Part shown: piece by piece, positions 1 to 64,000 of the stretch
Position numbering within the stretch: the first letter of the stretch is position 1
How the letters are laid out: the number at the start of each line of letters is the position of its first letter
Assembly (NCBI GenBank): GCA_013388455.1
Contig: JACAFF010000022.1
Location: forward strand, 41,866 to 105,865
DNA length: 64,000 bases
Direction of reading: 5' to 3'
Source of the DNA: Nitrospirota bacterium
GTDB taxonomy: Bacteria; Nitrospirota; Thermodesulfovibrionia; Thermodesulfovibrionales; SM23-35
Position numbers and translations under genes: made by a program
The notes under the pieces: model-generated
The model's database searches: none
Seen by the model: only the letters and a program-made list of their open reading frames with translations
What the model was told of the DNA's origin: nothing

Positions 1-13
1 TAAATGTATTAAG

Positions 14-42
14 TTGACAACTTTATAAAATTTATTTATATT
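14..42 (+). promoter_or_regulatory. sigma70-type promoter (TTGACA-17 nt-TATATT) for the thi leader
   Basis: TTGACA at 14-19, 17-nt AT-rich spacer, TATATT at 37-42, about 10 nt upstream of the riboswitch aptamer. Confidence 0.5.
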
Positions 43-51
43 AAAAATAAA

Positions 52-142
52 CCCTGGGGGAGGCTCAAAGCCTGAGAGTTTTTCGTCATTGGCGAAAAAG
101 ACCCCATGAACCTGATACGGATAATGCCGGCGTAGGGAATGG
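52..142 (+). promoter_or_regulatory. TPP (THI-box) riboswitch aptamer
   Basis: Contains the hallmark elements CTGGGGGAGGC...CCTGAGAG...ACCCCATGAACCTGATACGGATAATGCCGGCGTAGGGAA, directly upstream of thiE-thiC-thiD. Confidence 0.85.
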
Positions 143-150
143 GAAAAATT

Positions 151-180
151 ACCGTATCCTTCAGGGATACGGTTTTTTGT
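151..180 (+). terminator. riboswitch expression-platform intrinsic terminator
   Basis: ACCGTATCC / GGATACGGT 9-bp stem followed by TTTTTTGTTTT; lies between aptamer and thiE start. Confidence 0.75.
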
Positions 181-197
181 TTTATGATGATTTTGAA

Positions 198-824
198 ATG
201 TCTAATATTGATTTCAATTTATATCTCATCACTGACAGAAAATTATTTTCGACGCAGTGTTCATTATATTTAGCACTCGAAGATGCTCTTAAAGCCGGCG
301 TGAAAGCGATTCAATTAAGGGAAAAAGATTTAACAGTAAAGGAAGTCTTCGAAATGGCACTATGGCTGAGAAATCTGACAAGAGAATATGAAGCAAAACT
401 GTTTATCAATGACAGAGCAGATGTTGCCCTTGCTGTTAATGCTGATGGAATTCATCTCAGTCAAAACAGTATTCCTGTGGATGCAGTTAAAAAGATTACT
501 AAAAATAATCTCTTAATTGGAGTATCCACTCATAATATTGAAGAAGCTATTAATGCAGAAAAAGCAGGTGCTGATTTCATCACCTTCGGCCCAATTTATC
601 AAACTACTTCGAAACCGGAATATAAAAATACGACTGGAGTTGATATTATCCGTGATTTGAAAATGCACATTTCCATAAAGATATTAGCTATTGGCGGTAT
701 AAAACCTGATAAGGTCAAAGAAGTAATAGATGCAGGTGCTGATGGTATTGCATTAATCTCTGCAATCCTCGCATCTAAAAATATTCACGAAACAACTCAA
801 GAATTTATGAGGTTGCTGAAATGA
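198..824 (+). CDS. thiE: thiamine-phosphate synthase
   Basis: ORF-track protein (LYLITDR..., IQLREKD, GVSTH, FGPIY, AIGGI) is typical ThiE. ATG at 198 follows the leader terminator, whereas the TTG at 177 lies inside the terminator T-tract. Stop overlaps the thiC start (ATGA). Confidence 0.85.
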   Translation: MSNIDFNLYLITDRKLFSTQCSLYLALEDALKAGVKAIQLREKDLTVKEVFEMALWLRNLTREYEAKLFINDRADVALAVNADGIHLSQNSIPVDAVKKITKNNLLIGVSTHNIEEAINAEKAGADFITFGPIYQTTSKPEYKNTTGVDIIRDLKMHISIKILAIGGIKPDKVKEVIDAGADGIALISAILASKNIHETTQEFMRLLK

Positions 825-2116
825 CAAGGATTGAATTAGCAAAAAAAGGAGTTATCACCGATGAGATGAAAGAAGTATCAACTTCTGAATCCATCTCGCC
901 TGAAAAACTTGCTTCTGATATTGCATCGGGACTTACTGTCATACCTGTAAACACAATTCGCAAGATAAAACCTATTGGAATTGGTAGGGGATTGAAAACA
1001 AAGGTCAATGCAAACATAGGAACATCAAAAGATAGGGTTTCCTTTGAAGATGAAGAAAAGAAACTTGATCTTCTTGTCAGATATGGGGCAGATGCTGTAA
1101 TGGATCTCTCAACCGGAGGATCTATGAAAGAAATAAGAAGGCTGATCCTCAAAAAATCTCCCCTAACTGTCGGAACAGTTCCTATATATGAAGCAGCAAT
1201 AATCGCTGTGGAGAAATACGGCAGAATAGCTAAAATGACTGCTGATGATATTTTCACTGTTATCAAAGCACACGCTGAAGAAGGCGTAGACTTTATTACT
1301 GTTCACTGTGGAGTAACAAAAAAGGCTATAGAAAGATTACAAAATGAAGGCCGGATTTTAGATGTTGTAAGCCGTGGTGGTTCATTTCTTCTCGAATGGA
1401 TTATCTACAACGATAAAGAAAATCCACTCTATGAGTACTACGACAGACTTCTCGATATTGCGAAAGAATATGATTTGACGTTAAGCCTTGGCGATGGGTT
1501 ACGTCCTGGTTGCCTTGGAGATGCAACAGACAGAAGTCAGATTGAAGAACTTCTGACCATTGGTGAGTTACGGGATAGAGCACTCGATGTAGGAGTTCAG
1601 ACAATTATAGAAGGGCCTGGGCATGTACCTCTGAATCAAGTAGAATTGAACATAAAAATCCAGAAAGAGATTTGCAAAGGTGCACCATTCTATGTGCTCG
1701 GCCCTCTGGTTACAGACGTTGCAATGGGATACGATCATATTGCTGCAGCCATAGGAGGTGCGATTGCAGGTGCTGCAGGTGCTGACTTCCTATGCTATGT
1801 AACACCAGCTGAACACATAAGGTTGCCGAACATCGAAGATGTCAAAGAAGGACTTATAGCTTCGAAAATTGCTGCACATGCTGCTGACATTGCAAAAGGA
1901 ATCCCTTCAGCAGTCGAACGTGACAAAAAAATGGCTGAATACAGGAAGAATCTCGACTGGGAAGGCCAGGCTTCTTTAAGCTTTGATCCTGAAAGGGTAA
2001 GAAAATGGCGTTCAGAGGCACCGCCTTCGGAGCAGGATGTATGTAGTATGTGCGGCGAGTTCTGTGCAATTAGGACAGTGGAGAGAGCATTAAAGAAAGG
2101 GAAAGAAAAAAAGTAA
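821..2116 (+). CDS. thiC: phosphomethylpyrimidine synthase (radical SAM ThiC)
   Basis: 431 aa with ThiC signatures (GTVPIYEA, DFITVHCG, SRGGS, C-terminal CSMCGEFCA Fe-S motif); translationally coupled to thiE and thiD. Confidence 0.95.
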   Translation: MTRIELAKKGVITDEMKEVSTSESISPEKLASDIASGLTVIPVNTIRKIKPIGIGRGLKTKVNANIGTSKDRVSFEDEEKKLDLLVRYGADAVMDLSTGGSMKEIRRLILKKSPLTVGTVPIYEAAIIAVEKYGRIAKMTADDIFTVIKAHAEEGVDFITVHCGVTKKAIERLQNEGRILDVVSRGGSFLLEWIIYNDKENPLYEYYDRLLDIAKEYDLTLSLGDGLRPGCLGDATDRSQIEELLTIGELRDRALDVGVQTIIEGPGHVPLNQVELNIKIQKEICKGAPFYVLGPLVTDVAMGYDHIAAAIGGAIAGAAGADFLCYVTPAEHIRLPNIEDVKEGLIASKIAAHAADIAKGIPSAVERDKKMAEYRKNLDWEGQASLSFDPERVRKWRSEAPPSEQDVCSMCGEFCAIRTVERALKKGKEKK

Positions 2117-2877
2117 TGAAAACAGCACTCACCATAGCAGGCTCTGACCCGACAGGCGGTGCAGGCATTCAGGCAGACCTGAAAGTATTCAGAGCATTTG
2201 GCATACACGGTTTATCTGTTGTGGCTGCCATCACCGCTCAAAACACACAAGGTATTGAAGCCATCTTTTCTGCTGATAAAAATGCGATTAAAAAACAGTT
2301 TGTAACACTCCTGTCTGATATAAAACCAGATGCACTCAAGATAGGAATGGTTTACAGCGTTGATGCTGTTAAGATTATAGCTGATTTGATAAATAAATAT
2401 TCACTTAAAAACCTTGTAATCGATCCGGTAATTATCTCTTCATCCGGCACTTCACTTGTTGAGAATGGAACTATAGATGCAATTAAGAAAACCCTCTTCC
2501 CTCTGTCAAAGGTTATAACCCCTAACATATATGAGGCATCCGTTCTTACCGGAATAATGATTGAAGATAGGAAAGGGATGGAAGAAGCTGTGAGGGTTCT
2601 TAAAGATATGGGGGCTGATGTTATTATCATTACGGGTGGTCACTTTAAAGAGACAGCGGTTGACCTTTATTATGATGGAGCTTTCCACATTGTAGAAAGT
2701 AGAAAGCTGAAAGGTGAATACCACGGCACCGGATGTGCATTTTCTGCTGCAATAACTGCCCTCCTTGCCCTTGATTACACTTCACTTGAAGCAGCAAAAA
2801 AAGCAAAAGAGTTCGTTTGCAACGCAATAAAAAAGGCATACCATCTCGGCAAAGGGATGGAGATTCTTAATATATAA
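2116..2877 (+). CDS. thiD: hydroxymethylpyrimidine/phosphomethylpyrimidine kinase
   Basis: 253 aa, TIAGSDPTGGAGIQADLK N-terminus and GTGCAFSAAI motif typical of ThiD. Confidence 0.9.
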   Translation: MKTALTIAGSDPTGGAGIQADLKVFRAFGIHGLSVVAAITAQNTQGIEAIFSADKNAIKKQFVTLLSDIKPDALKIGMVYSVDAVKIIADLINKYSLKNLVIDPVIISSSGTSLVENGTIDAIKKTLFPLSKVITPNIYEASVLTGIMIEDRKGMEEAVRVLKDMGADVIIITGGHFKETAVDLYYDGAFHIVESRKLKGEYHGTGCAFSAAITALLALDYTSLEAAKKAKEFVCNAIKKAYHLGKGMEILNI

Positions 2878-2973
2878 TGTAACCAAACTTGTCCAAATAA
2901 AATTTCGACAGACGGAAAGCAAGACAGGGCAAGTCCATGTGCTCCTGTATCTGGTATAATACCAATAGTTCAA

Positions 2974-4338
2974 ATGGCAAAAACCAAAACCTTTTTTCAG
3001 TGTCAGTCTTGTGGTTATACAAGCCCGAAATGGCTCGGCAAATGCCCGGATTGCGGAGAATGGAACAGCTTTGCTGAAGAAAAAAAAGAGATACGTTCCC
3101 GGCATGCTGATATTAGTCCTAATCTCGGGAAATCTGCCCCTCAATCTTTAAGTTCAATCAGGAGTCAACAAGGCCAGAGGGCATCAACTGGTATAAGAGA
3201 ACTTGATAGAGTTCTCGGAGGCGGTGTGGTTGGAGGTTCTGTAATTCTAATTGGAGGCGATCCAGGTATAGGAAAATCAACCCTTTTACTACAAACTCTC
3301 TCTGGTTTATCAGAAAAAGGCGACAAAGTTCTTTATGTCTCATCTGAAGAATCTCCAGATCAAATAAAGATCCGAGCTGACAGAATGTCAATTAACTCAG
3401 ATGATATCATCCTGCTTGCTGAAACCTCTATTGAGGCTGTTTTGCATACATCTTTGAAAATTGAACCGAAGGCTTTGGTTATTGATTCTATACAGACTGT
3501 ATATACAGAAGAGATCATCTCGGCACCCGGTTCTGTAAGCCAGGTAAGAGAATGTGCATCAAAGCTGATGTTCTTTTCAAAAAAGACAAATATCCCGGTA
3601 TTCATTGTTGGTCATGTAACAAAAGAAGGTGCTATTGCAGGACCACGTGTGCTCGAACATATTGTTGATACAGTCCTTTATTTTGAAGGAGACAGTAGCC
3701 ATTCATACAGGATACTCCGTGCGGTAAAAAATCGTTTTGGTTCTGTAAACGAGATAGGAATTTTTGAGATGACAGATGCCGGACTCCTCGAAATCGAAAA
3801 CCCTTCAGAGCTTTTTCTCCTCGAAAGACCTTTGCACGTCTCCGGTTCAACAGTAGTAGCAAGCATTGAAGGTACTAGACCGCTTATGGTCGAGATTCAG
3901 GCACTCGTATCTCTTACAAATTTCGGAATGCCCAGAAGAACCTCTATGGGAGTTGACTTCAACAGGGTAAATCTACTCGTTGCAGTCCTTGAGAAAAGAG
4001 CAGGAATACATCTCGGGGGCATGGATGTATTCGTAAATGTTGTGGGAGGATTAAAAATTGTCGAACCTGCTGTTGATCTCGGCATTATTGCTACGGTTGT
4101 CTCATCATTGAGAGATGCCCCGATAGATCCAAAACTTTTCCTTTTCGGTGAGGTCGGTCTTTCAGGAGAAATAAGAGCAGTTTCCCAGGCAGAGGCAAGA
4201 ATGAAAGAAGCATCAAAGATCGGTTTTCAGAAGGCTGTCATTCCATCAGGAAATGCGGAAAAAATAAAAGACAGATTCGGGCTTGAAATCAGAGGAGTCA
4301 GAAATGTTGAAGAATCTCTTGAAGCTATTTTCAATTAG
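2974..4338 (+). CDS. radA: DNA repair protein RadA/Sms
   Basis: N-terminal zinc finger CQSCGY...CPDCGEW, Walker A GDPGIGKST, KNRFG motif, Lon-like C-terminal domain. Confidence 0.95.
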   Translation: MAKTKTFFQCQSCGYTSPKWLGKCPDCGEWNSFAEEKKEIRSRHADISPNLGKSAPQSLSSIRSQQGQRASTGIRELDRVLGGGVVGGSVILIGGDPGIGKSTLLLQTLSGLSEKGDKVLYVSSEESPDQIKIRADRMSINSDDIILLAETSIEAVLHTSLKIEPKALVIDSIQTVYTEEIISAPGSVSQVRECASKLMFFSKKTNIPVFIVGHVTKEGAIAGPRVLEHIVDTVLYFEGDSSHSYRILRAVKNRFGSVNEIGIFEMTDAGLLEIENPSELFLLERPLHVSGSTVVASIEGTRPLMVEIQALVSLTNFGMPRRTSMGVDFNRVNLLVAVLEKRAGIHLGGMDVFVNVVGGLKIVEPAVDLGIIATVVSSLRDAPIDPKLFLFGEVGLSGEIRAVSQAEARMKEASKIGFQKAVIPSGNAEKIKDRFGLEIRGVRNVEESLEAIFN

Positions 4339-4927
4339 CATTTTTCTTGTATTCTTCTCCTGCACACCTCACCGTGTAGAATCACCTGCATATACGGTTA
4401 TAAATGTGGAGGATCTTATTTCTTCAAAGAGAAATATTTCGTCTATTGAAACGATATTCTCCATCACCTTTGAGAATGATGGATTAAAGTATAAGGGAGA
4501 TGGTTTTCTGACTATATCAAAGAATGGGGATATGACTTTGCGCATTTATTACTTAGGCTTCCTCAGATTCGAGATGACCTCCATGAACAATGAAGTAAAA
4601 AGCAATCCCGTGATTGACAGGAATAAGTCTACAATACTAACCGAGGGGTTCAGAGATTGTCTTTTCTGGTGGGATATGACAGATTTCGAGATGACTGAAC
4701 AAAGTGATTCCTATCTGCTAAAAAACACTTTCAGAAAGGTATGGCTGGATAAGGGAACAAAATTACCCTTAAAACAGACCATTACCCTCATGGACGGAAG
4801 GGAACTCCGTATCTTTTATGAAAAACCTGAAAGAATCAAAGAAGTTTGGTATCCTTCAAAGATCCGAATAGAATTTATTCAATATGTTGTAACTTTAGAT
4901 ATCGAGGAGATTTTATTTTTTCTCTGA
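4304..4927 (+). CDS. hypothetical lipoprotein (LolB/LppX-like size)
   Basis: Start at internal ATG gives MLKNLLKLFSISIFLVFFSC lipobox-like signal; no recognisable catalytic motif. Confidence 0.5.
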   Translation: MLKNLLKLFSISIFLVFFSCTPHRVESPAYTVINVEDLISSKRNISSIETIFSITFENDGLKYKGDGFLTISKNGDMTLRIYYLGFLRFEMTSMNNEVKSNPVIDRNKSTILTEGFRDCLFWWDMTDFEMTEQSDSYLLKNTFRKVWLDKGTKLPLKQTITLMDGRELRIFYEKPERIKEVWYPSKIRIEFIQYVVTLDIEEILFFL

Positions 4928-5737
4928 GTTTAAACCAAGGTCAACTGCAACTGTTCTTATAACAGATCCATCAACAATGTTCAGCTTCGCAAGATATCCT
5001 TCAAGAAGTGCATTATCACAAACAGTGTTTATAAGACGAGGAACCCCATGCGTATATTTGTAAATCTGCTTTATTGCATCATCAGAAAAAACATTATTAT
5101 CACATCCGGCAATCTTTAATCTATGTCTGATGTAATCTTTTGCATCAGCTTCTGAAAACTCTTTCAGTCTTATCTTTACAGCCACCCTCTGTTTTAATGG
5201 CTCGTCGAGAGCAAGGACATCTTCAAGTTCGGATAGACCAAAAAATATAAAATTCAGCATCTTTCCATCAGGTGATTCCATATTTAAAAGACCCCTGAAT
5301 TCTTCCATAATCTCCTTCGAATTCAACATTTGCACCTCATCTATCATTACTATTGATTTCTTACCTTCTTCGTTAATCTCTGTAAGTCTTTTATAAATCT
5401 GGCTGAGCAGTTCTATCTTATCGTTAACAACCTCCTTAACTCCAAGTTGTACTGCAAATTTTCTAAAGAGCCACTCTGAACTTACACTGGAATGCACAAC
5501 TACAAGTAAGGCTGCTTCATATATATTCTCATCCAGTTCCTCAAGTAATCTTCTTGCCAGAGTTGTCTTCCCAGTCCCAATTCCACCAATAACAACAGCA
5601 AGACCTTTTCTTGTATCTATTGCATATTTAAGTTTTATGAGGGCATCTGTATGTTGACGGCTATTAAAGTAAAACCTGCTGTCAACTACATTTGAGAACG
5701 GATGCTCTTTCAGACCATAGTATTCAAGGTAATCCAT
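4913..5737 (-). CDS. ExeA/MshM-type AAA ATPase
   Basis: 274 aa; N-terminal YYGLKEHPF, Walker A GGIGTGKTT, IDEVQ Walker B. Family resembles GspA/ExeA, MshM and the PEP-CTERM-locus ATPase. Start abuts the stop of the upstream TPR gene. Confidence 0.8.
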   Translation of the reverse strand: MDYLEYYGLKEHPFSNVVDSRFYFNSRQHTDALIKLKYAIDTRKGLAVVIGGIGTGKTTLARRLLEELDENIYEAALLVVVHSSVSSEWLFRKFAVQLGVKEVVNDKIELLSQIYKRLTEINEEGKKSIVMIDEVQMLNSKEIMEEFRGLLNMESPDGKMLNFIFFGLSELEDVLALDEPLKQRVAVKIRLKEFSEADAKDYIRHRLKIAGCDNNVFSDDAIKQIYKYTHGVPRLINTVCDNALLEGYLAKLNIVDGSVIRTVAVDLGLNSEKK

Positions 5738-8020
5738 TTATATATAAGAAACCCTGTCCTTCCTGTCCTTAATCTTCTTGTGTTCATCCCCCTCTACATG
5801 TTTGGAACTTAGCTGACTTATCTTATCAGAAACATCTCTGAATTTAGAATTCCATCCATAAACTTCTGTAAAAGTTTCAAGGGCTTCTTTTATATTACCA
5901 TTTTTATCATAAGCTTCTGCAAGATCGTATTTCATTGCCCAATAAGATTCTCCACGATCTTCCATCTTCTCAACAGCATTCTTGAGAACCTCAACTGCGA
6001 GCGAATATAGTCCTTTCTCCATATAACATAGGCCAAGCATATTTGAAGATGAGACAAACTTTTTCGGATCATTACGGGAAATCTGGAATTCCCTGATAGC
6101 ATCGTCTATTAATCCCATCTCCTTATATGCAATACCAAGATTGTAATGGGTCTCATAATCTTCTGCTTCGAGCTCTTTTTCAAGTCCTTTTTTAAATTCG
6201 TTAAAAATGTCCATAACATCACTATCAAGAGTTGGCTCCGCGATTTCTTCTGCTTCAAGAATTTCTTCTCCTGCAAACATTTGCTCTTTTGTAATCATCT
6301 CAGTTTCAGCAGATACTTTTTCGACCTCTGTTACATGTCCAATTGCATTAAGCTTCTGAGCTATTTCTTCATTATCTGGGAAAATTGTCTGCAGTCTTTC
6401 CAGAATTTCCCTCGCTTCATCGAGCAACCCCTGTCGTGAATAAAATTCTGCTTCTGAGATTTCCTCGCTGTAATCATCAATTGAAGGCTTTTCCGATGGT
6501 TTTGTAACATCCACTTCTTCCTCAGCTGGTGTTGGCAATGTCAAACCTGAAAGTCGGGGGTCTTCTGGATTTATTTCAAAAGCCTCTTTTATAACCTGCT
6601 GGCTCTTTTCAAATTCTCCACTTTTCTTATAGAGTTCATACAAGATAAGACATTCTGCAATTGCCTGTTCTTTATCTTGCGTGTCAATATAAAGAGACTT
6701 TAACTTTAAATGCAATTCTATATTTTCTGGTTCTTTGAATTTAAATACTTCGAGAAGCGCTTTTGCATTTTCATAAAGTCCGTATCTTAAAAATATATCA
6801 GCCTCTATTATCGCCTCATCAAGCGTTTTTTCAGCTTCTATCGTAATTTGTTCCTGTTTTATAACTTCACCTTCAAGCTCAATGATTTTAGAATTAAGCA
6901 CTTCATCATCAGGTGCCATTTTTAATGCTTCTTTATAACAATTAAGAGCTTCCCTCGGCTTTCCTATTTCATCATATTTATCTCCAAGAAAAGTAAGTTC
7001 ACGTACTATCTGTAAATAATCACCAAGTTGGATATAGAGCGAAACAAGCCGTTTCCCTGTCTCAATTGGATCTATATCTTTAAAATACTCTAAAATTTTT
7101 ATAGCATCTTCATATTTTTCTTCAAGAAGGATTTCGTCAAGTATTGGAAGAAATTCTTCCCACGCCTTTTCTTTATTACCTTCACTAATATATGTATCAG
7201 CAATTAGTCTTTTGGCTTTAATATTTGCCGGTTCTACTTCAAGGAGGTTTATTAAATATTCACGGGCTTCTTCAAAACGGTCAGCAGCCCTATGTAATTC
7301 AGCAGACTTGAAAAGAATCTCTGTATCCTGTGGGAATAAACTAACAGCTTCCTTAATCTGTTCAATAGCCTTGGCATTTTCACCAATCTTTTCATAGATC
7401 TGAATTATACCGAGTATTGCATCTTTATTAACAGGCTGAATATCAAGTGTCTTCTGATAATAATTTAAAGAATTTTCTGTATCTCCCTTTTCAGAATAGA
7501 TTCTCGCAATAGTCAGATACTGTCTTGCAGCATCGGCTATAAGATTTTCTTTCATATAAACTTCTGCAATCTTGCTCCTGAGTGGTATATTGGATGAAGA
7601 TAGGGAAAGTATCTTTTCGTATATTTCAATCAGCTTTTCTTTTTGTCCCTTTTTGGAAAGTGTATCAGCCGCTGCAAGATAAAACTTTATAGCATCAGTA
7701 ACAAGTCCTTTGCCTTCATTTAACTCTCCAAGTGCAATAAGAGATATTGCATCCGATGGGTTTATATTCAATATCTTTTTGTAAAGTGCTAATGCCTTTA
7801 AAGAAAATCCTTCTTGTCTGAAAAAATTTGCAGCCTTATGATAAGAATCTATTGCGTTATCTTTATCGTTTTTTTTCAGATAAAGATCACCGATGGTATT
7901 ATATGTATTTCCATCAGGAAATTCTTTTACAAGTTTCTCCCATTCAGCAATAGCTTTATCTATCTGGCCACGGGCAAGATACTTTTGAGCTTCTTTAATT
8001 ATGGCTGCTTTTTCAGACAT
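5738..8020 (-). CDS. large TPR-repeat protein (MshN-like partner of the ExeA-type ATPase)
   Basis: About 760 aa of repeated TPR-like units (A..Y.KAL.l.P) with an acidic linker; start chosen at MSEKAAIIKEAQ (8020) rather than the ORF-track 8053. Confidence 0.75.
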   Translation of the reverse strand: MSEKAAIIKEAQKYLARGQIDKAIAEWEKLVKEFPDGNTYNTIGDLYLKKNDKDNAIDSYHKAANFFRQEGFSLKALALYKKILNINPSDAISLIALGELNEGKGLVTDAIKFYLAAADTLSKKGQKEKLIEIYEKILSLSSSNIPLRSKIAEVYMKENLIADAARQYLTIARIYSEKGDTENSLNYYQKTLDIQPVNKDAILGIIQIYEKIGENAKAIEQIKEAVSLFPQDTEILFKSAELHRAADRFEEAREYLINLLEVEPANIKAKRLIADTYISEGNKEKAWEEFLPILDEILLEEKYEDAIKILEYFKDIDPIETGKRLVSLYIQLGDYLQIVRELTFLGDKYDEIGKPREALNCYKEALKMAPDDEVLNSKIIELEGEVIKQEQITIEAEKTLDEAIIEADIFLRYGLYENAKALLEVFKFKEPENIELHLKLKSLYIDTQDKEQAIAECLILYELYKKSGEFEKSQQVIKEAFEINPEDPRLSGLTLPTPAEEEVDVTKPSEKPSIDDYSEEISEAEFYSRQGLLDEAREILERLQTIFPDNEEIAQKLNAIGHVTEVEKVSAETEMITKEQMFAGEEILEAEEIAEPTLDSDVMDIFNEFKKGLEKELEAEDYETHYNLGIAYKEMGLIDDAIREFQISRNDPKKFVSSSNMLGLCYMEKGLYSLAVEVLKNAVEKMEDRGESYWAMKYDLAEAYDKNGNIKEALETFTEVYGWNSKFRDVSDKISQLSSKHVEGDEHKKIKDRKDRVSYI

Positions 8021-8096
8021 TTTCTTTACTATTGAAAGTATCACAATTAACAAAACCTGTCAATAATTTGGTTATCTTTAAAATCTGCCGGTAGAA

Positions 8097-8127
8097 AACG
8101 TCATTGTGAGTGATGGGTGCTGACAAT
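8097..8127. repeat. short dispersed repeat, GTCATTGYGAG family (copy 1)
   Basis: AACGTCATTGTGAGTGATGGGTGCTGACAAT resembles 27603-27668 and the reverse complement of 34190-34230. Confidence 0.4.
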
Positions 8128-8207
8128 TTGATAATTCTCTGTTAGCTTATTATAGGATTCCCTTATACTAAAAAACTTTTGAATAGAAATACCGTAAAAT
8201 AAAAGAT

Positions 8208-10316
8208 ATGGTAACTCAAGAATCTGTAATCAATTTTTTCAAGGAGACAATAACAAAACCTCTCAGTTTTAGAGAGATTGCTTTTATTCTAAAACTCAGC
8301 AGATCAGAAATACGAGCCCTTAGAAGAATTTTGAATATTTTGGTCCGCGAAGGAGATATTGTTCGAACAAGAAAAGGGCTTTACGGTCTATCTGAGGGAA
8401 TGAACCTTGTAACTGGTTATTTTGAATCTCATAAAGATGGATATGGTTTTGTAATTCTTGAAAAACCGGGAGAGAGGGATATTTTTATCCCAGCCAGGTC
8501 AAAACTCGGGGCATTGAGTAACGACAGAGTGCTTGTTCGCATTGAAAACTGGAAAAAAAGAGAGGGTCAGATAATCAGAATACTCGAAAGGGCTTATACA
8601 AGAATTGCTGGAAAATTTGAGGTTACAAAAACAGGTTTTTATGTTAAACCCAAAGATAAATCTATTCATTTTGATATACATATACCCGACAAAGAAAAAG
8701 GGAATGCCAAAAATGGCGATATGGTAATTGCTGAAATAATCAATTATCCAACAGATAGAAAACCGCTCTCTGGCAGGATTGTGAAAATTCTGGAAAAACC
8801 TGAAAATCCAAAAGCAGATGTAGAGGCTATTATTGATGAGTTCAATCTACCAAGAAGATTTCCTAAAAATGTGCTTGAAGAAGCGGAACTCCTCATTAAA
8901 AATAATCGAAGATTTAAATATGGAGCAGAATTAAAAAGAAAAGACCTGAGACTGCTTCCCACTATGACTATTGATGGCGAACGCGCACGTGACTTTGACG
9001 ATGCTGTTTCTATCGAACTCACCATGCATGGATACAAACTTTACGTCCATATTGCTGACGTTAGTTTCTATGTAGTCTGGAATTCTGCATTAGATTTAGA
9101 AGCAAGGGAAAGAGGAACAAGCATATATTTTCCTGATAGGGTTTTACCAATGCTACCAAAAGAATTATCTGAAGATATTTGCAGTCTAAAACCGAAAGTA
9201 GAACGATTAACCTTCACAATTGAAATGGATTTTGACAGGAATGGGAACAGACTCGATTCAAAATTTTATCCAAGTATTATAGTCAGCAATGAACGAATGA
9301 CTTATACATCTGTCAGAAAAATACTTATTGATAACGATCCTGCTGAACGGAGGAAATACGATTATCTTCTTCACACTTTTGATTTGATGGCAGAACTCTG
9401 TGGCTTGCTCAGAAACAACAGGCTTCAAAGGGGAAGTCTTGATTTTGACCTGCCTGAACCAGAGGTTCTTCTCGATATACAGGGTATGCCAGAGGCTATC
9501 TTAAGAGCTGAACGAAACTTTGCACATATCATGATAGAAGAATTTATGATCGCTGCAAACGAGGCTGTATCAGAATATCTTAAAAGCCTTGAGATTCCAA
9601 TGATATACAGGATTCATGAAGAGCCAGATCCGCTAAAATTTAAGGATATCTTCAAGTTTATTAGATCAATATGGAAATCAAAGCATCCTCTAAAACCAAA
9701 AGATTTTCCTGATATACTTAGAGGGATAAAAGGAAAACCCGAGGAAGAAGTAATACATTATTTAATCTTAAGAAGTCTTAAACAGGCAAGGTATTCACAC
9801 ATTAACATTGGACATTTTGGTCTTGCATCAAAATGCTATACACACTTTACTTCACCAATAAGGCGTTATCCTGATCTTATTGTTCATCGAATTTTACGGG
9901 AGGTGTTAGATAAAAAACATCTTTCGAAAAAACGCATTCAGGATTTAAATAAACTTTTACCTGATATTTCTTTCCAGTCTTCCCGTATGGAACGCCTTGC
10001 AGATAAAGCAGAGAGAGAGGTTATAGAGGCAATGAGAGTATGGCTTATGAAGGATAAGGTTGGAGAAGAATTTGATGCAAAGGTTGTGAGTGTCACTCCC
10101 TATGGATTGAAAGTAAGATTAAAAAAATTTTTTGTTGAAGGATTCCTTCATGTATCATATATGAGTGATGATTTCTATCAATACAATGAGCAATCAATGA
10201 GTCTCGTAGGCAGACACACAAAGCATTCATTTTCTATCGGAAAAGAATTAAGGGTAAGGATTGACAGGGTAGACATGGATGAAAGGGAGATAATACTGGA
10301 TATCTGCTCTTCATAA
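8208..10316 (+). CDS. rnr: ribonuclease R
   Basis: 702 aa; RNB catalytic region (DGERARDFDDAVS, FTSPIRRYPD) and C-terminal S1 domain. Confidence 0.93.
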   Translation: MVTQESVINFFKETITKPLSFREIAFILKLSRSEIRALRRILNILVREGDIVRTRKGLYGLSEGMNLVTGYFESHKDGYGFVILEKPGERDIFIPARSKLGALSNDRVLVRIENWKKREGQIIRILERAYTRIAGKFEVTKTGFYVKPKDKSIHFDIHIPDKEKGNAKNGDMVIAEIINYPTDRKPLSGRIVKILEKPENPKADVEAIIDEFNLPRRFPKNVLEEAELLIKNNRRFKYGAELKRKDLRLLPTMTIDGERARDFDDAVSIELTMHGYKLYVHIADVSFYVVWNSALDLEARERGTSIYFPDRVLPMLPKELSEDICSLKPKVERLTFTIEMDFDRNGNRLDSKFYPSIIVSNERMTYTSVRKILIDNDPAERRKYDYLLHTFDLMAELCGLLRNNRLQRGSLDFDLPEPEVLLDIQGMPEAILRAERNFAHIMIEEFMIAANEAVSEYLKSLEIPMIYRIHEEPDPLKFKDIFKFIRSIWKSKHPLKPKDFPDILRGIKGKPEEEVIHYLILRSLKQARYSHINIGHFGLASKCYTHFTSPIRRYPDLIVHRILREVLDKKHLSKKRIQDLNKLLPDISFQSSRMERLADKAEREVIEAMRVWLMKDKVGEEFDAKVVSVTPYGLKVRLKKFFVEGFLHVSYMSDDFYQYNEQSMSLVGRHTKHSFSIGKELRVRIDRVDMDEREIILDICSS

Positions 10317-10327
10317 AAAAAAGACAT

Positions 10328-11095
10328 ATGGATTTTAAAGAACTCATAGCAATAATGGAAAAACTCAGAAGTGATAAAGGATGTCCATGGGATAAGAAAC
10401 AGACGCGTGAATCCCTGAAACCTTACATAATAGAAGAAGCTTATGAACTTATTGAAGCGATCGAAGAGGATGACCCTGAAAAAATAAAAGAGGAACTTGG
10501 CGACCTTTTGTTTCAAATCGTGTTCCAGTGTCAGTTAGCAAAAGAGAATAAAGAGTTTGAGATGTCTGATGTATTAGAAAAGATAGTGAAAAAAATGGTT
10601 ATAAGGCATCCGCATGTCTTCGGAGATACTGAATGCAAAACTCCCGAAGAGGTTATAAAACAATGGGAGGTTTTAAAAAAACAGGAGGGCAAACTCCGGG
10701 ATTCAATCCTTGAGGGAGTTCCAAAGGCAATGTCTTCTCTTCTGAGGGCATATCGTCTTCAGAAAAGGGCTGCAAAGGTAGGTTTCGATTGGGAAAGGGT
10801 TGAGGATGTCTTAAAGAAAGTTGATGAGGAAATAAACGAACTCAAAAATGCTATAAAATCTGGCAAACAACAAGAAATAGAAGATGAGCTTGGTGACATA
10901 ATTTTTATGCTTGTTAATTTATCAAGATTCATTGGAGTGAATCCTGAAGATGCTCATCGTAAAACTATCACCAAATTCATCCACCGGTTTCGTTATATAG
11001 AGATGAAAGCAGCGGAACAGGGTAGGAAAATCTCAGATATGACACTTGAGGAAATGGATAAATTATGGGACGAGGCAAAAGAAAAAGAAATTTGA
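10328..11095 (+). CDS. mazG: nucleoside triphosphate pyrophosphohydrolase MazG
   Basis: Tandem MazG domains, CPWDKKQT, EE.YE..EAI, ELGD..F motifs. Confidence 0.9.
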   Translation: MDFKELIAIMEKLRSDKGCPWDKKQTRESLKPYIIEEAYELIEAIEEDDPEKIKEELGDLLFQIVFQCQLAKENKEFEMSDVLEKIVKKMVIRHPHVFGDTECKTPEEVIKQWEVLKKQEGKLRDSILEGVPKAMSSLLRAYRLQKRAAKVGFDWERVEDVLKKVDEEINELKNAIKSGKQQEIEDELGDIIFMLVNLSRFIGVNPEDAHRKTITKFIHRFRYIEMKAAEQGRKISDMTLEEMDKLWDEAKEKEI

Positions 11096-11128
11096 CAAAG
11101 TTATTGTTTTCTTTTATTTTTAATCATT

Positions 11129-12007
11129 ATGTTTGATGAAACAAAGGTTTTACAAAGAAATAGAAGATGCTCTCCATACTGGATAAAATCAAAAATTCGT
11201 CTCGGGCAAATTCATGACACAAAAAAGATTTTACGAAAGTATGGTATTAATACAGTCTGTGAAGAGGCGAGGTGCCCTAATATTACTGAATGCTTCACCA
11301 AACCTGCAGCGACATTTATGATACTCGGCTCTAAGTGCACCCGGAACTGTAGTTTCTGCTCTATAAAATCTTCGCCTCCTGAGCCCCCGGATGCTGATGA
11401 ACCGGAAAACATTGGGAAGGCTGCTCAGGAGATAAAGCTCAGATATGTGGTGATTACCTCTGTAACAAGAGATGACCTTCCTGACGGGGGGGCAGGACAT
11501 TTTGCTAAAACAGTATCATCTGTAAAAAATTATCTTCCCGGCGTAAAGGTTGAGGTTCTCACTCCTGATTTTCAGGGCAATATTAATCATCTCAAAACAG
11601 TGCTCGATTCAAACCCTGATGTTTTTAATCATAATATCGAAACCGTGCCTCGACTTTATCCTTCAATCAGGCCTGCTGCGGATTACAGACGTTCTCTTGA
11701 TATACTTAAAGAAGCAAAAAAACAGAAACCACACATACTTACAAAGTCAGGTATTATGCTCGGCCTGGGGGAAACATTGCTTGAGGTTAAAAATGTGCTT
11801 AAGGATCTTAGATATTCTGGGTGTGATTTTATTACAATAGGTCAGTACATGAGACCTTCAAAAGCAAACATTCCTGTTGTTGAGTATATAAAGCCTGAGG
11901 TTTTCGAAAAGCTTCGGCTCGAAGCTATTTCAATCGGTTTTAAATATGCTGCTTCTGCACCTCTCGTCAGGAGTTCAATGAATGCAGAGGAGATGTATAA
12001 TAATTGA
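11129..12007 (+). CDS. lipA: lipoyl synthase
   Basis: CEEARCPN auxiliary cluster motif, CTRNCSFC radical SAM motif, C-terminal RSS. Confidence 0.93.
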   Translation: MFDETKVLQRNRRCSPYWIKSKIRLGQIHDTKKILRKYGINTVCEEARCPNITECFTKPAATFMILGSKCTRNCSFCSIKSSPPEPPDADEPENIGKAAQEIKLRYVVITSVTRDDLPDGGAGHFAKTVSSVKNYLPGVKVEVLTPDFQGNINHLKTVLDSNPDVFNHNIETVPRLYPSIRPAADYRRSLDILKEAKKQKPHILTKSGIMLGLGETLLEVKNVLKDLRYSGCDFITIGQYMRPSKANIPVVEYIKPEVFEKLRLEAISIGFKYAASAPLVRSSMNAEEMYNN

Positions 12008-12023
12008 AATGGAGTAAATAAAT

Positions 12024-13205
12024 ATGTTCGACTTTAACAGAATCAAGAGACTTCCACCTTATGTCTTCAGCATTGTAAATGCGCTGAAAATTGAAGCGAG
12101 ACACCGTGGTGAAGATATTATCGACCTCGGGATGGGAAATCCTGACGGTGCAACCCCTAAACATATAATTGATAAACTTTGCGAAGCTGCACAAAATCCC
12201 AAAAATCACAGGTATTCTGCATCAAAGGGAATTACACAATTAAGGAATGCAATCTGCGAATGGTATGCCAGACGTTATAATGTTATTCTCGACCCGGAAC
12301 TCGAGGCTGTTGTAACAATTGGATCAAAAGAAGGACTTTCACATCTTGTTCTTGCCACTGTAAGTCCAGGAGATGTAGTTCTGACACCGGCTCCTGCATA
12401 TCCAATACATCCTTACAGTGTAATCATAGCTGGTGGTGAAGTGAGAAGCATACCCATCGGGGAAGGAATTGATTTCTTCGAAGAGTTGGAAAAGGCATAC
12501 AAGTCTTCATGGCCAAGGCCAAAAATGCTTATTATAAATTTTCCTCATAATCCAACGACACAGGTTGTGGAGGGTCTTGGTTTCTTTAAAAAAGTAGTTG
12601 ATTTTGCAAAAGAAAATAATCTTATCGTAATACATGACCTTGCATATGCAGATCTTGTATTCGACGGTTATAAGGCACCAAGTTTTTTGCAAGTTCCTGG
12701 CGCTAAGGAAATTGGAGTTGAATTTTTTTCAATGACAAAGAGTTATTCTATGGCAGGTTGGAGAGTAGGCTTTTGTGTCGGTAATCAGGAGATTGTAGGA
12801 GCTCTCACAAAGATAAAGAGTTATCTCGATTATGGAATGTTCCAGCCTATTCAGATTGCGAGTATTATTGCATTGCGTGGGCCACAGGATTGCGTTGAGA
12901 ATATACGAAAAACATATGAATCAAGACGAAATGAACTTATAAAAGGTTTGCACAAAGCTGGGTGGAATGTTGTTCCTCCAAAGGCAACAATGTTTGTATG
13001 GGCAGAGATTCCCGAACCTTTGAAGAAAATGGGATCTCTCGAATTTACAAAGCTACTTATTAGAGAAGCAAAAGTTGCCGTCTCCCCTGGAATCGGATTT
13101 GGAGAAGGAGGTGACAATTTTGTGAGATTTGCGCTTGTTGAAAATGAACACAGGATAAGGCAGGCAACAAAAGGTATTAAACATACCCTGAAGAAATATT
13201 TATGA
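12024..13205 (+). CDS. class I/II PLP-dependent aminotransferase (AlaA/AspC-like)
   Basis: 393 aa; [27 protein letters not shown] (PLP-lysine region). Confidence 0.85.
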
Positions 13206-13224
13206 CAACTTTTAATAGATTGGA

Positions 13225-14547
13225 GTGTTGATAACGTTGAAAAAAAATATAATCTCTGTTGGAATTATCGGGTTTGGAACAGTAGGTAAAGGCACGGTCC
13301 GTATTCTCCTTGAGAACAGGGATATTCTAAGGGAAAGACTCGGTTTTGATATACAGGTTAAAAGAGTTGCTGTGCGTGATATAAAAAAAGACAGAGGCAT
13401 AAAACTACCAAAAGGTATGATCACAAAAAATGTGCATTCTGTGCTCAATGATCCAGAGATAGACATTGTTGCAGAACTTATAGGTGGGATATCACCGGCA
13501 AAGGACTTTATCCTTACAGCAATAAGAAATGGCAAACATATAGTGACTGCAAACAAAGCGCTTCTGGCAACAGAGGGCAATGAAATATTCAATGCTGCGC
13601 AAAAAGCCGGGATTGAGATCGGGTTTGAAGCATCAGTGGCTGGCGGTATTCCAATTATAAAAGTCATACGTGAAGGTCTTGTTGCAAATAGATTTAAGGC
13701 TATATACGGCATCATAAATGGAACTTCTAATTACATACTCACAAAAATGACAGATGAAAACGTCGAGTTTGAAGATGCACTCAAAGAGGCTCAGGAACTC
13801 GGTTATGCTGAAGCTGATCCAACATTGGACATAGAGGGAATCGATTCTGCACATAAACTTGCCATACTCGCATTTCTTGCTTATGGGTTACCCTTTCATT
13901 TTAAAGATATATATGCCGAGGGAATTTCCAGAATTACACAGGAGGATATAAAATTTGCTTCAGAACTTGGTTATAAAATAAAACTTCTCGCTATTGCAAA
14001 AGACAAGGATAACTTGATAGAACTAAGGGTTCATCCAACGATGATCCCCGAAAATTATCTCATATCAAAAGTGGATGGCTCTTTTAATGCAATATACATA
14101 GAAGGAGATGCCACAGGTTCTACTTTATATTATGGAAGAGGTGCAGGAGACCTCCCAACAGGAGGTGCAGTTGTAAGTGATATAGTTGGGATTGCAAAGG
14201 ATATAAGGAAAAATGTTACAGAAAGATTACCTTTATTAGCCAAGCCAAAAAGGAAAATAAGAATCAAAAAAATGGATGAAGTAACATCAATGTATTACTT
14301 CAGGTTTACTGCACTTGATAAACCCGGTGTGCTTTCAAAAATATCAGGAATTCTCGGAAACAATAATATCAGTATTGCTTCTGTTATACAGAAAGGCAGA
14401 AGAGTTGGTAAGGCCGTTCCACTCGTTGTACTAACTCACGAAGCAAAAGAGAAAAATGTCAGAAAGGCTCTAAAAGAAATAGACCGCCTGCCTGTTGTTA
14501 TGGGTAAAACAGTACTTATCAGGGTTGAGGACAAAGAAACAGGCTAA
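13225..14547 (+). CDS. hom: homoserine dehydrogenase
   Basis: 440 aa; GFGTVG NAD site, TANKALLA, GIINGTSNYIL, C-terminal ACT domain. Start uncertain: GTG at 13225 or TTG at 13237. Confidence 0.9.
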   Translation: MLITLKKNIISVGIIGFGTVGKGTVRILLENRDILRERLGFDIQVKRVAVRDIKKDRGIKLPKGMITKNVHSVLNDPEIDIVAELIGGISPAKDFILTAIRNGKHIVTANKALLATEGNEIFNAAQKAGIEIGFEASVAGGIPIIKVIREGLVANRFKAIYGIINGTSNYILTKMTDENVEFEDALKEAQELGYAEADPTLDIEGIDSAHKLAILAFLAYGLPFHFKDIYAEGISRITQEDIKFASELGYKIKLLAIAKDKDNLIELRVHPTMIPENYLISKVDGSFNAIYIEGDATGSTLYYGRGAGDLPTGGAVVSDIVGIAKDIRKNVTERLPLLAKPKRKIRIKKMDEVTSMYYFRFTALDKPGVLSKISGILGNNNISIASVIQKGRRVGKAVPLVVLTHEAKEKNVRKALKEIDRLPVVMGKTVLIRVEDKETG

Positions 14548-14560
14548 TAAAAAAGCGCTC

Positions 14561-15343
14561 ATGAAATTTAGTGAGGAACAGCACCTCCGTTACCTGCGAC
14601 ATATAATGCTCCCCGAAGTCGGGATAGAAGGGCAGATTAAGATTTCTAATGCAAAGGTCTTCGTAGTTGGTGCTGGGGGACTCGGCTCACCAGTTGGTTA
14701 TTACCTCTCAGCAGCAGGGGTTGGAACCATAGCATTCATTGATAATGACAACGTTGATTTAAGCAATCTCCAGCGACAGATAGCTCACAGCACAAAGACA
14801 CTCGGCAAACCAAAAGTTGATTCTGCAAAAAAGACATTCGAATCTCTCAATCCCGATGTCCATATCGTTGCAATCAGGGACAGATTAACAAAACTGAATG
14901 TCCTTGAGCACATAAAAAATTACGATATTGTAGTAGATTGCAGTGATAACTTTTCTACCCGTTTTCTTGTAAACGACGCTTGCGTTATGTCTAAGAAACC
15001 TCTGGTTACAGGAGCTATTTTCAAGTTCGAAGGCCAGTTGACGGTTGTAGTCCCGGGGGATGGTCCTTGCTACCGGTGTCTTTTCGAAGAACCACCTCCG
15101 CCCGGTGTCCTTCCCGCACCCTCAGAAGTCGGGCTTTTTGGAGCAATCCCGGGCGTTATCGGGACATTGCAGGCAGCAGAGGTCCTTAAACTAATCCTGC
15201 AAATTGGCACTTTACTCAAAGGTGAGCTTCTCATATATAATGCACTCAAACCTTCATTCAGGAAAGTAAAAATCCCGAAAAACCCTAATTGCCCTGTCTG
15301 CAGCGATAAACCAACAATAACTAAGTTGATTGAGTACAGCTAA
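14561..15343 (+). CDS. MoeB/ThiF/HesA-family E1-like adenylyltransferase (candidate sulfur-carrier activator)
   Basis: RYLRHIMLPEVG, GAGGLGSP nucleotide loop, NLQRQ, CYRC and CPVC zinc motifs. ATG at 14561 preferred over the ORF-track 14495, which overlaps hom. Confidence 0.85.
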   Translation: MKFSEEQHLRYLRHIMLPEVGIEGQIKISNAKVFVVGAGGLGSPVGYYLSAAGVGTIAFIDNDNVDLSNLQRQIAHSTKTLGKPKVDSAKKTFESLNPDVHIVAIRDRLTKLNVLEHIKNYDIVVDCSDNFSTRFLVNDACVMSKKPLVTGAIFKFEGQLTVVVPGDGPCYRCLFEEPPPPGVLPAPSEVGLFGAIPGVIGTLQAAEVLKLILQIGTLLKGELLIYNALKPSFRKVKIPKNPNCPVCSDKPTITKLIEYS

Positions 15344-15366
15344 CCCGAAAAATGCATATGTTGTGG
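15341..15366 (+). repeat. partial left end of MITE-like element (copy G)
   Basis: TAACCCGAAAAATGCATATGTTG matches the TTAACCCGAATAATGCAGACATTG ends of copies A, B and E; begins at the moeB-like stop codon. Confidence 0.5.
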
Positions 15367-15377
15367 AATGTGGAATG

Positions 15378-15554
15378 GGGTCGGACTTGTTTATTGCAAT
15401 TTGTCTTTTCATTTAGCATATTTAAAACATTTTCCATATCCGCTTTAAAGGTTTCTCCTTCTTTCAAATATCTGGTGATTACCGATGGGTCTTTTTGAAG
15501 ATAGAATGCTATTTCTTTACTCTTATACCCAAATTCCCTATCTGTAATAAATGC
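15378..15554 (-). pseudogene. C-terminal remnant of an HTH (DnaA-C-like) domain gene, possibly a Y1-transposase-associated family
   Basis: Minus-strand reading frame ...REFGYKSKEIAFYLQKDPSVITRYLKEGETFKADMENVLNMLNEKTNCNKQVRP, preceded by an in-frame stop. Architecture parallels the remnant at 21232-27. Confidence 0.4.
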
Positions 15555-15897
15555 CTAACAGTCCTGTATCTTCTGTTGTAATACATTGTGTAACTCTGGT
15601 TTATACCCTGAAGAATTTTTGGGGGCTGAAGTCGAAGCGTAAGCCTCAGAGATAAAATATGCAACTACACCAAAATATAAAAATAAAGCCATGTTTTTAT
15701 ACTAAGGTAGTTTATTTTGTTTTATAAATTGAGTTATTGCCAGATATGCTATTTTCATAAAATTATTGAGTTGACCCGCCTGAGGAGGGTAAATCCGCCT
15801 CAGGCAAATCAGTTAAATAAATTTTTAAGCAATGCCTAAATTATCTGGGTGAACCTTCTCAGCATTAAACAAATATTTATTCTGATATTTCAAATAG

Positions 15898-18063
<2,166 letters not shown>

Positions 18064-18105
18064 CTATTGTTTTAAACCCAAAGGGTTTCTCATTGAAAAT
18101 TACTA

Positions 18106-18543
18106 TTATTTTTTACATTTTTCACACAGGCCATTAAATACAATTTTAGTATCTATAATTGCCAATTTTTCATATAAATCTTCTGGAATTTCAATGTTAT
18201 CTAAACGCTCATCATAAATATCAATAATTCTATTGCATTTTACGCAATGGAAGTGATTGTGTCGTTTTGTAACGCCATCATACCTTCTTATGTCTTGCAC
18301 TCCTTCTACAAGTTTTGCCACTCCTATTTCCACAAATAATTGAAGCGTTCTATTAACAGTGTCAAAAGAAATATTAGGAAATTTTTGTTTTACTCTCTTA
18401 TATATCTTTGTTACAGAAGGATGGTCATTAAATTTTACTAATTCTTTATATACCTCAACCCGTTGAGGTGTTACCTTTAAATTGTTTTTTTGACACGCTT
18501 CATAAAAAGCTGACAAAAAAGAATCTAACATTTCCTTTTTCAT
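18106..18543 (-). CDS. perR: Fur-family peroxide-responsive repressor (PerR-like)
   Basis: Fur fold with HNHFHCVKC...C..C metal sites; sits 51 nt upstream of katG on the same strand; ATG at 18543 preferred over the TTG at 18579. Confidence 0.8.
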   Translation of the reverse strand: MKKEMLDSFLSAFYEACQKNNLKVTPQRVEVYKELVKFNDHPSVTKIYKRVKQKFPNISFDTVNRTLQLFVEIGVAKLVEGVQDIRRYDGVTKRHNHFHCVKCNRIIDIYDERLDNIEIPEDLYEKLAIIDTKIVFNGLCEKCKK

Positions 18544-18550
18544 AATTAAT

Positions 18551-18579
18551 ATTATATAGTAATAATTCCTATTAATCAA
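18551..18579 (-). promoter_or_regulatory. candidate perR-katG promoter (TTGATT-17-TATAAT) overlapping an AT-rich imperfect palindrome
   Basis: Minus strand reads TTGATTaataggaattattactaTATAATattaattATG, leaving only 7 nt between the -10 and the ATG. Confidence 0.35.
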
Positions 18580-18795
18580 GTGCTATCTAAATCTTTTAAA
18601 ATCTACTTACTTAAAACCAATTCGTTATTTTAATAATTCATAGAAAATATATTGAAAAGTATTACGGAAAATCTTTTCAGAAACCGGAAACTTTCAAGAA
18701 ATAAAAGGTAGCAACAAAGAACTCTTTCAAATTCTTATCAATTTAAGCGGTCGGATTTTAATAGCTATAACGAGAAATAGAATATGATTGTAACA

Positions 18796-19197
18796 TCAAA
18801 ATAAGCTGATATTGCTTTCGCCGCCTCCAATTAATGGGAGTACCTTTTCAACGGTAAAATATACTAAAAATTTTGGACCTTTATTCTTGTCCTCTTCAGG
18901 TGTTAAATTGCGTCTGGTCATTTTAGCTATTAAGGCTGAGTCAGTCTCTTCCTTTACCTTTTTCAAAAACAGCCTTACCCCTCTATAACCTGCATTATTT
19001 TCAATAAATAAAAATGCGGCATATGGATTTGATTGCAAGTTATGATGAGTAAGACGTTCTCTCATTATAAAAGCTAATGTTCCGTCTTCAAAAACATGAG
19101 GGACAGAATAGATTGCTATATCTACCTTGCCTTTTGAATCAGCGGTAGATAAAATACCTATGCCATTTGCGCTTCTGAAATATTCTTTGAGTGTCAT
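18796..19197 (-). CDS. pyridoxamine 5'-phosphate oxidase-family FMN-binding protein
   Basis: About 133 aa split-barrel-like sequence (GILSTADSKGKVDIAIY..., FLFIE...GYRGVRL); start at MTLKEYF. Confidence 0.6.
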   Translation of the reverse strand: MTLKEYFRSANGIGILSTADSKGKVDIAIYSVPHVFEDGTLAFIMRERLTHHNLQSNPYAAFLFIENNAGYRGVRLFLKKVKEETDSALIAKMTRRNLTPEEDKNKGPKFLVYFTVEKVLPLIGGGESNISLF

Positions 19198-19204
19198 GTT
19201 TCTC

Positions 19205-19768
19205 CTATTTTTGCTCAGTTTTAATAAGTTTAGAGGTATCATATTGCTTATCCCTCAAACGAGAGAGAATTGCTTTATATACCTCTGGCTCAATCTCCTT
19301 TGTGCGGCTCAAAATCCAAAGGTATTTCCGACTCGGATGTCCTATAACGGCATATTCATAATTTTTACCCAGATCAATTATCCAATAGTCTCCAGCAAAA
19401 GGCCAGAAAAAAGATACCTTCAACTTGGCATTTGTTTCTTTATCGACTATCCATGCTTTACCTTTTGCAGACCTAATTTTGCCGCTGAAAGATTTGTCAT
19501 AACATTCATTTAGAACAGAGATTTTACCATCATCTCTCAGGGTATACGTTGCCTTACTTCCTACACAACCCTCCTGAAAGATGTGGGGATATCTTGCAAT
19601 CTCATACCATGTTCCTGCATAGCGTGTTAAATCCACATAAGGCACAATCTGTAAAGGCAGATAAGTTTTTTCCTTGGTACCCATGCATCCCATTAAATTC
19701 AGAAACATTGAAGTGATGATTAAAATACAGAATGCTATTAACCTTGATGTAAAATTATATCGATTCAT
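19205..19768 (-). CDS. blc: bacterial lipocalin (Blc-like outer-membrane lipoprotein)
   Basis: Lipobox LMGC; lipocalin motifs GTWYEIARYP, YWIIDL...YEYAVIG.P.R.YLWILSR. Confidence 0.88.
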   Translation of the reverse strand: MNRYNFTSRLIAFCILIITSMFLNLMGCMGTKEKTYLPLQIVPYVDLTRYAGTWYEIARYPHIFQEGCVGSKATYTLRDDGKISVLNECYDKSFSGKIRSAKGKAWIVDKETNAKLKVSFFWPFAGDYWIIDLGKNYEYAVIGHPSRKYLWILSRTKEIEPEVYKAILSRLRDKQYDTSKLIKTEQK

Positions 19769-19956
19769 TTCTCGTCTTTGTTACCAATAACAGAAACTTT
19801 TGCATTTACAGGTCAATGAAACCTGCTTAGATACTTTTCTGATTTTCTTTATAATTCTACCTTCAGACTATAAACCGGACTTCTTGAACGGTTGTTTCAT
19901 TTCTTATTAATTATATATAATATATAAAATAATTTCTCAATTGCAACTTGTGATTT

Positions 19957-21204
19957 GTGGCAAAGACAAACAGGAATAAATCACTGGAACATACAGCAAC
20001 GATCATACATGAAAAATCAGTAGCAAGCATTGAATTCTCACTATGCTGGGAAAACTCCGCTATATTCCACACCGACTGCTTTTTTGCAGGGAAAGTGAAT
20101 TTTTACCGTGACATCTTTCCGCAGAAGATTAGCGATTCGCTAATGGGAAAATCAAAAGGAGATACAATAGTAATCCCAAACATTATAAAAGACATTGTAT
20201 CGCCCTACTCACAGAATTATGAGTTCTCTATTGAACAAAGACAATTTGACCATCTTTACACTGCTCCATTAAAGACAGAGCCTCGATTTGGACGTTTTTA
20301 TCCAAAAGGCCTGCTGAAGGCGCTTCCGGGCATCTTTCGCGGGAACGTTGAGCCATTTCGATGTTCGGGGATAACAGATGCTACCATTACCGTGGATTTT
20401 AATCATCCGCTTTCACTTATGAATGGCAATCTTACTATGGCTATAAAAGATGTAAGGAGGAATAGCGGGATACTTGGTGGGTCATGTACCGACTGGATGG
20501 AAATAATAACCTCCGGCCCTGGGATGCAGACACGCTGCCGAAGTATTCCCACAGATTTCTTTTCGGATGAACCTTTCAGGAGAATAAATGAACATATTGA
20601 TGCAGACTTCTATAAAAAACCTCGTCTTGTTACCCATATTGATGATAGAGCCATATCAGTAATCAGTGATTTATATGGTCAGACACTGGAAAATGGGATG
20701 AAGGTTCTGGATCTTATGAGCAGCTGGAGGTCACATATACCCCAGAACATAAAACTTGAATCGCTTGTCGGGCTTGGGCTCAATCGGGAGGAGATGTTGC
20801 AGAATCCCCAACTTACCGATCAAGTTATACATGATCTGAATAGAGATCCATTGCTCCCCTTCACCGACAACACATTCGATGCAGTTATTTGTACCGTTTC
20901 TGTGGAATACCTGATATACCCCTTCGAAGTTTTCGTGGAAATAGCAAGGGTTCTAAAAACAGGCGGGTATTGTATGGTTACCTTTTCAAATCGGTGGTTT
21001 CCGCCCAAGGTTATAAAGATATGGACTGAACTCCACGATTTTGAACGGATGGGTCTCATTCTTGAATATTTTTTACAAAAAGGCTTATATAAAAACCTTA
21101 AAACCTTTTCGATGAGAGGACTTCCAAGAAATGAGGATGATAGATATTATCCAGCTATGCCTTATTCAGATCCGGTATATGCGGTGTGGGGACAAAAAGG
21201 GTAA
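19957..21204 (+). CDS. SAM-dependent methyltransferase (type 11 domain) with ~200-aa N-terminal domain of unknown function
   Basis: C-terminal VLDLMSSW...FDAVICTVSVEYL...VLKTGGYCMVTFSN is a class I MTase core; GTG start uncertain. Confidence 0.65.
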   Translation: MAKTNRNKSLEHTATIIHEKSVASIEFSLCWENSAIFHTDCFFAGKVNFYRDIFPQKISDSLMGKSKGDTIVIPNIIKDIVSPYSQNYEFSIEQRQFDHLYTAPLKTEPRFGRFYPKGLLKALPGIFRGNVEPFRCSGITDATITVDFNHPLSLMNGNLTMAIKDVRRNSGILGGSCTDWMEIITSGPGMQTRCRSIPTDFFSDEPFRRINEHIDADFYKKPRLVTHIDDRAISVISDLYGQTLENGMKVLDLMSSWRSHIPQNIKLESLVGLGLNREEMLQNPQLTDQVIHDLNRDPLLPFTDNTFDAVICTVSVEYLIYPFEVFVEIARVLKTGGYCMVTFSNRWFPPKVIKIWTELHDFERMGLILEYFLQKGLYKNLKTFSMRGLPRNEDDRYYPAMPYSDPVYAVWGQKG

Positions 21205-21231
21205 GAAAGCTTATAGGGTTTCTTGGGGTTG

Positions 21232-21427
21232 CACCTTGACGAAAGACAAAGTGACCTTACGTAATTCCTTTTACTCAAAGATACAGATTGGAGAATATTT
21301 TAGTAATTTAAGTTATTCTGCAGTAGTAAAGATATATGAGCGGTTTAAAAGAAGATTGAAAGAAAACACAAGATTAAGAAGAGAGGTAGAGAAAATAGAG
21401 AGACAATTGTCCTATGTCAAAGTGTGA
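21232..21427 (+). pseudogene. C-terminal remnant of an HTH (DnaA-C-like) domain gene, same family as 15378-15554
   Basis: ...KIQIGEYFSNLSYSAVVKIYERFKRRLKENTRLRREVEKIERQLSYVKV*. The N-terminal part of the ORF-track ORF is read-through of the MTase 3' end. Terminal AAGTGTGACCCC resembles the inverted AAGTCCGACCCC at 15378-89. Confidence 0.45.
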
Positions 21428-21842
21428 CCCCTCTCATTTTTCCGCTAAATTAATTATCCCTGGCCATTTTTTAACAGAAATTATCTTACACTGCCAGGAA
21501 CAATCTCCGTATGAGGCATGTGGTATTCTTGCAGGGAAAAACAATGTCGTAGAAAAAGTCTTCAAGATGACTAATGTCGAAAAATCTTCTGTAAGTTATC
21601 TGATGGATTCAAGGGAACAATTTATTGCCATGAAAGAAATGAGCGGGCTTGGACTCGCTATGGTCGCAATATATCACTCTCATCCTGTTTCCTCTGCATA
21701 TCCTTCGCCCAAAGACATAAGCCTCGCATTTTACCCTGACACATTTCATGTCATCGTAAGTCTTGCTTCCGGTGCTGCCGTAATCAAAGCCTTTGAGATA
21801 AAAGATGGCGTCAGAGAAATAGAAATCATAGAGACTCATTAA
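21414..21842 (+). CDS. JAMM/MPN+ metalloprotease (Mec+/HcyD-like)
   Basis: EACG...(E), HSHPVSSAYPSPKD = JAMM motif H-x-H-x7-S-x2-D; 142 aa, the size of CysO/HcyS-processing enzymes. Confidence 0.85.
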   Translation: MSKCDPSHFSAKLIIPGHFLTEIILHCQEQSPYEACGILAGKNNVVEKVFKMTNVEKSSVSYLMDSREQFIAMKEMSGLGLAMVAIYHSHPVSSAYPSPKDISLAFYPDTFHVIVSLASGAAVIKAFEIKDGVREIEIIETH

Positions 21843-22020
21843 CCCGAATAATGCAGACATTGCTCGAAAATTTCTTTAACTCGATGAATTTATTAAATTA
21901 TTCAGATTCGTTCGATGAATAAAAATATTCGTAAAACCATTAGTTAAAGGTACACTAAGGTATCAAAAAATAAATTTTCTCGCAACATCTGCATTATTCA
22001 ATTGCATTATTTGGGTTAAT
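21839..22020 (+). mobile_element. MITE-like inverted-repeat element, copy A (longest)
   Basis: TTAACCCGAATAATGCAGACATTGCTCGAAAATTTCTTTAA ... AAATTTTCTCGCAACATCTGCATTATTCAATTGCATTATTTGGGTTAA; ~30-bp imperfect TIRs and no coding capacity. Confidence 0.7.
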
Positions 22021-22145
22021 TAGAACCATCCCTTTCAATTATTCTCTATTTTGAAGTAAAATTTAAAATCATTGCAGTCTATTTTAGTCGTTATTCCGGG
22101 CGAAACGAGGAATTTCTCAGTAATAGAGACTCAGGAGATATTTAT

Positions 22146-23390
22146 ATGGGTTATGTAAGAGGTCTTAAGTGCCGTGAGTGTGGCAGGCAATATGCTATCG
22201 CTCCAGTATATGTCTGTGAGTTCTGCTTTGGGCCTCTTGAGGTAGTATATGATTATGAAAGCATAAAGAAAGTATTAACAAAAAACATAATTGAAAAAAG
22301 GCCAAAAAATCTCTGGAGATACAAAGAGCTTCTGCCTATTGATGGGGAACCTCAGGCTGGATTAAATTCCGGCTTTACTCCGCTCGTTAAGGCTAAAAAT
22401 CTTGCGAAGATATTTGGCTTAAAAGAACTTTATATAAAAGATGACACAGTAGTTCATCCAACACTTTCATTCAAAGATAGGGTTGTTGCAATAGCATTAA
22501 CTAAGGCAAAAGAATTTGGTTTTGATACTGTCGCCTGTGCTTCAACAGGCAATCTTGCCCATTCAGTCTCTGCACATGGCGCAAAAGCTGGTTTTCAAAG
22601 GTTTATCTTTATTCCAGCAACTCTTGAAGCGAGTAAGATTATTGCTTCCTTAATTTACGAACCAAATCTTATTGCAGTTGATGGAAATTATGATGATGTG
22701 AATAGGTTATGTAGTGAAATAGCAAATAAATACAAATGGGCTTTTGTCAATATTAATATAAGACCTTTCTATGCAGAAGGATCAAAGACTCATGGATTTG
22801 AAATTGTTGAACAACTTGGATGGAAGACACCTGATAATATTATAATACCCTGTGCAAGTGGTTCACTTCTCACTAAGATATGGAAGAGTTTTAAAGAGCT
22901 TAAAGAGATTGGTATCATAGAGGAGCTCAATACAAAAGTCTTTGCTGCACAGGCAACAGGATGTTCTCCAATTACAACAGCAATAAAACAAGGTATTGAT
23001 GTGATAAGGCCGGTAAAACCTTATACAATCGCCAAATCACTCGCTATCGGGAATCCGGCTGATGGTTATTATGCTACACAGGTTATTAACGAAGCAGGAG
23101 GAACTGGCGAGGATGTATCAGATCAGGAGATAATAGATGGAATAAAAATCCTTGCACGGACAGAAGGGATATTTGCTGAAACAGCAGGAGGTGTCACGGT
23201 TGCAGTTACAAAAAAACTTATTGAATCAGGCAAAATAAGCAGAAACGGTGTCACAGTAATTTGCATAACAGGAAATGGGCTAAAAACACAAGAAGCACTT
23301 AGTGGAAATACTATTCAACCATTTTTTATAAAACCTAATATTCGTTCATTTGAGGATACATTAGAAAAAATTAGAGCAGGAGGAAAATAG
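22146..23390 (+). CDS. threonine-synthase-like PLP enzyme with N-terminal zinc ribbon (candidate MetM-type O-phosphohomoserine-dependent homocysteine synthase)
   Basis: CRECG...CEFC ribbon, PTLSFKDR PLP-lysine motif, fold-type II. Second ThrC paralog in the operon, immediately followed by a GG-terminal sulfur carrier. Confidence 0.7.
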   Translation: MGYVRGLKCRECGRQYAIAPVYVCEFCFGPLEVVYDYESIKKVLTKNIIEKRPKNLWRYKELLPIDGEPQAGLNSGFTPLVKAKNLAKIFGLKELYIKDDTVVHPTLSFKDRVVAIALTKAKEFGFDTVACASTGNLAHSVSAHGAKAGFQRFIFIPATLEASKIIASLIYEPNLIAVDGNYDDVNRLCSEIANKYKWAFVNINIRPFYAEGSKTHGFEIVEQLGWKTPDNIIIPCASGSLLTKIWKSFKELKEIGIIEELNTKVFAAQATGCSPITTAIKQGIDVIRPVKPYTIAKSLAIGNPADGYYATQVINEAGGTGEDVSDQEIIDGIKILARTEGIFAETAGGVTVAVTKKLIESGKISRNGVTVICITGNGLKTQEALSGNTIQPFFIKPNIRSFEDTLEKIRAGGK

Positions 23391-23663
23391 ATGGCTGTAA
23401 AAGTAAGGATACCTACCCCATTGCAGAAACTCACTGAAGGGAAAGAAGAAGTCGAAGGTTCTCCGGGGACTATAATAAATCTCATTAATGAGCTTGACAG
23501 GAAATATCCAGGAATTGCAGAAAGGATATCCGAAGGGGGCAAAATTAGAAGATTTATAAATATCTATTTGAATGAAGAGGATATCAGATTCCTTAAGAAT
23601 GAACAGACAGAGGTTAAAGACAATGATGAGGTATCAATTGTTCCTGCAATAGCAGGAGGATAA
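23391..23663 (+). CDS. MoaD/ThiS-family sulfur-carrier protein (C-terminal Gly-Gly)
   Basis: 90 aa, beta-grasp size, ends ...VSIVPAIAGG*; ATG directly follows the stop of the ThrC-like gene. Confidence 0.8.
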   Translation: MAVKVRIPTPLQKLTEGKEEVEGSPGTIINLINELDRKYPGIAERISEGGKIRRFINIYLNEEDIRFLKNEQTEVKDNDEVSIVPAIAGG

Positions 23664-23676
23664 ATCAGGAGGAATA

Positions 23677-23913
23677 ATGAAACAAAGGGTTAAGTTGACT
23701 TTTCCTCAGCATCTTATTAAAGAACCTGTTATTTTTACCATGGCGAAAAAATATGACATCATGCCGAATATACGGCGGGCAAGAGTCACAGAAACTGTTG
23801 GCGAAATGGTTCTTGAACTTGATGGTTCAGAAGAAAATCTTAATAAGGGTATTCAATCACTGAAAGATCAAGGAATTATTGTCGAACTCGCAGAAGGCGA
23901 TGTAATAGAATAA
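23677..23913 (+). CDS. stand-alone NIL-domain protein
   Basis: 78 aa, F...IKEPVI..........NI..A.V.....G.M.LEL.G pattern as in the NIL domain of MetN C-termini; strong AGGAGG RBS. Confidence 0.65.
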   Translation: MKQRVKLTFPQHLIKEPVIFTMAKKYDIMPNIRRARVTETVGEMVLELDGSEENLNKGIQSLKDQGIIVELAEGDVIE

Positions 23914-23999
23914 ATTTAATACCCAAATCAACCGATAAGATGACAGAACCCTTATATCGCTTGAGCTGGGAAATACTTTAAATTAAATTCGGAGATTTT

Positions 24000-25091
24000 A
24001 TGGAATTAGGAGAAAGTAATAGTAGTAGTATTTCATGGAGAGGTATTATTGAAGAGTATCGTGAATTTCTTCCAGTTACAGATAATACACCAATTGTAAG
24101 CCTCAGAGAAGGAAATACTCCTCTTATTAAAAGTCAGAACATCAAGAAAAAACTCGACCTCGATATTGAACTGTATTTCAAATTTGATGGTGCAAATCCT
24201 ACAGGGTCTTTTAAGGACAGGGGCATGACTCTCGCAATTTCTAAAGCTATGGAGAATAAAGTCAGCGCTGTAATATGCGCCTCGACAGGAAATACTTCGG
24301 CTTCTGCTGCCGCATATGCTGCAAGGGCAAATATCAGAGCTATCGTCCTGATACCAGAAGGTAAAATTGCGCTCGGAAAACTTGTGCAGGCAATCGTTCA
24401 CGGTGCTCACGTCCTTCAGGTCGATGGAAATTTTGATGTGGCCTTAAATATAGTCAAGTCACTTGTGGAAAAACATCCTATAACACTGGTAAATTCCATT
24501 AATCCATTCAGAATTGAAGGTCAGAAATCTGCTGCATTTGAGGTATGTGATCAACTTGGTTTTGTTCCAGAATATCATTCCCTGCCAGTTGGTAATGCAG
24601 GGAATATCACAGCATACTGGAAAGGTTATAATGAATATTATAAAGCTAAAAGAATTTCGTCGCTTCCAGTTATGCTTGGTTTCCAGGCAGCAGGAGCTGC
24701 ACCTATTGTCCTCGGCAAGCCGGTTGAAAAACCCGAAACTGTTGCAACAGCAATAAGAATTGGTAATCCTGCAAGCTGGCAAGGTGCTGTAGCAGCACGG
24801 GATGAATCGGGAGGAAGAATTGACTCAGTAACTGACGATGAAATATTGAATGCATATAAATTAATTGCTTATGCAGAGGGAATTTTCTGTGAGCCTGCAT
24901 CAGCAGCCTCTCTTGCAGGTGTGATAAAATTACACAAAGAAAATTACTTCAAACCCGGCGCTATTGTTGTATGCACATTAACAGGAAATGGCCTTAAGGA
25001 CCCTGATACAGTATTTAAGGTAGCCAGGGAACCAATTAAGGTCAAAGCTGATTTAGGCACTGTAGAAAAAGCAATAGAAGGTATCATATGA
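24000..25091 (+). CDS. thrC: threonine synthase
   Basis: 363 aa; EGNTPL, NPTGSFKDRGM (PLP lysine), ASTGNTSASAAAYA, short-type ThrC. Confidence 0.9.
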   Translation: MELGESNSSSISWRGIIEEYREFLPVTDNTPIVSLREGNTPLIKSQNIKKKLDLDIELYFKFDGANPTGSFKDRGMTLAISKAMENKVSAVICASTGNTSASAAAYAARANIRAIVLIPEGKIALGKLVQAIVHGAHVLQVDGNFDVALNIVKSLVEKHPITLVNSINPFRIEGQKSAAFEVCDQLGFVPEYHSLPVGNAGNITAYWKGYNEYYKAKRISSLPVMLGFQAAGAAPIVLGKPVEKPETVATAIRIGNPASWQGAVAARDESGGRIDSVTDDEILNAYKLIAYAEGIFCEPASAASLAGVIKLHKENYFKPGAIVVCTLTGNGLKDPDTVFKVAREPIKVKADLGTVEKAIEGII

Positions 25092-26296
25092 AATACATAA
25101 TTATTATTGGTGATGGGATGGCTGACAGACCGCTTAAAGAACTTAAGGGTAAAACCCCTCTGCAAAAAGCAAGGACTCCTAATATGGACAAACTTGCAAG
25201 GGAAGGTTTCATTGGCAGGATAAAAACTATACCTCATGGATTTCATCCGGGCTCTGATGTTGCTAATCTTAATATCCTCGGATATAATCCTGAAGAATTC
25301 TATTCAGGCAGAGCACCTTTAGAAGCACTTAGTATGGGTGTTAAACTTAAAGAAAATGATGTAGCATACAGATGTAATTTAGTTACACTTAAGTACAATA
25401 AAGATAAAACAAAAGCTGTAATGGAAGATTATAGCAGCGGCCATATTCCCACAGCAGAAGCAAAAGAACTTATCCAAGAAATCAATGAAAAATTAGGCTC
25501 TGAAAAGATCAGCTTTTATGCCGGTGTCAGCTACCGACATATTATGGTATGGTCTTCAGGCGCAGTGAATATTGAATGTACCCCTCCACATGACATTACT
25601 GGTAAAAATATTGCAGATTATCTTCCAGTTGGAGACCACGAAGAGTTCTTAAGAGAAATAATGTTAAAGGCGAGTGCCATACTTGGAGGACATCCTATTA
25701 ACAGAAACCGTATAAGAAAAGGTGAAAAGCCTGCCAATGGTATATGGCTATGGGGACAGGGCAAAAGAAAAATCCTTCCAACTTTCATTGAAAAATATGG
25801 ATTGAATGGCTCTCTCGTATCTGCTGTCGACCTTATCAAAGGTATTGGTATAAGTGCAGGATTTGAGATTCTCAATGTACCAGAAATTACCGGATATCTG
25901 GATACAAATTATTCAGGTAAGGCAGAGTCATCAATCAAAGCACTTCAAAAGGTTGACATTGCTTACATTCATGTAGAAGCACCTGATGAGGCAGGACATT
26001 CTGGCAATATTAAGGATAAGATTAAAGCAATAGAGGATTTTGACAAATTCGTTGTAGGTAATGTATTGAGGGGATTAAAATCTTTTACTGAATACAAAAT
26101 ATTGCTTTTGCCTGATCACGCTACCCCAATAGCAGTTAAAACCCATACTGACGAACCAGTGCCCTTTGTTATTTTTGATAGTCGGGTTAAAAGAACGAAT
26201 AAGAATGTGTCTTTCGATGAATCTATATCTCAAAGAGACGGGATTCTCGTTTTTGAGGAAGGTTACAGGTTAATGGATTATTTTATAAAAGGTTAA
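25088..26296 (+). CDS. ApgM-type cofactor-independent phosphoglycerate-mutase-family protein, probable non-orthologous homoserine kinase
   Basis: 402 aa alkaline-phosphatase-superfamily protein (IIIGDGMADRP, HVEAPDEAGH, LLPDHATP); overlaps the thrC stop by 4 nt (ATGA). Confidence 0.75.
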   Translation: MKYIIIIGDGMADRPLKELKGKTPLQKARTPNMDKLAREGFIGRIKTIPHGFHPGSDVANLNILGYNPEEFYSGRAPLEALSMGVKLKENDVAYRCNLVTLKYNKDKTKAVMEDYSSGHIPTAEAKELIQEINEKLGSEKISFYAGVSYRHIMVWSSGAVNIECTPPHDITGKNIADYLPVGDHEEFLREIMLKASAILGGHPINRNRIRKGEKPANGIWLWGQGKRKILPTFIEKYGLNGSLVSAVDLIKGIGISAGFEILNVPEITGYLDTNYSGKAESSIKALQKVDIAYIHVEAPDEAGHSGNIKDKIKAIEDFDKFVVGNVLRGLKSFTEYKILLLPDHATPIAVKTHTDEPVPFVIFDSRVKRTNKNVSFDESISQRDGILVFEEGYRLMDYFIKG

Positions 26297-26407
26297 CCCG
26301 AATAATGCAGACATTGCTCGAAAATTTCTTTAAAAGGTACACTAAGGTATCGAAAAATAAATTTTCTCTCAACATCTGCATTATTCAATTGCATTTTCTG
26401 GATTAAT
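26293..26407 (+). mobile_element. MITE-like element, copy B
   Basis: TTAACCCGAATAATGCAGACATTGCTCGAAAATTTCTTTAA...CTCAACATCTGCATTATTCAATTGCATTTTCTGGATTAA; near-identical to copy A ends, and the stop codon of the upstream gene lies in its first 4 nt. Confidence 0.7.
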
Positions 26408-26413
26408 GAAAAT

Positions 26414-27046
26414 ATGAATCCTGAAGAAAAGATAATTGAGATTTTAAATCGGCTGAAAAAGTCTTATCCGGAACCCAAAACTGCTCTCGCTTTCCGGACG
26501 CCGTTCGAACTCCTTGTTGCGACGATACTGTCGGCACAGGCAACAGATGTTCTTGTAAATAAAGTGACTGAAAAACTTTTCAGGAAATATAAAAAAGTGG
26601 ATGATTATGCAAATACTTCGCTCGAAACTTTTCAGAAAGACATAAGTTCGGTCAATTTCTACAGGAACAAAGCAAAAAATATACAGGCTGCTGCAAAGAT
26701 GATTATCGAGAAATTTAACGGAAAAGTTCCGAAGACAATGGAAGAACTGATAACACTTCCCGGAGTTGCACGCAAAACTGCAAACATCATCCTTTCAAAT
26801 GCATATGGTATTCATGAAGGAATTGCTGTGGATACACATGTCAAAAGACTTTCACAGAGGCTTGGCCTTACAAAGAGCAATGACCCGGTTAAGATAGAGA
26901 ATGACCTGATGCTTATTACACCAAAGGATGACTGGGGAAATCTTTCTCACCTTCTTATCTTTCACGGAAGAAAAATCTGCCAGGCAAAAAAACCGAATCA
27001 TAAAGAATGCGTCCTTTACGACCTATGCCCTTCACGGAATATATAA
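26414..27046 (+). CDS. nth: endonuclease III
   Basis: HhH-GPD (LPGVARKTANI), catalytic region DTHV.R, C-terminal C-x6-C-x2-C-x5-C Fe-S cluster loop. Confidence 0.93.
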   Translation: MNPEEKIIEILNRLKKSYPEPKTALAFRTPFELLVATILSAQATDVLVNKVTEKLFRKYKKVDDYANTSLETFQKDISSVNFYRNKAKNIQAAAKMIIEKFNGKVPKTMEELITLPGVARKTANIILSNAYGIHEGIAVDTHVKRLSQRLGLTKSNDPVKIENDLMLITPKDDWGNLSHLLIFHGRKICQAKKPNHKECVLYDLCPSRNI

Positions 27047-27534
27047 ATTAGTATTTTTGTATATAGAAATAATATGCTCTAAAAAAGTTTTATATGTTTT
27101 TGGGATATGACTTTCTTTATATATAGCTAAATAAAATTTATTTCTTATTGCGACTTCAGGTATTTTTATTTCTTTGAGCATTTTATGTTCCAGTTCATCG
27201 GTAACAACAATTTTTGGAAGGAAAGAAAATCCAAGACCTTCTTTTACTGCCTGCTTAACAGCATCGGTAGACCCAAAAAACCCTGCAACTTTAAGTTTTG
27301 CATATTTGCTGTTTTTTGAATGATGTCTAATGCATGAGGATAAAGCTGTTCAGCTTCTTTTGTTGGAATGATACTTCTCCCTAACCTATCAAAGAGATTA
27401 CATCCTAATTCTTTTTCTAATTTTTTAATATGATCACTTATGGTTGGTTGTGTTAGTCCATATTCTTCTGACGCTTTAGAAAAACTTCTATTTTTGAATA
27501 CAAGGACAAACAATTTGAGTTGAACAATTTTCAT
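27032..27534 (-). pseudogene. LysR-family regulator with internal deletion/frameshift
   Basis: N-terminal HTH (FSKASEEYGLTQPTISDHIKKLE) reads into a frameshift after ~85 aa. A different frame encodes only the extreme C-terminal part (VAGFFGSTDAVKQAVKEGLGFSFLPK...). About 100 central codons are missing. Confidence 0.7.
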
Positions 27535-27602
27535 AAATTTATCACGTTACAGAAAATTATTACCTAAATCCAGTGATAAACAACGTAATACCTTGTTATA
27601 TG

Positions 27603-27668
27603 TGTCATTGTGAGCACCTGAAAGGTGCGTGGCATTTTTTCTTAAACGACGAGATTCCTCACATCACA
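27603..27668. repeat. short dispersed repeat, GTCATTGYGAG family (copy 2, hairpin-like)
   Basis: TGTCATTGTGAGCACCTGAAAGGTGCGTGGCA ... CCTCACATCACA; similar to the reverse complement of 34190-34230. Confidence 0.45.
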
Positions 27669-27675
27669 GGTTGTT

Positions 27676-27753
27676 TCAACGACAATAAGATCCGTCGTGC
27701 GCTTCCAGATTAATCTCCAGATCGCTCCACATTTTTGTATAATCCTTTGACAT
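27676..27753 (-). pseudogene. 25-codon N-terminal stump with good RBS (resembles N-termini of HgdB/BcrC-type dehydratase/reductase subunits)
   Basis: AAGGAGG RBS then MSKDYTKMWSDLEINLEAHDGSYCR*; the frame ends where the dispersed repeat begins. Confidence 0.25.
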
Positions 27754-27949
27754 CTTAACCTCCTTTAAATAACTTTTTTATATGTTTAACATAAAATTTA
27801 TATCTATTTAAAATAGATAATTTATATTTTTATGATATGAAGTATAGTTTTTCTGTATATAAATTATGTTAGAGCAGGGGCTCAACTGCAGAATAATTCG
27901 AAAAATTAAAATATCTGTCCATGAGGAGTTTTTTTATGATCCACGAATA

Positions 27950-28654
27950 TCAAAACTTTTCATCTACCTCTTTCCTTAAGGGGCGGAATACAATCTCGAG
28001 ATAAGTGGCAAATGCAATTTTAAAAAATTCTATTGCCCGTCTTCTGAGTTTCAAAAAATCATCAGGTTCAATCCCATATTTTTTTCTGATTTCTTCAAGT
28101 TCTTTATCATGGTTTGTTGTTTCTAAATCTTTAGCGACGCTTGGGCGTGCAGTAGCAAGGGTAAAGAGAAAGAGTTCCTTAACACCTTCAAAATAGTCCT
28201 CTTTCCGTTCTGCATAGTGCGTAAGGCTGTCACCCCAAAAATCAGTATTTTCGATCTCTTTTTCGACACCTTCGCGGAAATTGTCGGATATGACTAGAGA
28301 ATCGAGCATACCGTATATTTTCTGGAGAATCGGATCTATAATAGCATTATTTTCTGCCATGGGAAAAACCAACTCAGACAATACATCTTGAAACTCGATA
28401 TGGCGTTGACGACATTCGTAATCCAAGATCCTGCCAAGCTTTTCCATACGACTTTCATCATCTTTTATTTCCTCGGGATGTATCACAGGAAGATTTGCTT
28501 TTTCTTTGATAAAACGGGAAATCAAAAAACCAGCCATCATCGACACGATATACAAAAGCCCTTGAACCTCATCGATCATCATACCTCGCTTCTCTATGAA
28601 TGCTTGAATCTTCATCCACATTGGATGTCTTTTAATTTCCTCATTAAATTCCAT
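27950..28654 (-). CDS. hypothetical protein (234 aa, helical, no recognised domain)
   Basis: Long ORF with AAGGAG RBS; preceded by a translationally coupled 27-codon ORF at 28656-28739. Confidence 0.5.
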   Translation of the reverse strand: MEFNEEIKRHPMWMKIQAFIEKRGMMIDEVQGLLYIVSMMAGFLISRFIKEKANLPVIHPEEIKDDESRMEKLGRILDYECRQRHIEFQDVLSELVFPMAENNAIIDPILQKIYGMLDSLVISDNFREGVEKEIENTDFWGDSLTHYAERKEDYFEGVKELFLFTLATARPSVAKDLETTNHDKELEEIRKKYGIEPDDFLKLRRRAIEFFKIAFATYLEIVFRPLRKEVDEKF

Positions 28655-29169
28655 GTTAAATCTTCTCCTTATTTGCCAAGATTTCTTTTGCTGTCATGTA
28701 CTTAACGACTTTGCGCTCGGACTCGGCCAAGTTAATCATGGTTGTTTTCTTCTCTAAAGCATCATCTTTATTTACAGCATTAAAAAATTCATTTTAAGCT
28801 CTCTCTATGTTTTTAGACAACATACAATTTACCCATTGCCTATAGAATTTCATTTGTACTCAGCAAAATTATAGCAAGTTTAAGGGAGGAGAGTTACAGG
28901 AAGCAATCCAAAAGGGATTGAAAATCCTAAATCTTTTGTGTTAATTTCATCGAATCCTCCGCTATCAGCAACTTAGATTAAAAAGGAAGTATACATTTTT
29001 TCATCTTTATAGAGATCTTCCCAAAACCTCTTTTCCTGTGGGAATAATTGAATAAACTTATTGTATATGGAGGCAACAGCATCCTCCATAACAAGACACC
29101 GGTTTATTAATTGATATATCTACATAATAAACTTCTAAATGTATCACCCCGCCCCATTTTTCGGAAATT

Positions 29170-29505
29170 TCATTCATTGCTTATTGGGCCTTCAGAAAAA
29201 TATATCCTGTCAAAAGTACGATTGAGGGTTTTACTCCTAAAATTTACCATCTCGATCCCGGGCTTGAAAGATATATCTTCTCCTAAAACTACTTTCATTT
29301 TATAAACTGCCACCCATGTTTTTTTATTGTTTTTCTCAAGACATACATAAGTGTATCTGCCACTATCCATTGTTTCAATTACCTTCCCCGATAATGAAGA
29401 TTTATCTTTTATACTTTCAGTTGATTGATCAGCGAAAATACCTCGATCTTTGCTTTGAAACAAAAGTATTAACATCATAATTGATATTATTGTAAAACGT
29501 TTCAT
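29170..29505 (-). CDS. small secreted protein of the ABC-efflux operon
   Basis: Signal peptide MKRFTIISIMMLILLF; motif GKVIETMDSGRYTYVCLEKNNKKTWVAV...F....LNRTFD.I.FS, which I recall seeing next to MacB-type transporters in anaerobes. Confidence 0.55.
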   Translation of the reverse strand: MKRFTIISIMMLILLFQSKDRGIFADQSTESIKDKSSLSGKVIETMDSGRYTYVCLEKNNKKTWVAVYKMKVVLGEDISFKPGIEMVNFRSKTLNRTFDRIYFSEGPISNE

Positions 29506-29635
29506 TTTCTCCCCTTGCCAGTTATCTTTATCTTAACTATTACTGGCCCTTTCTTATAAAATTTGTTTGCTACTGGATTTATTTTAATTTAAAACATTTC
29601 TAAAAATAAAACAATACTTCGAATTGGAGATACTT

Positions 29636-30802
29636 TTATCTTGCCCTCAATGCTTCGACAATATTCATACGAGAAGCTCTGACTGCTGGTAACAAACCAC
29701 CAACAAACCCCATAAAGAGAGAGAAAATAATTGCCTGATAGATAATCTCAATTGTGAGAGAAAAAGAGAAAGCAATTTCAGAAAAGGTCTGAAAGTTCAA
29801 TGTTGACACAGTAAAAAGTTGGAGAAAAGAAGCAAAGAATAGTCCTGTGATGCCGCCAATAAAACCAAGAAATAGTGATTCAAGGAGAAAGGCTATTAAT
29901 ATATTTCTTCGCTGAAAACCAAGTGCTCGTAGCGTGCCTATTTCAAAAACACGATTGGCAACTGCAGAATACATGGTAATCATTGCTCCAATTATTGCAC
30001 CAAGAGAAAATATGATAGTAAGTGTCAGTCCAAGGATGCGTAGAAATTTTGCCATCATCTCTGACTGTTTTCTGTAGTATTCTGGTTCACGCATAGCCTC
30101 AACTGTAAGTCGTGGATTATTCTCAATCCGTGATTTAACTTCACAGAATTTTGAAGGTTCGTGCAATCTAAATATCATCGACGAATAAGCAGGCCTTCTG
30201 AAAGACTGCATAAACTGAATAACGTCCCCCCATATTTCTGAATTAAAGCTTGTATTTCCTGCATCAAAAATTCCAACTACTGTCCAATCCCTCATGGCAA
30301 AACGGATGGTTTCTCCTATTCCGCCCCCGTGAAACCGTCTTGCTATGCTTAAGCCTGCAATAATCTCTGATGAGCCAGGTCTTGGCATCCTTCCCTCTAT
30401 TAGCTTTACCTGAGGACGAAGAACCATGGATTGCTCCTCTACTCCGCGTATTACAACATTTGAGGGTTTGTCTGTTCCTCTTTTGGGAAGCACAATCAGA
30501 ACTACCAGTTCTTTAGCAACCATCCGTTTCCCATCTTTACCAATAGCAATTTCTGGCTGCATCTCGATTATTGATGCCTGCAACCGATCTACTCCACTTT
30601 GCACTTCCGAACCTGCTGCCTTTCTTATTACCACAACATTATCATATGAACCTGTCTCTATTAAAGTCTTCTGAAGACCCTCTGCAAGCATTAAAACTGC
30701 TGAAAAAACAAATACAACTAAAGCCATTCCAGAGGCAGTCAAAGCAGTTGTAAGCCTCCGTGTCCACAGGTTACGTAAATTATATATAAAAGGTATTTTC
30801 AC
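29636..30802 (-). CDS. ABC transporter permease, FtsX/MacB family
   Basis: 388 aa; N-terminal TM helix, large periplasmic domain, 3 C-terminal TMs with the FtsX signature (GTLRALGF). Confidence 0.85.
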   Translation of the reverse strand: MKIPFIYNLRNLWTRRLTTALTASGMALVVFVFSAVLMLAEGLQKTLIETGSYDNVVVIRKAAGSEVQSGVDRLQASIIEMQPEIAIGKDGKRMVAKELVVLIVLPKRGTDKPSNVVIRGVEEQSMVLRPQVKLIEGRMPRPGSSEIIAGLSIARRFHGGGIGETIRFAMRDWTVVGIFDAGNTSFNSEIWGDVIQFMQSFRRPAYSSMIFRLHEPSKFCEVKSRIENNPRLTVEAMREPEYYRKQSEMMAKFLRILGLTLTIIFSLGAIIGAMITMYSAVANRVFEIGTLRALGFQRRNILIAFLLESLFLGFIGGITGLFFASFLQLFTVSTLNFQTFSEIAFSFSLTIEIIYQAIIFSLFMGFVGGLLPAVRASRMNIVEALRAR

Positions 30803-30827
30803 TTTATCTTTTTGTCATCTTTAAATT

Positions 30828-31985
30828 CTATCCTATCCTTCTCAATCCATCGGCTATCTTTATATTGATCGCTCTCCAGGTAGGAAAGATTGCAGCAATA
30901 GAACCGACGAAGAATGCAGCGATTATATCCATATAAATAGTTTCCCTTTCAATATTAAACACAGGGAAGTAAGCACTCAATTGTTTACTGAAAATCTTTG
31001 CTGCAGGAAAAGTTAGAATAATTCCGAACACTGCACCGAGCATTGTGATAAACAGAGATTCCCCGAATATAAGGCCAGAAATATGCAAACCACCAAAGCC
31101 AAGAGTCTTGAAAATTGCATATTCACCTATTCGCTCACGTGCGGTCATTATCATCGTATTTGCAACAACAGCCAGAATGATAAAAATAATAACAAATGAT
31201 ACTAACTGTATAGCCATTACAATTGCCTCTGTCATTGAAATAAAACTTAAAGTAAATGCCTTTTCTGTTTCAGTAAGTGTTTCTGCAATAGAGTTTTTAA
31301 AAGTACTATCTACCTTTAAAGAAACTTCAGCAGCAAGATTTGGATTTTTAATCTCAATCATATACCATCCTACCTGGTCTGCCCATAACCTTTTGGCTTT
31401 TTTAAGTGATTCATTCAGATATTCCCAATGGAAGAAAAAGGCTGTTTCATCCACATTTTGATCTCTTCCCTTATAAATGCCTCTTAATACAAAATCCCAG
31501 TTTCCCGGGAAAATAGATCCTTTAAGAGTTATAGTATCTCCAATCTTCCAACCATATCGTTCTGCTAATTTACGGCCGGCAACTGCTGCTTTTCTGTCCC
31601 TGAAAAGATTCTCCTTCTGATCAGCAGGCAATATAATCTCAGGGAACATTTCAAGATATGTTTTAGGTTCAACTGCATAGTTTGCAAAAAAATGTTTCTC
31701 ATCTATATAAATACCTCCGAACCATGTGCCATAAGAAACTCTTTTTACCCCTTCAATCTGTCTTATTTTCTCCTTATATGAAAGCGGCAGAGGAAAAACC
31801 AATGATACAGCATTTCTCGTTACAAGACGACTTGCTGATGCTGTTTTTACACCTAAATACCAAGTGTCGATTACTGTTCTCAGAAGTCCGAATGCAAGTA
31901 TAGCGATAGCGACTCCCATTATAGTCAGCAGAGTGCGTAGCTTGTGACGGAATGCATTTTTAAAAATTAACTTGAAAACTTGCAT
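30828..31985 (-). CDS. ABC transporter permease, FtsX/MacB family (second copy)
   Basis: 385 aa with the same topology (EYAIFKTLGF). Confidence 0.85.
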   Translation of the reverse strand: MQVFKLIFKNAFRHKLRTLLTIMGVAIAILAFGLLRTVIDTWYLGVKTASASRLVTRNAVSLVFPLPLSYKEKIRQIEGVKRVSYGTWFGGIYIDEKHFFANYAVEPKTYLEMFPEIILPADQKENLFRDRKAAVAGRKLAERYGWKIGDTITLKGSIFPGNWDFVLRGIYKGRDQNVDETAFFFHWEYLNESLKKAKRLWADQVGWYMIEIKNPNLAAEVSLKVDSTFKNSIAETLTETEKAFTLSFISMTEAIVMAIQLVSFVIIFIILAVVANTMIMTARERIGEYAIFKTLGFGGLHISGLIFGESLFITMLGAVFGIILTFPAAKIFSKQLSAYFPVFNIERETIYMDIIAAFFVGSIAAIFPTWRAINIKIADGLRRIG

Positions 31986-32661
31986 TTAAAACACCTTTAT
32001 CAAGATGCATTATTATATGTGCTTTTTTAGCTGCCCTTGGATCATGTGTAACCATGATAATGGTTTTCCCAAGTTCATGAACAAGGCGTTCCATGAGCTC
32101 GAGAACATCATTTGCAGAAATCCTGTCAAGGTCTCCGGTTGGTTCATCAGCAACGAGTATTATAGGATCTGTTACAATGGCACGAGCAATAGCAACCCTC
32201 TGCTGCTGACCTCCTGACAATTGTCCGGGATAATGTTCCATCCTGTCTGCAAGATTAACTATATTAAGAGCAGTTTCTACATGTATCCGGCGTTCCTTTT
32301 TTGAAAGACCTGTTAAGAGCAAAGGCAACTCAACATTTTCAAAAGCGGTAAGCACCGGGATCAGATTATAGAACTGGAATATGAAACCTACATTTGATGA
32401 TCGCCATGTTGCAAGTTCGGTCTCAGTAAGTTGAGTAATATCAATTCCTTTGATCTTTATTATTCCGCTGTCAACCTTATCGATCCCTGCAATAAGATTT
32501 AAAAGCGTTGTCTTGCCTGAACCCGAAGGCCCCATCAAAGCAAGGAATTCACCCTCTTCAATATCAAGTGATATATCATTTAATACCTGTAGAATCTGAT
32601 TCCCTCTGCGATATGACTTGAAGACATTTTTTATCTCAAGAATTATATTTCTGTTAGTCAT
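31960..32661 (-). CDS. ABC transporter ATP-binding protein (MacB/LolD-type)
   Basis: Walker A GPSGSGKTT, signature LSGGQQQRVAIARA, Walker B ILVADEPTGDLD. Confidence 0.93.
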   Translation of the reverse strand: MTNRNIILEIKNVFKSYRRGNQILQVLNDISLDIEEGEFLALMGPSGSGKTTLLNLIAGIDKVDSGIIKIKGIDITQLTETELATWRSSNVGFIFQFYNLIPVLTAFENVELPLLLTGLSKKERRIHVETALNIVNLADRMEHYPGQLSGGQQQRVAIARAIVTDPIILVADEPTGDLDRISANDVLELMERLVHELGKTIIMVTHDPRAAKKAHIIMHLDKGVLNASFQVNF

Positions 32662-33878
32662 TACTCTTCTTTTATCTTTATCCTTAAACCGTCCCTCATT
32701 TTATTCAGTGGTCTCAGCACAACCCTGTCACCTGCCTTAACTCCATTCAAAATTTCTGTCATTTCATCATACTTCGATCCAATATTTATAGAGGTCTTCT
32801 TAACTCTATCTTCAATGACAAGATACACATAACTCTTACCATTTATTGTTATGACAGCATCTTTATTAATAGCTGTAAAAGGTTTCTGTTCTTCTAACTT
32901 GACTTCTCTGGATAGAAAAGCCACCTTAGCGCTCATTTCTGGCAAAATACGTTTATCTCTGTCAATAAAACTAACTTTCACAAGCACAGTTGCTTTTGTG
33001 CGGTCAGCAGTGGGCACTATCATATGCACTTTTCCCCTGAAACGTGAATCAGGCAGAGCATCAAGTTGAATCTCACAGGGCTGTCCAATTTTTACGTTCT
33101 GAATATTTGACTCTGATACGTCAACTTCTACCTGAAGTGAATTCATGTCAGCTATTGTCACCACAGCAGCCTTTGCATTCGCAGCCGCACTGAAAGGGCT
33201 GACAATATCTCCAATATCTGCATTTTTTGTTAGAACAACGGCATCGAAAGGTGCTCTAATAAAGGTATAATCAAGTGATACCCTGGCTACCTCAAGAGCT
33301 GCTGTAGCTGCCTTTACTGAAGCTTCTGAAGCTTCAACCAATGCAAGCGCCTTCTTGTAACGGGCTTCTGCTGCATCATACTCTGACCTTGAAACAAAAT
33401 CCTGCTCCAAAAGATTTTTGATTCTATTGAAATATAGACTGGCATCAGTAAGCTCAGCTTTTGCCTGTTCAAGATTATGATGTGCTACTTTCATATTAGC
33501 TTCTGCCTGTCGCTTAGAAGCAAACACATCTTCGTTTTCGAGTTGAGCAATAATTTCACCTGTTCTGACTCTACTTCCTTCTTCTACAGAGATTGACACC
33601 AGACGACCTGTCACTTTTGATGCAACTGCTGCTTTACGTTGAGCAACAACATATCCACTGGCATTCAAAACTGTAAATGTTTGTGAAGGATAAAGTTGTG
33701 TTACATTTGTAACTTCAACATCAACAGAAGGTGTCAAGAAACCTGTTAGGTAAAGGGTTATAATAACAGCAATTAGAATGAACCCTGCCATCCAATATAT
33801 TAACTTCTTATGTCTTTTCGGACGGTAGGTTACAGCAGATTTATCAATCTTTAACTGAGACAGATCTTCATTTGCCAT
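32661..33878 (-). CDS. efflux periplasmic adaptor (HlyD/MacA membrane-fusion protein)
   Basis: 405 aa; N-terminal TM anchor, coiled-coil hairpin, barrel-sandwich/beta-barrel regions. Confidence 0.85.
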   Translation of the reverse strand: MANEDLSQLKIDKSAVTYRPKRHKKLIYWMAGFILIAVIITLYLTGFLTPSVDVEVTNVTQLYPSQTFTVLNASGYVVAQRKAAVASKVTGRLVSISVEEGSRVRTGEIIAQLENEDVFASKRQAEANMKVAHHNLEQAKAELTDASLYFNRIKNLLEQDFVSRSEYDAAEARYKKALALVEASEASVKAATAALEVARVSLDYTFIRAPFDAVVLTKNADIGDIVSPFSAAANAKAAVVTIADMNSLQVEVDVSESNIQNVKIGQPCEIQLDALPDSRFRGKVHMIVPTADRTKATVLVKVSFIDRDKRILPEMSAKVAFLSREVKLEEQKPFTAINKDAVITINGKSYVYLVIEDRVKKTSINIGSKYDEMTEILNGVKAGDRVVLRPLNKMRDGLRIKIKEE

Positions 33879-34041
33879 TTATGTCTCCTTTAAGGAAATT
33901 TATATAATTACTTTAATTTTTATTATAATATTTTACAATTAATGCTATTTTTTTATTTTATGATAATTGATAATTATGGAATGGCCTGTGCTGAGGATAT
34001 CTAATCCTCAGAGGTCATGATGATAAACTAAATGAAATTCT

Positions 34042-34120
34042 AATAATGCAGATGTGTGAAAAAATTTATTTTTCGATACCTTAGTTTACCTATAAATAAT
34101 GGTTTTATGAATACTTTTAC
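34042..34120 (-). mobile_element. MITE-like element, copy C (partial, inverted orientation)
   Basis: AATAATGCAGATGTGTGAAAAAATTTATTTTTCGATACCTTAGT...GGTTTTATGAATA is the reverse complement of the right half of copies A and B; the left half is replaced. Confidence 0.55.
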
Positions 34121-34189
34121 CCATATAACATATACACCTCATTGCAACCTCGGACTTGATTCAGTAGAAGCAACCCAATCTTTAGCATT

Positions 34190-34230
34190 GAGATTGCCAC
34201 GCCCTGAAAGCGTTCGGGGCTCGCAACGAC
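34190..34230. repeat. short dispersed repeat, GTCRTTGYGAG family (copy 3, inverted)
   Basis: Reverse complement GTCGTTGCGAGCCCCGAACGCTTTCAGGGCGTGGCAATCTC parallels GTCATTGTGAGCACCTGAAAGGTGCGTGGCA at 27605. Confidence 0.45.
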
Positions 34231-34308
34231 AACTTAAATAAGAACTTTCTCATCTAATCACTAAATTTGAAAATAACTATTAAGGATTTTGAATAGATTC
34301 TTTTAAGA

Positions 34309-34926
34309 CTATTTTTTATCCCAATTGCCATTTGCATCCTGTATCCACCATCCTTTTTTTGCCTTGTCACGTCTAAGTGCAGCAAATTGCTCGACAGCTA
34401 AAGGCATGGCCTTTTTCATAGTCTCTTCATTTTCTCTATCCCTGTTAACCCTGATAATTGCCTTTGCCATTCCATTCATAACTGTCTTCCTATTTTCATT
34501 CTCCATATTAACAAGCTTTTTGTCTTGAGGGCTCAATTTGCCCTCTCTTTCTATTAGTAATCCATTATTCCCCTCACCAACAACTCCGCTGTCCCTGAGT
34601 CTATCAATCTCCGGAAGCCTTTTCCCCATTTCATTATATGCATTAACTACATCCGGCATTTTCTTAACAATCTCTGATACTTTATCTGCAAGTCCGGACT
34701 CCTGTGCATTAGCAGTTGCAATAAATTCAAAACGAATCGAACTTTGTGGTTTCTCCTCTGGCTTTCCGATATTTTCTTCCTGATCTGTTTTCATCAGCTC
34801 TTTTTCAAGATTTTTGTATGCCTCCTGAACATCTTTTTCAGGGAAGTAAATATTAACTGTTATCGCAACACATGATGTTATTATAAAAATCAGTGCCACC
34901 AGTAGATATTTAGTCCTTGTTTTCAT
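34309..34926 (-). CDS. YdbL-like (DUF1318) periplasmic lipoprotein
   Basis: Lipobox IITSC; C-terminal VGEGNNGLL...LV..EN.NR...M..MAKA...GWWIQDANGNW.KK matches my recollection of YdbL/DUF1318. Confidence 0.7.
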   Translation of the reverse strand: MKTRTKYLLVALIFIITSCVAITVNIYFPEKDVQEAYKNLEKELMKTDQEENIGKPEEKPQSSIRFEFIATANAQESGLADKVSEIVKKMPDVVNAYNEMGKRLPEIDRLRDSGVVGEGNNGLLIEREGKLSPQDKKLVNMENENRKTVMNGMAKAIIRVNRDRENEETMKKAMPLAVEQFAALRRDKAKKGWWIQDANGNWDKK

Positions 34927-34951
34927 AGTTAAAACCTCCTTTAATAAAATA

Positions 34952-37900
34952 TTAATCTTTCTCTTTTTTTGCTCTATTCGCTGCCTCTGTTATTGTCCAC
35001 ATAAGATCATCTATTGCTATCCTGTTATTAAAAGGAGCAACCTTTATCAAAAGATCGGTAAAACCGAAAAAGTTTTTATTAGAGATTTCTAATTCATGAA
35101 ATATCAGAAATCCATTCTGCACATAAAGATTCATAAACCCTTTATCAAAATCTCTGTCCCCGAGATAGGTTTTTATAGACTGTCCACCAACCTTTTTTAA
35201 GAATTCTCTGCTAAGTTTTGTCGATTCTCCTTTAGCACTGTATGTCCAGAAATCTGTCTTGCCGAGTATTGTCGATATCCCTCCATTCGTCCCTTTCAGA
35301 TGTATAAAGCCATCAAGCATTCCTGACAGGTAACCGCGAATCGGTTTTATTTCCTCGCATAATGTTGAAAGTCTGAGACCTTTTAAAATTGAACCTACTT
35401 TATAATTATAACCATTTGAGATATCAAAAACAGCAGTACCATACATTTTCCCACCAAAAACATCGGCACTGAATCGTTCAACATTGAAAATATTGCCCTC
35501 CTGCTTCACCCATAGAGTGAGGTTATCTAACAATTTAAACCCATATATCAAAGAACCAATTGTTATTTTACTATATGCAGAGTCATCAATCCCACGAGAA
35601 AAATATTTTTTAAGATTGTTAAATTCTGAACGTTCGAACAATGGCATATCCTTAACAGCTTTTACACGTGGTTTTTTATATCCAATCGGAATAATACCGT
35701 TTACAGGACCAACATAATATTCCCTGTTTTCTCCTTCTAAAACAATGTTATTTAATTTTAATTTTCCATCCACTTGTAATGAAGATGCTGTATATTTAAT
35801 AGAAAAAACAGATGAAAAACTTCCACCAAGTTCAGCATAAAGAAAACTGTCAGGGAATACTTCCCATAAAGTCTCTCTGACGTCTGTTAATTTTATCTCT
35901 GGATGGGTTATTTTCATCTCAAATAATCTGTCTTTTTTAAAAAAATTTTTTACTGATCCAGATATGTCTGCTGATATTCTTCCTTCAGAGGCCTTGATAA
36001 TAAAACTTATATCTTCTCCTTTAAACTCACCATCACCTGTCATCGAGATATCTTTTAGTATGCTTTTAGTTTTTTTATCAAACACTTCAATTTTTTCTGC
36101 CTCCATTTTTGCCCTACCTTCTAAGACCCCAGCATTTTCTAATATTCCATCAAATATTAATCTCTTAAGGTTTCCTGACACCCTGTAAGGTAAGTCTATA
36201 ATCTTCATGGTCTCTTCTGACATTTTGCCCAGGTCAATATCTTCTGTATATAATTCAATCTTTAATGGATAAAGACTTTTAGATATCCGTCCATCTGCCT
36301 TTAGTCTCACATTTCCATGCAAAACTTCAGCCTTCGAGATTTCAAGAGAAAAGATCTCGTTATTAAATTTCCCTCCACCTCTTATTGAAGCGGTATGAAT
36401 ACCATTAAACCAAAGGCCACCTATTGAAAAATTAGAAGTTCCTTTAATCAAATTGCTTATTCTCCTGATATCCAGATAAAGAGATGTATCCCTGATTTCT
36501 GCTTTTTTTACTGGATAGTAAGCATTTAATTTTTCTGTTTTTATTGTTGCTTCGACCTTCTTTCCTTTTTCCGGGAAATTTACAGTCACAAGCTCAGATG
36601 TTAATTTGAAATCTTTCCCATCAATATTTAAATTCTTCAAAGCAATATCTTCACCGCTATTCTTAATAATAAATCCTGTATGTAGTTGGGGTATTTTATA
36701 TTTCCTGTACTGTACATTTCTTATATCAGCCAGGCCTTCTAATGAAAATTTCTTTTCTTTAAAATTCCCTTTTACATCCAACGTAAGACTCTCCATCTGA
36801 ACTTTATTTTCTTTTTCAATATCTATTTCAACAGGCGATAGATTAATATAAGATATAAGAACTATATCCTTCAGATCTTCTTTTGCTTTAAACATAAAAT
36901 TTGCATTTGCAGTTGTATTAAACTGATATCCTTTCAACCTGGATATTCTAACTATAGTCTCTGCTCTGGCGCTTATATTTTTTCCAGGCAAAAATATGAG
37001 CTTAGCATTGATTGCATCGATATCTGCATTTTTTGACTTAAAGACACCATCCCTGAGGTTAACTGTCCCGGATATTTCAGGAAAATGCTTTTTAATGCTT
37101 CCATGAATTAGAAGATTCTCAGATGTAATGATTCCGTTTAACTGCACATTCTTCATAAAATTGAATTTTGATAGGTCAAGCTTGTTTATTTTCGGCCATA
37201 TGGTAAAGACGAAGTCATTTTCCATCCTTTTTATTTCACCTTTCAATGTAGTAGTAGCAATATGATTTGAGCTGATTGAGCAATCTTCAATTGAGAGCAG
37301 TTTTTCCGGCATGTTAAGGAAAGCACGCATGTTCAGCAGGATTTCCTTAGTGTCTCTTTTAAAGAAAGCAAACCCTGCTTTTTTAATACTTATATCAGAT
37401 TTGATATTCAATCCTTTTGTGGTATCACCCCATGCATTCAAGTAAAAACTGGTTTTTGTATTTTCGGTATTTATTCCATATTTGTTAAAAATTTGTTTGA
37501 ACAGCAATAGGTTTATATCTTTAGATAAAACAGAAATATTCAATCTTTTTGGTTCATCTTTCAGATATGCCCATCCTTCAAAACTTATCTTATTATCTTC
37601 GACAAATGATGAACTGCCTTTTATTGAGGTTTTTACTCCTGCATTTGAGGAAAGATTTTTTATGTGTATATTGATTTTTTCTGTCCTGAATACTTTATTG
37701 AAATCAAACGAACCTGATTTCAATTCGAGGTTGTCTATCTGATAAATAATTGTTGGTTTTCTCTTGAAAAAATTTCTCAGCTTTTCAGAAATATTAAGCC
37801 TTCCTTCCTTGTCCTTTACAAGAGTGAGTTCAGGGGAGTAGACTAAGATTCTTTTAAGATAGAATTTTTTATTAAAAAGCTCCCTGTATTTCATATTCAA

Positions 37901-38173
37901 ATGGAGCTTTTTTATCCTGAGAAGTTCCCCTGAGCTGAAACCCACAGGGTTTTTCACTGAAATATTATATATGTCTATGCCTGTAAGGCTGAAGGACATA
38001 TCACCAATGTCAACTTTCTGACCCATAAATGAAGTAGCTTCATCTTCCATTTTTGAAATGAGGGCTTTTTTAAAATCCTGATATTTAAGATAGGCAAGGG
38101 TAACAAAACAGATAGTAAGGACGAGAAGAACGAGAGAGATTATTTTTATTAATCTTTTTACTTTCAATGACAT
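34952..38173 (-). CDS. AsmA-like/YdbH-like giant envelope protein (putative intermembrane lipid-transfer bridge)
   Basis: 1073 aa, single N-terminal TM anchor, long beta-rich repetitive body; genetically paired with the YdbL-like gene as in the E. coli ydbH-ynbE-ydbL operon. Confidence 0.65.
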   Translation of the reverse strand: MSLKVKRLIKIISLVLLVLTICFVTLAYLKYQDFKKALISKMEDEATSFMGQKVDIGDMSFSLTGIDIYNISVKNPVGFSSGELLRIKKLHLNMKYRELFNKKFYLKRILVYSPELTLVKDKEGRLNISEKLRNFFKRKPTIIYQIDNLELKSGSFDFNKVFRTEKINIHIKNLSSNAGVKTSIKGSSSFVEDNKISFEGWAYLKDEPKRLNISVLSKDINLLLFKQIFNKYGINTENTKTSFYLNAWGDTTKGLNIKSDISIKKAGFAFFKRDTKEILLNMRAFLNMPEKLLSIEDCSISSNHIATTTLKGEIKRMENDFVFTIWPKINKLDLSKFNFMKNVQLNGIITSENLLIHGSIKKHFPEISGTVNLRDGVFKSKNADIDAINAKLIFLPGKNISARAETIVRISRLKGYQFNTTANANFMFKAKEDLKDIVLISYINLSPVEIDIEKENKVQMESLTLDVKGNFKEKKFSLEGLADIRNVQYRKYKIPQLHTGFIIKNSGEDIALKNLNIDGKDFKLTSELVTVNFPEKGKKVEATIKTEKLNAYYPVKKAEIRDTSLYLDIRRISNLIKGTSNFSIGGLWFNGIHTASIRGGGKFNNEIFSLEISKAEVLHGNVRLKADGRISKSLYPLKIELYTEDIDLGKMSEETMKIIDLPYRVSGNLKRLIFDGILENAGVLEGRAKMEAEKIEVFDKKTKSILKDISMTGDGEFKGEDISFIIKASEGRISADISGSVKNFFKKDRLFEMKITHPEIKLTDVRETLWEVFPDSFLYAELGGSFSSVFSIKYTASSLQVDGKLKLNNIVLEGENREYYVGPVNGIIPIGYKKPRVKAVKDMPLFERSEFNNLKKYFSRGIDDSAYSKITIGSLIYGFKLLDNLTLWVKQEGNIFNVERFSADVFGGKMYGTAVFDISNGYNYKVGSILKGLRLSTLCEEIKPIRGYLSGMLDGFIHLKGTNGGISTILGKTDFWTYSAKGESTKLSREFLKKVGGQSIKTYLGDRDFDKGFMNLYVQNGFLIFHELEISNKNFFGFTDLLIKVAPFNNRIAIDDLMWTITEAANRAKKEKD

Positions 38174-38306
38174 AATCTATATTACAACTCTTTGTGTTTA
38201 AAGGTATTTTCCCTGTTCTGCCTCCCTTGTAAAAAGAGTTTTAAACTATGAGAAGTCCTGGTTAATAAAATACCTTCTTCGGGTTAATAATAGTTTGATA
38301 AATATT

Positions 38307-39158
38307 TTAAAAGAATTCCTTCATTATATTATCTAACACTGACAGATCAACTGGCTGTTTGACTAATGGATTGTCTTTAATGATAGGTATTCTTTCCTCT
38401 AAAATCGGACGGCGGTTTTTATAGATTATACCTATAGGGATATGTTCTCCCCATTCAAGAGCCTTTTTAAAAGCTTCTATTCTGTTTTCAGGGTTGTATT
38501 CAGGCTCTATTTTATATATCCTTTGGTTATACCATTCATATGTATTAATTTTATTGAATGTCACACATGGTTGGAGAATATCTACAAGGGAAAAACCTTT
38601 GTGTTTAATTGCCTCTTTTATGATTTCTTTTAAATGCAGAGTATCACCTGCAAAACTTCTTGCTATAAAACTGCAGTCATTTGCAACCGCAATTGCTATA
38701 GGATTCAACTGTTCAGAAAAGACCCCGAAAGGCTGATTTTTAGTTATCATTCCTTCCAGACTTGTAGGGGATGCCTGACCTTTTGTAAGCCCGTAGATCT
38801 GGTTATCGTGCACAAAGAGTTTAACGTTTATGTTTCTTCTCATCGCATGTATAAAGTGGTTCCCACCCTCACCGTAACAGTCTCCGTCTCCTGCTACTGC
38901 TATGACAAGCATTTCATGATTTGCAAGCCTCATTCCCGTAGCAACCGGCAATGTCCTTCCATGAAGTCCGTTGAAAGTATTACATTTCAGATAGTGCGGG
39001 AATTTCCCTGCCTGTCCGATCCCTGATACAATCGTAAATTGATGAGGCTCAAGTCCAAGCTCGACCATTGCCTCTTTAAATGCTTTGAGGATGCCGAAGT
39101 TGCCACATCCCGGACACCATGCAGGTATCTGACCTTTATAATCTTCTAATACTGACAT
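38307..39158 (-). CDS. 2-oxoacid:ferredoxin oxidoreductase, beta (TPP-binding) subunit
   Basis: WCPGCGNFG, GDGD...GGNH TPP motif; overlaps the alpha-subunit gene end. Confidence 0.9.
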   Translation of the reverse strand: MSVLEDYKGQIPAWCPGCGNFGILKAFKEAMVELGLEPHQFTIVSGIGQAGKFPHYLKCNTFNGLHGRTLPVATGMRLANHEMLVIAVAGDGDCYGEGGNHFIHAMRRNINVKLFVHDNQIYGLTKGQASPTSLEGMITKNQPFGVFSEQLNPIAIAVANDCSFIARSFAGDTLHLKEIIKEAIKHKGFSLVDILQPCVTFNKINTYEWYNQRIYKIEPEYNPENRIEAFKKALEWGEHIPIGIIYKNRRPILEERIPIIKDNPLVKQPVDLSVLDNIMKEFF

Positions 39159-40863
39159 CTAACTCTCTTAAAAGTCCTTCAACAGTAAATGGCCTTCCGT
39201 CATATTTATTAATATGTGCCTTGAATTCATAGCCCATCTCTGCTTTCATAAGACGTGCAAATTGTCGAGTTGCATTCTGTTCAATACAAACGGTCATCTC
39301 TGCATTCTTCAGCAAAGTCAAATAATCAAATACTGTTGCAGGGAAAGGATAAATTTCACTAAAATGAAGCATCGCTATCTCTTTATTTTTCGAAAGAATA
39401 TCGACCACCTCTTTCATGACTCCAAATGTAGAGCCCCATCCTGCAATAATCAGGCGGGGCTTACTGTCACCATAAAGCACAGGAGGACTAATATCTTTTC
39501 TTATATGAGGCAGTTTATTGAAAAGCCTTTTCTGCACCATCTTTATTCGCTTCTCTGCATCTTCTATAATATGACCATCCTCATCATGCTCATCGCTGTC
39601 TGTGACTATTAATGATTTAGAAACTCCAGGAACTCCGAGAGGCGACACCCCTGTTTCTGTAAAGGCATGCCTTTTGTAGTTGTTAAAATTTTTCAATTCT
39701 TCTTCTCTGAGTCTATAGTCTTTATAAAAAATTCTGCTCATATCAAAAGCATCGAAAGTCCATCCAGAATCAGCCAGATATTGGTCAAACAATATAAAGG
39801 CAGGAATCTGATATTTCTCAGCCATATCGAATGCTTTATTAGTAAGATAAAATGCCTGTTCAGGTGTTCCAGGGGCAAAAATAACACGGGGAAATTCCCC
39901 ATGTGCAGCGTGGATTGTGAAAAGTAAATCAGACTGCTCTGTTCTCGTTGGAAGACCTGTAGCTGGAGCTGGTCTTTGCCCGAGTGCAATAACAACAGGG
40001 GTCTCAGTCATCCCAGCCAGAGATAGCCCTTCTACCATGAGAGCAAATCCTCCACCAGCAGTTCCGGTCATTGCTCTTACGCCTGCGAATGATGCACCTA
40101 TGGCCATATTGATAGCTGCGATCTCATCCTCAGCCTGTTCAACAATAATCCCATACTCTTTCTCTTTTCCTGCAAGATAATTCATTATTCCTGTAGAAGG
40201 TGTCATAGGATATGCAGAATAAAATTTGCATCCAGATGCAATCGCACCGAGTCCTATAGCTTCAATACCATTTATAAGCATCTTCTTCCCTGATAAAGGT
40301 GCTGGTATAAGAGAACAATGGAGACAGTTTTTCACTGCATAGTCATATCCTGCTTGTGCTGATTTAATATTTGCATTAATGACCCCCTCACCTTTCTTTT
40401 TGAAAGTATCTTTTATGATCGCATTAAGGATATCGAGTTCCATCTTAAGCATTCCAAGGACAGCGCCGGTTGCAACAGTATTTGCCATAATCTTGCTGCT
40501 ACCGTGCTCAATAGCAAGCTTTGTGAATGGGACATCAAGATAAAATCCCTTTCCTTCTCTTTTTACTTCTCCTATAGCAGATGAATCATTAATGATCTGG
40601 CCATTATCTACGACTTCAAAAGCATGCTGTTCTATACTTGCTCTATCGAGAGCAATGAGTATATGAACATTTTCGCTGATAGCAGTGACCGGGGTGTTTG
40701 AAATCCTTATCTGGTAGAAATTGTGACCTCCCCGTATTCTTGATTCATAATCCTGGCTGGTTAAGACATTGTATCCCGAACGTGAAAATACCTTTGCGAG
40801 TGTATCTCCAATGGTCTGGATACCCTGTCCTGCCTCACCGCCTATCTTGATTGAATAGTCCAC
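39136..40863 (-). CDS. 2-oxoacid:ferredoxin oxidoreductase, fused gamma-alpha subunit
   Basis: 575 aa; N-terminal gamma-type domain (GGEAGQGIQT), then alpha domain (YPMTPST, GASFAG.RAMT.T). Confidence 0.9.
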   Translation of the reverse strand: MDYSIKIGGEAGQGIQTIGDTLAKVFSRSGYNVLTSQDYESRIRGGHNFYQIRISNTPVTAISENVHILIALDRASIEQHAFEVVDNGQIINDSSAIGEVKREGKGFYLDVPFTKLAIEHGSSKIMANTVATGAVLGMLKMELDILNAIIKDTFKKKGEGVINANIKSAQAGYDYAVKNCLHCSLIPAPLSGKKMLINGIEAIGLGAIASGCKFYSAYPMTPSTGIMNYLAGKEKEYGIIVEQAEDEIAAINMAIGASFAGVRAMTGTAGGGFALMVEGLSLAGMTETPVVIALGQRPAPATGLPTRTEQSDLLFTIHAAHGEFPRVIFAPGTPEQAFYLTNKAFDMAEKYQIPAFILFDQYLADSGWTFDAFDMSRIFYKDYRLREEELKNFNNYKRHAFTETGVSPLGVPGVSKSLIVTDSDEHDEDGHIIEDAEKRIKMVQKRLFNKLPHIRKDISPPVLYGDSKPRLIIAGWGSTFGVMKEVVDILSKNKEIAMLHFSEIYPFPATVFDYLTLLKNAEMTVCIEQNATRQFARLMKAEMGYEFKAHINKYDGRPFTVEGLLRELDVSIRRL

Positions 40864-40878
40864 TTTTATGTATTCGAC

Positions 40879-41346
40879 TTAAACAAAGCTTTTTCTTAAA
40901 TTATTCAACCAAACAATATGGCTTTTCTCTTCATTGATAATTTTATCCAGAATCTCTTTTTCCCCAGTTGTTTCTTTCAACGCATAATAATAAAGTAACG
41001 TCTCGCGTTCAAAACAGAGAGCAAAATCAATAGCCTCTCGTGCAGATTTTACATGTTCAAGTGAAGGCAGACATTTATCTTTTCCAAGAAAGAATTCAGA
41101 ATCAATGATAGCTCTTAGATAAAGTTTGATCTCATCCCATCCTTCAGGCTCTTCGTCGTTTATCTTATTTAGCAAATCGGAAAAACTCCTACCATGTTTT
41201 GTCTCATGTGCTGCAAGTAACTCGAAGAGTTTTTTCAATTCGCTATTATCCTTGAATTTTTCTGCCATGAGTGTATAAAACTCATAACCTAACTTTTCTG
41301 TCTGAATAGCCTGTTCAACAACCTCTCTTATTGAAAATTTCACCAT
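40879..41346 (-). CDS. ferritin-like/rubrerythrin-family diiron protein (no rubredoxin domain)
   Basis: Two E...E..H pairs (EKLGYEFY...HETKH; ERETLLYY...EEKSH); GGAGGA RBS before the ATG at 41346. Confidence 0.7.
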   Translation of the reverse strand: MVKFSIREVVEQAIQTEKLGYEFYTLMAEKFKDNSELKKLFELLAAHETKHGRSFSDLLNKINDEEPEGWDEIKLYLRAIIDSEFFLGKDKCLPSLEHVKSAREAIDFALCFERETLLYYYALKETTGEKEILDKIINEEKSHIVWLNNLRKSFV

Positions 41347-41390
41347 CGTATATCCTCCATTCAATTTATTCGTTAAAACTATATATATTT

Positions 41391-41729
41391 CTAAATTACA
41401 TCTTTAATATCTTTAATAGAAATACTATGACTATCAATAAGGTAACCCAGAAGACTAAGACCTCCGCAAGGTTTTGCATCTGTCTTTTTCACAAAAAAGT
41501 CACAGTCTTCTTGAGAGAAGGGACAAATTGCACAGATAGTCTGAATTAATTCTTCATCTATTATACTGTCTGCCTTGTGCTGGAAATCTTTAAAATAAAT
41601 CTCTATTCCTTTATTTATTAATCTCTCTATAATTGTAAAGCCAAAACATTCAAGTTCTTCATTCTTGTTAGGTTTATAATAATGACAGTAACGAAGACAT
41701 ATTGTCTTGTCTAAATCAATTGCTTTCAT
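41391..41729 (-). CDS. Cys-rich hypothetical protein (112 aa)
   Basis: CLRYCHYY...C and CAICPF...C....C motifs; sits between the pseudo-kinase and the ferritin-like/OFOR genes on the same strand. Confidence 0.5.
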   Translation of the reverse strand: MKAIDLDKTICLRYCHYYKPNKNEELECFGFTIIERLINKGIEIYFKDFQHKADSIIDEELIQTICAICPFSQEDCDFFVKKTDAKPCGGLSLLGYLIDSHSISIKDIKDVI

Positions 41730-41735
41730 GTTTCT

Positions 41736-43925
41736 TCAAACCTGTTTAAACTGCTCGTTAATTTTTCCATTATCTTCAATTTTTAAAACAAGGCTGTTCC
41801 GCTCAGCAGATACTGATATTTTTACCTCATTTACAGTAGTATATTTAGCAAGATTTAGCAGCGCATCCTGTATAAAATGATATGCAATATTTTCTGCCTC
41901 TGCAGGAAAAGGAATATCTAATCCCTCATGTTTAAAATTAACATTCACATTTGTCATTCTTGAATACTGGTTTAGATACCATTTAAAAGCAGAAATCAAA
42001 CCAATTTTATCAAGCATTGGCTGGTATAGCTTTAGTGATATATCCTTAATATTACCAAGGAGATTTTCAATAATTGATAAAGCTTTGTTCAGATTTTCAG
42101 TAATATTTATGTGAGCCTGCGATTTCATTTCTTCTAAAGATACCTTAAGAACATTCAGATAACTACCAATTTTTTCATCGATTTCAGCAGATAGGGATTC
42201 CCTCTCTTTTTGCATTTCTAACCAATGTTCTGTCAGCGCTTGCAATCGCCTGGCATATTGCTGGATTGTTGCCTCATCAAGTTTATGATATGTTATGTCA
42301 CGTATGATTTTTAGAGTAACATCCTTTCCTCTCACTCTGGCAAGAGATTGTGAAACTTCTACAGGAAATTTTGTACCATCTTTTTTTACAGCAAGAAACT
42401 CCACAGCCTCTTCAATAGATGCCCATTCCCAATATTTCCTGAATGGTTCAAGTCGGCTCTTTGTAACTTCAGGATATTCCTGTAATGAGAGCAACTGCTG
42501 AAAATCTTTACCAACAGCCTCATGCGTAGAGTAGCCAAACATATTTTCTGCTGCGGGATTCCAGAATAATATTTTCTGTTCATCATCTATTAGAATAATC
42601 GCATCCTTTGAAGCAAATGTGATCATATGTAACTTTTCTTCACTCTCTTTTAGGGCTTTTTCTGTTTGTTTATGTTCAAGTATTTCAACTTCGAGTTCTT
42701 CAATCAACGTTCTGAGTTGTGATGTTCTATCGATAACCCTCTGTTCAAGTTCCTTATTTAATTTTTCTATCTCTTCTGAGGCTTTCTTCAGTTCAGTAAT
42801 GTCAATATTTATACCGAGTATGCGATCAGGCTCTCCGTTTTGATTACAGAAAATATTACATCTTGAACTGACCCAACGTATTGTTCGATCTGACGTTATT
42901 ATTCTGAATTCAATGTCACAATCTTCTCTTTTTTCTCTCATAGTTCTCCATGTATTTTCAACAGAAGGTCGGTCATCAGGATGAATTGTCTCAAGCAGGC
43001 TTTTATAGTCTCCTTGAAAACCACGTGATCTCATGGAATAAAGATGTTCAAGTTCTTTTGAAAATGATATACGACCAGTAGGAATGTGCCATTCGAAAAT
43101 CCCGACTTTCGCAGCCTTCTGTGCAAGATCAAGCCTCTCAATTTTCTCCTTTAAGATATGTTCCATCTGTTTTCTTTCAGTAATATCTGTTACGATTGCA
43201 AAACTACCTTTAAAATTATCACTTTTATCAAAAATAGCCCGTGGGGAGACAATAGCGCATATGGTATTTCCATCTTTATGTTGCCATGTAAGTTCATAAG
43301 GGCTATTTATATTTTCTTCTTGTTTCACAAACTGCTCATTGAATATCTTTTTGTTAAAATCATCGAGAAAATCACTTACAAGCCTCCCTTCTACTTCAGA
43401 CCGAGATAAGCCGATCATTTCACATAGTTTATTATTCGCATAAGTAATAAATCTGTTTTCATCCACTACTATTAATCCTTCATTCATCATCTCAATTAGC
43501 ATTTGGTAACGCTCTTTGCTCTTCCTGAGTGCTATTTCTGCTTCTTTAATCCTCATCATCGAATGAACACGTGCAATAAGCTCCTGACCAGAAATTGGGC
43601 GAACAATATATCCGTCAGCTCCTGTCTCAAACCCTTCTATCTGATTTTCAGAAGAAGTTCTCACTCCTGAAATAAGTATTACATATGTTCCAAAAAATTC
43701 TGGATTGCTCTTAATCTCTCTGCATATGGTGATTCCGCTAATATCTGGAAGGTTTACATCGAGTAATACTAAATCAGGCCTTTCTTCTTTCAGCCTGGCA
43801 AGGCATTCAGCACCTGTAATAGCTGAAACCACTTTATAACCCGCTAATTGTAAAATACTTGAATTAATATTTAACAGGTCTGGGTCATCATCTACACAGA
43901 GAATCTTCCCCTTAGTGTTAATCAC
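41736..43925 (-). CDS. REC - 3xPAS - degenerate HisKA_3/HATPase hybrid sensor (pseudo-kinase)
   Basis: N-terminal receiver (DDDPD...DLVLLDVNLPD), repeated PAS modules with coiled-coil linkers. DHp-like segment ERESLSAEIDEKIG aligns to ER.RIARELHDEIG with His replaced. N-box LLNLAKY and DNG are present, but the protein ends before a G2 box. Confidence 0.75.
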   Translation of the reverse strand: MINTKGKILCVDDDPDLLNINSSILQLAGYKVVSAITGAECLARLKEERPDLVLLDVNLPDISGITICREIKSNPEFFGTYVILISGVRTSSENQIEGFETGADGYIVRPISGQELIARVHSMMRIKEAEIALRKSKERYQMLIEMMNEGLIVVDENRFITYANNKLCEMIGLSRSEVEGRLVSDFLDDFNKKIFNEQFVKQEENINSPYELTWQHKDGNTICAIVSPRAIFDKSDNFKGSFAIVTDITERKQMEHILKEKIERLDLAQKAAKVGIFEWHIPTGRISFSKELEHLYSMRSRGFQGDYKSLLETIHPDDRPSVENTWRTMREKREDCDIEFRIITSDRTIRWVSSRCNIFCNQNGEPDRILGINIDITELKKASEEIEKLNKELEQRVIDRTSQLRTLIEELEVEILEHKQTEKALKESEEKLHMITFASKDAIILIDDEQKILFWNPAAENMFGYSTHEAVGKDFQQLLSLQEYPEVTKSRLEPFRKYWEWASIEEAVEFLAVKKDGTKFPVEVSQSLARVRGKDVTLKIIRDITYHKLDEATIQQYARRLQALTEHWLEMQKERESLSAEIDEKIGSYLNVLKVSLEEMKSQAHINITENLNKALSIIENLLGNIKDISLKLYQPMLDKIGLISAFKWYLNQYSRMTNVNVNFKHEGLDIPFPAEAENIAYHFIQDALLNLAKYTTVNEVKISVSAERNSLVLKIEDNGKINEQFKQV

Positions 43926-44044
43926 TATCCTTTGCTCCAGTAGTTTCTTTCATTAGATACTAAAATATTCAGTTAAGTATATCATAAAAAGGTATGGAGT
44001 ATATGAGAAACAATATTCATTATGATATAAAATATATATAACTT

Positions 44045-45190
44045 ATGAAATTTTTTCTCGCTAAAGAGGCTCCTCTTAAATGGCTTGAAATACCTTCTGT
44101 GTATAACATAAAAAAAGATGACCTCTATGAGCTTGATGATGATTCCTTCACTTTTTTAATACAATGTGCCTCTGAAACTGGCTGCGACTCAGAATATACT
44201 GATTTTGTAATGTATTGTCTTAATGAGGGAATTTTAACAAGAGACAAAATAAAAATGAATTATCCACCTGTGATAAAATCTCTAATTCCTTCACTTCGGT
44301 ATCTTGAATTGCAGATAACCAACAGATGCAACCTTAGGTGTAGGCATTGTTTTATTACAGAAGGAAAATATTCAGAACTTTCCATCACACAGATAAGAAC
44401 CATCCTTAAAGAATTCGAGGAAATGCAAGGTTTGAGGGTAATGATATCCGGAGGTGAACCCCTAATTCACAGTTCATTCGAAGAAATAAATGAGATGCTT
44501 CCTGATTTTTTCATGCGAAAAGTATTATTCACAAATGGTTTATTATTTAATAAACAGATTTTAAAAAAACTTCATGTGGACGAAATCCAGATTAGTATAG
44601 ATGGCCTTGAAACATCCCATGATTTATTGAGAGGAAAAGGCACTTACAAAAATACCCTTAAGGCTTTGAAAAATGCAATTGATTGCGGATTTGAAGTCTC
44701 TGTATCAACTATGGTTCATTCCGGAAATCTCAAAGATTTTCAGAAAATGGAGAAACTCTTTAAAAGCATGGGGATAAAGGACTGGACTGTTGACATCCCC
44801 TGTGTTACCGGTAGACTTAAAGAAAATCCTGATTTATTAGTCCCTCCTGAAATAGCTGGAAAATATTTCAGATATGGTTATGGAGAAGGACTCCATAAAG
44901 GGTCAACAGGATTTGCCTGTGGCTTACATTTGATGGGTATAACATCTGATGGTAGAGTTTCAAAATGCACATTTTTTTCTGAATATTCTGTTGGAACTAT
45001 TGAAGAAGGATTAAGACAATGCTGGCAGAAAATAAAACCTATCAGACTTAATGAACTTAAATGTGATTGTGAACATATTGAATTATGTAGAGGAGGATGC
45101 AGATATAGAGCACTCCTTCTTGGAGACCTATATGGGAAAGACCTTTACAAATGTTTTTATTATGGTAAAATTAATAAATACAGGACATGA
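44045..45190 (+). CDS. radical SAM/SPASM-domain peptide-maturase-like enzyme with RRE-like N-terminal extension
   Basis: CNLRCRHCF (CxxxCxxC), GGEPL, C-terminal Cys cluster CDCEHIELCRGGCRYR; about 85 aa precede the rSAM core. Confidence 0.8.
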   Translation: MKFFLAKEAPLKWLEIPSVYNIKKDDLYELDDDSFTFLIQCASETGCDSEYTDFVMYCLNEGILTRDKIKMNYPPVIKSLIPSLRYLELQITNRCNLRCRHCFITEGKYSELSITQIRTILKEFEEMQGLRVMISGGEPLIHSSFEEINEMLPDFFMRKVLFTNGLLFNKQILKKLHVDEIQISIDGLETSHDLLRGKGTYKNTLKALKNAIDCGFEVSVSTMVHSGNLKDFQKMEKLFKSMGIKDWTVDIPCVTGRLKENPDLLVPPEIAGKYFRYGYGEGLHKGSTGFACGLHLMGITSDGRVSKCTFFSEYSVGTIEEGLRQCWQKIKPIRLNELKCDCEHIELCRGGCRYRALLLGDLYGKDLYKCFYYGKINKYRT

Positions 45191-45224
45191 AGTCCTGTTT
45201 CCTCTTTGAAAGGAGGTGTACTTT

Positions 45225-45287
45225 ATGACAATAAAAAAAGTACAAAAAGGTGTTTGTACCAATTGTAAATGTAAAAGTTCCTGCTAA
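45225..45287 (+). CDS. 20-aa Cys-rich peptide MTIKKVQKGVCTNCKCKSSC (candidate RiPP precursor; not in ORF track)
   Basis: AGGAGG at 45211-45216, 8-nt spacer, ATG at 45225, TAA at 45285; 34 nt downstream of the rSAM/SPASM stop; followed by a strong hairpin. Confidence 0.55.
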   Translation: MTIKKVQKGVCTNCKCKSSC

Positions 45288-45298
45288 GTGGTAAAATT

Positions 45299-45331
45299 AA
45301 TAGAGGCTGGACTTGAAAGTCAGCCTCTATT
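45299..45331. terminator. hairpin between convergent genes (probable bidirectional terminator)
   Basis: AATAGAGGCTG-(11 nt)-CAGCCTCTATT, perfect 11-bp stem with additional inner pairing; lies between the peptide ORF and the ferredoxin gene. Confidence 0.5.
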
Positions 45332-45342
45332 AGTATCCTTAA

Positions 45343-45528
45343 TTACTCTAAGGTTATTGCCTGAACAGGACATGTATCAGCAGCTTCCTGACAATTGCAA
45401 GTATCACATTTATCAGGACCGATTACATGAGCCTTTCCATCATCTCCTACTTTGAAAACTTGGGGGCAAATTTCCTCACAAGTTGCACATCCCTCGCATA
45501 GGTCTTCATTGATTACAGGCTTTGGCAT
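45343..45528 (-). CDS. small monocluster [4Fe-4S]/[3Fe-4S] ferredoxin
   Basis: 61 aa; CEGCATCEEICP ... CPVQAI with an extra CDTCNC pair, typical of thermophile/Desulfovibrio-type ferredoxins. Confidence 0.9.
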   Translation of the reverse strand: MPKPVINEDLCEGCATCEEICPQVFKVGDDGKAHVIGPDKCDTCNCQEAADTCPVQAITLE

Positions 45529-45666
45529 ATAAACATACCTCCTTACTTATAAAATTTAAACTAAAAAACCCTCTTATTTTAAAATTTAAGAAGGAAAAAA
45601 TCAAAACATTATAGTATAAAATCTCAAAAATTTTCTATATGTTATGCTCCAAAATAAATGTATTTT

Positions 45667-46167
45667 TTACGCCCAAGGAGTGCCACCATCAACAATACTA
45701 TGCTCTTCCCACATAAACCAGCTTCCAGTATCCGAGAGAAAAAAATATGTATTTGCAAAAATTTCATAATGTTGCTGTTCTTCCTTTACAAGCCTTTCAA
45801 AAAGCGCTCTTTCTTTCTCTGTAGTTACCTCAGCACCTGCATTCTTGTAGAATTCGACTCCTTCCTTTTCCATCTGCATAGCGATCTTAAATGCCTCAAG
45901 CTCATCTGAAGTTGCCTCGATCCTTTTAATCATCGAATCTTTCATAGTCTCAAAAATTGTTTTGATATTCCTCATAGGATTCACATCCTGGATAGTGATA
46001 TCTATTTCTCTAAAAATCTGTGAAAGCATCTGCAAGTGTCTTTTCTCATCTTCAATTATGCTCAACAACATCTTTTTCCCAACAGGATGACTTGTTTTCT
46101 CAGCTGCCTGAGTATAAAAATCTATAGCATCCTTTTCCATCTTAATGGATATCTCGATCGCATTCAT
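45667..46167 (-). CDS. ferritin-like diiron protein (rubrerythrin/erythrin-like)
   Basis: Duplicated helix pairs MEKDAIDFY...EDEKRH and MEKEGVEFY...EEQQH. Confidence 0.75.
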   Translation of the reverse strand: MNAIEISIKMEKDAIDFYTQAAEKTSHPVGKKMLLSIIEDEKRHLQMLSQIFREIDITIQDVNPMRNIKTIFETMKDSMIKRIEATSDELEAFKIAMQMEKEGVEFYKNAGAEVTTEKERALFERLVKEEQQHYEIFANTYFFLSDTGSWFMWEEHSIVDGGTPWA

Positions 46168-46398
46168 CTTCTCCTCCTCTACTTCAGATTCAAATTGTCA
46201 TAAAATAATATATAAGTAAAAAGCTTATACCCCCACCTTATGGGAGAATTTAATATATTACCCACTACCCCTTCCTGTATTAGGACAGGCGTCCCGCCTA
46301 TCTATATGCATAATCTTACCTCATAGCGGAGATATTCATCTAAAGTTTAATCTTTTTTATCAGTTGTAATCAACTTATTATTCACCTTTGTGGAAGCT

Positions 46399-47022
46399 TT
46401 ATTCGAATTTAGCAAATTCTTCAAACTTTCTCCTGAAAGACCTCGGTAGAAGACTGACTCCTTTGTTTAAAATTCCAACAGCTATAATCATAGGTATAAT
46501 CTTATCTTCTGGAATATTAAACTCCTTTTTAATACACTCTTCATCAAAACCATCCATTGGATGTGTTTCGAGTTTAAGACCTTTTGCTGCAAGCATGAGA
46601 TTCATAGCAAATAGTGCAGTATTTTTCACAGCAAAAATCTTTCTCTTCAAACTGTCCGGATCACCATATAGCGTCTTTGTCATATTTTCGTATGTCTCAC
46701 GCATCTCGGCTTTCATATATCCAAGTTCCTGCCAGCTATCAAGCACCCGACCTAAATTTTCCTCTACCCCCTGAGGGTCTGCAATCAGTATCAAAACCAC
46801 TGAGGCCTCTTCAACCTTCGGCTGATTAAACGCACATTTTCTCAACACTTTTTTTCTTTCTGGATTTTTCACAATAATCACCTTCCATGGTTGAAGGTTG
46901 AAAGAAGATGGCGAGAAATTTGCGATTTCTAAGAGTTCTCTTATAACATCATCGGATAATACCTCTTTATCATTAAAAAAATTTATTGAACGCCTTTCTT
47001 TTATTGCTTGAATAATATCCAT
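46399..47022 (-). CDS. nitroreductase-family FMN oxidoreductase
   Basis: IKERRSI..F, PSSFNLQPW motifs; AAGGAG RBS before the ATG at 47022. Confidence 0.85.
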   Translation of the reverse strand: MDIIQAIKERRSINFFNDKEVLSDDVIRELLEIANFSPSSFNLQPWKVIIVKNPERKKVLRKCAFNQPKVEEASVVLILIADPQGVEENLGRVLDSWQELGYMKAEMRETYENMTKTLYGDPDSLKRKIFAVKNTALFAMNLMLAAKGLKLETHPMDGFDEECIKKEFNIPEDKIIPMIIAVGILNKGVSLLPRSFRRKFEEFAKFE

Positions 47023-47142
47023 ATGTTTCTCCTTCATTGTCTAATATTTAATAATATCCTTTTTTAATATTAACATGGTATGCAATAATGTCAACTTTAA
47101 TACCAAATTCATATCTATTAAATCCGTTATAATAAATAAAAC

Positions 47143-48120
47143 ATGCGAAAACCATCATACATTCAGCTTTATCTGACTTTAAGATGCAATCAGAATTGCA
47201 GCTTTTGCTTCAATCAGATAATTCCTAACAGAAAAGATTTTAAAGATATGGATATTCAAAAAGCATTTTATCTCAGTGGATTATTCTCAGCAAACGGTAT
47301 CTCAGAAATTGATTTATTAGGTGGAGAGCCTTTACTTATTCCATGGCTGATAAGGTTTATTGAGCCTATAATAGGAAATGGCATCAGGGTTAACATCAGC
47401 ACAAATGGAAGCTCTACCGAGTTTATAGAACAATTTAGAAATTTTGAGACGGATTTATTGAATATAGGCTTTTCTGTTCACGGTCTTTCAAAAACTCACA
47501 ATGCATTAACAGGTTCAGACAATTTTACAAGAACTATATACGGGATCAAACTCTTGATAGAAGCAGGGAAAATTCCTCATGTAAAAAGCATACTGACACC
47601 TGAAAATATAAATGAAATTTTTTCTCTTGTTGATTATCTTATAGAAATCGGCGTTCGGAGATATTACATTATGTTTGAAGATACTATTGGGATGGATAAT
47701 AATTCACACTGCATTCCTTTCCCTCATTTCTGGGATTTTTATCATAATCTTAAAAAATTCACAAGAGGGCGTTTAGAGATAGGGGCTGTTGTTGCATCAG
47801 GCTTTTTATCAGAATTAAGCAATTCTAATATGAGATGCAAAGCAGGAAATGACAAGCTTGCAATACTTCCGGATGGTTCAGTTTTTCCCTGTAATCTCTT
47901 TGCTGGATTTCAGGAATTCTGTCTCGGCAATATATTTATTGATAAATACGATAAAATTTTAGAAAACCCTATCATTAACTATTTCAGAAATCATGAAAAA
48001 AACGGTTGCATAAATACAAATTGTAAATACTTCATTTCATGCAGAGGTGGTTGTCCTGCTCATATTTATTATTATTCTCGTTCTTTTGAAGGAGGGGACA
48101 TTCGCTGTAAAAAGAAGTAA
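47143..48120 (+). CDS. radical SAM/SPASM-domain protein (no N-terminal recognition domain)
   Basis: LRCNQNCSFCF at residues ~14-24, GGEPLL, C-terminal CKAGN...C..., NCKYFISCRGGCPA SPASM-type cysteines. Confidence 0.8.
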   Translation: MRKPSYIQLYLTLRCNQNCSFCFNQIIPNRKDFKDMDIQKAFYLSGLFSANGISEIDLLGGEPLLIPWLIRFIEPIIGNGIRVNISTNGSSTEFIEQFRNFETDLLNIGFSVHGLSKTHNALTGSDNFTRTIYGIKLLIEAGKIPHVKSILTPENINEIFSLVDYLIEIGVRRYYIMFEDTIGMDNNSHCIPFPHFWDFYHNLKKFTRGRLEIGAVVASGFLSELSNSNMRCKAGNDKLAILPDGSVFPCNLFAGFQEFCLGNIFIDKYDKILENPIINYFRNHEKNGCINTNCKYFISCRGGCPAHIYYYSRSFEGGDIRCKKK

Positions 48121-48158
48121 TAATTAGGTAAAATTAATAAAAAAAAGGGGTGTTTGGA

Positions 48159-49373
48159 ATGAAAGCAATAGAGATCAAATCAGATATTTATTGGGTTGGA
48201 GCCATTGATTGGGCAATTCGAGACTTTCACGGATATCTTACACCGAATGGATCAACTTACAACAATTATCTTATACTCGATGAACAAATTACACTGCTTG
48301 ACACTGTAAAGTATCCTTTTGCAGATGTTACAATAGACAATATTACAAGCCTCGTAGAACCGTCAAAGATAAAAAACATCATAATAAATCATATCGAAAA
48401 TGACCATATTACAAGTCTTGATAAAATAATGTCTTTGGCACCAGAGGCTTCAATTTATATAACAGAGAGAGGCAAAAAAGGGTTAATCAGATTTTTCGAT
48501 ACATCAAAATGGGATGTCAGGATTGTAAAAACAGGGGATACACTTAACATCGGTAAAAGAAATCTGCTTTTTATTGAGACGCCCATGCTTCATTGGCCTG
48601 ATTCAATGATGACTTATATTAAGGAAGATAAGATTCTAATCAGTCAGGATGCATTCGGACAGCATCTGGCTTCTTCAGCAAGATTTGATGATGAGTTTAT
48701 TGATTGTTTTTCAGTATCTGAACTTGAGGATGCTGTAAAAGACTATTATGCAAATATATTGATGCCTTTTGGCATGCTTATTAAAAATAAAATTGAAGAG
48801 ATTCAGAAACTCGGACTTCAGATCGATATTATTGCTCCGGATCACGGGATTATATGGAGAAAGGATCCATTGAAGATTGTAAATATGTATCTCGATATGG
48901 CAGATGGAAAATCAGACCTCAGAGTTTTGATAGTATACGATACAATGTGGCAGAGTACCGAGTATATGACCCTCCCCATCACTCAAGGCATAAAAGATGA
49001 GGGCGTCGATGTAAAGGTAATAAAACTAAGAGCAACCCCCTTAAGCATTGCTATTAAGGAATTTTGGAAGGCAAGAGGATGTCTTATTGGTTCTCCAACT
49101 TTAAACAACACCTTTTTCCCAACAATCGGAGAGTTTTTGACTTATCTCAAAGGACTCAGGCCAAAAAATCGTATCGCTGGAGCCTTTGGAAGTTATGGTT
49201 GGGCAGGTGGAGCTGTAAGAGATATTTATGAAGACTTGAAAAAAATGGGGCTTGAGGTTGTTGAGCCTGGCATTCAAGTTATTTATAAACCATCACCTGA
49301 TGATAACGATCGTTGTTATGAATTCGGGAAGGATTTTGCAAAAAAAGTAAAGGCTTATCACACAAAGTTTTAA
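48159..49373 (+). CDS. flavodiiron protein (FprA/ROO-type O2/NO reductase)
   Basis: Metallo-beta-lactamase-like domain with H.E.DH (NHIENDH), then a flavodoxin domain (VLIVYDTMWQSTE, GSPTLNN). Confidence 0.9.
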   Translation: MKAIEIKSDIYWVGAIDWAIRDFHGYLTPNGSTYNNYLILDEQITLLDTVKYPFADVTIDNITSLVEPSKIKNIIINHIENDHITSLDKIMSLAPEASIYITERGKKGLIRFFDTSKWDVRIVKTGDTLNIGKRNLLFIETPMLHWPDSMMTYIKEDKILISQDAFGQHLASSARFDDEFIDCFSVSELEDAVKDYYANILMPFGMLIKNKIEEIQKLGLQIDIIAPDHGIIWRKDPLKIVNMYLDMADGKSDLRVLIVYDTMWQSTEYMTLPITQGIKDEGVDVKVIKLRATPLSIAIKEFWKARGCLIGSPTLNNTFFPTIGEFLTYLKGLRPKNRIAGAFGSYGWAGGAVRDIYEDLKKMGLEVVEPGIQVIYKPSPDDNDRCYEFGKDFAKKVKAYHTKF

Positions 49374-49376
49374 ATT

Positions 49377-50045
49377 ATGAATATTGAAATTATTCTCCTT
49401 ATCCTTGAATCCGTTCTACTTATAGCTACCATAATATTACTCCTTTATAGCCTTAAAGAAGGAAGAGGCAGGAAAAAACTTTTATTGGAGGTAGGAAAGG
49501 TAACGAAAATCCTTACAAGGCAGGAATATTTTCTTTCTGTTGTCGATTCAATGACAGATGCAAAAGAAGAATTAATTGGTATTATCACAGGAAGGTCACC
49601 AGCAGATGAGGATAAAAAAAGAGTAAAAGATATTTTGCATAATATAGAAAGCCTGTCTACAAAAGGTGTAAAAATAAAATATCTTATGCCAAAGTTTTAT
49701 GACCGATTACACATAGGATATTTATACTCAAAGGCAGGCGCAGAAGTACGATATAGTATCTGTGCTATAGCAAATAATATACGTTTCATTATTGTTGATG
49801 ATAAAATAGTAGTCATTGGTATACCGGAAAGTACAGGTGAAAAAGAAGCTACCAGAAAAGGATTCAGAATACCTTCAGAAGGACTCGCTGGCATACTTAA
49901 AGATCATTTTTACAGATGCTGGGAGGCAAGCATGCCATATGAGACATTTTTAAAAGAAATAATTCACCAGACTGGTCTTACTCCGAAGCTTATCGGAAAA
50001 GAGCTCAAAATAGATGAGCTTGAGAATTTATTAAAAAATAATTAA
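49377..50045 (+). CDS. membrane-anchored hypothetical protein (PLD-like/TrmB-C-like fold suspected)
   Basis: N-terminal TM helix IILLILESVLLIATIILLL; IRFIIVDDKIVVIG motif; start is 3 nt after the FDP stop. Confidence 0.5.
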   Translation: MNIEIILLILESVLLIATIILLLYSLKEGRGRKKLLLEVGKVTKILTRQEYFLSVVDSMTDAKEELIGIITGRSPADEDKKRVKDILHNIESLSTKGVKIKYLMPKFYDRLHIGYLYSKAGAEVRYSICAIANNIRFIIVDDKIVVIGIPESTGEKEATRKGFRIPSEGLAGILKDHFYRCWEASMPYETFLKEIIHQTGLTPKLIGKELKIDELENLLKNN

Positions 50046-50057
50046 AGGAGGTATTAA

Positions 50058-50552
50058 ATGTCAAAGACAGAAAAAAATCTTCAATATGCATTTGCCGGTG
50101 AATCACAGGCAAATAGAAAATATCTTGCCTTTGCAAAAAAGGCTGAAGAAGATGGCTATAAACAGATTGCAAAACTCTTCAGGGCAGCAGCCGAAGCAGA
50201 AACAGTCCATGCCTTCAATCACTTAAGGGAACTTGGCGAGATAAGGAGCACTAAAGAAAATCTTGAGTCTGCAATGAATGGTGAAATCTTTGAATTTGAG
50301 AATATGTATCCTGCTATGATAGAAGATGCAAAGGCTGACGAAGACAAAGGTGCCGAAAGGTCTTTTAAATTTGCCAATGAGGTCGAAAAGATTCATGCAG
50401 AGCTTTACAAAAAAGCACTTGAGAATATCGGTAAGAATCCTGAAGTTGATTATTTTGTCTGTCAGGTCTGTGGAAATACAGTAGAAGGAGAACCACCTGA
50501 TAAGTGCCCTATCTGTGGAGCACCGAAAAAAATGTTTAAAAAAATTGAGTAG
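50058..50552 (+). CDS. rbr: rubrerythrin
   Basis: Diiron four-helix bundle (E..A..Y....A; EAETVHA; E...MYP; EKIHAELY) plus C-terminal rubredoxin-like CQVCG...CPICG. Confidence 0.93.
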   Translation: MSKTEKNLQYAFAGESQANRKYLAFAKKAEEDGYKQIAKLFRAAAEAETVHAFNHLRELGEIRSTKENLESAMNGEIFEFENMYPAMIEDAKADEDKGAERSFKFANEVEKIHAELYKKALENIGKNPEVDYFVCQVCGNTVEGEPPDKCPICGAPKKMFKKIE

Positions 50553-50582
50553 GAATTTGGCTATTTTTGAAGGGGAATAAGT

Positions 50583-52100
50583 ATGGACACAAAAAAATTG
50601 TATCTCTTATTTTTCACAACTTTTCTTCTTTTATACTTGAGTTTAAATAATATTTATGCTGAAAGCATCGAACTTCCTGATAACCCTAAAATAAGTCCTA
50701 AAACAAAGGCATGCATTGGTTGTCATACTTTATATACACCCGGTATTGTAAAAGACTGGGAAACGAGCAGACATTCGAAAACAACCCCAGAAGAAGCCTT
50801 TAAGAAATCTAAATTTGAAAAAAGGATATCTGCTGAAAAATTAACAGAAAACCTTTACAGCTATGCCGTAGGATGCTATGAATGCCACAGCTTGAACGTA
50901 AAAAGCCACAAAGACAATTTTGACCATTTTGGATATAAGGTCAATGTTATAGTGTCTCCATCTGATTGTAGCACATGCCATCCTGTTGAAGTCAGCCAAT
51001 ATTCAGGAAGTAAAAAAGCTCATGCATATGGCATCTTGATGAATAATCCAGTCTATGCAACTATGGTCGATACAATAACAGGATTCAAAAGTTTAGAAAA
51101 CAATTCATTTGTTTCAGCAAAACCTTCGGAATCCACACTTCACGAGACATGTCTTGGTTGTCATGGAACAAAAGTAGAAGTAAAAGGCTTAAAGAATATC
51201 TCGACTAAGCTCGGAGATATATCATTCCCAGATTTAACCAACTGGCCAAATCAGGGGGTTGGAAGGATAAATCCTGACGGAAGCCTTGGTTCCTGTACCG
51301 CATGTCATCCCAGACATAGCTATTTGATCGAAATTGCAAGAAAGCCTTATACCTGTGGTCAGTGTCATCTCGATCCTGATGTGCCTGCATGGAATGTATA
51401 TCGTGAAAGTAAGCACGGAAATATCTATTCCTCGAAATTTAGTGAATGGAATTTCGATTCAGTGCCTTGGGTTATCGGAGAAGACTTCAAAGCTCCAACG
51501 TGTGCAACATGTCACAATGGTCTTATTATTTCTCCTTCAGGAAATGTAATTGCTGAAAGAACACATGACTTCGGATCACGTCTATGGGTCAGAATATTTG
51601 GGCTCATTTATACACATGCACAACCCAAATCAGGCGATACCACTATAATTAAAAATAAAGATGGTCTTCCTCTACCAGTAACCTTTGGTGGCGAACAATC
51701 CTCAGACTTTCTGATTGATAAAAATGAGCAGAAAAAAAGATTTAAGATTATGAGTAATATCTGCAATAGCTGTCACAGTTCTGATTGGATTAACGGCCAT
51801 TTTGCAAAACTTGACAAAACTATTAAAGAAACAGATGATATGATAAAAACTGCTACAAATTTAATAATAACCGTATGGGGAAAGAAAATCGAGGACAACA
51901 AAAATCCCTTTGATGAAACCATAGAAAAGATGTGGATGAGACAGTGGCTATTTTATGCAAATTCCATACGCTATGCTTCCGCTATGACTGGTGCTCCTGA
52001 TTATACAAGTTTCAAAAATGGCTGGTGGTATTTTGATGAAAACATACAGAGAATGAGGGATTGGATAAAATTCAAAGAAAATAGTGAGGACCACGATTGA
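50583..52100 (+). CDS. secreted octahaem c-type cytochrome, hydroxylamine-oxidoreductase (HAO)-like family
   Basis: Signal peptide; eight CxxCH motifs (CIGCH, CYECH, CSTCH, CLGCH, CTACH, CGQCH, CATCH, CNSCH) in 505 aa. Confidence 0.7.
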   Translation: MDTKKLYLLFFTTFLLLYLSLNNIYAESIELPDNPKISPKTKACIGCHTLYTPGIVKDWETSRHSKTTPEEAFKKSKFEKRISAEKLTENLYSYAVGCYECHSLNVKSHKDNFDHFGYKVNVIVSPSDCSTCHPVEVSQYSGSKKAHAYGILMNNPVYATMVDTITGFKSLENNSFVSAKPSESTLHETCLGCHGTKVEVKGLKNISTKLGDISFPDLTNWPNQGVGRINPDGSLGSCTACHPRHSYLIEIARKPYTCGQCHLDPDVPAWNVYRESKHGNIYSSKFSEWNFDSVPWVIGEDFKAPTCATCHNGLIISPSGNVIAERTHDFGSRLWVRIFGLIYTHAQPKSGDTTIIKNKDGLPLPVTFGGEQSSDFLIDKNEQKKRFKIMSNICNSCHSSDWINGHFAKLDKTIKETDDMIKTATNLIITVWGKKIEDNKNPFDETIEKMWMRQWLFYANSIRYASAMTGAPDYTSFKNGWWYFDENIQRMRDWIKFKENSEDHD

Positions 52101-52101
52101 G

Positions 52102-52683
52102 ATGAAGATCATCGCATTTCTCGGTAGCCCAAGGGAAGAAGGAAATACAGAGCTGCTGTTACGAGAAACAATTAAAGGAATCGAGGAATCGGGATTCCAT
52201 GCACACACCTTTCGACTTAATAGCATGAATATAATGCCATGTCAAAACTGTGGGGGATGTGAAGAGACAGGAATATGTGTTTATGATGATGATATGACTC
52301 AAATATATAAAGCAATCAGAGAGGCTGACCGTATAATACTCGCTTCACCAATTTTTTTTATAAATGTCAGTGCACAGACAAAAATTATGATAGATAGATG
52401 TCAGGCCTTCTGGTGCGAAAAATATCTCCTTAAGAGACATATTCCAGAGGGTGTGAACGGGAGAAGGGGACTCCTTCTGCTTGTCGGTGGCATGAAAGGC
52501 AAAATAGGCACATCCGGGCTGGAATGTGCAGAAAAGACCGTAAGAGCCTTTTTCAGAACCATCAGTGTCCCTGAACACAAGACATTAGGTTATATAGAAG
52601 TCGATGCAAAAGGTGCAATTTTAAAACATCCCTCTGCTTTAAAAGAAGCATATGAGGCAGGAAAGGAGCTTGTGAAGATTTAA
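52102..52683 (+). CDS. iron-sulfur flavoprotein / NADPH-dependent FMN reductase family (Isf-like)
   Basis: GSPR..GNT flavodoxin-like loop and compact CQNCGGCEETGIC cysteine motif; ATG 52102 follows the cytochrome stop. Confidence 0.75.
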   Translation: MKIIAFLGSPREEGNTELLLRETIKGIEESGFHAHTFRLNSMNIMPCQNCGGCEETGICVYDDDMTQIYKAIREADRIILASPIFFINVSAQTKIMIDRCQAFWCEKYLLKRHIPEGVNGRRGLLLLVGGMKGKIGTSGLECAEKTVRAFFRTISVPEHKTLGYIEVDAKGAILKHPSALKEAYEAGKELVKI

Positions 52684-53576
52684 ACCTGTTTAACCCTTTT
52701 CCATCTGCGGTGGATCCATAGCCATTCAGATGGATGCTTTTTTATATATTCTTCAATATATTCAGAAAATCTTTTTGTATCTTCTTTTAAAGCTTGCTCG
52801 CGGTCATTGTTAGTGGATAAAACTACTTCCTTATGAATTACTATCTTATGATTTTTATCTGTTCTATGTATAAATGCAGGCAAAACAGCAGATCCCGTTT
52901 TCCTTGCAATAAGAGCTGGCATTTTTGTAGTCCAGGCACCCCTTCCGAGAAAATCTATAACATAGCCTTCATCTGATAGCACAGCCTGATCCATTAATAT
53001 TCCCACGCAATCATTATTATTTAAAATCTTTAAAATCTTTTTGAGGGCACCCTTTTTATAAATTACAGTATTTCCGTAATACTCCCTAATCTTTTCCACA
53101 AACTTATTTAGATAAATGTTATTTAATGACCGTGCAACAACAGCAATTCCCTGAAACTTTGCAGACATAACAATTGCCATAAGCTCCCAGTTACCGCAGT
53201 GCCCTGTGACAAATAATACACCTCTGCCTTTTGATTGTGCTGATAAAAAATTTTCGATGCCTTCAATCTCAACAGAATTTACAATTTTTTTACCAAGACC
53301 ATAATAAATTTTTATTACTTCTGAAAATGATCTACCGAGATTTCTAAAATGCTCCTGAATAATTTTTTCTGCCGGTTTTGAAATTGCTATTGCATTCAAT
53401 GATAATGTGGTTTTCAAGTTGTTTATAGCAATCTTTCTTCTACTACCCCAAAGATAATAAAGTAAGAGGCCAAGTATTTCTCCAATTTTTAGAGATAATC
53501 CATGTGGTAGGATTGCAAGTGGGGAAGAAAAACCTATTATAAAAAAAGCCTCAATTAACTGAAGTAATTTTCTCAT
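52680..53576 (-). CDS. lipid A biosynthesis (Kdo)2-lipid IVA acyltransferase family (LpxL/HtrB-like)
   Basis: 298 aa; TGHCGNWE (H-x4-E-type acyltransferase motif), N-terminal membrane anchor. Confidence 0.8.
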   Translation of the reverse strand: MRKLLQLIEAFFIIGFSSPLAILPHGLSLKIGEILGLLLYYLWGSRRKIAINNLKTTLSLNAIAISKPAEKIIQEHFRNLGRSFSEVIKIYYGLGKKIVNSVEIEGIENFLSAQSKGRGVLFVTGHCGNWELMAIVMSAKFQGIAVVARSLNNIYLNKFVEKIREYYGNTVIYKKGALKKILKILNNNDCVGILMDQAVLSDEGYVIDFLGRGAWTTKMPALIARKTGSAVLPAFIHRTDKNHKIVIHKEVVLSTNNDREQALKEDTKRFSEYIEEYIKKHPSEWLWIHRRWKRVKQV

Positions 53577-53622
53577 TATAAATGTCTTTCAATATATCAC
53601 ATATTAAAACCCCCGGGATCAG

Positions 53623-56049
53623 TTAAATTTTATCCCTATTCTCCTTTGTTGATTCATCTTCTTTTTCCTTTTTCTTTTCCATCGACTCTGATATTTCTGT
53701 AAGACGTTTTACAATAAGATAGTTAACCGTTCCTTCCGGATATGTGCCGTCTTCTCTAAGTTCTCCGCACTTCAAGCCAGTCATTATCTCAAGTCCTTCA
53801 TCAACTTTCTCTATGGGATAAATGGAAAATTTACCACTTCTGACTGCTTCAACCACATCGTTTTTCAGCATCAGATTTTTTACATTTCTTTTCGGTATAA
53901 TCACACCGTGACTGTCGTCAAGTCCTTTTAATCTGCAGAGAGCAAAAAACCCCTCTATCTTTTCATTTATGCCACCAACAGGTTGAACCTCTCCGTTTTG
54001 ATCCATAGAACCGGTAACAGCAATATTCTGCTTCAGCGGGACTCCAGCTATACTGCTCAACAGAGCATAAAGTTCAGCACAGGATGCGCTATCACCCTCA
54101 ACCATCTCATATAATTGTTCAAAGGTAATTGATGCTGAGAGACTGATTGGTTTTTTTATTGCATATCTACTACCGAGATAGTTTGAGATGATAAGGATTG
54201 CTTTTTCATGGATCTTGCCACTCATCTTAGTCTCCCTCTCAATGTTCACTACACCTGCCTTTCCTGCATAGCACCTCGCTGTTATCCGGGATGGTTTACC
54301 AAAACTGTAATCACCAAAATCAAGCACTGCAAGCCCATTAATCTGCCCTATCTTTTCTCCCTCTGTTTCAACAATAATGGTCCCGTCCAGAATCATTTCC
54401 CTCAAACGATCCTCAATCTTACTATTCCTGAATATCCTTTCATTAATCGCCTGCTGAACATGTTTTTCGGTCACAACTGTGCTACCCGATTTCGATGCCC
54501 AATAACTTGCCTCTCGCAGGATATCAGTTATATCACTAAAACGGGTAGATAATTTGTTCTGATTCTCGGCAAGCCTGGAGCCTGTTTCAACTATTTTTGC
54601 AACCCCTGTTGAATCAAATGGAAGAAGCTTTTCTTCTCTACAGATCGTAGCAATAAAAGAAGCATATTTCTGAATATTCTCATCAGTCCTGTTCATTCTG
54701 CTATCAAAATCTGCCTTTACTTTGAAAAGTTCCCTGTATTCTTCATCAAGGTTGTAAAGGAGATAATATAGATAAGGATTTCCGACAAGTATAACCTTTA
54801 TATCAAGTGGAATAGATTCAGGCTTTAGTGTTGTTGTAGATATTAACCTATATTGTTCCCACACATCTTCTATTTTCAGTTCTTTGTTTCTGATAGCACG
54901 TTTTAATGCATCATATGCAAATATATTCCTTAAAAGGTCAAGAGCATCTATAACGATGTAGCCACCGTTTGCTTTATGGAGTGAACCTGCTTTGATCATT
55001 GAAAAATCTGTTAACGCAATACCGTACTGTATCTTATGTTCTATTCTTCCAAAAAGATTGTAATATGTTGGATTGCTCTCAAATATGCAAGGTGCCCCTT
55101 TGCAATCCTTATTGTTTACAAGAACATTTACGGTATATCGTGTAAAAGTTGGCTCTGCCTTAGGTAGTTTCATGAATGGTAACTGCGGAGTCTGTTCTTC
55201 TTGAAATTTAAAGTCATCAAGGTGTTCCAGAATATCTTCTTTAACATCCTCAAGATATGAAGTAATCCTTTCATATTCTTTAAACTCATTTTTGATTTCA
55301 TCTATCAGATGCCCAACAGCAGAAAGAGCTGCCTCTTTTTCAAGTTTTGCAACAGCTTCTTTCACCAACTTTTCGGTTTCTCTTATGACACGCACAACAT
55401 CATTGAGCTTTTCCTGCAATGTCTTTCCTGTTTCGTCCAACCTTTTTCTTGTTTTTTCATCAAGTAATTCATATTCCTCTTCAGTAAGAGGTTCTCCTGT
55501 CTTCCTGACAGGAACAATTATCAATCCACTTACTGTCTTTCTGAGGGAAAATCCCTTTTCTTGAGCTTCCTGCTCAAGGCTGCTGAATACCTCACGTTGT
55601 TTTTGTTGCGATGCCTCTATAATCTTATTTTTCTGTTTCTCATATTCTGTTGATTCAAAAACCTTTGGTATTTCTGTTCTTAAAATCTTTATCATTTCAT
55701 CCATACTTTTTTGAAATATAATGGCATCACCTGGCTTCATAGAGATAGCTACAGGTGAATCAGGGTCTTTAAAATTGTATAAATAACACCAGTCATGAGG
55801 CACAGGCTCACTCAGGGCTTTTTGTGCAAGAAATGACTTTACAGTAGTCATTTTGCCTGTGCCATGTTCACCCAGAATGAAAATATTAAATCCACTACTA
55901 TCCAGACTAAGCCCAAAATCAATAGCATGAAGCGCCCTTTCCTGCCCTATTGTATATTTCATGTCAGGAAGTTCATCTGTTGTTTTAAATTTAAAGATTT
56001 CAGGATCACAGAATTTATAAAGCTGATCGAATTTTAATTTTTCAACCAT
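53623..56049 (-). CDS. Lon-like AAA+ protease (LonB/LonC-type, no N-terminal Lon domain)
   Basis: Walker A GEHGTGKMT, long coiled-coil insertion, C-terminal Lon protease domain with TGSMDQNG (Ser) and INEKIEGF (Lys). Confidence 0.8.
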   Translation of the reverse strand: MVEKLKFDQLYKFCDPEIFKFKTTDELPDMKYTIGQERALHAIDFGLSLDSSGFNIFILGEHGTGKMTTVKSFLAQKALSEPVPHDWCYLYNFKDPDSPVAISMKPGDAIIFQKSMDEMIKILRTEIPKVFESTEYEKQKNKIIEASQQKQREVFSSLEQEAQEKGFSLRKTVSGLIIVPVRKTGEPLTEEEYELLDEKTRKRLDETGKTLQEKLNDVVRVIRETEKLVKEAVAKLEKEAALSAVGHLIDEIKNEFKEYERITSYLEDVKEDILEHLDDFKFQEEQTPQLPFMKLPKAEPTFTRYTVNVLVNNKDCKGAPCIFESNPTYYNLFGRIEHKIQYGIALTDFSMIKAGSLHKANGGYIVIDALDLLRNIFAYDALKRAIRNKELKIEDVWEQYRLISTTTLKPESIPLDIKVILVGNPYLYYLLYNLDEEYRELFKVKADFDSRMNRTDENIQKYASFIATICREEKLLPFDSTGVAKIVETGSRLAENQNKLSTRFSDITDILREASYWASKSGSTVVTEKHVQQAINERIFRNSKIEDRLREMILDGTIIVETEGEKIGQINGLAVLDFGDYSFGKPSRITARCYAGKAGVVNIERETKMSGKIHEKAILIISNYLGSRYAIKKPISLSASITFEQLYEMVEGDSASCAELYALLSSIAGVPLKQNIAVTGSMDQNGEVQPVGGINEKIEGFFALCRLKGLDDSHGVIIPKRNVKNLMLKNDVVEAVRSGKFSIYPIEKVDEGLEIMTGLKCGELREDGTYPEGTVNYLIVKRLTEISESMEKKKEKEDESTKENRDKI

Positions 56050-56367
56050 TAATTTCCTCCATGCATAATTTATTCAACCTTATTATTTCTTATAATTTAA
56101 ACAGTTTACATGGTTTTTCTAATCGTTTCAACTAATCATATAATCATCCACTTAATCTGAACTGGTCAAGGATGGGGGGAATGCTTGAAAAGTGCATGCG
56201 ATCCTTTCAAAAATGGTATTAACATTGAGTTTTCTTATATCTTCGGCAAGAAGGCGATAATGTATCTAAGAGACTTAAATCTGCGGGCATGTTATAAGCA
56301 GGTAAAGATGGATACATAAGGTTGGTTGAGGTTCTGAATGGGTTGATTGATGAAGTAACATAAACTA

Positions 56368-56410
56368 TTAACCCGAATAATGCAATTGAATAATGCATTT
56401 TTCGGATTAA
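56368..56410. repeat. 43-bp palindromic unit equal to the joined outer ends of the MITE-like element (copy F, 'empty' form)
   Basis: TTAACCCGAATAATGCAATTGAATAATGCATTTTTCGGATTAA. Its reverse complement equals copy A with the TGCAGACATTG...CAACATC interior removed. Confidence 0.6.
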
Positions 56411-56541
56411 GTATCTCTTGATGATGTTAGCTTGAGATTCTTGAAACAAGGTTAGGGTAACATTATGGATATGATATGACTACAACCAATTAACAATGTG
56501 TATATAATTCCATAAAATACACATGAAAGGAGGTGATCAGA

Positions 56542-56699
56542 ATGAGTAATGCATTGAAAATGAGGAAACAGTTTATTCTTGATTCAAAAAAATTAAATCT
56601 GTCAGAGAAATTACAAGGGCAAAAACAGACACAGAAGCTGTAGACAAGGCATTAGATCTTGTGATATCAAACAGCAAAATAGAGAAAATGCTTATGTAA
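56542..56699 (+). pseudogene. vapB: VapB-type antitoxin, frameshifted in an A7 run
   Basis: GGAGGTG RBS then MSNALKMRKQFILDSKK|; the +1 frame continues KSVREITRAKTDTEAVDKALDLVISNSKIEKMLM*, typical of short antitoxins upstream of PIN toxins. Confidence 0.55.
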
Positions 56700-56730
56700 A
56701 TCAAGGGCAAGGGCTGTATAAAAGACGTTT

Positions 56731-57165
56731 ATGGTAGATTACCTCACTAAAGTTATCATTGATACCTCGATATACATTCCCTTTATTAATTCAGGAATTG
56801 CACATCCTGTACTTAATCTTGAATATAAACCATTGTTTTATATGAGTGCAGTAGTTGTTGAGGAGCTTTATGCAGGCGCCTTTGATAACAAGTCTATTAA
56901 ATGTTTAGACAGGATGTATGAAACTTTTGAAGATATTGGTCGCATAGTTGTTCCAGAGGCATCTGACTGGCAAAAAACAGGAAAGGTTATTACCAAGCTC
57001 GGCCAGAAATATGTCTTTGAAGAAAAATTTTTATTAAAAATAACTAATGATGTTTTGATTGCCCTTTCAGCAAGGCGAATCGGAGCAGTTGTAGTCACAT
57101 CTAATGTAAAAAATTTTTTAAGGATAAAAGAGTTTATAGATTTCAAGATGTATGGCGAAATTTGA
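56731..57165 (+). CDS. vapC: PIN-domain toxin (VapC family)
   Basis: Acidic quartet context IIDTS, VVEELY, TNDVLIA, TSNVKNF; 144 aa. Confidence 0.75.
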   Translation: MVDYLTKVIIDTSIYIPFINSGIAHPVLNLEYKPLFYMSAVVVEELYAGAFDNKSIKCLDRMYETFEDIGRIVVPEASDWQKTGKVITKLGQKYVFEEKFLLKITNDVLIALSARRIGAVVVTSNVKNFLRIKEFIDFKMYGEI

Positions 57166-57173
57166 AAGATAAT

Positions 57174-57284
57174 ATGGGAAAAGTATATAAAGACAAAAAA
57201 TCAAAAGGATGTGCTTTATGCAAGCCGCATAAGCATGGATGGACTCCAAAGAAGAAGATAAAGATCATTTTCATTGAAAAGTAG
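57174..57284 (+). CDS. 36-aa basic CxxC mini-protein MGKVYKDKKSKGCALCKPHKHGWTPKKKIKIIFIEK (not in ORF track)
   Basis: ATG 9 nt after the vapC stop; a GC.LCKPHK motif is what I recall from small conserved hypothetical proteins; weak RBS. Confidence 0.3.
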   Translation: MGKVYKDKKSKGCALCKPHKHGWTPKKKIKIIFIEK

Positions 57285-57509
57285 ATGGACAGGGAGATAA
57301 ATAAAGTAATCGGTAGTTCATCTAAGGAATAATTGTCTCTTGCATGAACAGAATAGTTTTTGAATGAATAACACAAACTTACATAAAAATCATTCTGCCC
57401 TTCAAGCCCACAACTGCCTTAACTCCTTAATAAATTTATACAATTTTATATGTAGTATAATAGATTGAATGTTTTTTAGTTATTTTATATAAATATAGCA
57501 ATTATTTTA

Positions 57510-57538
57510 TTGACATTTATAAATAATAATTATATATT
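57510..57538 (+). promoter_or_regulatory. sigma70-type promoter TTGACA-17-TATATT
   Basis: Same hexamers and spacing as the thi promoter; 30 nt upstream of the ATG at 57569, in an extremely AT-rich tract. Confidence 0.45.
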
Positions 57539-57568
57539 TTGAACATAATTTTAATATTTGGAACATTT

Positions 57569-57787
57569 ATGAAACAGGAAAGCAGGCATGAACGGTTTAA
57601 AAGAATAGCATCTAAACGTACTAACGAGATTCTTGAGAAGATAAGAATACTCGGAAATTGTTCGAATAAGAGTTCTTATGAATATACAGAAGCAGAGGTC
57701 AACAAAATTTTTAACGGGATTGATAAACAATTAAAACTGACAAAGGCAAAGTTTCTGGCATGGAAAAAGGAGAGGTTCAGGCTATGA
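57569..57787 (+). CDS. hypothetical small basic helical protein (72 aa)
   Basis: MKQESRHERFKRIASKRTNEILEKIRILGN...; first gene after the promoter. Confidence 0.45.
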   Translation: MKQESRHERFKRIASKRTNEILEKIRILGNCSNKSSYEYTEAEVNKIFNGIDKQLKLTKAKFLAWKKERFRL

Positions 57788-58046
57788 AGAAAAAGGGGTA
57801 ATAACTTTGAGTTACAAGAGAAAAGATAAATCAAAACAGCAAATATTAATGGTAAAAGAAAGTTTGTATAGCACTCCAAAGACAATTTATAAATATAAAG
57901 AAAAATTTGGAAAGAAGTAGATATTTCAAGATACCAGGCACAAAAATTGATTTATAACATAAAGCAATTAACGAATTACAGAAAAAAAACTTGCACAGAA
58001 TCCAAGAGATAATATTTAGTTGGAAGTTTTAAAAGAAGGAGGAGTG

Positions 58047-58310
58047 ATGGAACCTTACTTTGTAGAAATTAAAGATTATGAAACACGAGAAAGTGTAATT
58101 GTTGATATGGAAGGACCTTTTCATCCAGAGGATGAAAGAATCGGTGAACATATATATGGAGCTATACTTTTGATCGATGGTATTCCTTATCATTTTGAAA
58201 AATACATTCCTACAAAAGAAGAACTTATAACCTTTCAAGAAGAAAATGAGGGAGAATCACGGTTATCAGAGGGCAAATTTCTCTATAGACTTGTACCATT
58301 TACAAAATAA
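58047..58310 (+). CDS. hypothetical protein (87 aa, acidic)
   Basis: GAAGGAGGAG RBS before the ATG at 58047; no recognisable domain. Confidence 0.5.
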   Translation: MEPYFVEIKDYETRESVIVDMEGPFHPEDERIGEHIYGAILLIDGIPYHFEKYIPTKEELITFQEENEGESRLSEGKFLYRLVPFTK

Positions 58311-58433
58311 ACTGGTTATCGCTACACGAGATAAATGATTATCAATTTCTACAAGTATTTTTTTGACTGCTATGACTTCCATGAAATAAATGGACATATC
58401 CAAAGACAAGTAGGAAATACAAATAAGGAGGTT

Positions 58434-58742
58434 ATGGGGATGGAAGCATCGTTTTTATTGAAAAGAGTAGGCATAAATCCTGATGAACCTGTACTTTTGA
58501 TTACTGCAGGAGAAGCGTTGGAAAATCTTTTAGAAGCAGTTAATGAATATTATCCTGACTTAAAAATAGACAAAATGAAGAAAGAAGACATTATAGCTTT
58601 ACTTGATAGTTATAAAGATTGCGTTGTTCTTTATCATCCTGAAGCTTATCATCAAGAACGAGGTGCGTTATTAAAAAACTTTGAAATGTTAAAACGCTAT
58701 GGATTAACTGATGATGATTATGATTCTTTAGATTTCTATTGA
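58434..58742 (+). CDS. hypothetical protein (102 aa)
   Basis: AAGGAGG RBS before ATG 58434; no recognisable domain. Confidence 0.5.
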   Translation: MGMEASFLLKRVGINPDEPVLLITAGEALENLLEAVNEYYPDLKIDKMKKEDIIALLDSYKDCVVLYHPEAYHQERGALLKNFEMLKRYGLTDDDYDSLDFY

Positions 58743-58859
58743 AAGATGAGGAAAATAATTGTTCAAATCTCTCCATCACAAGACGGAATGACAAAGTATA
58801 GATTGGCATATAGCTCTCTTACTTGCATAGTAAATGTTTGCAATTAAAAGACAAAAAGC

Positions 58860-59349
58860 ATGATAACGGAAATTAAAAACATCCTCAATAGAATTGACTC
58901 AATCAAATTTGACCTTGACGGTTACCGTCCTTTTTCAGAACATGTTGTAAAACAACTGAAAGACTATTACCGCATTGGGCTGACATACACATCCAATGCA
59001 ATCGAGGGCAATACGCTTACAGAGTCGGAAACAAAGGTTATGCATAACAATAGGTGGGAAATCCCTGAGAGAACATTATGAGGCAATAGGACACGCAAAG
59101 GCTTATGACCATATTTACACTCTGATGGGCAGGCCGATATCAGAGGAAGATATTTTGTTTCTCCATAAGCTCTTTTTTCAGCAGATAGATTTTGAGAATG
59201 CAGGCAGATACAGACAGAAAAATGTCATCACCACAGGAACCGATTATCTGCCTCCTGATTATCAGGAAGTTCCTGAACTGATGAAAAAGTATATTGCGAA
59301 TTTAAATACGTATGTTGAAAATAAACACATCCTTGCTAAAAAAGAATAA
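58860..59349 (+). pseudogene. Fic/DOC-family protein, frameshifted and 3'-truncated before the HxFx(D/E)GNGR motif
   Basis: TYTSNAIEGNTLTESETKV then frameshift to ITIGGKSLREHYEAIGHAKAY...; the ORF ends in a TAA that is part of MITE copy D, and no Fic active-site motif is present. Confidence 0.7.
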
Positions 59350-59424
59350 TGCAGACATTGCTCAATAATTTCTTTAACTCGATAGGTATCGAAAAATAAA
59401 TTTTCTCACAACATCTGCATTATT
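59345..59424 (+). mobile_element. MITE-like element, copy D (inner core only, 80 bp)
   Basis: AATAATGCAGACATTGCTCAATAATTTCTTTAACTCGATAGGTATCGAAAAATAAATTTTCTCACAACATCTGCATTATT. Confidence 0.7.
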
Positions 59425-59513
59425 CATCCGTTTAAATACTATGTCCTGTCTATATCTTAAAAATTCATGAATGATATTGGTTAAATAAGACTTTATGGAC
59501 AAGGTAATCTTTT

Positions 59514-60395
59514 TTATGCCCTTGGGTGATGCTTTGAATAAACCTGCTTGAGCCTCTCAGCAGTGACTTTTGTATATATCTGTGTTGTCGATATGTCAGA
59601 ATGGCCAAGCATCTTTTGTAATGACCTTAGATCTGCTCCACCTTCAAGTAAATGTGTTGCAAAAGTGTGCCGCATAACATGAGGAGAAATTTGAATCCCG
59701 AGATTTCTGCCTAACTCCTTAATCGCCTGCCAGAAACGTTGTCTTGTCATCGGTCTGCCTCTATTAGTAATAAAAAGAAAAGGCGATTTCTTCTTTTTAA
59801 GGATTTTCAATCTCTGATGCACTAAATATTGTTTAATAGCTTCAACAGCCCTTAAGTTTACCGGCACAATCCTCTCTTTTGAGCCCTTTCCCATAACACG
59901 TAAAAATCCAGCCTCCAGATTAACATCTTCAAGTTTCAGAGATATGATCTCACTGACTCGCAAACCTGAAGAGTACATAAGTTCAAACATCACATGGTTT
60001 CTTACTGAAATGGCGTCAGATGCTTGTGACAAACTTGATTCAAGAAAAGCTCTTATATCAACAATGCTGAGTGACTTTGGAAGCCTTTCCCATCGCTTTG
60101 GTGATTTTAGGCTTTCTGAGGGGTCATCCTTTCTTAAGTCTTCAATAATAAGATATTTACATAAACCTTTTATTGACGACATTAATCTGCATATGCTTGA
60201 CAGTGAATAACCTTTATCTCTTAATGTTTCAATAAAGTCAATGATATCAGTTCTTGAGAAACTAATAAAATCCTTTTCTTTTGAAGTGAGAAAATTCTGG
60301 AATTTCTTTAAATCAAATTCATATGATTCAACAGAATTCATGGATAATCCTTTTTCTGCTGAAGCATATGATAGATAATTTTCAAGTATTTCCAT
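59514..60395 (-). CDS. tyrosine recombinase XerC/XerD family
   Basis: 293 aa; SAM-like N-terminal domain, R...HxxR...Y catalytic set (MRHTFATHLL, GHSDISTTQIYT). Confidence 0.88.
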   Translation of the reverse strand: MEILENYLSYASAEKGLSMNSVESYEFDLKKFQNFLTSKEKDFISFSRTDIIDFIETLRDKGYSLSSICRLMSSIKGLCKYLIIEDLRKDDPSESLKSPKRWERLPKSLSIVDIRAFLESSLSQASDAISVRNHVMFELMYSSGLRVSEIISLKLEDVNLEAGFLRVMGKGSKERIVPVNLRAVEAIKQYLVHQRLKILKKKKSPFLFITNRGRPMTRQRFWQAIKELGRNLGIQISPHVMRHTFATHLLEGGADLRSLQKMLGHSDISTTQIYTKVTAERLKQVYSKHHPRA

Positions 60396-60403
60396 GCTAA
60401 GAT

Positions 60404-61111
60404 TTAAGACTTATTATATATATTTTTTATTTCTTCTGTATATTCGCCACTTTCCTCGTAAATGTAAAGGGGTTTTTCTATTTTTAATCCAATTTTTCCT
60501 CCTTTTACTGATTCCAGCAAAACCATTTTTGCTTCTGTAGAAGGATTCGAATGAATGAAACGCAACCTTTTAGGCTCAAAATCATTTTTTCTTAGCGTCA
60601 CGAAAAGTTCAGAAAGTCTCCATGGATGGTATATTAAGCAAAACCGTCCTTTAGCTAACACTGTATTCGCTGCTGATTTAATGAGATCTGAGAGACTCAG
60701 ATTTATCTCGTGTCTCGCAATAGCTCTTTCTTCCTCAATATTTATGCGTCCGCTTTTGAGTCTTCTAAACGGAGGATTTGATACAATCAAATCAAATATA
60801 CTTCTTTTAGGAAGCATTTTTATATCAGTTTTTACAACACTCACCCTTTTTTCAAGTTTATTTAGCCGCACATTTTCTTCTGCAAGCTTTGCAAGACTTT
60901 CCTGTATTTCAAAGAGTGTAACATGTGCCTCAGGATATTTTCTTGCAAGTAAAATTCCAACAATGCCTGAACCTGCACCAAAATCAGCAATACTTTTTGA
61001 AGTTCTTAGATTTACAAAATCATATAGAAGCAGTGAATCTACAGAAAAACGGTATCCTGTTTTTGATTGATAGAGTTGTATATTGCAGATACTATCGAGC
61101 GTAATATTCAT
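60404..61111 (-). CDS. N6-adenine methyltransferase, TrmN6/YfiC-like
   Basis: DFGAGSG SAM loop, VSNPPF catalytic motif; start MNITLDS preferred. Confidence 0.75.
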   Translation of the reverse strand: MNITLDSICNIQLYQSKTGYRFSVDSLLLYDFVNLRTSKSIADFGAGSGIVGILLARKYPEAHVTLFEIQESLAKLAEENVRLNKLEKRVSVVKTDIKMLPKRSIFDLIVSNPPFRRLKSGRINIEEERAIARHEINLSLSDLIKSAANTVLAKGRFCLIYHPWRLSELFVTLRKNDFEPKRLRFIHSNPSTEAKMVLLESVKGGKIGLKIEKPLYIYEESGEYTEEIKNIYNKS

Positions 61112-61137
61112 AGGATACAAAACTTTTCAAGAAAACT

Positions 61138-62592
61138 TTATAAGACATTGTTTTCTTTAAGAATAGATAGGAATATTTCCACAATCTGAGGATCGAATTG
61201 TATGCCTGAATACTTTTTCAGCTCATTTACAGCATCATTGATCGAAAGTGCTTCTCTATAAGGACGGCTGGTTGTCATTGCACCGAATGCATCTGCAACA
61301 GCTATAATCCTTGCTCCAAGAGGAATATCTTCTCCTTTTAGACCATCAGGATACCCTGTTCCGTCAAAACATTCCTGATGATGCCTGATGATCTCTCTGG
61401 CGTATCTTAATGGTTCAACCTTTTCAATAAGCTTTGCACCGTTTGATGGATGTTTTTTAATGACATCCATTTCTTCTTCAGAAAGTTTACCTGGTTTCAT
61501 TAATATTCTATCTGGCACAGATATCTTACCAAGATCATGTAAAAGTGCTGCTTTTCTTATATTTTCAATCTCATCGTCTGGAAGTTTAAGTTTCTTAGCA
61601 ATCTCAACGGAGTATTCGGAAATATCTTTCATATGCTTATCCGTATATTGATCCCTTGCCTCAACAACACCTGAAAGCGTTATGATTGTAGAAAGATAAG
61701 ACTGTTCAAGTTTCTCGTAAAGGCGCGCATTTTCAATAGCAGCAGCAGCCTGCCCGCTCAAAACAGAAATTAGCTCCAGATCTGAAGTAGTAAACGGATC
61801 TTGAGTGCTGATCCTGCAAATACATAGAAGCCCTATCATCTTACTCCTTATAGTTAAAGGCACAAAGATAGCTGATGATATTTCTTCAAGCATCCTGATC
61901 TTTTCAAGCTCTAAAGGAACTTTCTTATCAGGACTTATAAGATAAGGTTTTTTCTCTTTTGCAATTAATGAAGTAATAATATCGGAATATTCATGTCCAA
62001 AATCTCTTACAAATTGTGAAGTTAATCCATACCATTCTTTTATAGTCATCCGAGAATTGGCTTCATCTATCAATGCAAGCCATACCTTATCAGCATGTGT
62101 TTCCTTCACTGCAATATCAACGATTGATTTAAGGAGCCTTTTCGGGTCAACCTCTCCTATAATCTCTTTGCTCACTTCAAAAAGAGGCATTAAAGCCCGC
62201 ATTCTGATATTTTCATTGAGCAACTTAATCTTTTCCAGTGCTTCGGTTACTGCCCCTATTAGTTCTGATGGAGTAAATGGTTTTAATAAAAAACCCTGAG
62301 CACCTAATCTCAAACTCTTTATTGCTATATCAAGGGTTCCATAACCTGTGATAATAATAATCGGTATCTCGTTATTTTTTGAGCGAACATGACTTACAAC
62401 ATCCAGCCCATCTATCTTTGGCATTTTGACATCTGTTAATATCAGGTCAAATTTTTCCTTTTCCAAAAGATAGATGCCTTCCTCTCCATTAGAGGCAGTT
62501 TTCACATTATATTGAAACTTCGTCAGGATATCTTCAGAGAGACTTCTTATAGAAGCCTCATCATCTATAACAAGTATATTTTCTCTATCCAA
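61138..62592 (-). CDS. response regulator with REC-GAF-HD-GYP domains (c-di-GMP phosphodiesterase type)
   Basis: REC (DDEASIR...DLILTDVKMPK), central GAF-like region, HD (LHDLGK), HHQECFDGTGYPDGL = HD-GYP signature. Confidence 0.88.
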   Translation of the reverse strand: MDRENILVIDDEASIRSLSEDILTKFQYNVKTASNGEEGIYLLEKEKFDLILTDVKMPKIDGLDVVSHVRSKNNEIPIIIITGYGTLDIAIKSLRLGAQGFLLKPFTPSELIGAVTEALEKIKLLNENIRMRALMPLFEVSKEIIGEVDPKRLLKSIVDIAVKETHADKVWLALIDEANSRMTIKEWYGLTSQFVRDFGHEYSDIITSLIAKEKKPYLISPDKKVPLELEKIRMLEEISSAIFVPLTIRSKMIGLLCICRISTQDPFTTSDLELISVLSGQAAAAIENARLYEKLEQSYLSTIITLSGVVEARDQYTDKHMKDISEYSVEIAKKLKLPDDEIENIRKAALLHDLGKISVPDRILMKPGKLSEEEMDVIKKHPSNGAKLIEKVEPLRYAREIIRHHQECFDGTGYPDGLKGEDIPLGARIIAVADAFGAMTTSRPYREALSINDAVNELKKYSGIQFDPQIVEIFLSILKENNVL

Positions 62593-62704
62593 ATGAGCAC
62601 ATCTCCAAAATAACTAAAACTTTTATACCATAAGAATCTACAAATTATCAATTTTTATGCCATATTAGCACAAGCTATAACTCTAATTAAAAAAAGTTTA
62701 TCTA

Positions 62705-62820
62705 AAGCCGAAAAATGCAGACATTGCTCAAAAATTTCTTTAATTCGATAGGCCCCTTCGTCCCACTTGGCAAGGGAGGAATTAACATCTGCATTATTTT
62801 AAATGCATTTTTAGGTTAAC
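62705..62820 (+). mobile_element. MITE-like element, copy E (variant interior)
   Basis: AAGCCGAAAAATGCAGACATTGCTCAAAAATTTCTTTAA...TTAACATCTGCATTATTTTAAATGCATTTTTAGGTTAA. Confidence 0.65.
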
Positions 62821-62852
62821 TATAAAGACAGGCAAATGGCATTAAAAGTTTT

Positions 62853-62888
62853 ATAAAAAAGGCCATACAAAAATGCATGGCCTTTTTA
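62853..62888. terminator. bidirectional intrinsic terminator downstream of atpC
   Basis: AAAAAA-GGCCAT-acaaaaatgc-ATGGCC-TTTTT; A-run and T-run flank the stem. Confidence 0.65.
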
Positions 62889-62916
62889 CAAAATAATAAA
62901 AAAACTAAACTAAAAT

Positions 62917-63324
62917 TTATCCTGTTTTTCTCTGTGCTATCTGTATTCTTGTAACAGCCCTTTCAAGAGATGAAGTTGCCCTTGCAAAATCAAACTCTTC
63001 TAACTTTTTGAGCCTCTCTTCTGCCCTCTTCATTGCGGCTTTCGCTCTTTCAACATCTATATCTTCAGCTTTTTCTGCACTGTCAGCAAGGACTAAAACT
63101 CTATCAGGACCAGCCTCAGCATATCCCCAGTTGACAAAAACATATTTAACTGTATTACCGATCTTGTAAGCAAGCATTCCTATCTTAAGGGTAGTAAAAA
63201 AGGGGACATGCCCCGGTAACACACCAAATTCACCTTCACTTCCTGAACAGACTACTTCGTCAACTTCTTCACTTATTACAAGACCGTAAGGGGTAACAAC
63301 TTCAAGTTTTAACTTTGTCTCCAT
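62917..63324 (-). CDS. atpC: F0F1 ATP synthase epsilon subunit
   Basis: 135 aa; LKLEVVTPYG...GEFGVLPGH motif, C-terminal helical hairpin. Confidence 0.93.
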   Translation of the reverse strand: METKLKLEVVTPYGLVISEEVDEVVCSGSEGEFGVLPGHVPFFTTLKIGMLAYKIGNTVKYVFVNWGYAEAGPDRVLVLADSAEKAEDIDVERAKAAMKRAEERLKKLEEFDFARATSSLERAVTRIQIAQRKTG

Positions 63325-63350
63325 GAACTATTCTCCCTTTGTTCTTTACT

Positions 63351-64000
<650 letters not shown>

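Follow-up and report, generated by a model that had tools for sequence, protein, structure and literature searches.

Why should a threonine operon carry a second gene resembling threonine synthase (ThrC), together with a sulfur carrier, an E1 enzyme, a JAMM protease and a free NIL-domain protein? We analyzed this question in a 64,000-nt stretch of DNA, hereafter the window, from a Nitrospirota bacterium (lineage SM23-35; contig JACAFF010000022.1, positions 41,866-105,865). An earlier note on this DNA had placed five ORFs in the span 21414-25091, and all five were recovered at the same positions on the + strand. Their order is JAMM, ThrC-like PLP enzyme with a zinc ribbon, carrier, NIL and ThrC, as the note had described; ORF coordinates, strand and family matches agree on this. 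Profile matches also bore out its placement of a MoeB/ThiF E1 gene and hom just upstream of the inserted cassette. The features of the locus are as follows.

13225..14547, + strand: hom, homoserine dehydrogenase with a C-terminal ACT domain (NF004976, 560 bits; Pfam Homoserine_dh, NAD_binding_3 and ACT)
14561..15343, + strand: E1-type adenylyltransferase of the MoeB/ThiF family, 260 aa (ThiF, 4.9e-80)
15344..21413, no strand assigned: oxidative-stress island of ~6 kb (katG, perR-like, PNPOx-like, blc and a 415-aa methyltransferase-like gene)
21414..21842, + strand: JAMM/Mec-type metalloprotease (Prok-JAB, 1.2e-19; HSH...S..D motif in the translation)
22146..23390, + strand: MetM-like enzyme, a ThrC-fold PLP protein with an N-terminal zinc ribbon (PALP, 3e-63)
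23391..23663, + strand: MetO-like sulfur carrier of the ThiS/MoaD beta-grasp type, 90 aa (ThiS family, 2.2e-16)
23677..23913, + strand: stand-alone NIL-domain protein, 78 aa (PF09383, 8e-18)
24000..25091, + strand: thrC, genuine threonine synthase (TIGR00260, 326 bits; cut-off 167)
25088..26296, + strand: HomK, homoserine phosphotransferase of an apgM-like family (TIGR02535, 550 bits; cut-off 446)

The HomK gene, directly 3′ of thrC and overlapping it by 4 nt, had been missed in the earlier note.

Comparison of 80 related Nitrospirota loci showed that the ancestral order is hom-E1-JAMM-MetM-carrier-NIL-ThrC-HomK, with lipA-alaAT preceding hom in the longer form of the conserved order. The run of MetM-like, carrier and NIL genes recurred in all 76 loci long enough to show it, indicating that this arrangement is not due to chance. 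The first gene of this aspartate-branch operon is hom, whose synteny was kept in 34 related loci. The E1 gene lay directly 5′ of the JAMM or MetM gene in 36 related loci and the JAMM gene directly 5′ of MetM in 27. In the closest relatives (L001, L002 and L076), as in other relatives, the E1 and JAMM genes are adjacent without the 6-kb island, and no repeats were found flanking 15344-21413. The katG/perR island interrupts the operon and has no part in the pathway.

Near its N-terminus (aa 8-32), the MetM-like enzyme carries a CxxC...CxxC ribbon with a match to the NinF zinc-ribbon model, and it retains the lysine (K110) of the SFKDR motif. In Nitrospira, Actinomycetota and other lineages, homologs at 49-61% identity have a ThiS-like gene as neighbor, and the carrier gene was found directly 3′ of the MetM-like gene in every locus and phylum sampled except L091. 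A SAM riboswitch (RF00162, 49-81 bits) was located directly upstream in 7 of 7 distinct non-Nitrospirota loci lacking a NIL gene directly after the carrier gene but in none of the 19 scanned loci where NIL directly follows the carrier, a contrast that only a few independent lineages underlie. The riboswitch-linked homologs, which also adjoin a ThiS-like gene and come mostly from Actinomycetota (including Nonomuraea gerenzanensis) plus one other lineage, are 51-57% identical to the window enzyme, whereas ThrC of its own operon is only 34% identical. Likewise, the window carrier shares 42-48% identity with the carriers adjoining riboswitch-controlled MetM homologs. The riboswitch upstream of the non-Nitrospirota homologs ties the MetM family to methionine synthesis. 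A SAM riboswitch is also reported upstream of the characterized Streptomyces albulus metM (PMC12172450, citing Hasebe 2024); we judged MetM/MetO orthology through the riboswitch-linked homologs as proxies for the S. albulus sequences.

These similarities, together with hom and HomK, support the earlier proposal of a MetM/MetO-type route sharing O-phosphohomoserine (OPH) with ThrC, and we consider it highly probable that the operon makes homocysteine from OPH by such a thiocarboxylate route. The account of the Streptomyces MetM/MetO report in the earlier note was correct; the pathway is documented in the GapMind 2026 preprint (citing Hasebe 2024). One operon would thus serve two fates of OPH, threonine and homocysteine. 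The product of hom would yield homoserine, which HomK would phosphorylate, so that these two enzymes would supply the OPH. The TIGR02535 model is named 'proposed homoserine kinase', now called HomK, and the family complements thrB (GapMind 2026 preprint). The window HomK exceeds the trusted cut-off of this family (BT2402 family), and its gene shares an operon with thrC and hom; it differs in its additional link to the homocysteine branch, with its gene lying directly 3′ of NIL in 13 loci without thrC at that position. ThrC would compete for OPH by converting it to threonine. In the other branch, E1, the proposed activator of the carrier, would adenylate the C-terminal Gly-Gly, and sulfide would turn the acyl-adenylate into a thiocarboxylate. 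Free sulfide is the likely donor because E1, while containing a CxxC...CxxC zinc site, lacks a rhodanese domain, its match to the rhodanese-containing profile PRK08762 being confined to positions 120-379. The MetM-like enzyme, the proposed carrier-thiocarboxylate-dependent homocysteine synthase, would eliminate phosphate from OPH and attach the thiocarboxylate of the carrier to the gamma carbon. The JAMM protein is proposed to hydrolyze the carrier-homocysteine adduct, freeing homocysteine, and in most relatives would also remove the residues after the carrier GG. Such extra residues were present in 72 of 79 relatives. The window carrier already ends in AIAGG-stop and therefore requires no tail removal by JAMM in this genome. 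JAMM is kept even in loci where the carrier ends at GG, which favors an adduct-hydrolase role like that of Mec+ or HcyD; it scored 64 bits against the desampylase model, under the cut-off of 130.

Other readings of these genes fit less well. That the ThrC-like gene encodes a second threonine synthase, clustered with carrier genes only fortuitously, is suggested by its match to TIGR00260 (286 bits; cut-off 167) and by the annotation 'threonine synthase' in every source, but the gene for a true ThrC lies 600 nt further downstream. This ThrC scored 500 bits to the ThrC structure 2zsj (Aquifex) and 462 bits to 1uim, whereas the MetM-like enzyme reached only 191-194 bits against solved ThrCs. The MetM clade is set apart from ThrC by 35 clade-specific positions, including T->L, S->N and R->Y changes and a new Arg three residues before the last of these. 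By numbering offset, the three changed positions correspond to T88, S155 and R160 of T. thermophilus ThrC, which we take to be phosphate ligands. With homologs under SAM riboswitch control, and with MetM often misannotated as threonine synthase (GapMind 2026), we regard a second threonine synthase as very improbable. The enzyme could instead be an OPH sulfhydrylase acting on free sulfide, with carrier, E1 and JAMM serving molybdopterin synthesis, tRNA thiolation or protein modification. The host lineage, judging from its taxonomy, is sulfur-cycling and anaerobic with plentiful sulfide, NCBIfam would call the E1 'MoeB' (PRK05690 subfamily, 295 bits; cut-off 266), and E1 and JAMM genes do not adjoin MetM in 28 related loci. 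Against this stands the near-universal pairing of enzyme and carrier genes, in which the window carrier ATG directly follows the TAG of the MetM-like gene. Nor did the carrier reach the cut-offs set for the MoaD, SAMP1 and ThiS equivalog models. The scanned window ORFs of at least 150 aa yielded neither MoaE nor ThiG, and the characterized MetM uses the MetO thiocarboxylate; a free-sulfide enzyme is therefore unlikely. Weak PADLOC matches (75 bits to E1-E2 models, in the Rossmann part only, and 24 bits to JAB models) raised the possibility of a conjugation system directed against phages (CBASS Cap2/Cap3 or Bil type), with the carrier as its ubiquitin-like protein. This candidate was effectively refuted by the absence of both an E2 domain and an effector and by the position of the genes inside a conserved amino-acid biosynthesis operon; carrier, NIL and enzyme had no PADLOC match.

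The NIL gene starts 13 nt 3′ of the carrier stop, behind AGGAGG, and NIL comes next after the carrier gene in 76 of 76 Nitrospirota loci. Nitrospira shows the same order, with the NIL gene overlapping the carrier stop, and the MetM-carrier-NIL triad recurred in one further lineage (L092). The AF2 model of the protein (pLDDT 82.8) has a beta-alpha-beta-beta-alpha-beta topology, and its best structural match was the C2 domain of E. coli MetN, the methionine ABC importer (3tuz; TM 0.85, rmsd 1.0 A), which belongs to the same Pfam family. N31 of NIL aligns with MetN N295, and the interface-strand Ala (A299 of MetN) is also conserved. In MetN, N295 hydrogen-bonds L-methionine and N295A abolishes binding (PMC6233128). 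The leading reading, which we put forward tentatively, is accordingly that NIL is a methionine-sensing regulatory subunit of the homocysteine branch. It would act as a free-standing, dimeric sensor resembling MetN C2 that binds methionine, homocysteine or SAM and restrains the homocysteine branch by acting on its proteins, in place of the SAM riboswitch found on metM in Actinomycetota. Such protein-level control would be sensible because SAM-dependent shut-off of a mixed threonine/methionine operon would presumably also stop threonine synthesis. Other ThrC-like proteins carry fused allosteric domains, for example of the LeuA type. Unlike MetN C2, however, NIL is a free protein rather than the C-terminal domain of an ATPase, its gene neighbors are biosynthetic rather than transport genes, and an invariant Arg-Arg (R33-R34) absent from MetN follows its Asn-Ile, so the ligand may not be methionine.

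Alternatively, NIL could be an accessory or adaptor of sulfur insertion that loads or hands over sulfur where the thiocarboxylate is formed or used, its partners being E1 and carrier in Nitrospirota and, in Actinomycetota, a LarE-like PP-loop enzyme of the [4Fe-4S] type. NILs of this family, with 38-42% identity and an identical invariant motif, were encoded 6-96 nt 3′ of a gene of the LarE family in 54 of 56 high-GC loci of the Actinomycetota type, a coupling that counts against a sensor, as do two loci (L083 and L085) in which NIL coexists with a riboswitch-controlled metM ~4 kb away. The LarE-like sulfur insertase has three invariant cysteines (CxxC plus C), larB and larC were nearby in only one locus, and the order MetM-MetO-GroEL-HemQ-LarE-NIL was seen in 12 of 26 loci. 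No SAM riboswitch was found near the LarE-like/NIL pairs of the Actinomycetota-type loci. R33-R34 could conceivably bind an anionic group. On the other hand, the window NIL contains no cysteine and the family has no conserved one, which excludes covalent sulfur carriage and makes sulfide delivery by covalent chemistry, one of the roles floated in the earlier note, unlikely. Moreover, ligand sensing in MetN is the sole experimentally defined role of the fold, the published description of the Streptomyces pathway includes no factor of this kind, and neither the window nor the Nitrospirota loci contained a LarE homolog. We therefore consider an adaptor possible but rather doubtful. No description of a free NIL protein in a homocysteine or carrier context was found among the 6 searchable papers mentioning 'NIL domain', in agreement with the earlier note.

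Carrier-dependent homocysteine synthesis is also reportedly performed by HcyS/HcyF/HcyD/MetY of Wolinella succinogenes, as described by Krishnamoorthy and Begley in 2011. There too, a JAMM protein both removes the tail of the carrier and splits the adduct, and sulfide can react with the acyl-adenylate, but the PLP enzyme, MetY, belongs to fold type I and uses O-acetylhomoserine, and there is no NIL. In the CysO/CysM/Mec+/MoeZ system of Mycobacterium tuberculosis, a PLP enzyme likewise holds a phosphorylated hydroxy-amino acid for attack by a carrier thiocarboxylate, and the amino acid is then freed from the carrier by a JAMM hydrolase. That enzyme, however, is of the CysM/CysK fold and carries out beta-replacement on O-phosphoserine, in contrast to gamma-replacement by the ThrC-fold enzyme expected for the window, and NIL is not involved. 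In one Nitrospira locus (L081), a CysO/CysK-M/E1 set directly adjoins the MetM set. The L-aspartate semialdehyde sulfurtransferase (DUF39/COG1900 plus NIL-ferredoxin; MA1821/MA1822, DvMF_1464/DvMF_0262) is another non-canonical anaerobe homocysteine route with a NIL domain, which in the methanogen enzyme is likewise proposed to mediate feedback inhibition by methionine (PMC12068725). Its substrate is aspartate semialdehyde, homoserine is not an intermediate, and its NIL is fused to a 4Fe-4S ferredoxin, with neither a carrier protein nor a PLP enzyme.

The closest counterpart is MetM/MetO of S. albulus (Hasebe et al. 2024). The two share a ThrC-fold PLP enzyme with a ThiS-fold carrier gene immediately 3′, an E1, a JAMM/Mec-type hydrolase and OPH as the logical substrate. 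The window locus differs in lacking the SAM riboswitch, in the embedding of its genes in a hom...thrC-homK operon, in deriving OPH from HomK rather than ThrB, and in a carrier that needs no C-terminal trimming. The window E1 also lacks the rhodanese domain of MoeZ, suggesting that the sulfur source differs from that of the characterized Streptomyces system. Finally, NIL is an invariant extra member in Nitrospirota. Taken as a whole, the explanation that joins the thiocarboxylate pathway to a NIL sensor is likely, with the pathway assignment carrying most of the weight. The pathway itself was already known from Streptomyces (2024); what this locus adds is the invariant NIL partner in Nitrospirota.

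The earlier note had described a JAMM protease, a ThrC-like PLP enzyme, a beta-grasp carrier, a NIL protein and threonine synthase in that order, with hom and a MoeB/ThiF-type E1 upstream. All five open reading frames were found at the positions listed here, on the + strand, and hom and the E1 were identified by family matches. The observation is confirmed, and its interpretation as a thiocarboxylate route to homocysteine is supported by the results that follow.

Genes of the operon in the window
13225-15343: hom and the 260-aa MoeB/ThiF-type E1 (ThiF, 4.9e-80)
21414-21842, + strand: JAMM/JAB metalloprotease (Prok-JAB, 1.2e-19)
22146-23390, + strand: ThrC-like (MetM-like) PLP enzyme of tryptophan-synthase-beta fold (PALP, 3e-63), with a CxxC...CxxC ribbon in the first 32 residues
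23391-23663, + strand: ThiS-family beta-grasp carrier with the C-terminus AIAGG (ThiS, 2.2e-16)
23677-23913, + strand: NIL domain protein (PF09383, 8e-18)
24000-25091, + strand: thrC, the second PALP enzyme (TIGR00260, 326 bits)
25088-26296, overlapping thrC by 4 nt: HomK (candidate; TIGR02535, 550 bits)

The HomK candidate gene after thrC was absent from the earlier account. The carrier ATG abuts the TAG of the MetM-like enzyme gene, and the NIL start lies 13 nt past the carrier stop with AGGAGG ahead of it. No riboswitch or other Rfam element was found near the operon genes, promoter and terminator scans at the window genes performed no better than on shuffled sequence, and no other methionine gene was seen among the scanned ORFs of at least 150 aa in the rest of the window. 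The metagenome-assembled genome is a Nitrospirota of Thermodesulfovibrionia type.

A one-genome-per-species scan with the ThrC-like protein returned at least 597 relatives, and the best 80, all Nitrospirota, were taken with their flanks. When the window proteins were mapped on these loci, the recurring order was lipA, aminotransferase, hom, E1, JAMM, MetM-like enzyme, carrier, NIL, ThrC and HomK. The carrier gene followed the enzyme gene in 79 of 80 loci, the exception (L003) ending about 100 nt past the enzyme gene, and NIL came next after the carrier in all 76 loci that reach at least 400 nt past the carrier gene. NIL was followed by thrC in 56 loci and by homK in 13, and the gene directly upstream of the MetM-like enzyme was JAMM in 27, E1 in 12 and another gene in 28. 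These counts indicate that the invariant core consists of the enzyme, the carrier and NIL, with homK close behind. The carrier gene also followed the enzyme gene in seven of the eight distinct loci checked in other lineages (exception, L091).

In the window, the E1 gene is parted from the JAMM gene by about 6 kb (15344-21413) encoding KatG, a PerR-like regulator, a PNPOx-like protein, the lipocalin Blc and a 415-aa methyltransferase-like protein, whose methyltransferase domain is C-terminal and whose 300-aa N-terminal part has no family assignment. The block, which was inserted locally within the operon, is absent from the closest relatives (L001, L002 and L076), and no flanking repeats were found at its boundaries. 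Elsewhere in the window, thiC (821-2116) and thiD (2116-2877) are preceded by a TPP riboswitch (46-155, 69 bits). A 2-oxoacid:ferredoxin oxidoreductase (38307-40863) adjoins an oxygen-defence and redox cluster (40879-52683) with three rubrerythrins, a flavodiiron-type protein, a nitroreductase, a multihaem cytochrome, an FMN reductase and two radical SAM proteins. The AT-rich stretch 56200-60395 (GC 0.31), which may be a small degraded mobile island, has only short ORFs apart from a XerD-like integrase alongside (59514-60395); they include a 144-aa PIN-like one, judged from sequence alone, and two overlapping ones resembling a split Fic-type gene.

The ThrC-like enzyme is 34% identical to the window ThrC. 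When 88 MetM-like and 58 ThrC sequences were compared, 35 positions were fixed differently between the clades, including the motifs STGNLA (MetM-like) versus STGNTS (ThrC) and N-x-R-P-F-Y versus S-x-N-P-F-R. In comparisons with the solved Aquifex and Thermus ThrCs, the MetM-like enzyme scored 191-194 bits, whereas the window ThrC scored 500 (2zsj) and 462 (1uim). The window ThrC also reached 326 bits on the TIGR00260 equivalog (cut-off 167), and the MetM-like enzyme fell just under the cut-off of PRK08197, a model of zinc-ribbon 'threonine synthases'. Judged by equivalog and structure-sequence scores, the gene at 24000-25091 is the threonine synthase. The MetM-like enzyme aligns to Thermus thermophilus ThrC with a constant offset of 11, by which three clade-specific positions correspond to T88, S155 and R160, which we take to be phosphate ligands in the Thermus structures. 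ThrC uses the retained phosphate to add water at C-beta, and an altered phosphate site would be in keeping with addition of a thiocarboxylate at C-gamma instead.

The MetO, Mec, MoeZ and MetM proteins of Streptomyces albulus (Hasebe 2024) are listed in GapMind 2026, which cautions that annotations frequently give MetM as threonine synthase; its supplements contain no Dissulfurispira or MetM entries. PMC12172450 places a SAM riboswitch upstream of metM in S. albulus. As stand-ins for S. albulus MetM, we used the Nonomuraea gerenzanensis protein and other SAM-riboswitch-linked homologues, mostly actinobacterial, to which the MetM-like enzyme is 54% and 51-57% identical, respectively. Direct searches with the window MetM-like and NIL proteins gave only Nitrospirota relatives of >80% identity among the matches listed; the MetM-like protein of the prototroph Dissulfurispira thermophila T55J is 81% identical. 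In a search of 1.84 billion representatives, relatives with the zinc ribbon and of full length had 35-57% identity. With a profile built from the closest of these representatives, Nitrospira and Actinomycetota members were retrieved, and diversity was obtained with a mixed profile and a representative library.

Nitrospira sp. Nam80, several Actinomycetota, a further lineage (56% identity) and a GC-rich lineage (49%) each have a ThiS-like gene directly downstream of the homologue. On the N. gerenzanensis chromosome, which is filed as a plasmid record, the 54%-identical copy likewise has a carrier gene downstream. In each of the seven distinct loci without NIL directly behind the carrier, the SAM riboswitch RF00162 directly precedes the enzyme gene, which is direct evidence that those genes serve methionine synthesis. 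The riboswitch-linked homologues, the divergence from ThrC and the adjacent carrier gene together support the MetM/MetO-type role proposed earlier for the ThrC-like enzyme. By its gene content, the pathway appears to be of a type known since 2024, and the locus a variant distinguished by the lack of a riboswitch, a rhodanese-less E1, HomK as the putative source of O-phosphohomoserine (OPH) and fusion to the threonine operon. Homocysteine would be formed from OPH and the carrier thiocarboxylate, with hom, HomK and ThrC encoded in the same operon.

Among zinc-ribbon ThrC-like proteins of the representative library, P0334, P0352, P0317 and P0337 (38-40% identity) carry a C-terminal LeuA-type allosteric or PadR winged-helix domain, suggesting that the enzyme family recruited regulatory domains more than once. 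These are the PadR or LeuA-type domains that account for the C-terminal extensions of ThrC-like representatives, so that carrier or NIL fusions were ruled out there. An E1-MetM fusion, P0335 (L090, 7004-10068), was also set aside; it lies on a frameshift-ridden long-read contig with split PALP genes and is most likely a frameshift artefact, the E1 gene adjoining the enzyme gene in that locus.

The carrier scored below the cut-offs of the MoaD, SAMP1, Urm1-like and ThiS models and is 42-48% identical to the carriers beside the riboswitch-controlled homologues. In 72 of 79 Nitrospirota carriers, residues extend beyond Gly-Gly (1-15 residues, except in two) without conserved sequence, so that in most relatives the reactive end has to be freed by a protease. 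In the window and its four nearest relatives the carrier ends at GG, and JAMM is still beside the operon. This retention argues that JAMM may also hydrolyse a carrier-homocysteine adduct. Mec+ hydrolyses CysO-cysteine and HcyD hydrolyses HcyS-homocysteine, which are parallels for such an activity.

The E1 covers the E1 part alone of rhodanese-containing profiles and has no rhodanese domain. In contrast, the S. albulus pathway uses MoeZ, an E1 with a rhodanese domain, and the sulfur donor must therefore differ from that of the MoeZ system. Given the rhodanese-less E1, direct attack of sulfide on the acyl-adenylate would be the simplest donor chemistry. The specificity glutamate of HomK is E299 of BT2402. 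The candidate in the window exceeded the TIGR02535 cut-off of 446 bits and passed phosphoglycerate-mutase models as well; the context of thrC, hom and NIL supports its putative assignment as HomK. The HomK family complements an E. coli thrB mutant (GapMind 2026 preprint). A defence reading of the locus (CBASS Cap2/Cap3 or Bil) was rejected: no E2 was present, and the E1 and JAMM matched E1-E2/JAB models weakly and in part, the E1-E2 models of PADLOC covering the Rossmann part alone of the E1. The carrier, NIL and the enzyme had no PADLOC match.

The NIL protein matched the PF09383 profile with 64.5 bits (gathering cut-off 24). Its AF2 model (pLDDT 82.8) has a beta-alpha-beta-beta-alpha-beta topology, and its best structural match was the selenomethionine-bound C2 domain of E. 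coli MetN (3tuz; TM 0.85, rmsd 1.0 A), with ACT domains next. The stand-alone NIL profile also matched MetN C2 (3dhx) at E 7e-10. In the alignment, N31-I32-R33-R34-A35 of NIL lie with N295-I296-I297-S298-A299 of MetN. N295 is the methionine-contacting Asn, and N295A abolishes methionine binding; A299 belongs to the strand that shifts register to lock the transporter (PMC6233128). By this alignment, the ligand-contacting Asn and the interface strand are conserved in NIL, and the invariant Arg-Arg is specific to free NILs. NIL is fused to an ABC ATPase in MetN and to a ferredoxin in L-ASST, whereas the window NIL is a free-standing ORF of 78 aa; the same length occurs in 55 of 75 relatives, and almost all others have 79-103 aa. 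Identity exceeded 82% among the best 120 hits, which were Nitrospirota wherever the source was named. A similar part in methionine control has been proposed for the NIL domain in the aspartate-semialdehyde sulfurtransferase of methanogens (PMC12068725). The earlier note took the role of the stand-alone NIL to be undescribed, and we likewise found no description of this conserved protein in the literature searched; its presence makes the system a variant. An apparent carrier-NIL fusion in L027 is a single in-frame read-through with a 45-aa spacer in which NIL keeps its own start, and it was not counted. An 88-aa ORF after the carrier in L088 is not a NIL.

The NIL start overlaps the carrier stop codon in Nitrospira, and in L092, the GC-rich lineage, the two are 3 nt apart, with NIL second. 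Unlike S. albulus metM with its SAM riboswitch, the window gene has none: RF00162 was absent from the window, even at E <=1 around the enzyme gene. The SAM riboswitch was present in 0 of 19 scanned loci with NIL directly behind the carrier (the window, Nitrospira, L092 and 16 Nitrospirota). Because threonine is also made from this operon, a SAM-responsive terminator would be inappropriate. A methionine-binding NIL could instead act on the branch enzyme or on carrier loading, which would solve the problem of a shared threonine/methionine operon.

In Nitrospira sp. Nam80 (L081, 4924-10152), two thiocarboxylate systems stand in tandem: a 66-aa ThiS-like gene, a CysK/CysM-type enzyme and an E1 lie directly upstream of a set comprising the MetM-like enzyme, a 92-aa carrier, NIL, a second E1 and JAB. 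In the metagenome contig L169 (2103-3546; GC 0.54), a NIL 55% identical to that of the window lies between a large multi-pass membrane protein and a convergent PP-loop gene, which by eye are MurJ-like and MnmA-like, respectively, with no carrier and no LarE.

About 4 kb downstream of MetM-MetO, some Actinomycetota loci encode a member of this NIL family (78-80 aa, 38-42% identity) that shares the motif, and the gene directly before it scored 286-304 bits on the LarE model; the pair is seen, for example, at L083 11256-12349. A metagenome scan with the NIL profile gave 80 high-GC loci. Upstream sequence was long enough in 56 of them, and in 54 of these the LarE-like gene ends 6-96 nt ahead of NIL (for example, L094 6147-7234). 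Of 26 long loci, 12 had the order MetM, MetO, GroEL, HemQ, LarE-like, NIL. Three cysteines, a CxxC pair and a single one, are invariant among the LarE-like proteins, and larB and larC were near the pair in one locus only. No SAM riboswitch was found upstream of the LarE-NIL pairs, no LarE homologue was found in the window or the Nitrospirota loci, and no description of the pair was found in the literature searched.

Instead of acting as a sensor, NIL could thus assist in inserting sulfur, because its two tightly coupled partners, the carrier system and the LarE-like protein, both handle adenylated carboxylates and thiocarboxylates. The family has no conserved cysteine, however, and the window NIL has none at all, which excludes covalent carriage of sulfur by NIL. 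Our proposal for the Nitrospirota operon is that NIL is a methionine-sensing regulatory subunit. Both partners would be embraced by a wider reading, which we hold as possible but rather doubtful: free NIL would be a widespread module gating thiocarboxylate-based sulfur insertion, in Nitrospirota as an obligate third MetM/MetO subunit and methionine sensor replacing the SAM riboswitch at the OPH branch, and in Actinomycetota as a protein that controls or feeds a non-lar, three-Cys LarE-like insertase. Equally tentatively, as part of the same reading, NIL would then be a shared control or hand-off element of three non-canonical sulfur-incorporation systems and the methionine importer.

The thiocarboxylate route from OPH has been known since 2024, in Streptomyces. 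The present locus suggests that the whole phylum Nitrospirota, which is of environmental importance and includes sulfate reducers, sulfur disproportionators, magnetotactic members and the nitrite-oxidising Nitrospira, has it in the threonine operon. Methionine synthesis would thereby be accounted for in genomes where the enzyme bears the annotation of a second threonine synthase. The constant presence of the NIL gene points towards a component or control step missing from the characterised system, and it offers a testable explanation of how flux is divided between the threonine and methionine branches if one transcript supplies both enzymes. The LarE-like/NIL pairing suggests a second, unstudied partner for the same small protein.

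Follow-up and report, generated by a model that had tools for sequence, protein, structure and literature searches.

Transposons of the eukaryotic piggyBac type duplicate a TTAA target, end in CCC termini, and possess asymmetric ends with 13-bp terminal and 19-bp internal repeats, and the ends of IS5 elements read GG...CC. Among the small repeats of bacteria, the Correia elements of Neisseria (CREE/NEMIS) and the ERIC/IRU elements of enterobacteria have orientation-dependent effects on mRNA. To our knowledge, TTAA specificity has not been reported for the known members of the IS1380 family. Transposases of that family serve as prokaryotic outgroup for piggyBac (PMC10813416); IS1247, which belongs to it, generates a 5-bp duplication (PMC3281130), and IS5 duplicates 4 bp with the motif YTAR (PMC5009759).

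In the 64,000-nt stretch of Nitrospirota DNA that was analyzed here (the window), a repeat family occurs that recalls these systems in several respects. We regard it as a family of non-coding MITEs that are mobilized in trans by a DDE-type transposase with a 4-bp target duplication, usually TTAA, and assign a probability of roughly 0.85 to this reading. The hosts are uncultured Nitrospirota bacteria, and insertion takes place at TTAA sites between genes. The family appears to have no earlier description, and the kind of element itself is ordinary; in the literature we found nothing on the sequence of the element, on MITEs in Thermodesulfovibrio, or on bacterial TTAA MITEs. A previous inspection of the window (below, the sequence-only reading) had left the choice between a non-autonomous transposable element and a REP/BIME-like structured repeat. 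The former stands on firm ground: terminal inverted repeats and a 4-bp target duplication are present, dispersed copies number more than 100, in varied contexts and in several species, and sister lineages show precise empty sites. The latter finds no support, as a target duplication is present, a short palindrome of the REP type with its conserved head is lacking, and the only remnant of a Y1 transposase has a different end sequence of its own and is found elsewhere without the arms of the family. The family is most probably neither a REP/REPIN element nor an RNA gene.

The canonical element comprises about 173 nt plus the 4-bp target duplication, with CCCRAAWAATGCA at its start and the inverse, TGCATTWTTYGGG, at its end. 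Its 13-nt terminal repeats enclose a subterminal inverted repeat of about 30–45 nt (GACATTGCTCAAAAATTTATTTAACTCGAT / ATCGAAAAATAAATTTTTTCACAACATC), and only the right end carries a 13-nt duplication with a second AAWAATGCA motif, which makes the two ends asymmetric. In 99 pairs that stem from other genomes, the inner repeats most often lie 152 nt apart. With a total of about 181 nt including the duplication and without any ORF, the canonical copy lies well within the size of less than about 300 bp and the lack of coding capacity that are expected of MITEs, and the derivatives measure 43–117 nt. In an alignment of 55 copies, the pairing of the arms is kept in 96.5% of the cells. In the alignment of copies, conservation is higher in the arms than in the interior, the conservation of the left arm not being independent evidence because the search pattern ascertained the left arm of this alignment, and the interior is freely swapped out or deleted among copies. 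Other small elements often land inside copies of the family.

All seven loci that the sequence-only reading had claimed are present in the window, with coordinates that agree exactly or differ by a few bases, and this corresponds to a density of about one copy per 9 kb. With up to two mismatches, AATAATGCAGAYRTTG has 12 matches in the window versus 0.40 expected, and none of 100 shuffles reaches 12. Searches with blastn-short and with nhmmer using arm profiles returned the same seven loci and nothing further; two extra 16-mer matches within ORFs (33212 and 37018) do not extend, have no profile support and are attributed to chance. Copy A (21839–22019, plus strand) is the full-length form, and the other six are deleted, truncated or cargo-carrying derivatives. 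In copy A, the element proper spans 21843–22015 (CCCGAATAATGCA...TGCATTATTTGGG) between the duplicated TTAA sequences that can be read at 21839–21842 and 22016–22019, and the JAB gene (21414–21842) has its stop codon within the left TTAA. The approximately 65 extra base pairs that had been ascribed to this copy thus do not exist as an addition, since its inner distance of 152 nt is the mode of the 99 pairs and copy A has canonical length.

Internal deletions gave rise to copies B, D and F. Copy B (26293–26406, plus strand, TTAA at 26293–26296 and 26403–26406) retains both arms intact and occupies the entire spacer between a phosphoglycerate-mutase-like gene and nth, its left TTAA providing the stop codon. 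Copy D (59344–59426, plus strand) is minimal, with two arms of about 40 nt, a 4-nt loop and degenerate outer ends, and its left arm contains the stop codon of a Fic-like ORF (58996–59349). Copy F (56368–56410, minus strand, TTAA flanks) consists of the termini only: 31 nt match the right end of A by 97%, and the copy corresponds to the reverse complement of A minus everything between two TGCA tetranucleotides, so that the whole long hairpin is gone. Copy C (34021–34129, minus strand) is truncated and contains the right arm and some interior without the left arm, with a stretch of 75 nt that matches copy A by 84%; at its position, the related locus L144 has two additional genes (1.1 kb). Copy E (62703–62819, plus strand, flanks TAAA and TTAA) has both arms and, as the sequence-only reading had recognized, a different GC-rich insert in place of the interior, namely a hairpin module at 62751–62779. 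Similar GC-rich modules are nested in copies of other genomes. Copy E is also the sole copy in the window that is antisense to both neighboring genes. What had been taken for an isolated end fragment, copy G, is rather the right arm (15340–15366) of a composite of about 514 nt, G-H (15340–15853, minus strand, flanks CTAA and TGAA), whose left arm (15811–15853) was detected by profile search (match 15852–15811, E=4e-6). The composite encloses the remnant of a transposase pseudogene, i.e. a frameshifted and internally deleted Y1 (HUH) transposase with a DnaA_C-like HTH tail (15366–15661, minus strand), and a GC-rich palindrome at 15773–15805 (CCGCCTGAGG...CCGCCTCAGG, no strand assigned) that represents a second tiny repeat family, nested also in copies of other genomes.

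Beyond the window, a 25-mer of the left arm was found on 7 contigs of 4 Nitrospirota/Thermodesulfovibrionales MAGs, and a search with a 21-mer yielded at least 120 metagenome contigs from at least 30 assemblies, which answers the earlier question of whether the copies might be confined to the window. Profile searches in 707 kb of examined loci identified 106 copies with paired arms and 54 single arms, and the flanking sequence is unrelated from copy to copy. A scan of viral contigs and a blastn search against plasmids gave no match to the family, and an exact look-up of the Nth and JAB proteins of the window gave no match either.

The presence/absence comparison with sister lineages that had been suggested by the sequence-only reading was informative. 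Copies A and B are missing in sister lineages of 80–85% nucleotide identity, and the empty sites have a single TTAA or TGAA exactly at the positions of these copies. Copy B is missing between the same two genes in L144 (83–85% nucleotide identity), L068 and L107; in L144, where the empty site reads AAAGG-TGAA-TGAAAAT, the two genes abut with a 14-nt spacer, and in L068 and L107 they overlap. Copy A is missing in L145 and L107, and the orthologous site in L145 is a single TTAA. The reverse case exists as well, as L107 has a copy where the window (at about 11095) has none, and a copy in L110 is missing in L022 at 88% identity. Empty sites thus contain one TTAA, TGAA or TAAA, and filled sites contain the element between two TTAA. 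Among 87 distinct copies, TTAA is found on each side in 46 and on both sides in 31, and six further copies have identical, directly repeated tetranucleotides other than TTAA (CTAA, TTTA three times, TTAC, TAAA). In 10,000 permutations, such direct repeats occurred 0.63 times on average and five times at most (p<1e-4), and the inverted arrangement that would be expected if the flanking bases were part of the inverted repeat was not found in any of the 87 copies. Four further cases of direct repeats were recognized by eye, where indels had misled the parser. The element duplicates 4 bp at TTAA or close variants of it. The outer TTAA, which had been counted as part of the inverted repeats, is rather the target-site duplication, and because empty sites hold a single tetranucleotide and non-TTAA flanks are directly repeated, the element proper is CCCRAAWAATGCA...TGCATTWTTYGGG.

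The earlier statement that all copies are intergenic is essentially correct, as 105 of the 106 copies lie outside long ORFs, but it needs to be modified in that the stop codon of the upstream gene falls within the duplicated TTAA in A, B and G and within the element in D. Stop codons inside the duplication or the element were found for 14 of 71 adjacent gene ends, and stops within 20 nt for 41 of 71. Between neighboring genes that run in the same direction, 30 copies share the orientation of the genes and 8 oppose it (p=5e-4), and beside the start of a downstream gene the numbers are 37 versus 8 (p=1.5e-5). About 79% of the copies are oriented with transcription, and the mRNA hairpin that forms in this orientation is the weaker one: RNA read from the canonical strand folds less stably than RNA from the reverse strand, by 8.3 kcal/mol on average, and does so in 54 of 55 copies. 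The proposed folding into a long hairpin was borne out, with very stable structures (z -6.3 and -7.1), and compensatory changes occurred in the arms, where 6 pairs were altered on both sides versus 1.6 in shuffles. The orientation bias and the compensatory changes are not predicted for a simple DDE MITE, and an additional selection argument is needed for them. With Rfam 15, the family had no match at the gathering threshold in the window and none at E≤1 on copy A. At the gathering threshold, a TPP riboswitch was detected in the window, elsewhere than the copies.

An autonomous element with the same terminal inverted repeats and a transposase, as sought in the sequence-only reading, was not found in the approximately 780 kb of sequence examined. 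The window has no transposase gene, and the clustering of ORFs around all copies revealed neither a recurrent protein family nor a recurrent transposase ORF nearby. A phmmer search with the ISEcp1 transposase gave no match among the 3,810 ORFs of all examined loci, and an IS5-type partner with the ends of the family was not found in the sequence examined. Long arm "pairs" enclose housekeeping genes or nested foreign elements, and the ORFs that adjoin unpaired arms are of the housekeeping kind, too. In L105, a 2.5-kb "element" bounded by two arms has a 4-alpha-glucanotransferase-like gene inside and not a transposase, and the arms of a 1.4-kb pair in L123 and of a 3-kb pair in the window are paired by chance. 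The geometry would have fitted for an IS21-family partner, as a 573-nt variant in L034 contains the 5' portion of a zinc-ribbon ORF, the small ORF that opens an IS21-family element of three genes (small ORF, IstA, IstB), but this element has ends of its own, which are TGTGAGCGG... in L131-L136, TGTAGGCAATAACC... in L137-L139 and TGTAAGTAATAATCG... in L140. As the matching IS end TGTAAGTAGTAATCG is present inside the L034 copy, the IS21-family piece is a nested insertion.

What alternatives exist for a MITE that is mobilized by a DDE-type transposase? The remnant in 15340–15853 suggests a REPIN/REP-like or IS200/IS605-derived palindrome that a Y1 (HUH) transposase would move in the form of single-stranded hairpin DNA. 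The remnant, whose homologues are all fragments and bear PF01797 or PF08299, lies between the left and right arm in the element's own orientation, the same leader of about 110 nt occurs immediately beside a left arm in L106, the compensatory changes keep the arms paired, and the strong orientation bias is reminiscent of strand-specific single-strand transposition. Nevertheless, we consider such an origin very unlikely. Direct 4-bp duplications, including the non-palindromic variants, are not products of HUH transposases, and the inverted repeats reach the very ends of the element. Y1-like sequences are absent near the other approximately 105 copies and the 54 single arms, and the remnants in L008-L010 have no arms and possess a terminal repeat of their own, GGGGTCAGACTTGTTT, which is also present at 15378–15393 in the window copy, where the remnant ends in its own motif GGGGTCGGACTTGTTT, as a nested foreign element would show. 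Family copies often host other small elements, and for these reasons a RAYT/Y1 partner was rejected as the main explanation; we judge the remnant in G-H to be nested and not the mobilizer. Searches of Pfam and NCBIfam with the remnant peptides alone gave no match.

A functional structured RNA or cis-regulatory module, such as a terminator, attenuator, mRNA-stability element or sRNA, which would be conserved for its fold and not spread as selfish mobile DNA, could account for the very stable hairpin, for arms that are more conserved than the interior, for some covariation, and for the non-random orientation to transcription with sites right after stops and right before starts. Such a function is highly improbable as the basis of the family in view of the presence/absence at orthologous sites and the target duplication, the free exchange or loss of the interior, and the fact that copies follow unrelated genes, point either way and are found in divergent and convergent spacers as well. 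Moreover, there is no Rfam match, the scan of copy A gave no promoter or intrinsic-terminator consensus, and the favored orientation is the one with the weaker and not the stronger fold. Secondary effects on operon expression are possible and fit the MITE explanation too. Finally, a TA-duplicating MITE of the IS630/Tc1-mariner type, like Correia or ERIC, might have ends ACCC...GGGT and be inserted in the central TA of TTAA. As TTAA is palindromic, all canonical copies and the filled/empty comparisons fit a 2-bp TA duplication in a preferred TTAA equally well, and it is the variants that make this extremely improbable: the whole tetranucleotide is directly repeated in them (TTAC/TTAC, CTAA/CTAA, TTTA/TTTA, TAAA/TAAA), and each requires one or two extra mutations or indels under TA duplication, whereas a 4-bp duplication requires none.

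For the preferred MITE reading, a DDE-type cut-and-paste transposase would act in trans by binding to the terminal and subterminal repeats, and it would generate 4-nt staggered cuts. Judged from the TTAA duplication, the CCC...GGG termini and the asymmetric ends, this enzyme would most likely be of the piggyBac/IS1380 lineage, and an IS5-type enzyme with its 4-bp YTAR duplication would be the next candidate. As the inverted repeats are long, the copies have the potential to form hairpins, and this potential is probably the reason why internal deletions are frequent (B, D, F) and why orientation is under selection. Surviving copies are almost confined to intergenic sites, often exactly on a TAA stop codon.

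With this family, an abundant and apparently undescribed MITE is gained for a poorly studied, uncultured phylum. The copies can be used as strain markers, as they are polymorphic between close lineages. Since many contigs end within a copy, the family probably breaks up MAG assemblies of these organisms. Copies between tightly coupled genes, such as copy B, with their preferred orientation constitute a natural system for studying how long hairpins are tolerated in polycistronic mRNA. If the piggyBac-like assignment were true, the mobilizing enzyme would matter both for evolutionary questions and for biotechnology: there would be a bacterial system with the target choice, the CCC/GGG ends and the asymmetric end architecture of eukaryotic piggyBac, these hallmarks would predate the split of IS1380 and piggyBac, and the bacterial enzyme might excise scar-free.

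How does the family compare with the known systems? The duplication is TTAA in piggyBac and 4–5 bp in IS1380, and the family with its 4-bp TTAA agrees with both. Termini of the type CCC...GGG are shared with piggyBac, and IS1380-family elements begin with CC, as exemplified by the ISEcp1 end in L148 that begins with CCTAG. A 13-nt terminal repeat with subterminal repeats at unequal spacing at the two ends is likewise found in piggyBac and in the family, the resemblance being one of form only. In contrast to piggyBac and IS1380, the inverted repeats of the family are much longer (about 45 nt), and piggyBac is eukaryotic whereas the family is bacterial. A transposase of this lineage with the ends of the family was not found in the sequence examined, and membership is judged from features of the ends. 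It is a tentative and rather doubtful proposal that a prokaryotic, TTAA-specific transposase of the piggyBac/IS1380 lineage, active now or recently in Thermodesulfovibrionia-like Nitrospirota, left the family behind as its footprint. An IS5-type enzyme is also a candidate mobilizer since TTAA fits YTAR, which covers the TTAA and the CTAA of the family. However, the sites TTTA, TTAC and TAAA do not conform to YTAR, TTAA is dominant on each side (46/87), CTAG was not found as a flank among the 87 distinct copies, and the GG...CC ends of IS5 differ from the CCC...GGG of the family.

With Correia and ERIC/IRU, the family shares the build of non-coding inverted-repeat elements of 100–180 nt, the many intergenic, co-transcribed copies near gene ends, the long RNA hairpins and the internal-deletion variants. 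It differs from them in duplicating 4 bp instead of TA, in lacking any sequence similarity, in belonging to another host phylum, and in having no promoter or terminator consensus in copy A. REP, BIME and REPIN elements (RAYT) are similar in being hairpin-forming intergenic repeats with compensatory changes in the arms, and one copy in the window encloses a Y1 remnant; unlike REP/REPIN, the family has a target duplication and long arms of terminal inverted repeats, and no REP palindrome of its own. Elements derived from IS200/IS605 have neither terminal inverted repeats nor a duplication and insert on the 3' side of a fixed tetranucleotide, which is present at one end only, whereas in the family the inverted repeats reach the ends and the tetranucleotides match on both sides.

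All seven copies of the non-coding inverted-repeat family that the sequence-only reading had proposed are present in the window. A blastn-short self-comparison, a repeat finder and nhmmer with profiles of the two arms (the left and right inverted repeats) returned the identical seven loci and no others, and the 16-mer AATAATGCAGAYRTTG occurs there 12 times with at most 2 mismatches, against 0.40 expected and with none of the shuffles reaching 12. The copies are derivatives of one canonical plan. Copy A (21839-22019, plus strand), which had been thought to carry 65 extra bases, is the standard full-length form, its inner-repeat distance being equal to the sharp mode of 152 nt in loci outside the window. 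Copy B (26293-26406, plus) lacks most of the interior, copy C (34021-34129, minus) is truncated, copy D (59344-59426, plus) consists of the two arms with a 4-nt loop between them, and in copy E (62703-62819, plus) the interior is replaced by a GC-rich hairpin module. Copy F (56368-56410, minus) has only the two termini and corresponds to A minus all that lies between two TGCA tetranucleotides, and these deletion points mark the base of the long hairpin. The supposedly isolated end fragment G turned out to be one end of a 514-nt, cargo-carrying composite G-H on the minus strand (15340-15853), the other end of which lies at 15811-15853. The outer TTAA, previously counted as repeat sequence, is instead a target duplication; it supplies the stop codon of the upstream gene at copies A, B and G, and the gene upstream of copy D terminates inside the element.

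The consensus of 55 canonical copies begins with TTAA, CCCRAAWAATGCA, GACATTGCTCAAAAATTTATTTAACTCGAT and a variable interior of about 70 nt, of which there are at least two subfamilies, and continues with ATCGAAAAATAAATTTTTTCACAACATC, TGCATTATK, TAAATGCATTTTT or CAATTGCATTATT, YGGG and TTAA. The ends are asymmetric, since the motif AAWAATGCA is present in one copy on the left and in two on the right. The right arm, which was not included in the search pattern, is conserved to at least 90%; the conservation seen at left-arm positions 12-32 is an artefact of ascertainment and was excluded from the evidence. Outside the window, too, small palindromes and other small elements are nested within copies, and the element is evidently deletion-prone and often a landing site. 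A tiny GC-rich palindrome family resembling TCCGCCTGAGGCGGA occurs at window positions 15773-15805 and in L063, L082, L084 and L102 (L numbers denote loci from other genomes or metagenomes); in other genomes it sits at an internal TTAA/TAA of the element with an apparent TAA duplication, and composite G-H contains a double copy. GC-rich hairpin modules of the form CCCC(C)TT...AAGGGG(G) are recurrently inserted in the interiors or substitute for them (62751-62779 in copy E; L011, L032, L041, L048), and a third nested element with the ends GGCAGGGCATAGTATTT is found in L032, L054, L075 and L077. The nesting of other small repeats in the element is of wider interest.

Confinement to the window, which the earlier reading had named as an argument against mobile DNA, is not observed: copies occur in other metagenome-assembled genomes (MAGs) and metagenome contigs, and the family is abundant and polymorphic in Thermodesulfovibrionia-like Nitrospirota. 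A left-arm 25-mer was found in at least 7 contigs and at least 4 Nitrospirota-type MAGs (species-representative genomes), a 21-mer in at least 120 metagenome contigs from at least 30 assemblies, and arm-profile searches of 707 kb yielded 106 paired copies and 54 single arms, the latter often at contig ends. The flanks of different copies are unrelated to one another. As numerous metagenome contigs end within a copy (L003, L018, L020, L029, L038, L044, L046, L051, L076, L080, L092, L108, L113, L120, L126, L129 and others), it appears that assemblies commonly break at this family.

The proposed comparison with sister lineages revealed empty orthologous sites for copies A and B. Two such lineages were retrieved via a shared gene, L144 (90% protein and 83-85% nucleotide identity to the window) and L145 (88% and 80-85%). 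At site B, the window reads TATAAAAGG-TTAA-element-TTAA-TGAAAATAT and L144 reads TATTAAAGG-TGAA-TGAAAATTT, with the alignment breaking exactly at 26297-26401; at site A, the window reads GACTCA-TTAA-element-TTAA-TTAGAACCATC, with 180 bases extra, and L145 reads GTCTCA-TTAA-CCCATC. Both copies are also absent from the more distant L068 and L107, a copy present in L107 is absent at window position ~11095, and an independent pair of 88% identity (L110 filled, L022 empty) shows the same pattern. At the site of copy B, L145 carries an unrelated 181-nt insert (9412-9592) with its own hairpins (e.g. CCCTGAACTTGATTCAGGG), and the spacer behind the phosphoglycerate-mutase-like gene was therefore struck independently. 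As TTAA is palindromic, filled and empty sites by themselves leave a 4-bp duplication, a terminal repeat and a TA duplication inseparable, and the discriminating set is formed by copies with other flanks among 87 distinct copies. TTAA stands on both sides in 31 of the 87; six are flanked by an identical non-palindromic tetranucleotide as a direct repeat (CTAA, TTTA three times, TTAC, TAAA), and the inverted arrangement occurs in none of the 87. Permutation of the right flanks gave a mean of 0.63 direct-repeat cases and never attained six in 10,000 trials; four further cases (GATAA, ATTCA, ATAA, CTAA), in which indels had misled the parser, were recognized by eye. The direct-repeat flanks therefore define the element proper as CCC...GGG and the duplication as 4 bp, with TTAA strongly preferred.

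The family is a MITE whose target duplication measures 4 bp and is mostly TTAA. Of the two possibilities offered earlier, a non-autonomous transposable element or a REP/BIME-like repeat, the duplication supports the former, and the latter is not supported. Target duplications are the mark of staggered cutting by DDE-type transposases; enzymes of the HUH/Y1 type (those of IS200/IS605 and, by extension, the RAYTs that act with REPINs) are not known to make any. A Y1 transposase could nevertheless be suspected as mobilizer, since composite G-H encloses, in the orientation of the element, a frameshifted Y1 remnant (15366-15661, minus) whose relatives carry PF01797 (Y1_Tnp) or PF08299 (DnaA_C-like HTH). 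Because the ~110-nt leader of this remnant also follows the left arm in L106, the composite, or at least the arm-leader association, being present in two genomes, this explanation retains a small probability. Besides the duplication, it is opposed by the finding that 10 of 10 relatives are themselves fragments, that a motif of its own, GGGGTCGGACTTGTTT, terminates the remnant and forms an inverted repeat around a related remnant in L010, that the loci with related remnants (L008-L010) have no MITE arms, and that no Y1-like sequence lies near any copy other than G-H. The ten database relatives (62-163 aa) of this decayed Y1/HTH gene family keep a C-terminal ...DPSVITRYLKEG...CNKQV end followed by the terminal motif GGGGTC(A/G)GACTTGTTT, and they look like a second, HUH-transposon-derived non-autonomous family.

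The predicted hairpin was borne out, both strands of copy A folding into a long hairpin (z-scores of -6.3 and -7.1 as RNA, -4.7 as DNA). In the arm helices of 55 copies, 96.5% of cells are paired, and pairs changed on both sides number 6 against 1.6 in shuffles, which reflects few underlying events, some of them subfamily-inherited (e.g. GAAAATGCA...TGCATTTTC). The two arms therefore change in concert, a pattern that fits a constraint on the hairpin or matched sites for the transposase and is no evidence for a conserved RNA gene in place of mobile DNA; such a gene is not supported, and the element matches no Rfam family. Copy A contains no promoter or terminator consensus. Outside long ORFs lie 105 of 106 copies; the adjacent gene ends with its stop inside the duplication or element in 14 of 71 cases and within 20 nt of the element in 41 of 71, and downstream start codons often follow 7-45 nt past it. 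The clear orientation bias is of wider interest: 30 copies between co-directional genes are co-oriented and 8 anti-oriented (p=5e-4), and beside downstream gene starts the numbers are 37 and 8 (p=1.5e-5). At positions of G-U pairs in the reverse strand the canonical strand has C-A mismatches, which makes its transcript on average 8.3 kcal/mol less stable (54 of 55 copies). The simplest reading would be that selection removes insertions that put the stronger hairpin into mRNA; a replication-linked insertion bias could likewise produce the pattern.

The window itself is ordinary chromosome without any transposase gene in its 64 kb. One of its proteins is matched at 100% identity by an annotated protein of a Nitrospirae/Nitrospirota MAG, and the closest relatives are throughout Nitrospirota or Thermodesulfovibrionales MAGs. 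The window carries thiamine genes downstream of a TPP riboswitch (46-155, plus; RF00059, 69.4 bits; syntenic with L005), a ThiF-JAB-PALP-ThiS sulfur-carrier cluster, pyruvate:ferredoxin oxidoreductase, rubrerythrins, radical-SAM enzymes, an ABC/HlyD export system, a Lon-like protease and ATP synthase subunits. The sulfur-carrier cluster is interrupted by a ~6-kb block (15344-21413) that starts at composite G-H and encodes a catalase-peroxidase, a Fur-family regulator, PNPOx-like and lipocalin-like proteins and a methyltransferase; in L145 and L107, ThiF and JAB are just ~40 nt apart. The PALP (CysM-like) gene leader contains a small hairpin ATTCCGGGCGAAACGAGGAAT (22093-22113), possibly a regulatory structure, that is conserved in position in L107 (~5610-5635) and L145 (~5040-5065). 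In place of the window's 341 nt with the truncated copy C (33959-34299), L144 has two genes for a TPR and a YkuD-family protein (9132-10245), which suggests a deletion linked to copy C.

No autonomous partner with MITE ends was found among the loci examined, nor did any protein family recur among the ORFs surrounding all copies. Long arm pairs enclose housekeeping genes or nested elements, genes adjoining unpaired arms are ordinary, and the ISEcp1 (IS1380-family) transposase as seed had no match in the 3,810 ORFs of the retrieved loci. The most promising candidate was the L034 variant, which contains the beginning of a small zinc-ribbon ORF; this belongs to a truncated three-gene IS21-family element (L034 4111-4697) that is nested and not the partner, because its own TGTAAGTA... 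end lies inside the MITE. This element, also present in L131-L143, encodes a ~113-aa zinc-ribbon ORF without a Pfam match, then IstA and IstB; one metagenome-assembled genome has at least 6 identical copies with 5-bp duplications, and lower-GC relatives occur on short contigs.

As no literature description was found, the MITE family is apparently new, and the kind of element is already known. PiggyBac combines a TTAA duplication, CCC...GGG termini and a 13-nt terminal repeat with subterminal repeats that are differently spaced at the two ends, and the MITE has all these features in common with it; such an end signature in a bacterium is of wider interest. The IS1380 family comprises prokaryotic relatives of piggyBac (PMC10813416), its duplications measure 4-5 bp (5 bp in IS1247; PMC3281130), and its members start with CC, as read from the ISEcp1 end. 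On this likeness, a piggyBac/IS1380-like partner enzyme can be named only tentatively, and an IS5-like or IS701-like enzyme is somewhat less probable still. The IS5 group, the competing candidate, makes 4-bp duplications at YTAR, TTAA and CTAA included (PMC5009759), but the CCC ends of the MITE and those of its variants that deviate from YTAR fit this group less well.

What the first reader, a model, noticed from the sequence alone, without database searches (positions are those of the whole stretch)
40879..52683. 12-kb redox-defence island in which peptide-modifying-type rSAM enzymes are interleaved with O2/ROS/NO detoxification genes
Seen: within about 12 kb lie two ferritin-like diiron proteins, a monocluster ferredoxin, a nitroreductase, a flavodiiron protein, rubrerythrin, an octahaem cytochrome and an Isf-like flavoprotein. 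The two SPASM rSAM enzymes and the Cys-rich peptide sit among them. The ferredoxin gene converges on the peptide ORF and shares its terminator hairpin. Established: Rbr, FDP and Isf are the canonical oxidative-stress set of strict anaerobes, and rSAM enzymes need a low-potential reductant such as ferredoxin. Inference: the modified Cys peptide may be functionally tied to redox or metal stress (thiol buffer, metal chaperone or signalling peptide) rather than being an antibiotic. That would be an undescribed role.
Basis: inference. Interest (0 to 1): 0.6.

Follow-up and report, generated by a model that had tools for sequence, protein, structure and literature searches.

The report
Stress-gene cluster with conserved peptide-maturation cassette
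A real, lineage-conserved cluster of oxygen/peroxide/NO-defence genes in an anaerobic Nitrospirota bacterium contains an undescribed three-part system (radical-SAM enzyme, small Cys protein, 20-residue peptide) found from bacteria to archaea, plus a second radical-SAM enzyme that is always transcribed with the defence genes; whether the peptide itself serves stress defence is still unproven.

Summary
Every listed gene is present with family support, and the peptide ORF and ferredoxin gene converge on one strong hairpin.

Comparison with about 170 related loci splits the region into two units.

1. **A self-contained cassette.**
   - The peptide is nearly invariant (M.I.K........CKCK.SC; exactly 20 aa in 58 of 61 variants) across Nitrospirota, Actinomycetota, Dehalococcoidia, Desulfobacterales, Archaeoglobi, Methanoperedens and Asgard archaea.
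   - c1 occurs naturally fused to rSAM1.
   - No exporter, protease or immunity gene accompanies the cassette.
   - Outside one Nitrospirota clade its neighbours are unrelated housekeeping genes.

2. **rSAM2 (47143-48120), a member of the detoxification operon.** It has no leader-recognition domain and no adjacent peptide. It sits with FDP, Rbr, Isf, octahaem-cytochrome and PerR-like genes in 54 of 68 loci, in two different gene orders. In one Desulfobacteraceae genome it directly follows rSAM1.

The interleaving is therefore conserved and probably functional for rSAM2. The peptide's link to stress is plausible but indirect. An antibiotic role is very unlikely. No curated family or paper covers the cassette.

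The parts
38307..40863 (-). Two-subunit 2-oxoacid:ferredoxin oxidoreductase (beta 38307-39158, alpha/gamma 39136-40863). It is a conserved neighbour of the cluster and a plausible source of reduced ferredoxin.
   Evidence: Pfam POR, POR_N, TPP_enzyme_C and PFO_beta_C. NCBIfam TIGR03710 scores 672 bits, above its cut-off. It lies next to Ftn1-c1-rSAM1 in many relatives.
40879..41364 (-). Ferritin-like diiron protein Ftn1 (erythrin domain only).
   Evidence: PF02915 at 2.4e-11. Two ExxH motifs. Conserved next to c1 in arrangement-A relatives.
41391..41729 (-). c1: a small Cys protein made of two copies of a ~50-aa domain with three conserved Cys. It is an accessory component of the peptide cassette.
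   Evidence: No Pfam or NCBIfam family. It was the most widely shared neighbour gene family, next to rSAM1 in 13 related loci plus the window, spanning bacteria and archaea. Domain alignment. Natural c1-rSAM1 fusion P0442. Natural c1-cupin fusion P0405.
41736..43925 (-). Response-regulator/3xPAS/histidine-kinase-like protein. It is degenerate here.
   Evidence: Pfam Response_reg plus PAS domains. Compared with the intact 781-aa homologue in L175, the H-box His is replaced (EIDEKIG versus ELHDEIG) and the last ~55 aa are missing, as is the GerE-type partner regulator.
44045..45190 (+). rSAM1: radical SAM/SPASM enzyme with an 85-aa N-terminal RRE-like domain. It is the maturase of the adjacent peptide.
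   Evidence: PF04055 at 3e-22. CNLRCRHC at residues 95-102 and a 7-Cys SPASM pattern. The N-domain is modelled as short strands plus helices at pLDDT ~80-87. The peptide is found in the fetched locus in 38 of 51 species-level loci, almost always directly beside rSAM1 (L038's copy is 1.7 kb downstream). No NCBIfam family reaches its cut-off.
45225..45287 (+). 20-aa precursor peptide MTIKKVQKGVCTNCKCKSSC: a Lys-rich leader half followed by a CKCKSSC core.
   Evidence: SD AAAGGAGG lies 7 nt upstream. 61 unique homologues from 84 loci. M1, C14, C16 and C20 are invariant; I3 and S19 are in 57 of 58; K5 in 56 of 58; K15 in 57 of 58; K17 in 54 of 58. Length is exactly 20 aa in 58 of 61. An Asgard version carries three CKCGDSC repeats.
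45296..45334 (.). 17-bp hairpin shared by the convergent peptide and ferredoxin genes.
   Evidence: Fold of 45170-45345: -49.7 kcal/mol, z-score -5.3. The hairpin is also present in the centroid structure.
45343..45528 (-). 61-aa ferredoxin.
   Evidence: Fer4_13 at 6.9e-11. 8 Cys. Conserved between the peptide and Ftn2 in arrangement-A relatives at 68-93% identity.
45667..46167 (-). Ferritin-like diiron protein Ftn2 (Cys-free erythrin domain). It is the one gene linked both to the cassette and to rSAM2.
   Evidence: PF02915 at 2.1e-17. Two ExxH motifs and no Cys. Adjacent to the cassette in clade-A loci that lack rSAM2. It is the first gene of the operon in arrangement B.
46399..47037 (-). Nitroreductase-family flavoprotein.
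   Evidence: PF00881 at 2.8e-26. Present at this position in only some relatives.
47143..48120 (+). rSAM2: radical SAM/SPASM enzyme without an RRE domain. It is the first gene of the detoxification operon.
   Evidence: CNQNCSFC at residues 15-22 and 7 SPASM Cys. The best solved relative is CteB 5wgg, residues 8-314 against 100-426. 54 of 68 related loci carry stress genes within 4 kb, in two gene orders. It directly follows rSAM1 in L042 and follows rSAM1-peptide in L119.
48150..49373 (+). Class-A flavodiiron protein (reduces O2 and/or NO).
   Evidence: ODP and Flavodoxin_1 domains. HIENDH motif. NorV-type NCBIfam models score 423 bits, below the cut-off of 635, and there is no rubredoxin domain.
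49377..50045 (+). 222-aa protein with an N-terminal membrane helix and no known family. It is a conserved member of the operon.
   Evidence: No Pfam hit at 0.01, and only weak PLD-like or DUF7436 hints. Homologues ('u224') occur in the same operon in 9 related loci (10 counting L083, from which the query was taken).
50058..50552 (+). Short rubrerythrin.
   Evidence: PF02915 at 2.5e-24 and RUBY_RBDX at 5.6e-11. Two ExxH plus CxxC...CxxC.
50583..52100 (+). Periplasmic octahaem cytochrome c of the hydroxylamine-oxidoreductase family.
   Evidence: Eight CxxCH motifs and a signal peptide. PDB 4qo5 at E 5e-133, with HAO/HDH relatives. Pfam Multi-haem_cyto.
52084..52683 (+). Isf-like iron-sulfur flavoprotein. 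It is one of the most constant partners of rSAM2 and lies directly upstream of it in arrangement B.
   Evidence: FMN_red at 5.9e-22. CQNCGGCEETGIC motif. Present in most rSAM2 loci of both gene orders.

Best explanation
The 12-kb stretch is a conserved oxidative-stress supercluster of one Nitrospirota (Thermodesulfovibrionia-like) lineage. It is built from two separable units.

**Unit 1: a self-contained peptide-maturation cassette (c1, rSAM1, 20-aa precursor).**
- Shown: the three genes travel together from bacteria to archaea, and c1 is found fused to rSAM1.
- Shown: the peptide is fixed in length and nearly invariant.
- Shown: no exporter, peptidase or immunity gene comes with the cassette.
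- Inferred: the RRE-like N-domain of rSAM1 binds the Lys-rich first half of the peptide (M-x-I-K/R-K-V-x-K).
- Inferred: the radical SAM/SPASM core then modifies the CKCKSSC end. Thioether cross-links from the Cys sulfurs, or chemistry at the C-terminal Cys, are the most likely reactions.
- Inferred: c1 acts as a Cys/metal-bearing helper, and the product stays inside the cell.

**Unit 2: the operon rSAM2-FDP-TM222-Rbr-octahaem cytochrome-Isf, with Ftn2, ferredoxin and nitroreductase alongside.**
- Shown: rSAM2 stays with these genes in two different gene orders.
- Shown: in relatives the operon often includes a PerR-like regulator, AhpC, an AhpD-like protein, desulforedoxin or rubredoxin.
- Inferred: rSAM2, which has no recognition domain of its own, is a second enzyme acting on the same peptide. 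It overlaps the end of rSAM1 in a Desulfobacteraceae cassette and follows rSAM1-peptide directly in L119.
- Inferred: in this lineage the peptide product is therefore made for, or adjusted during, the stress response. Electrons would flow from the adjacent 2-oxoacid:ferredoxin oxidoreductase through the 61-aa ferredoxin.
For: **Gene identities:**

**Cassette**
- Peptide present in the fetched locus in 38 of 51 species-level loci, almost always directly beside rSAM1.
- 61 peptide variants with an invariant CKC..SC-type core.
- c1 adjacent to rSAM1 in 13 related loci plus the window; the order is peptide-c1-rSAM1 in archaea and Desulfobacterales.
- c1-rSAM1 fusion P0442, E 6e-92 against rSAM1.
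- c1-cupin fusion, and the same cupin next to the cassette in L042, L028, L088 and L092.
- RRE-like N-domain model.
- Strong SD on the peptide but none on rSAM1.

**rSAM2**
- 54 of 68 loci have stress genes within 4 kb: 38 with rSAM2 first in the operon, 16 with it last.
- Pfam-annotated examples in L083-L087, L174 and L175.
- The in-operon Fur-family gene best matches PerR models.
- L042 has rSAM2 overlapping the rSAM1 stop. L119 has rSAM1-peptide-rSAM2.
- No alternative small ORF is conserved next to rSAM2.
Against: - Outside one clade the cassette's neighbours are unrelated: TPR-ispE-prs-L25-pth, tRNA synthetase, amino-acid metabolism and others. Only 2 of the 34 more distant loci have Rbr, FDP or Isf within 10 kb.
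- Arrangement-B rSAM2 operons, and L091 and L094, have no cassette within 6-8 kb.
- Several clade-A loci have c1-rSAM1-peptide-Ftn2 but no rSAM2 or detox genes within 10 kb.
- No operator is shared between the rSAM1 and rSAM2 promoters.
- A second conserved home of the peptide gene is peptide-lipocalin-PNPOx (L168-L171). This points to the envelope or general stress rather than specifically to O2/ROS.
- Radical SAM enzymes are themselves oxygen-labile.
- No chemistry was or could be tested here.
Confidence: 0.5

Rival explanations
1. The two units are neighbours only by descent. The cassette makes a peptide with a general cellular role unrelated to redox stress. rSAM2 has its own non-peptide substrate, for example maturing or repairing a protein or cofactor of the detox operon (Ftn2, FDP, Isf or the haem protein), in the way anSME, AhbD or NirJ act on proteins or tetrapyrroles.
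For: - The cassette sits in unrelated contexts in most lineages.
- rSAM2 lacks an RRE domain and an adjacent peptide.
- Arrangement-B operons lack the cassette nearby.
- SPASM enzymes with non-peptide substrates appear among its NCBIfam hits: NirJ2, AhbD and anSME.
- Ftn2 and Isf are rSAM2's most constant partners.
Against: - rSAM2 overlaps rSAM1 inside a peptide-c1-rSAM1-rSAM2-cupin cassette in L042, far from Nitrospirota, and follows rSAM1-peptide directly in L119.
- Its closest solved relative over the full length is the peptide thioether synthase CteB.
Confidence: 0.3
2. The 20-residue ORF is not the substrate. rSAM1 acts on c1 (a Cys-rich protein) or on a small molecule, and the peptide is an unmodified metal-binding or regulatory micro-protein.
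For: - c1 is Cys-rich and always close by.
- No modification has been demonstrated.
- The peptide gene can live apart from rSAM1 (L168-L171 and L076).
Against: - The three genes co-occur across phyla.
- The leader-plus-core layout, including the three-core Asgard variant, is typical of precursor peptides.
- c1 is fused to the enzyme and to a cupin, which suits a partner more than a substrate.
- rSAM1 has an RRE-like domain.
Confidence: 0.1
3. The cassette makes a secreted antimicrobial or signalling RiPP (a sacti- or ranthipeptide-like bacteriocin).
For: The enzymes are related to SkfB, CteB, AlbA and PapB-type maturases.
Against: - No transporter, leader peptidase or immunity gene was seen next to the cassette in the 51 loci, by ORF clustering of neighbours and by reading the flanking proteins in about 20 distant loci.
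- The core is almost invariant across bacteria and archaea. That is the opposite of the diversification expected for antibiotics.
Confidence: 0.04

Closest known systems
SCIFF / ranthipeptide system (ScfA peptide with ScfB/CteB radical SAM-SPASM maturase) of Clostridia
   Same: - A short, highly conserved Cys-rich peptide sits next to a SPASM radical SAM enzyme with an N-terminal recognition domain.
- It is a minimal cassette without exporter or protease.
- The physiological role is presumed to be non-antibiotic (from my own knowledge of the family).
- CteB is the best solved match of rSAM2.
   Different: - The peptide here is 20 aa with three conserved core Cys (CxCxxxC), against about 45 aa with six Cys.
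- There is an extra obligatory partner (c1) and, in some lineages, a second rSAM and a cupin.
- NCBIfam SCIFF models are far below cut-off (46.6 against 425 bits for rSAM2; not among the top hits for rSAM1).
- The host range differs and includes archaea.
Peptide-derived redox cofactor pathways: mycofactocin (MftA/B/C) and PQQ (PqqA/D/E)
   Same: - A very short, strongly conserved precursor peptide, a small accessory protein and a radical SAM/SPASM enzyme.
- The product is used inside the cell.
- MftC and PqqE are among the NCBIfam and PDB hits.
   Different: - Scores are far below family cut-offs (MftC 77 against 265 bits; PqqE 56 against 381).
- c1 is a Cys-rich helical protein, not a PqqD/MftB-type RRE.
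- No peptidase or follow-up enzymes are conserved.
- The core is Cys/Lys/Ser, not Glu-Tyr or Val-Tyr.
PerR-type oxidative-stress gene clusters of strict anaerobes (rubrerythrin, flavodiiron protein, AhpC, desulfoferrodoxin/rubredoxin; Isf of methanogens)
   Same: The same enzyme set is present. A PerR-like regulator lies inside the operon in relatives. The operon is tightly packed, with gaps of -17 to 30 nt.
   Different: - A radical SAM/SPASM gene is a fixed member of the operon.
- An octahaem HAO-family cytochrome and an unknown membrane protein are included.
- I found no paper describing an rSAM in such operons.
Octahaem cytochrome of PDB entry 4qo5 (hydroxylamine-oxidoreductase family)
   Same: Eight CxxCH motifs, E 5e-133 over most of the length.
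   Different: Whether the haem-tyrosine cross-link of oxidising HAOs is absent was not checked. The substrate is unknown.

Membership tests
Radical SAM superfamily | CX3CX2C motif binding the SAM-cleaving 4Fe-4S cluster, within a PF04055 domain | tested here: met
   rSAM1 has CNLRCRHC at residues 95-102. rSAM2 has CNQNCSFC at residues 15-22. PF04055 scores 3.2e-22 and 1.9e-16. The motif is invariant in both alignments.
SPASM subgroup | C-terminal 7-Cys pattern (CX9-15GX4C ... CXnCX5CX3C ... C) for two auxiliary clusters | tested here: met
   In rSAM1 the Cys are 292, 308, 340, 342, 348, 352 and 370. In rSAM2 they are 232, 250, 289, 294, 300, 304 and 322. All are invariant in the alignments. 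Pfam SPASM scores 1.2e-7 for rSAM2 but only 0.0096 for rSAM1.
RiPP-maturing radical SAM enzyme | Co-conserved adjacent precursor peptide | tested here: met
   Met for rSAM1, not for rSAM2. For rSAM1 the peptide is in the fetched locus in 38 of 51 species-level loci, almost always directly beside the gene, with 61 variants and an invariant core. For rSAM2 no conserved small ORF is adjacent.
RiPP-maturing radical SAM enzyme | RRE (PqqD-like winged-helix) leader-recognition domain | tested here: inconclusive
   In rSAM1, residues 1-70 are modelled as four short strands and two helices at pLDDT ~80-87. There is no Pfam or NCBIfam hit and the overall model is poor, at pLDDT 55.6. rSAM2 has no N-terminal domain at all; its cluster motif starts at residue 15.
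SCIFF maturase/peptide (TIGR03974 / six-Cys-in-forty-five) | Score above the NCBIfam cut-off, and a ~45-aa peptide with six Cys | tested here: not met
   rSAM2 scores 46.6 bits against a cut-off of 425, and only over the SPASM part. The model is not in rSAM1's top 25 hits. The peptide is 20 aa with three conserved Cys.
Mycofactocin (MftC, TIGR03962) | Score above the cut-off, and an MftA-type peptide ending in Gly-Val-Tyr | tested here: not met
   Scores are 77.1 bits (rSAM1) and 61.4 bits (rSAM2) against a cut-off of 265. The peptide ends in K-S-S-C.
PQQ (PqqE, TIGR02109) | Score above the cut-off, and a PqqA peptide with Glu-x3-Tyr | tested here: not met
   55.7 bits against a cut-off of 381. 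The peptide has no Glu or Tyr.
Rubrerythrin | Four-helix diiron domain with two ExxH motifs plus a C-terminal rubredoxin-like Fe(Cys)4 domain | tested here: met
   For 50058-50552: PF02915 at 2.5e-24, RUBY_RBDX at 5.6e-11, ExxH at residues 48 and 110, and Cys at 135, 138, 150 and 153. The NCBIfam Rbr equivalog is below cut-off (105 against 200 bits), so this is a short-form relative.
Flavodiiron protein (class A) | Metallo-beta-lactamase-like diiron domain (HxExDH) fused to a flavodoxin domain | tested here: met
   ODP at 2.1e-21 and Flavodoxin_1 at 1e-10. HIENDH at residue 81. It is not a NorV equivalog: 423 bits against 635, with no rubredoxin domain.
Iron-sulfur flavoprotein (Isf) | FMN-reductase fold with a compact CX2CX2CX4-7C motif | tested here: met
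   FMN_red at 5.9e-22. CQNCGGCEETGIC at residues 53-65. No close solved relative by sequence.
HAO-family octahaem cytochrome | Eight CxxCH haem sites and homology to HAO/HDH | tested here: met
   Eight CxxCH motifs. 4qo5 at E 5e-133 and HAO/HDH at E 1e-14 to 1e-17. The Tyr cross-link residue was not examined.
PerR regulon | PerR-type regulator gene in the operon, or a PerR operator at the promoters | tested here: inconclusive
   A PerR-like Fur-family gene follows rSAM2 in L086, L087, L093, L094, L111, L112, L117 and L133, but not in the window. The window has a PerR-like gene 25 kb away, next to katG. A conserved block lies upstream of rSAM2, but no recognisable shared operator was found.

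The most novel reading that the evidence does not exclude
The fixed-length Cys peptide is a ribosomally made intracellular redox or metal cofactor: a thiol/thioether electron mediator or miniature rubredoxin-like iron site. It would be matured by two radical SAM enzymes plus c1. In these Nitrospirota one of those enzymes is under peroxide-stress control, and the product would serve the Cys-free diiron protein Ftn2 and the FDP/Rbr/Isf enzymes, which in this window have no rubredoxin or desulforedoxin gene beside them. This would be a third peptide-derived redox cofactor after PQQ and mycofactocin, shared by bacteria and archaea.
Probability: 0.15. Interest if true: 0.85.

Novelty: new variant of a known kind. 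Interest (0 to 1): 0.6.

Why it matters
If the inferences hold, three things follow.

1. There is an undescribed, deeply conserved radical-SAM/peptide system (peptide, c1, rSAM1, sometimes rSAM2 and a cupin) present in many uncultured anaerobes of both prokaryotic domains. Its product is almost certainly not an antibiotic, which adds to the small set of conserved 'housekeeping' modified peptides.

2. An oxygen-labile radical SAM enzyme is a fixed member of the oxygen/peroxide defence operon of an anaerobe lineage. This is counter-intuitive and points to a missing step in how these organisms build or supply their detoxification enzymes.

3. The system is small enough (20-aa peptide, 112-aa helper, two enzymes) to be tested directly by co-expression and mass spectrometry.

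Tried and rejected
- **Shared regulatory site.** I aligned the upstream regions of rSAM2 (42 loci), rSAM1 (18) and ferredoxin (34). Each has its own conserved block (for rSAM2, ATTAnCATG..AATAATGTCAAGATTGATTATAAT). The rSAM2 core occurs once in the window, and its near-matches are at chance level (6 found, 4.4 expected). No common operator was found.
- **Known RNA elements.** Rfam found only a TPP riboswitch at 46-155 and nothing in the cluster.
- **Literature.** There are no hits for the peptide motif. No paper links SPASM enzymes to Rbr/FDP operons, and the family is not mentioned in a 15,000-enzyme RiPP-rSAM compendium.
- **c1 as a copy of the rSAM1 N-domain.** hhalign probability is 0.7%, so I rejected this.
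- **c1 fold.** The single-sequence model has pLDDT 64 and is all-helical. That is too weak for a fold search, and alignments from loci could not be submitted.
- **An alternative substrate ORF beside rSAM2.** Only sporadic rubredoxin or desulforedoxin genes turned up, and none is conserved.
- **The second peptide-like sequence at 19.8 kb as an independent link to PerR-KatG.** In relatives the intact peptide-lipocalin-PNPOx operon has no PerR or KatG beside it, and the window copy has lost its start and stop codons. I rejected the link as incidental.
- **Foreign-island origin.** Base composition shows no deviation.

Full report
**1. What is in the window**

- There are two erythrin-type ferritin-like proteins, at 40879-41364 and 45667-46167. 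Each has two ExxH motifs.
- The 61-aa ferredoxin has eight Cys.
- The nitroreductase is confirmed.
- The class-A flavodiiron protein carries the HxExDH motif.
- The short rubrerythrin has a rubredoxin-like tail.
- The cytochrome has a signal peptide and exactly eight CxxCH motifs. It matches PDB 4qo5 at E 5e-133 and the HAO/HDH family more distantly.
- The FMN-reductase-fold protein carries the Isf-type CX2CX2CX5C motif.
- Both radical SAM proteins have CX3CX2C and seven SPASM cysteines that are invariant among homologues.
- The peptide ORF is MTIKKVQKGVCTNCKCKSSC (45225-45287), behind a strong Shine-Dalgarno sequence.
- A 17-bp hairpin (45296-45334, fold z-score -5.3) separates the peptide ORF from the convergent ferredoxin gene.

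The plus-strand genes from 47143 to 52683 are packed with gaps of -17 to 30 nt and read as one operon.

One is a 112-aa Cys protein, here called c1 (41391-41729). Another is a response-regulator/PAS/kinase-like gene (41736-43925). The third is a 222-aa membrane protein inside the operon. The last is a two-subunit 2-oxoacid:ferredoxin oxidoreductase immediately upstream (38307-40863). Base composition is unremarkable.

**2. The peptide cassette is real, old and self-contained**

rSAM1 has thousands of homologues, typically 60-70% identical across Nitrospirota. A scan of one genome per species returned 51 loci with full-length or near-full-length relatives. They come from Nitrospirota, Magnetobacterium, Actinomycetota, Dehalococcoidia, Rokubacteria, Thermoleophilia, Desulfobacterales, Archaeoglobi, Methanoperedens and Asgard archaea.

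In 38 of these loci a peptide gene was found, almost always directly downstream of rSAM1 or, in archaea and Desulfobacterales, directly upstream. In L038 the copy is 1.7 kb away.

Pooling all fetched loci gives 61 distinct peptides from 84 loci. Of these, 58 are exactly 20 residues long. M1, C14, C16 and C20 are invariant, and I3, K5, K15, K17 and S19 are almost invariant. An Asgard locus keeps the same leader followed by three CKCGDSC repeats. That marks CKCxxSC as the core and the Lys-rich half as the leader.

Clustering the neighbouring ORFs showed that one gene family recurs across phyla: c1. It is a ~50-aa domain with three conserved Cys. The domain is single in archaea and duplicated in Nitrospirota. 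In archaea and Desulfobacterales the order is peptide-c1-rSAM1.

A search of 1.8 billion representative proteins found about 170 clusters of c1 relatives. These include a natural c1-rSAM1 fusion (P0442, E 6e-92 against rSAM1) and a c1-cupin fusion (P0405). The cupin half of P0405 matches a gene that sits next to the cassette in L042, L028, L088 and L092.

The N-terminal 70 residues of rSAM1 are modelled with fair confidence as short strands followed by helices, as in leader-recognition (RRE) domains. The rest of the model is poor.

None of the peptide, c1, the rSAM1 N-domain or either full-length enzyme reaches any curated Pfam or NCBIfam family. I found no paper containing the motif.

No transporter, peptidase or immunity gene accompanies the cassette. 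In the more distant lineages its flanks are unrelated housekeeping genes. A CrtI-like FAD oxidoreductase does recur after the cassette in three distant lineages.

**3. rSAM2 belongs to the detoxification operon**

rSAM2 starts 14 residues before its cluster motif, so it has no recognition domain. Over its full length it most resembles the thioether synthase CteB minus CteB's N-terminal 100 residues.

I fetched eighty metagenome loci around rSAM2 relatives and added Pfam-annotated contigs. Two arrangements emerged.

- **Arrangement A** (44-53% identity, 38 loci). Ftn2 is divergent from rSAM2. rSAM2 is followed by various combinations of a PerR-like regulator, AhpC, FDP, an AhpD-like CMD protein, the 222-aa protein, Rbr, the octahaem cytochrome and Isf. 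Desulforedoxin or rubredoxin is sometimes present. The cassette, the ferredoxin and often DsrC lie upstream.
- **Arrangement B** (36-42% identity, 16 loci). The order is Ftn2-FDP-(octahaem cytochrome)-Isf-rSAM2. rSAM2 is last, and there is no cassette within the 6-8 kb available.

Overall, 54 of 68 loci with usable flanks have a stress gene within 4 kb. About half of the remaining 14 are contigs cut off just after rSAM2.

Retaining the same partners through a rearrangement, with a varying accessory set, argues for function rather than inherited order.

Two arrangements link rSAM2 to the cassette independently of the stress genes. In a Desulfobacteraceae genome (L042) the order is peptide-c1-rSAM1-rSAM2-cupin, with rSAM2 overlapping the rSAM1 stop. 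In L119 the order is rSAM1-peptide-rSAM2.

**4. How far the redox link of the peptide goes**

Among the species-level loci, five (L003, L004, L010, L037 and L040) plus the window have the cassette next to rSAM2. L003 and L010 show the following detox genes; the other three contigs end at rSAM2. Nine more have c1 and/or Ftn2 beside rSAM1 (most with the oxidoreductase too) but no rSAM2 or detox genes nearby.

Among the 34 more distant loci (L014-L036, L038, L039 and L041-L049, excluding the cut or weakest L050, L051 and L053), only L042 and L048 have Rbr, FDP or Isf within 10 kb. That is roughly what I would guess by chance.

The peptide's tie to stress rests on clade-limited synteny, on Ftn2 being common to both units, and on the two rSAM1-rSAM2 adjacencies.

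I looked for a shared operator and found none.

A second peptide-like sequence in the window (about 19779-19862, minus strand) sits ahead of lipocalin, a PNPOx-like gene, a PerR-like gene and katG. In a relative the intact version (MKIRKVSKRISLTCKCKSSC, strong SD) forms a peptide-lipocalin-PNPOx operon without PerR or KatG. The window copy has ATG changed to AAG and TAA changed to TAT. This shows that the peptide gene can live apart from its enzyme. It gives no independent support for a peroxide link.

**5. Most likely mechanism**

The cassette makes an intracellular, post-translationally modified 20-mer.

- rSAM1 binds the basic leader through its N-domain (inferred).
- rSAM1 modifies the CKCKSSC end (inferred). 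I consider Cys-derived thioether links or chemistry at the terminal Cys most likely, by analogy with SkfB, CteB and MftC-type relatives.
- c1 is a required helper. The fusions are shown; its role is inferred.
- The peptide has a strong ribosome-binding site, while both rSAM genes lack one and have a TATAAT box 2-10 nt before the ATG. This fits much substrate and little enzyme.
- rSAM2 is probably a second, recognition-domain-free enzyme for the same peptide. In this lineage it is transcribed with the detox genes (inferred).
- Reducing power can come from the adjacent oxidoreductase through the 61-aa ferredoxin. The adjacency is shown and the flow is inferred.

The main rival is that rSAM2 matures or repairs an operon protein, and that the cassette is merely a neighbour.

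**6. Comparison and verdict**

The nearest known systems are SCIFF/ranthipeptides and the peptide-derived cofactors mycofactocin and PQQ. The layout is similar, but every family cut-off is missed by a wide margin and the partner protein is different.

I rate the finding as follows. The cassette is a new variant of the radical-SAM/peptide theme. The constant presence of an rSAM in an anaerobe's oxidative-stress operon is an unexplained and testable oddity.

Noticed in passing
window 19779-19862 (-), with 15898-19768 (-): A decayed second copy of the peptide gene (…IRKVSKQVSLTCKCKSFCYW). Its start codon has changed from ATG to AAG and its stop from TAA to TAT. It sits ahead of a lipoprotein lipocalin, a PNPOx-like protein, a PerR-like regulator and catalase-peroxidase KatG. 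In L168-L171 an intact copy (MKIRKVSKRISLTCKCKSSC) heads a peptide-lipocalin-PNPOx operon with no rSAM nearby.
   Followed up: yes
window 41736-43925 (-): The response-regulator/PAS/kinase gene between c1 and rSAM1 looks inactive. The phospho-accepting His is replaced (EIDEKIG versus ELHDEIG in L175), and the last ~55 residues and the GerE-type partner regulator are missing. P0363 shows a similar truncated kinase fused in frame to c1.
   Followed up: partly
window 45180-45244 (+): Three small hairpins lie between rSAM1 and the peptide start. One spans the rSAM1 stop codon (45180-45198). One pairs CCTCTT with the peptide's AAGGAGG ribosome-binding site (45201-45216). This may be a translational control element.
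   Followed up: no
window 44020-44047 and 47120-47145; relatives: Neither rSAM gene has a Shine-Dalgarno sequence. Each has a TATAAT-like box only 2-10 nt before the ATG, here and in relatives, which suggests leaderless or near-leaderless mRNAs.
   Followed up: partly
window ~47060-47100; L083-L159 upstream of rSAM2: A ~40-nt block (ATTAnCATG..AATAATGTCAAGATTGATTATAAT) is conserved upstream of rSAM2 across many loci. It is a candidate promoter-plus-operator. The Ftn2 promoter in relatives has its own conserved TTGATAATCTTTCAAAAAAAGATTAAACT block.
   Followed up: partly
window 45529-45666; relatives: The ferredoxin gene has a long 5' untranslated region with a conserved C/G-rich hairpin (for example CCTTCC…GGGAAGG) in many relatives. 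It matches no Rfam family.
   Followed up: no
L050:1075-1281 (-), Promethearchaeota: The precursor has the usual leader followed by three tandem cores: MKIVKKVKRVSAA-CKCGDSC-ISNG-CKCGDSC-ISNT-CKCGDSC.
   Followed up: partly
L033:3921-5453, L039:11158-12720, L053:1623-2081: A CrtI-like FAD-dependent oxidoreductase directly follows the cassette in Dehalococcoidia, Methanoperedens and an Asgard archaeon. It may be a lineage-specific tailoring enzyme.
   Followed up: no
L042:12044-12409, L028:2683-3006, L088:3063-3395, L092:1617-1949, L010:17894-18220; P0405: A small cupin with a His-rich C-terminus recurs next to the cassette and is found fused to c1. It is absent from the window.
   Followed up: partly
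Alignment A1 columns ~115-175 (after the CX3CX2C motif of rSAM1 homologues): Eight of 22 rSAM1 homologues carry in-frame low-complexity insertions of 8-60 residues (for example NPPSPPFRKGGKGGFEKLSSK) at the same site. They look like a translated repeat element. The window protein has none.
   Followed up: no
L004, L037, L086, L087, L092, L100, L105, L107, L158, L159 between Fd and Ftn2: Many relatives carry a DsrC-family gene between the ferredoxin and Ftn2, and many also carry an 84-aa unknown protein there. Neither gene is present in the window.
   Followed up: no
window 46-155 (+): A TPP riboswitch (Rfam RF00059, 69.4 bits). It is unrelated to the finding.
   Followed up: no

Follow-up and report, generated by a model that had tools for sequence, protein, structure and literature searches.

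Whether an apparently empty copy of a mobile element implies a second element nested inside the first is the question raised by a 43-bp palindrome at positions 56368-56410 of the window, the 64,000-nucleotide stretch of Nitrospirota DNA analyzed here. The palindrome, which reads TTAACCCGAATAATGCAATTGAATAATGCATTTTTCGGATTAA and is referred to below as F, had been described in an earlier note as the joined outer ends of a MITE found elsewhere in the window, the absent interior being bounded by a direct TGCA repeat. That description is borne out. The reverse complement of 56368-56410 is as the note gave it, and when the outer ends of the full-length copy A are joined (21839-21855 plus 21994-22019, giving TTAACCCGAATAATGCATTATTCAATTGCATTATTTGGGTTAA), they match the reverse complement of F at 40 of 43 positions and differ at 3, the spacer ATTGAATAATGCA included. 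What F lacks relative to A is 138 bp, namely a 134-bp interior and one TGCA.

Sequence of the palindrome and its match to the element ends

F lies on the minus strand, reversed in orientation relative to copy A, and reads on the plus strand as TTAA/CCCGAATAATGCA/ATTGAATAA-TGCA/TTTTTCGG ATTAA, in which ATTGAATAA-TGCA is a family-specific spacer. Its two arms, TTAACCCGAATAATGCA and TGCATTTTTCGGATTAA, are inverted copies of 17 nt each with 2 mismatches, and they are separated by a 9-nt loop. In terms of the element, F is composed of the left outer 17-mer, then the right-arm spacer and then the right outer 17-mer. The 13-nt spacer ATTGAATAATGCA, which marks one end of the element, is identical in copies A and B. 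That F merely resembles these ends by chance is extremely improbable: the AT-richness of the region is all that favors it, and shuffle controls refute it. At up to 3 mismatches, the outer 17-mer occurs 8 times in the window versus 0.32 expected, while the 22-mer TGCATTATTCAATTGCATTATT, which spans the center of F, is found 3 times (in A, B and F) versus 0.01 expected. The refuting alternative named in the earlier note, a coincidence of low-complexity sequence, can be set aside on the same counts. The DNA fold predicted for F is also a hairpin, with a free energy of -9.4 kcal/mol (z = -4.1), and an independent Logan contig (L121, run SRR10095362) contains the same 43-mer with the same flanks. 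No function is indicated for F at its site, as a search of 56000-56600 yielded no terminator-like site and promoter-like matches only at background level.

Copies in the window and architecture of the full element

Copy A (21839-22019, plus strand, 181 bp) is full-length, with a left end of TTAACCCGAATAATGCA/GACATTGCTCGAAAATTTCTTTAA and a right end of ...CAACATC/TGCATTATTCAAT/TGCATTATTTGGGTTAA, and its predicted DNA hairpin has a free energy of -27.8 kcal/mol (z = -5.1). Copy B (26293-26406, plus strand, 114 bp) carries a 67-bp internal deletion relative to A, with its junction at a repeated TTAA (CTTTAA/AGGTAC), and is situated between the stop codon of a phosphoglycerate-mutase-family ORF (25088-26296; Pfam PhosphMutase and Metalloenzyme) and the start, at 26414, of an endonuclease-III-like gene with an HhH-GPD domain. 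Copy C (62703-62819, plus strand, 117 bp) has degenerate ends, TAAAGCCGAAAAATGCA ... TGCATTTTTAGGTTAA, and in place of its center (62745-62790) it has a GC-rich stretch, GGCCCCTTCGTCCCACTTGGCAAGGGAGG. Contig L132 has a similar hairpin, likewise GC-rich, at about 9769-9800 (CCCCCCTTGCTAAGGGGGG), at the site where contig L201 has a full copy, and these stretches may be another small repeat. The short copy D (about 59336-59435, core 59344-59425, plus strand) has decayed outer ends, CTAAAAAA-GAATAATGCA ... TGCATTATTC-ATCCGTTTAA, and borders on a truncated ORF with a Fic domain (58996-59349), which stops at the TAA directly before the left TGCA. Copy E (15340-15853, plus strand; CTAACCCGAAAAATGCA/TATGTTGTGG ... 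TTAAATAAATTTTTAAGCAATGCC/TAAATTATCTGGGTGAA) is divergent and has foreign DNA inside, including the decayed remains of a Y1-transposase-like gene (15375-15700) that has a DnaA_C-like helix-turn-helix domain. Finally, a half copy at 34036-34120 (plus strand) consists of the right-end inner core, AATAATGC/AGATGTGTGAAAAAATTTATTTTTCGATACCTTAG, with no recognizable outer 17-mer.

The surroundings of F and D (window 56500-60400) are island-like, with a vapBC-type toxin-antitoxin pair (PIN protein at 56731-57165), the Fic gene that copy D truncates, and, on the minus strand, a XerC/D-like integrase (59514-60395). Rfam detects a single family in the window, a TPP riboswitch (RF00059, 69.4 bits) at 46-155, upstream of an ORF starting at 177, and contig L112 has a full-length copy of the element (551-733) directly upstream of a region matching window 209-2877.

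The full element measures about 181 bp and has a duplicated TTAA target at its boundaries. Its ends form a single long composite TIR of about 39 nt, in which the outer 17-mer TTAA-CCCGAAWAATGCA continues inward as GAYRTTGC..GAAAATTT (the inner 22-nt arm) and which runs through the TGCA uninterrupted. As a pair, the outer ends read TTAA-CCCGAAWAATGCA ... TGCATTWTTCGGG-TTAA. The arms are distinguished by an additional spacer of 13-14 nt in the right one (wTTnAnATAATGCA), a tandem repeat of GAATAATGCA. Read inward, the right end is TTAACCCAAATAATGCA/ATTGAATAATGCA/GATGTTGCGAGAAAATTTATTT and the left end TTAACCCGAATAATGCA/GACATTGCTCGAAAATTTCTTTAA. At TIR position 11, full copies have T in 96 of 103 left ends, whereas 33 of 50 right ends have A. 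Copies A and B are both predicted to fold with the left GAATAATGCA paired to the inner TGCATTATTC, so that the two TGCAs bounding the deletion in F would face each other in the stem.

TGCA occupies TIR positions 14-17, where it is nearly invariant, and it is its own reverse complement. Being both self-complementary and inside the TIR, it necessarily stands on both sides of any interior. The direct TGCA repeat that the earlier note had offered as a sign of target duplication is for this reason uninformative. The same symmetry forces TTAA, at TIR positions 1-4, to occur on both sides. More generally, a self-complementary flanking repeat inside an inverted repeat, whether TGCA or TTAA, should not be taken as a target duplication.

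The element is small and non-coding (the 181 bp of copy A leave room for at most about 60 codons), it has TIRs, it shows a target duplication in a filled/empty pair and its copies are dispersed. It thus has the defining features of a MITE, with the exception of a known parent insertion sequence. The GACATTG family to which the window copies belong is common in Nitrospirota/Thermodesulfovibrionia assemblies.

Target site and recent movement

Comparison of occupied with unoccupied sites gave one clean pair. In contig L242 the filled site reads ...ctcggataaa, TTAA, the element itself from CCCGAATAATGCA to TGCATTATTCGGG, a second TTAA and then ctaaaatttacaggagg (the right boundary can also be written as CGGG/TTAActaaaattta), while the empty site in L162 reads ...CTCGGATACA TTAA CTAAAATTTAAGGAGG (also ...GGATACATTAACTAAAATTTA). 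In this one pair, a single TTAA has become two, located at the outer ends of the element. The duplication is either TTAA or the central TA within a TTAA target, and both fit equally. Of the flanking duplications that the earlier note had proposed to look for, that of TTAA is therefore seen, in one filled/empty pair and with the central TA as an equal reading, whereas that of TGCA is not. One-sided support comes from the neighborhood of F, where the adjoining gene is lon-like and three Logan contigs (L125-L127) encode relatives of it at 98% protein identity. L127 begins inside a right end (...TGCATTTTTCGGGTTAA/GTGGATGATTAG), and the same spot in the window is a plain, unoccupied TTAA at 56152-56155 (AGATTAA/GTGGATGATTA). 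A further candidate pair, L035 against window 14533-14561, was rejected because the divergence is too great for a duplication to be read.

The same contigs bear upon mobility. L126 starts partway through a left end situated some 155 bp upstream of lon, at a place that is free of copies in the window. Since copies occupy different sites in strains whose lon proteins are 98% identical, the family has moved since these strains diverged. Upstream of lon, the three strains differ from the window and from each other, starting 100-155 bp from the gene. All three contigs end 125-181 bp upstream of lon, before the position of F is reached, and the vapC (PIN) gene adjoining F yielded no relative above 83% identity. 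No allele with a full copy at the site of F was found by either route.

Some element ends supply the upstream gene with its stop codon, in the TAA of a terminal TTAA, as at 21840-21842 (Prok-JAB-domain ORF 21414-21842), 26294-26296 (the phosphoglycerate-mutase-family ORF beside copy B) and 15341-15343 (ThiF-family ORF 14495-15343), and likewise at about 749-752 of L035. Across all fetched loci, 23 of 267 element ends (8.6%) terminate an ORF of 80 codons or more in this way, compared with 2.2% of all TTAA sites.

Surveys for inner cores and ends-only units

Two surveys extended the analysis beyond the window. An outer-end scan with the query TTAAYCCRAAWAATGCA, one genome per species, returned at least 120 loci. 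For a collection of this size we estimate that several hundred chance matches are expected, so many of its single matches are noise. The inner-core scan used GAYATTGYTCRAAAATTTMTTTAA alone on metagenome contigs, a design that removes selection by the outer end, and it yielded at least 120 loci covering 700 kb. No plasmid match to copy A was found.

The inner-core sample is what discriminates between one element and two, as symmetry extending past the TGCA is expected under both models and the distribution data alone decide. They favor a single element. The outer 17-mer, at up to 4 mismatches, directly abuts (offset 0) 101 of 121 distinct inner left ends. In the remaining 20 it is shifted or degenerate, or only (A)ATAATGCA is kept, and both arms are decayed. 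None of the 121 inner ends places the inner element cleanly at an unrelated TGCA. Among right ends with a recognizable outer 17-mer, 68 of 74 have the 13-14-nt spacer, which ends in TGCA in 65 of the 74 and varies in sequence between genomes; the exact spacer of F occurs 5 times in this sample. Paired copies are 175-190 bp long in 31 of 44 cases.

The earlier note had asked whether further empty units exist, and they do. Five clear 30-bp palindromes joined at TGCA were identified (in L004, L060 and L091, and two in L079), with L090 as a degenerate candidate, and L080 contains a 47-bp ends-only unit, GTAACCTGAATAATGCAGACATTATTCATTTGCATTATCGGGGTTAA, which keeps GACA and has its junction at CATT (GACATT/ATTC). 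Together with F, these are the ends-only units among about 240 bacterial loci, and the 700 kb of metagenome contigs, in which full copies abound, contained none except a single degenerate candidate, L247. Such units are thus rare, which makes the sample for junction diversity small. Four of the 30-bp units, mutually different, lie at four sites of one assembly, CAZXCW01. In 4 of the 5 bare 30-bp palindromes, one arm has A and the other T at TIR position 11. These arms mirror the right- and left-end types of full copies, and the palindromes accordingly look like derivatives rather than ancestors. Among the fetched contigs, no two were found to be allelic with the element full-length in one and shortened in the other; an apparent 30-bp gap in L132 was considered as a short allele and rejected, as it is the unrelated GC-rich hairpin mentioned above.

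Some decayed copies show matching changes in both arms (L245 at about 11227, minus strand; L174 at about 4057, minus strand; L060 at 2014-2043), namely GGCA...TGCC, AAAACA...TGTTTT, and outer ends TAAA...TTTA in place of TTAA...TTAA, with the hairpin preserved. This hints at arm-to-arm correction or at selection for pairing.

Origin of the palindrome

Aligned with one another, the copies form a series of decreasing length, from A (181 bp) through B (114 bp), D (about 90 bp) and the unit in L080 (47 bp) to F (43 bp), the alignment being made from the window copies together with L080 and L017. All deletions in the series are centered on the middle of the element, and the junctions fall at TTAA in B, at CATT in L080 and at TGCA in F. 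We consider it probable that F is an ends-only derivative of a TTAA-duplicating MITE, formed by internal deletion between two copies of TGCA. It belongs to the lineage of the full copies, since it contains the right-arm spacer typical of them. Judging from the junctions and the predicted folds, a microhomology-mediated internal deletion would have joined the TGCA of the left arm to the inner TGCA of the right arm to yield F. Folding back of the hairpin would set the two TGCAs opposite one another, which could allow replication slippage across the hairpin, and opposed repeats in a hairpin stem are the classic geometry for this process. An interrupted gap repair after excision may provide an alternative route to the same product. 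Both replication slippage and interrupted repair after excision are established routes to internally deleted transposons. The shortening could have occurred either at 56368-56410 itself or before F arrived there.

The place of deletion is the sole point on which one rival explanation departs from this one. According to it, F is a mobile mini-element, a 35-bp ends-only unit that was deleted elsewhere, transposed to its present site and duplicated TTAA there. F does have TTAA at both ends, it retains both outer 17-mers, the portion conserved across families, and CAZXCW01 has its four 30-bp units at four sites. We nevertheless regard this scenario as unlikely, because no second 43-bp copy was encountered among the fetched bacterial loci and the inner-core sample, and the mutual differences among the four CAZXCW01 units are unlike a recent copying burst. 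Less likely still is site-specific excision, in which a transposase acting on internal sites, a recombinase or a hairpin nuclease cuts between the TGCAs and leaves F as a footprint. The exact joining at TGCA of F and the five clear 30-bp units would suit such an enzyme, as would the long hairpin that juxtaposes the two TGCAs, but the 47-bp unit of L080 is joined at CATT with GACA kept, the junctions of B and D differ as well, and this diversity of junctions among short derivatives argues against a site-specific cut at TGCA. Moreover, no candidate enzyme came to light, the 20 window ORFs scanned include no transposase, and the Y1 remnant within copy E is part of another repeat, which has inverted repeats of its own. 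The earlier note had allowed for F being an excision or recombination footprint. Recombination comes close to the deletion that we favor, while the variable junctions argue against excision specific to TGCA.

The other possibility raised in that note, and the one that motivated the present question, is that a palindromic unit of 30-43 bp came first and that its central TGCA later received a distinct inner element, GACATTG...CAACATC, with duplication of the TGCA, F having stayed unfilled. Bare TGCA-joined palindromes in other genomes (those in L004, L060, L079 and L091) are what such a history might leave behind, and it would also account for the observation that at least 10 families with unrelated interiors share the outer 17-mer and diverge directly after the TGCA. 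We find it very improbable all the same. The inner core was not found alone: the outer 17-mer stands directly beside 101 of 121 cores, and the remainder, though decayed, mostly keep ATAATGCA. Copy D, which had been cited as an inner core without outer ends, in fact still has GAATAA ahead of the left TGCA and TTATTC following the right one, such that similarity extends 6 nt beyond the proposed TGCA boundary on each side. In addition, F has the right-arm spacer of full copies, bare units are rare where full copies are abundant and the TGCA repeat is forced by symmetry. Deletion within one element remains the preferred reading, and the nested or excisable inner element that the empty site seemed to imply is mostly explained away. 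On this reading, F is a product of ordinary transposon decay and does not imply a second element nested inside the first.

Search for a parent element

Presumptive parents were sought as pairs of the 17-mer 0.45-4 kb apart, as TTAAC...GTTAA inverted-repeat pairs enclosing a long ORF and as ORFs recurring across loci. No insertion sequence with these ends and a transposase was found among the approximately 360 fetched loci sampled, the viral loci among them having been checked for TIR pairs only. A Pfam scan of 20 window ORFs detected no transposase, a scan of viral contigs for an autonomous parent was negative and no piggyBac- or IS1380-like transposase stood beside these ends in the sampled loci. 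The chemistry by which the element transposes is thus something we infer here.

A Y1 (IS200-like) transposase was considered as the mover, owing to the remnant within copy E, and was rejected. Relatives of this remnant (L122-L124, for example at L122 3001-3204 and L124 119-655) lack the 17-mer and have an inverted repeat of their own, GGGGTCAGACTTGTTT. In L124 the remnant is flanked by GGGGTCAGACTTGTTT, one arm of which recurs in the window at about 15375-15392. The closest database matches of the remnant are all short fragments (62-121 aa), and no Y1-transposase motif occurs in the first 121 fetched loci (L001-L121). We therefore treat the remnant as a putative separate element inserted in or beside copy E.

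A shared end across phyla

The 17-bp end TTAACCCGAAWAATGCA closes at least 10 short inverted-repeat families with unrelated interiors, among which similarity stops directly after the TGCA (L001-L120). Assemblies with these families are labeled Nitrospirota, Deltaproteobacteria (Desulfobacterota-like), Cloacimonadota, Omnitrophota and Nitrospinae/Nitrospinota, and examples can be found at L008 5566-5792, L046 5675-5899, L035 538-752, L063 4570-4635, L064 894-1028 and L075 5043-5235. In a deltaproteobacterial family (L037 at about 4558, L075 5043-5075, L099 at about 1034), a partial complement of the 17-mer comes directly after it (AAAAATGCA-GT-TGCATTTTTT). One element end of this family thus already contains a nearly complete palindromic unit.

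It is conceivable that TTAA-CCCGAAWAATGCA defines an undescribed, cross-phylum superfamily of small TTAA-targeting bacterial transposons with a piggyBac/IS1380-like mover, in which ends-only units of 30-43 bp such as F either suffice for transposition or arise by a specific cut at TGCA, although we hold this to be a speculative and rather unlikely proposition. If it were true, F would rank among the smallest mobile DNA units known. Irrespective of this, palindromes of 30-45 bp in these genomes, perfect or nearly so, can be decay products of transposons and are not necessarily regulatory sites or targets of a second element. The broader family may matter more than F, as it is abundant, varies between strains (those with 98% identical lon proteins) and often gives the upstream gene its stop codon. 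A 17-bp end that crosses phyla, with no transposase found beside it, is also a lead toward a TTAA-targeting bacterial transposase.

Relation to known systems

A search of the accessible literature returned no description of the element end sequence or of bacterial TTAA MITEs, and the family is probably unnamed, yet of a well-known kind. IS1380 is a prokaryotic family that has been used as an outgroup of the piggyBac-type transposons and MITEs of eukaryotes (PMC10813416). The present element resembles piggyBac in having TTAA at both ends, a single TTAA at the empty site and CCC...GGG ends. The piggyBac element proper likewise starts with CCC and ends with GGG. This resemblance is a lead toward a possible enzyme, and a TA duplication within a TTAA preference, in the style of IS630/Tc1, fits equally well. 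REP/REPIN-RAYT and IS200/IS605 systems similarly include short palindromic intergenic repeats, and copy E contains a Y1-transposase remnant, but the element described here has long TIRs and a target duplication instead of subterminal hairpins. It does not fit the IS200/IS605 or REP/RAYT type, which has subterminal hairpins, no TIRs, no target duplication and a linked Y1 gene.

Deletion between short direct repeats is stimulated by palindromes, as formulated in the slipped-mispairing model from plasmid studies in E. coli. The deletions here similarly end in short repeats (TGCA, CATT, TTAA) brought together by a hairpin stem, and the product is a shorter palindrome, although in the present case the process would be read from the sequences at the junctions and from the predicted folds. 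Among bacterial MITEs with internally deleted size classes are the Correia elements of Neisseria, whose short class is about 105 bp and which duplicate TA. Unlike these, the present element has ends of TTAA-CCCGAAWAATGCA, without sequence similarity to Correia, its duplication is TTAA (or the central TA) rather than TA, and F measures 43 bp rather than about 105 bp. The two also have features in common: both are short, non-coding and multi-copy, both have long TIRs and duplicate an AT target, and both reside in intergenic positions beside genes and exist in internally deleted short forms.
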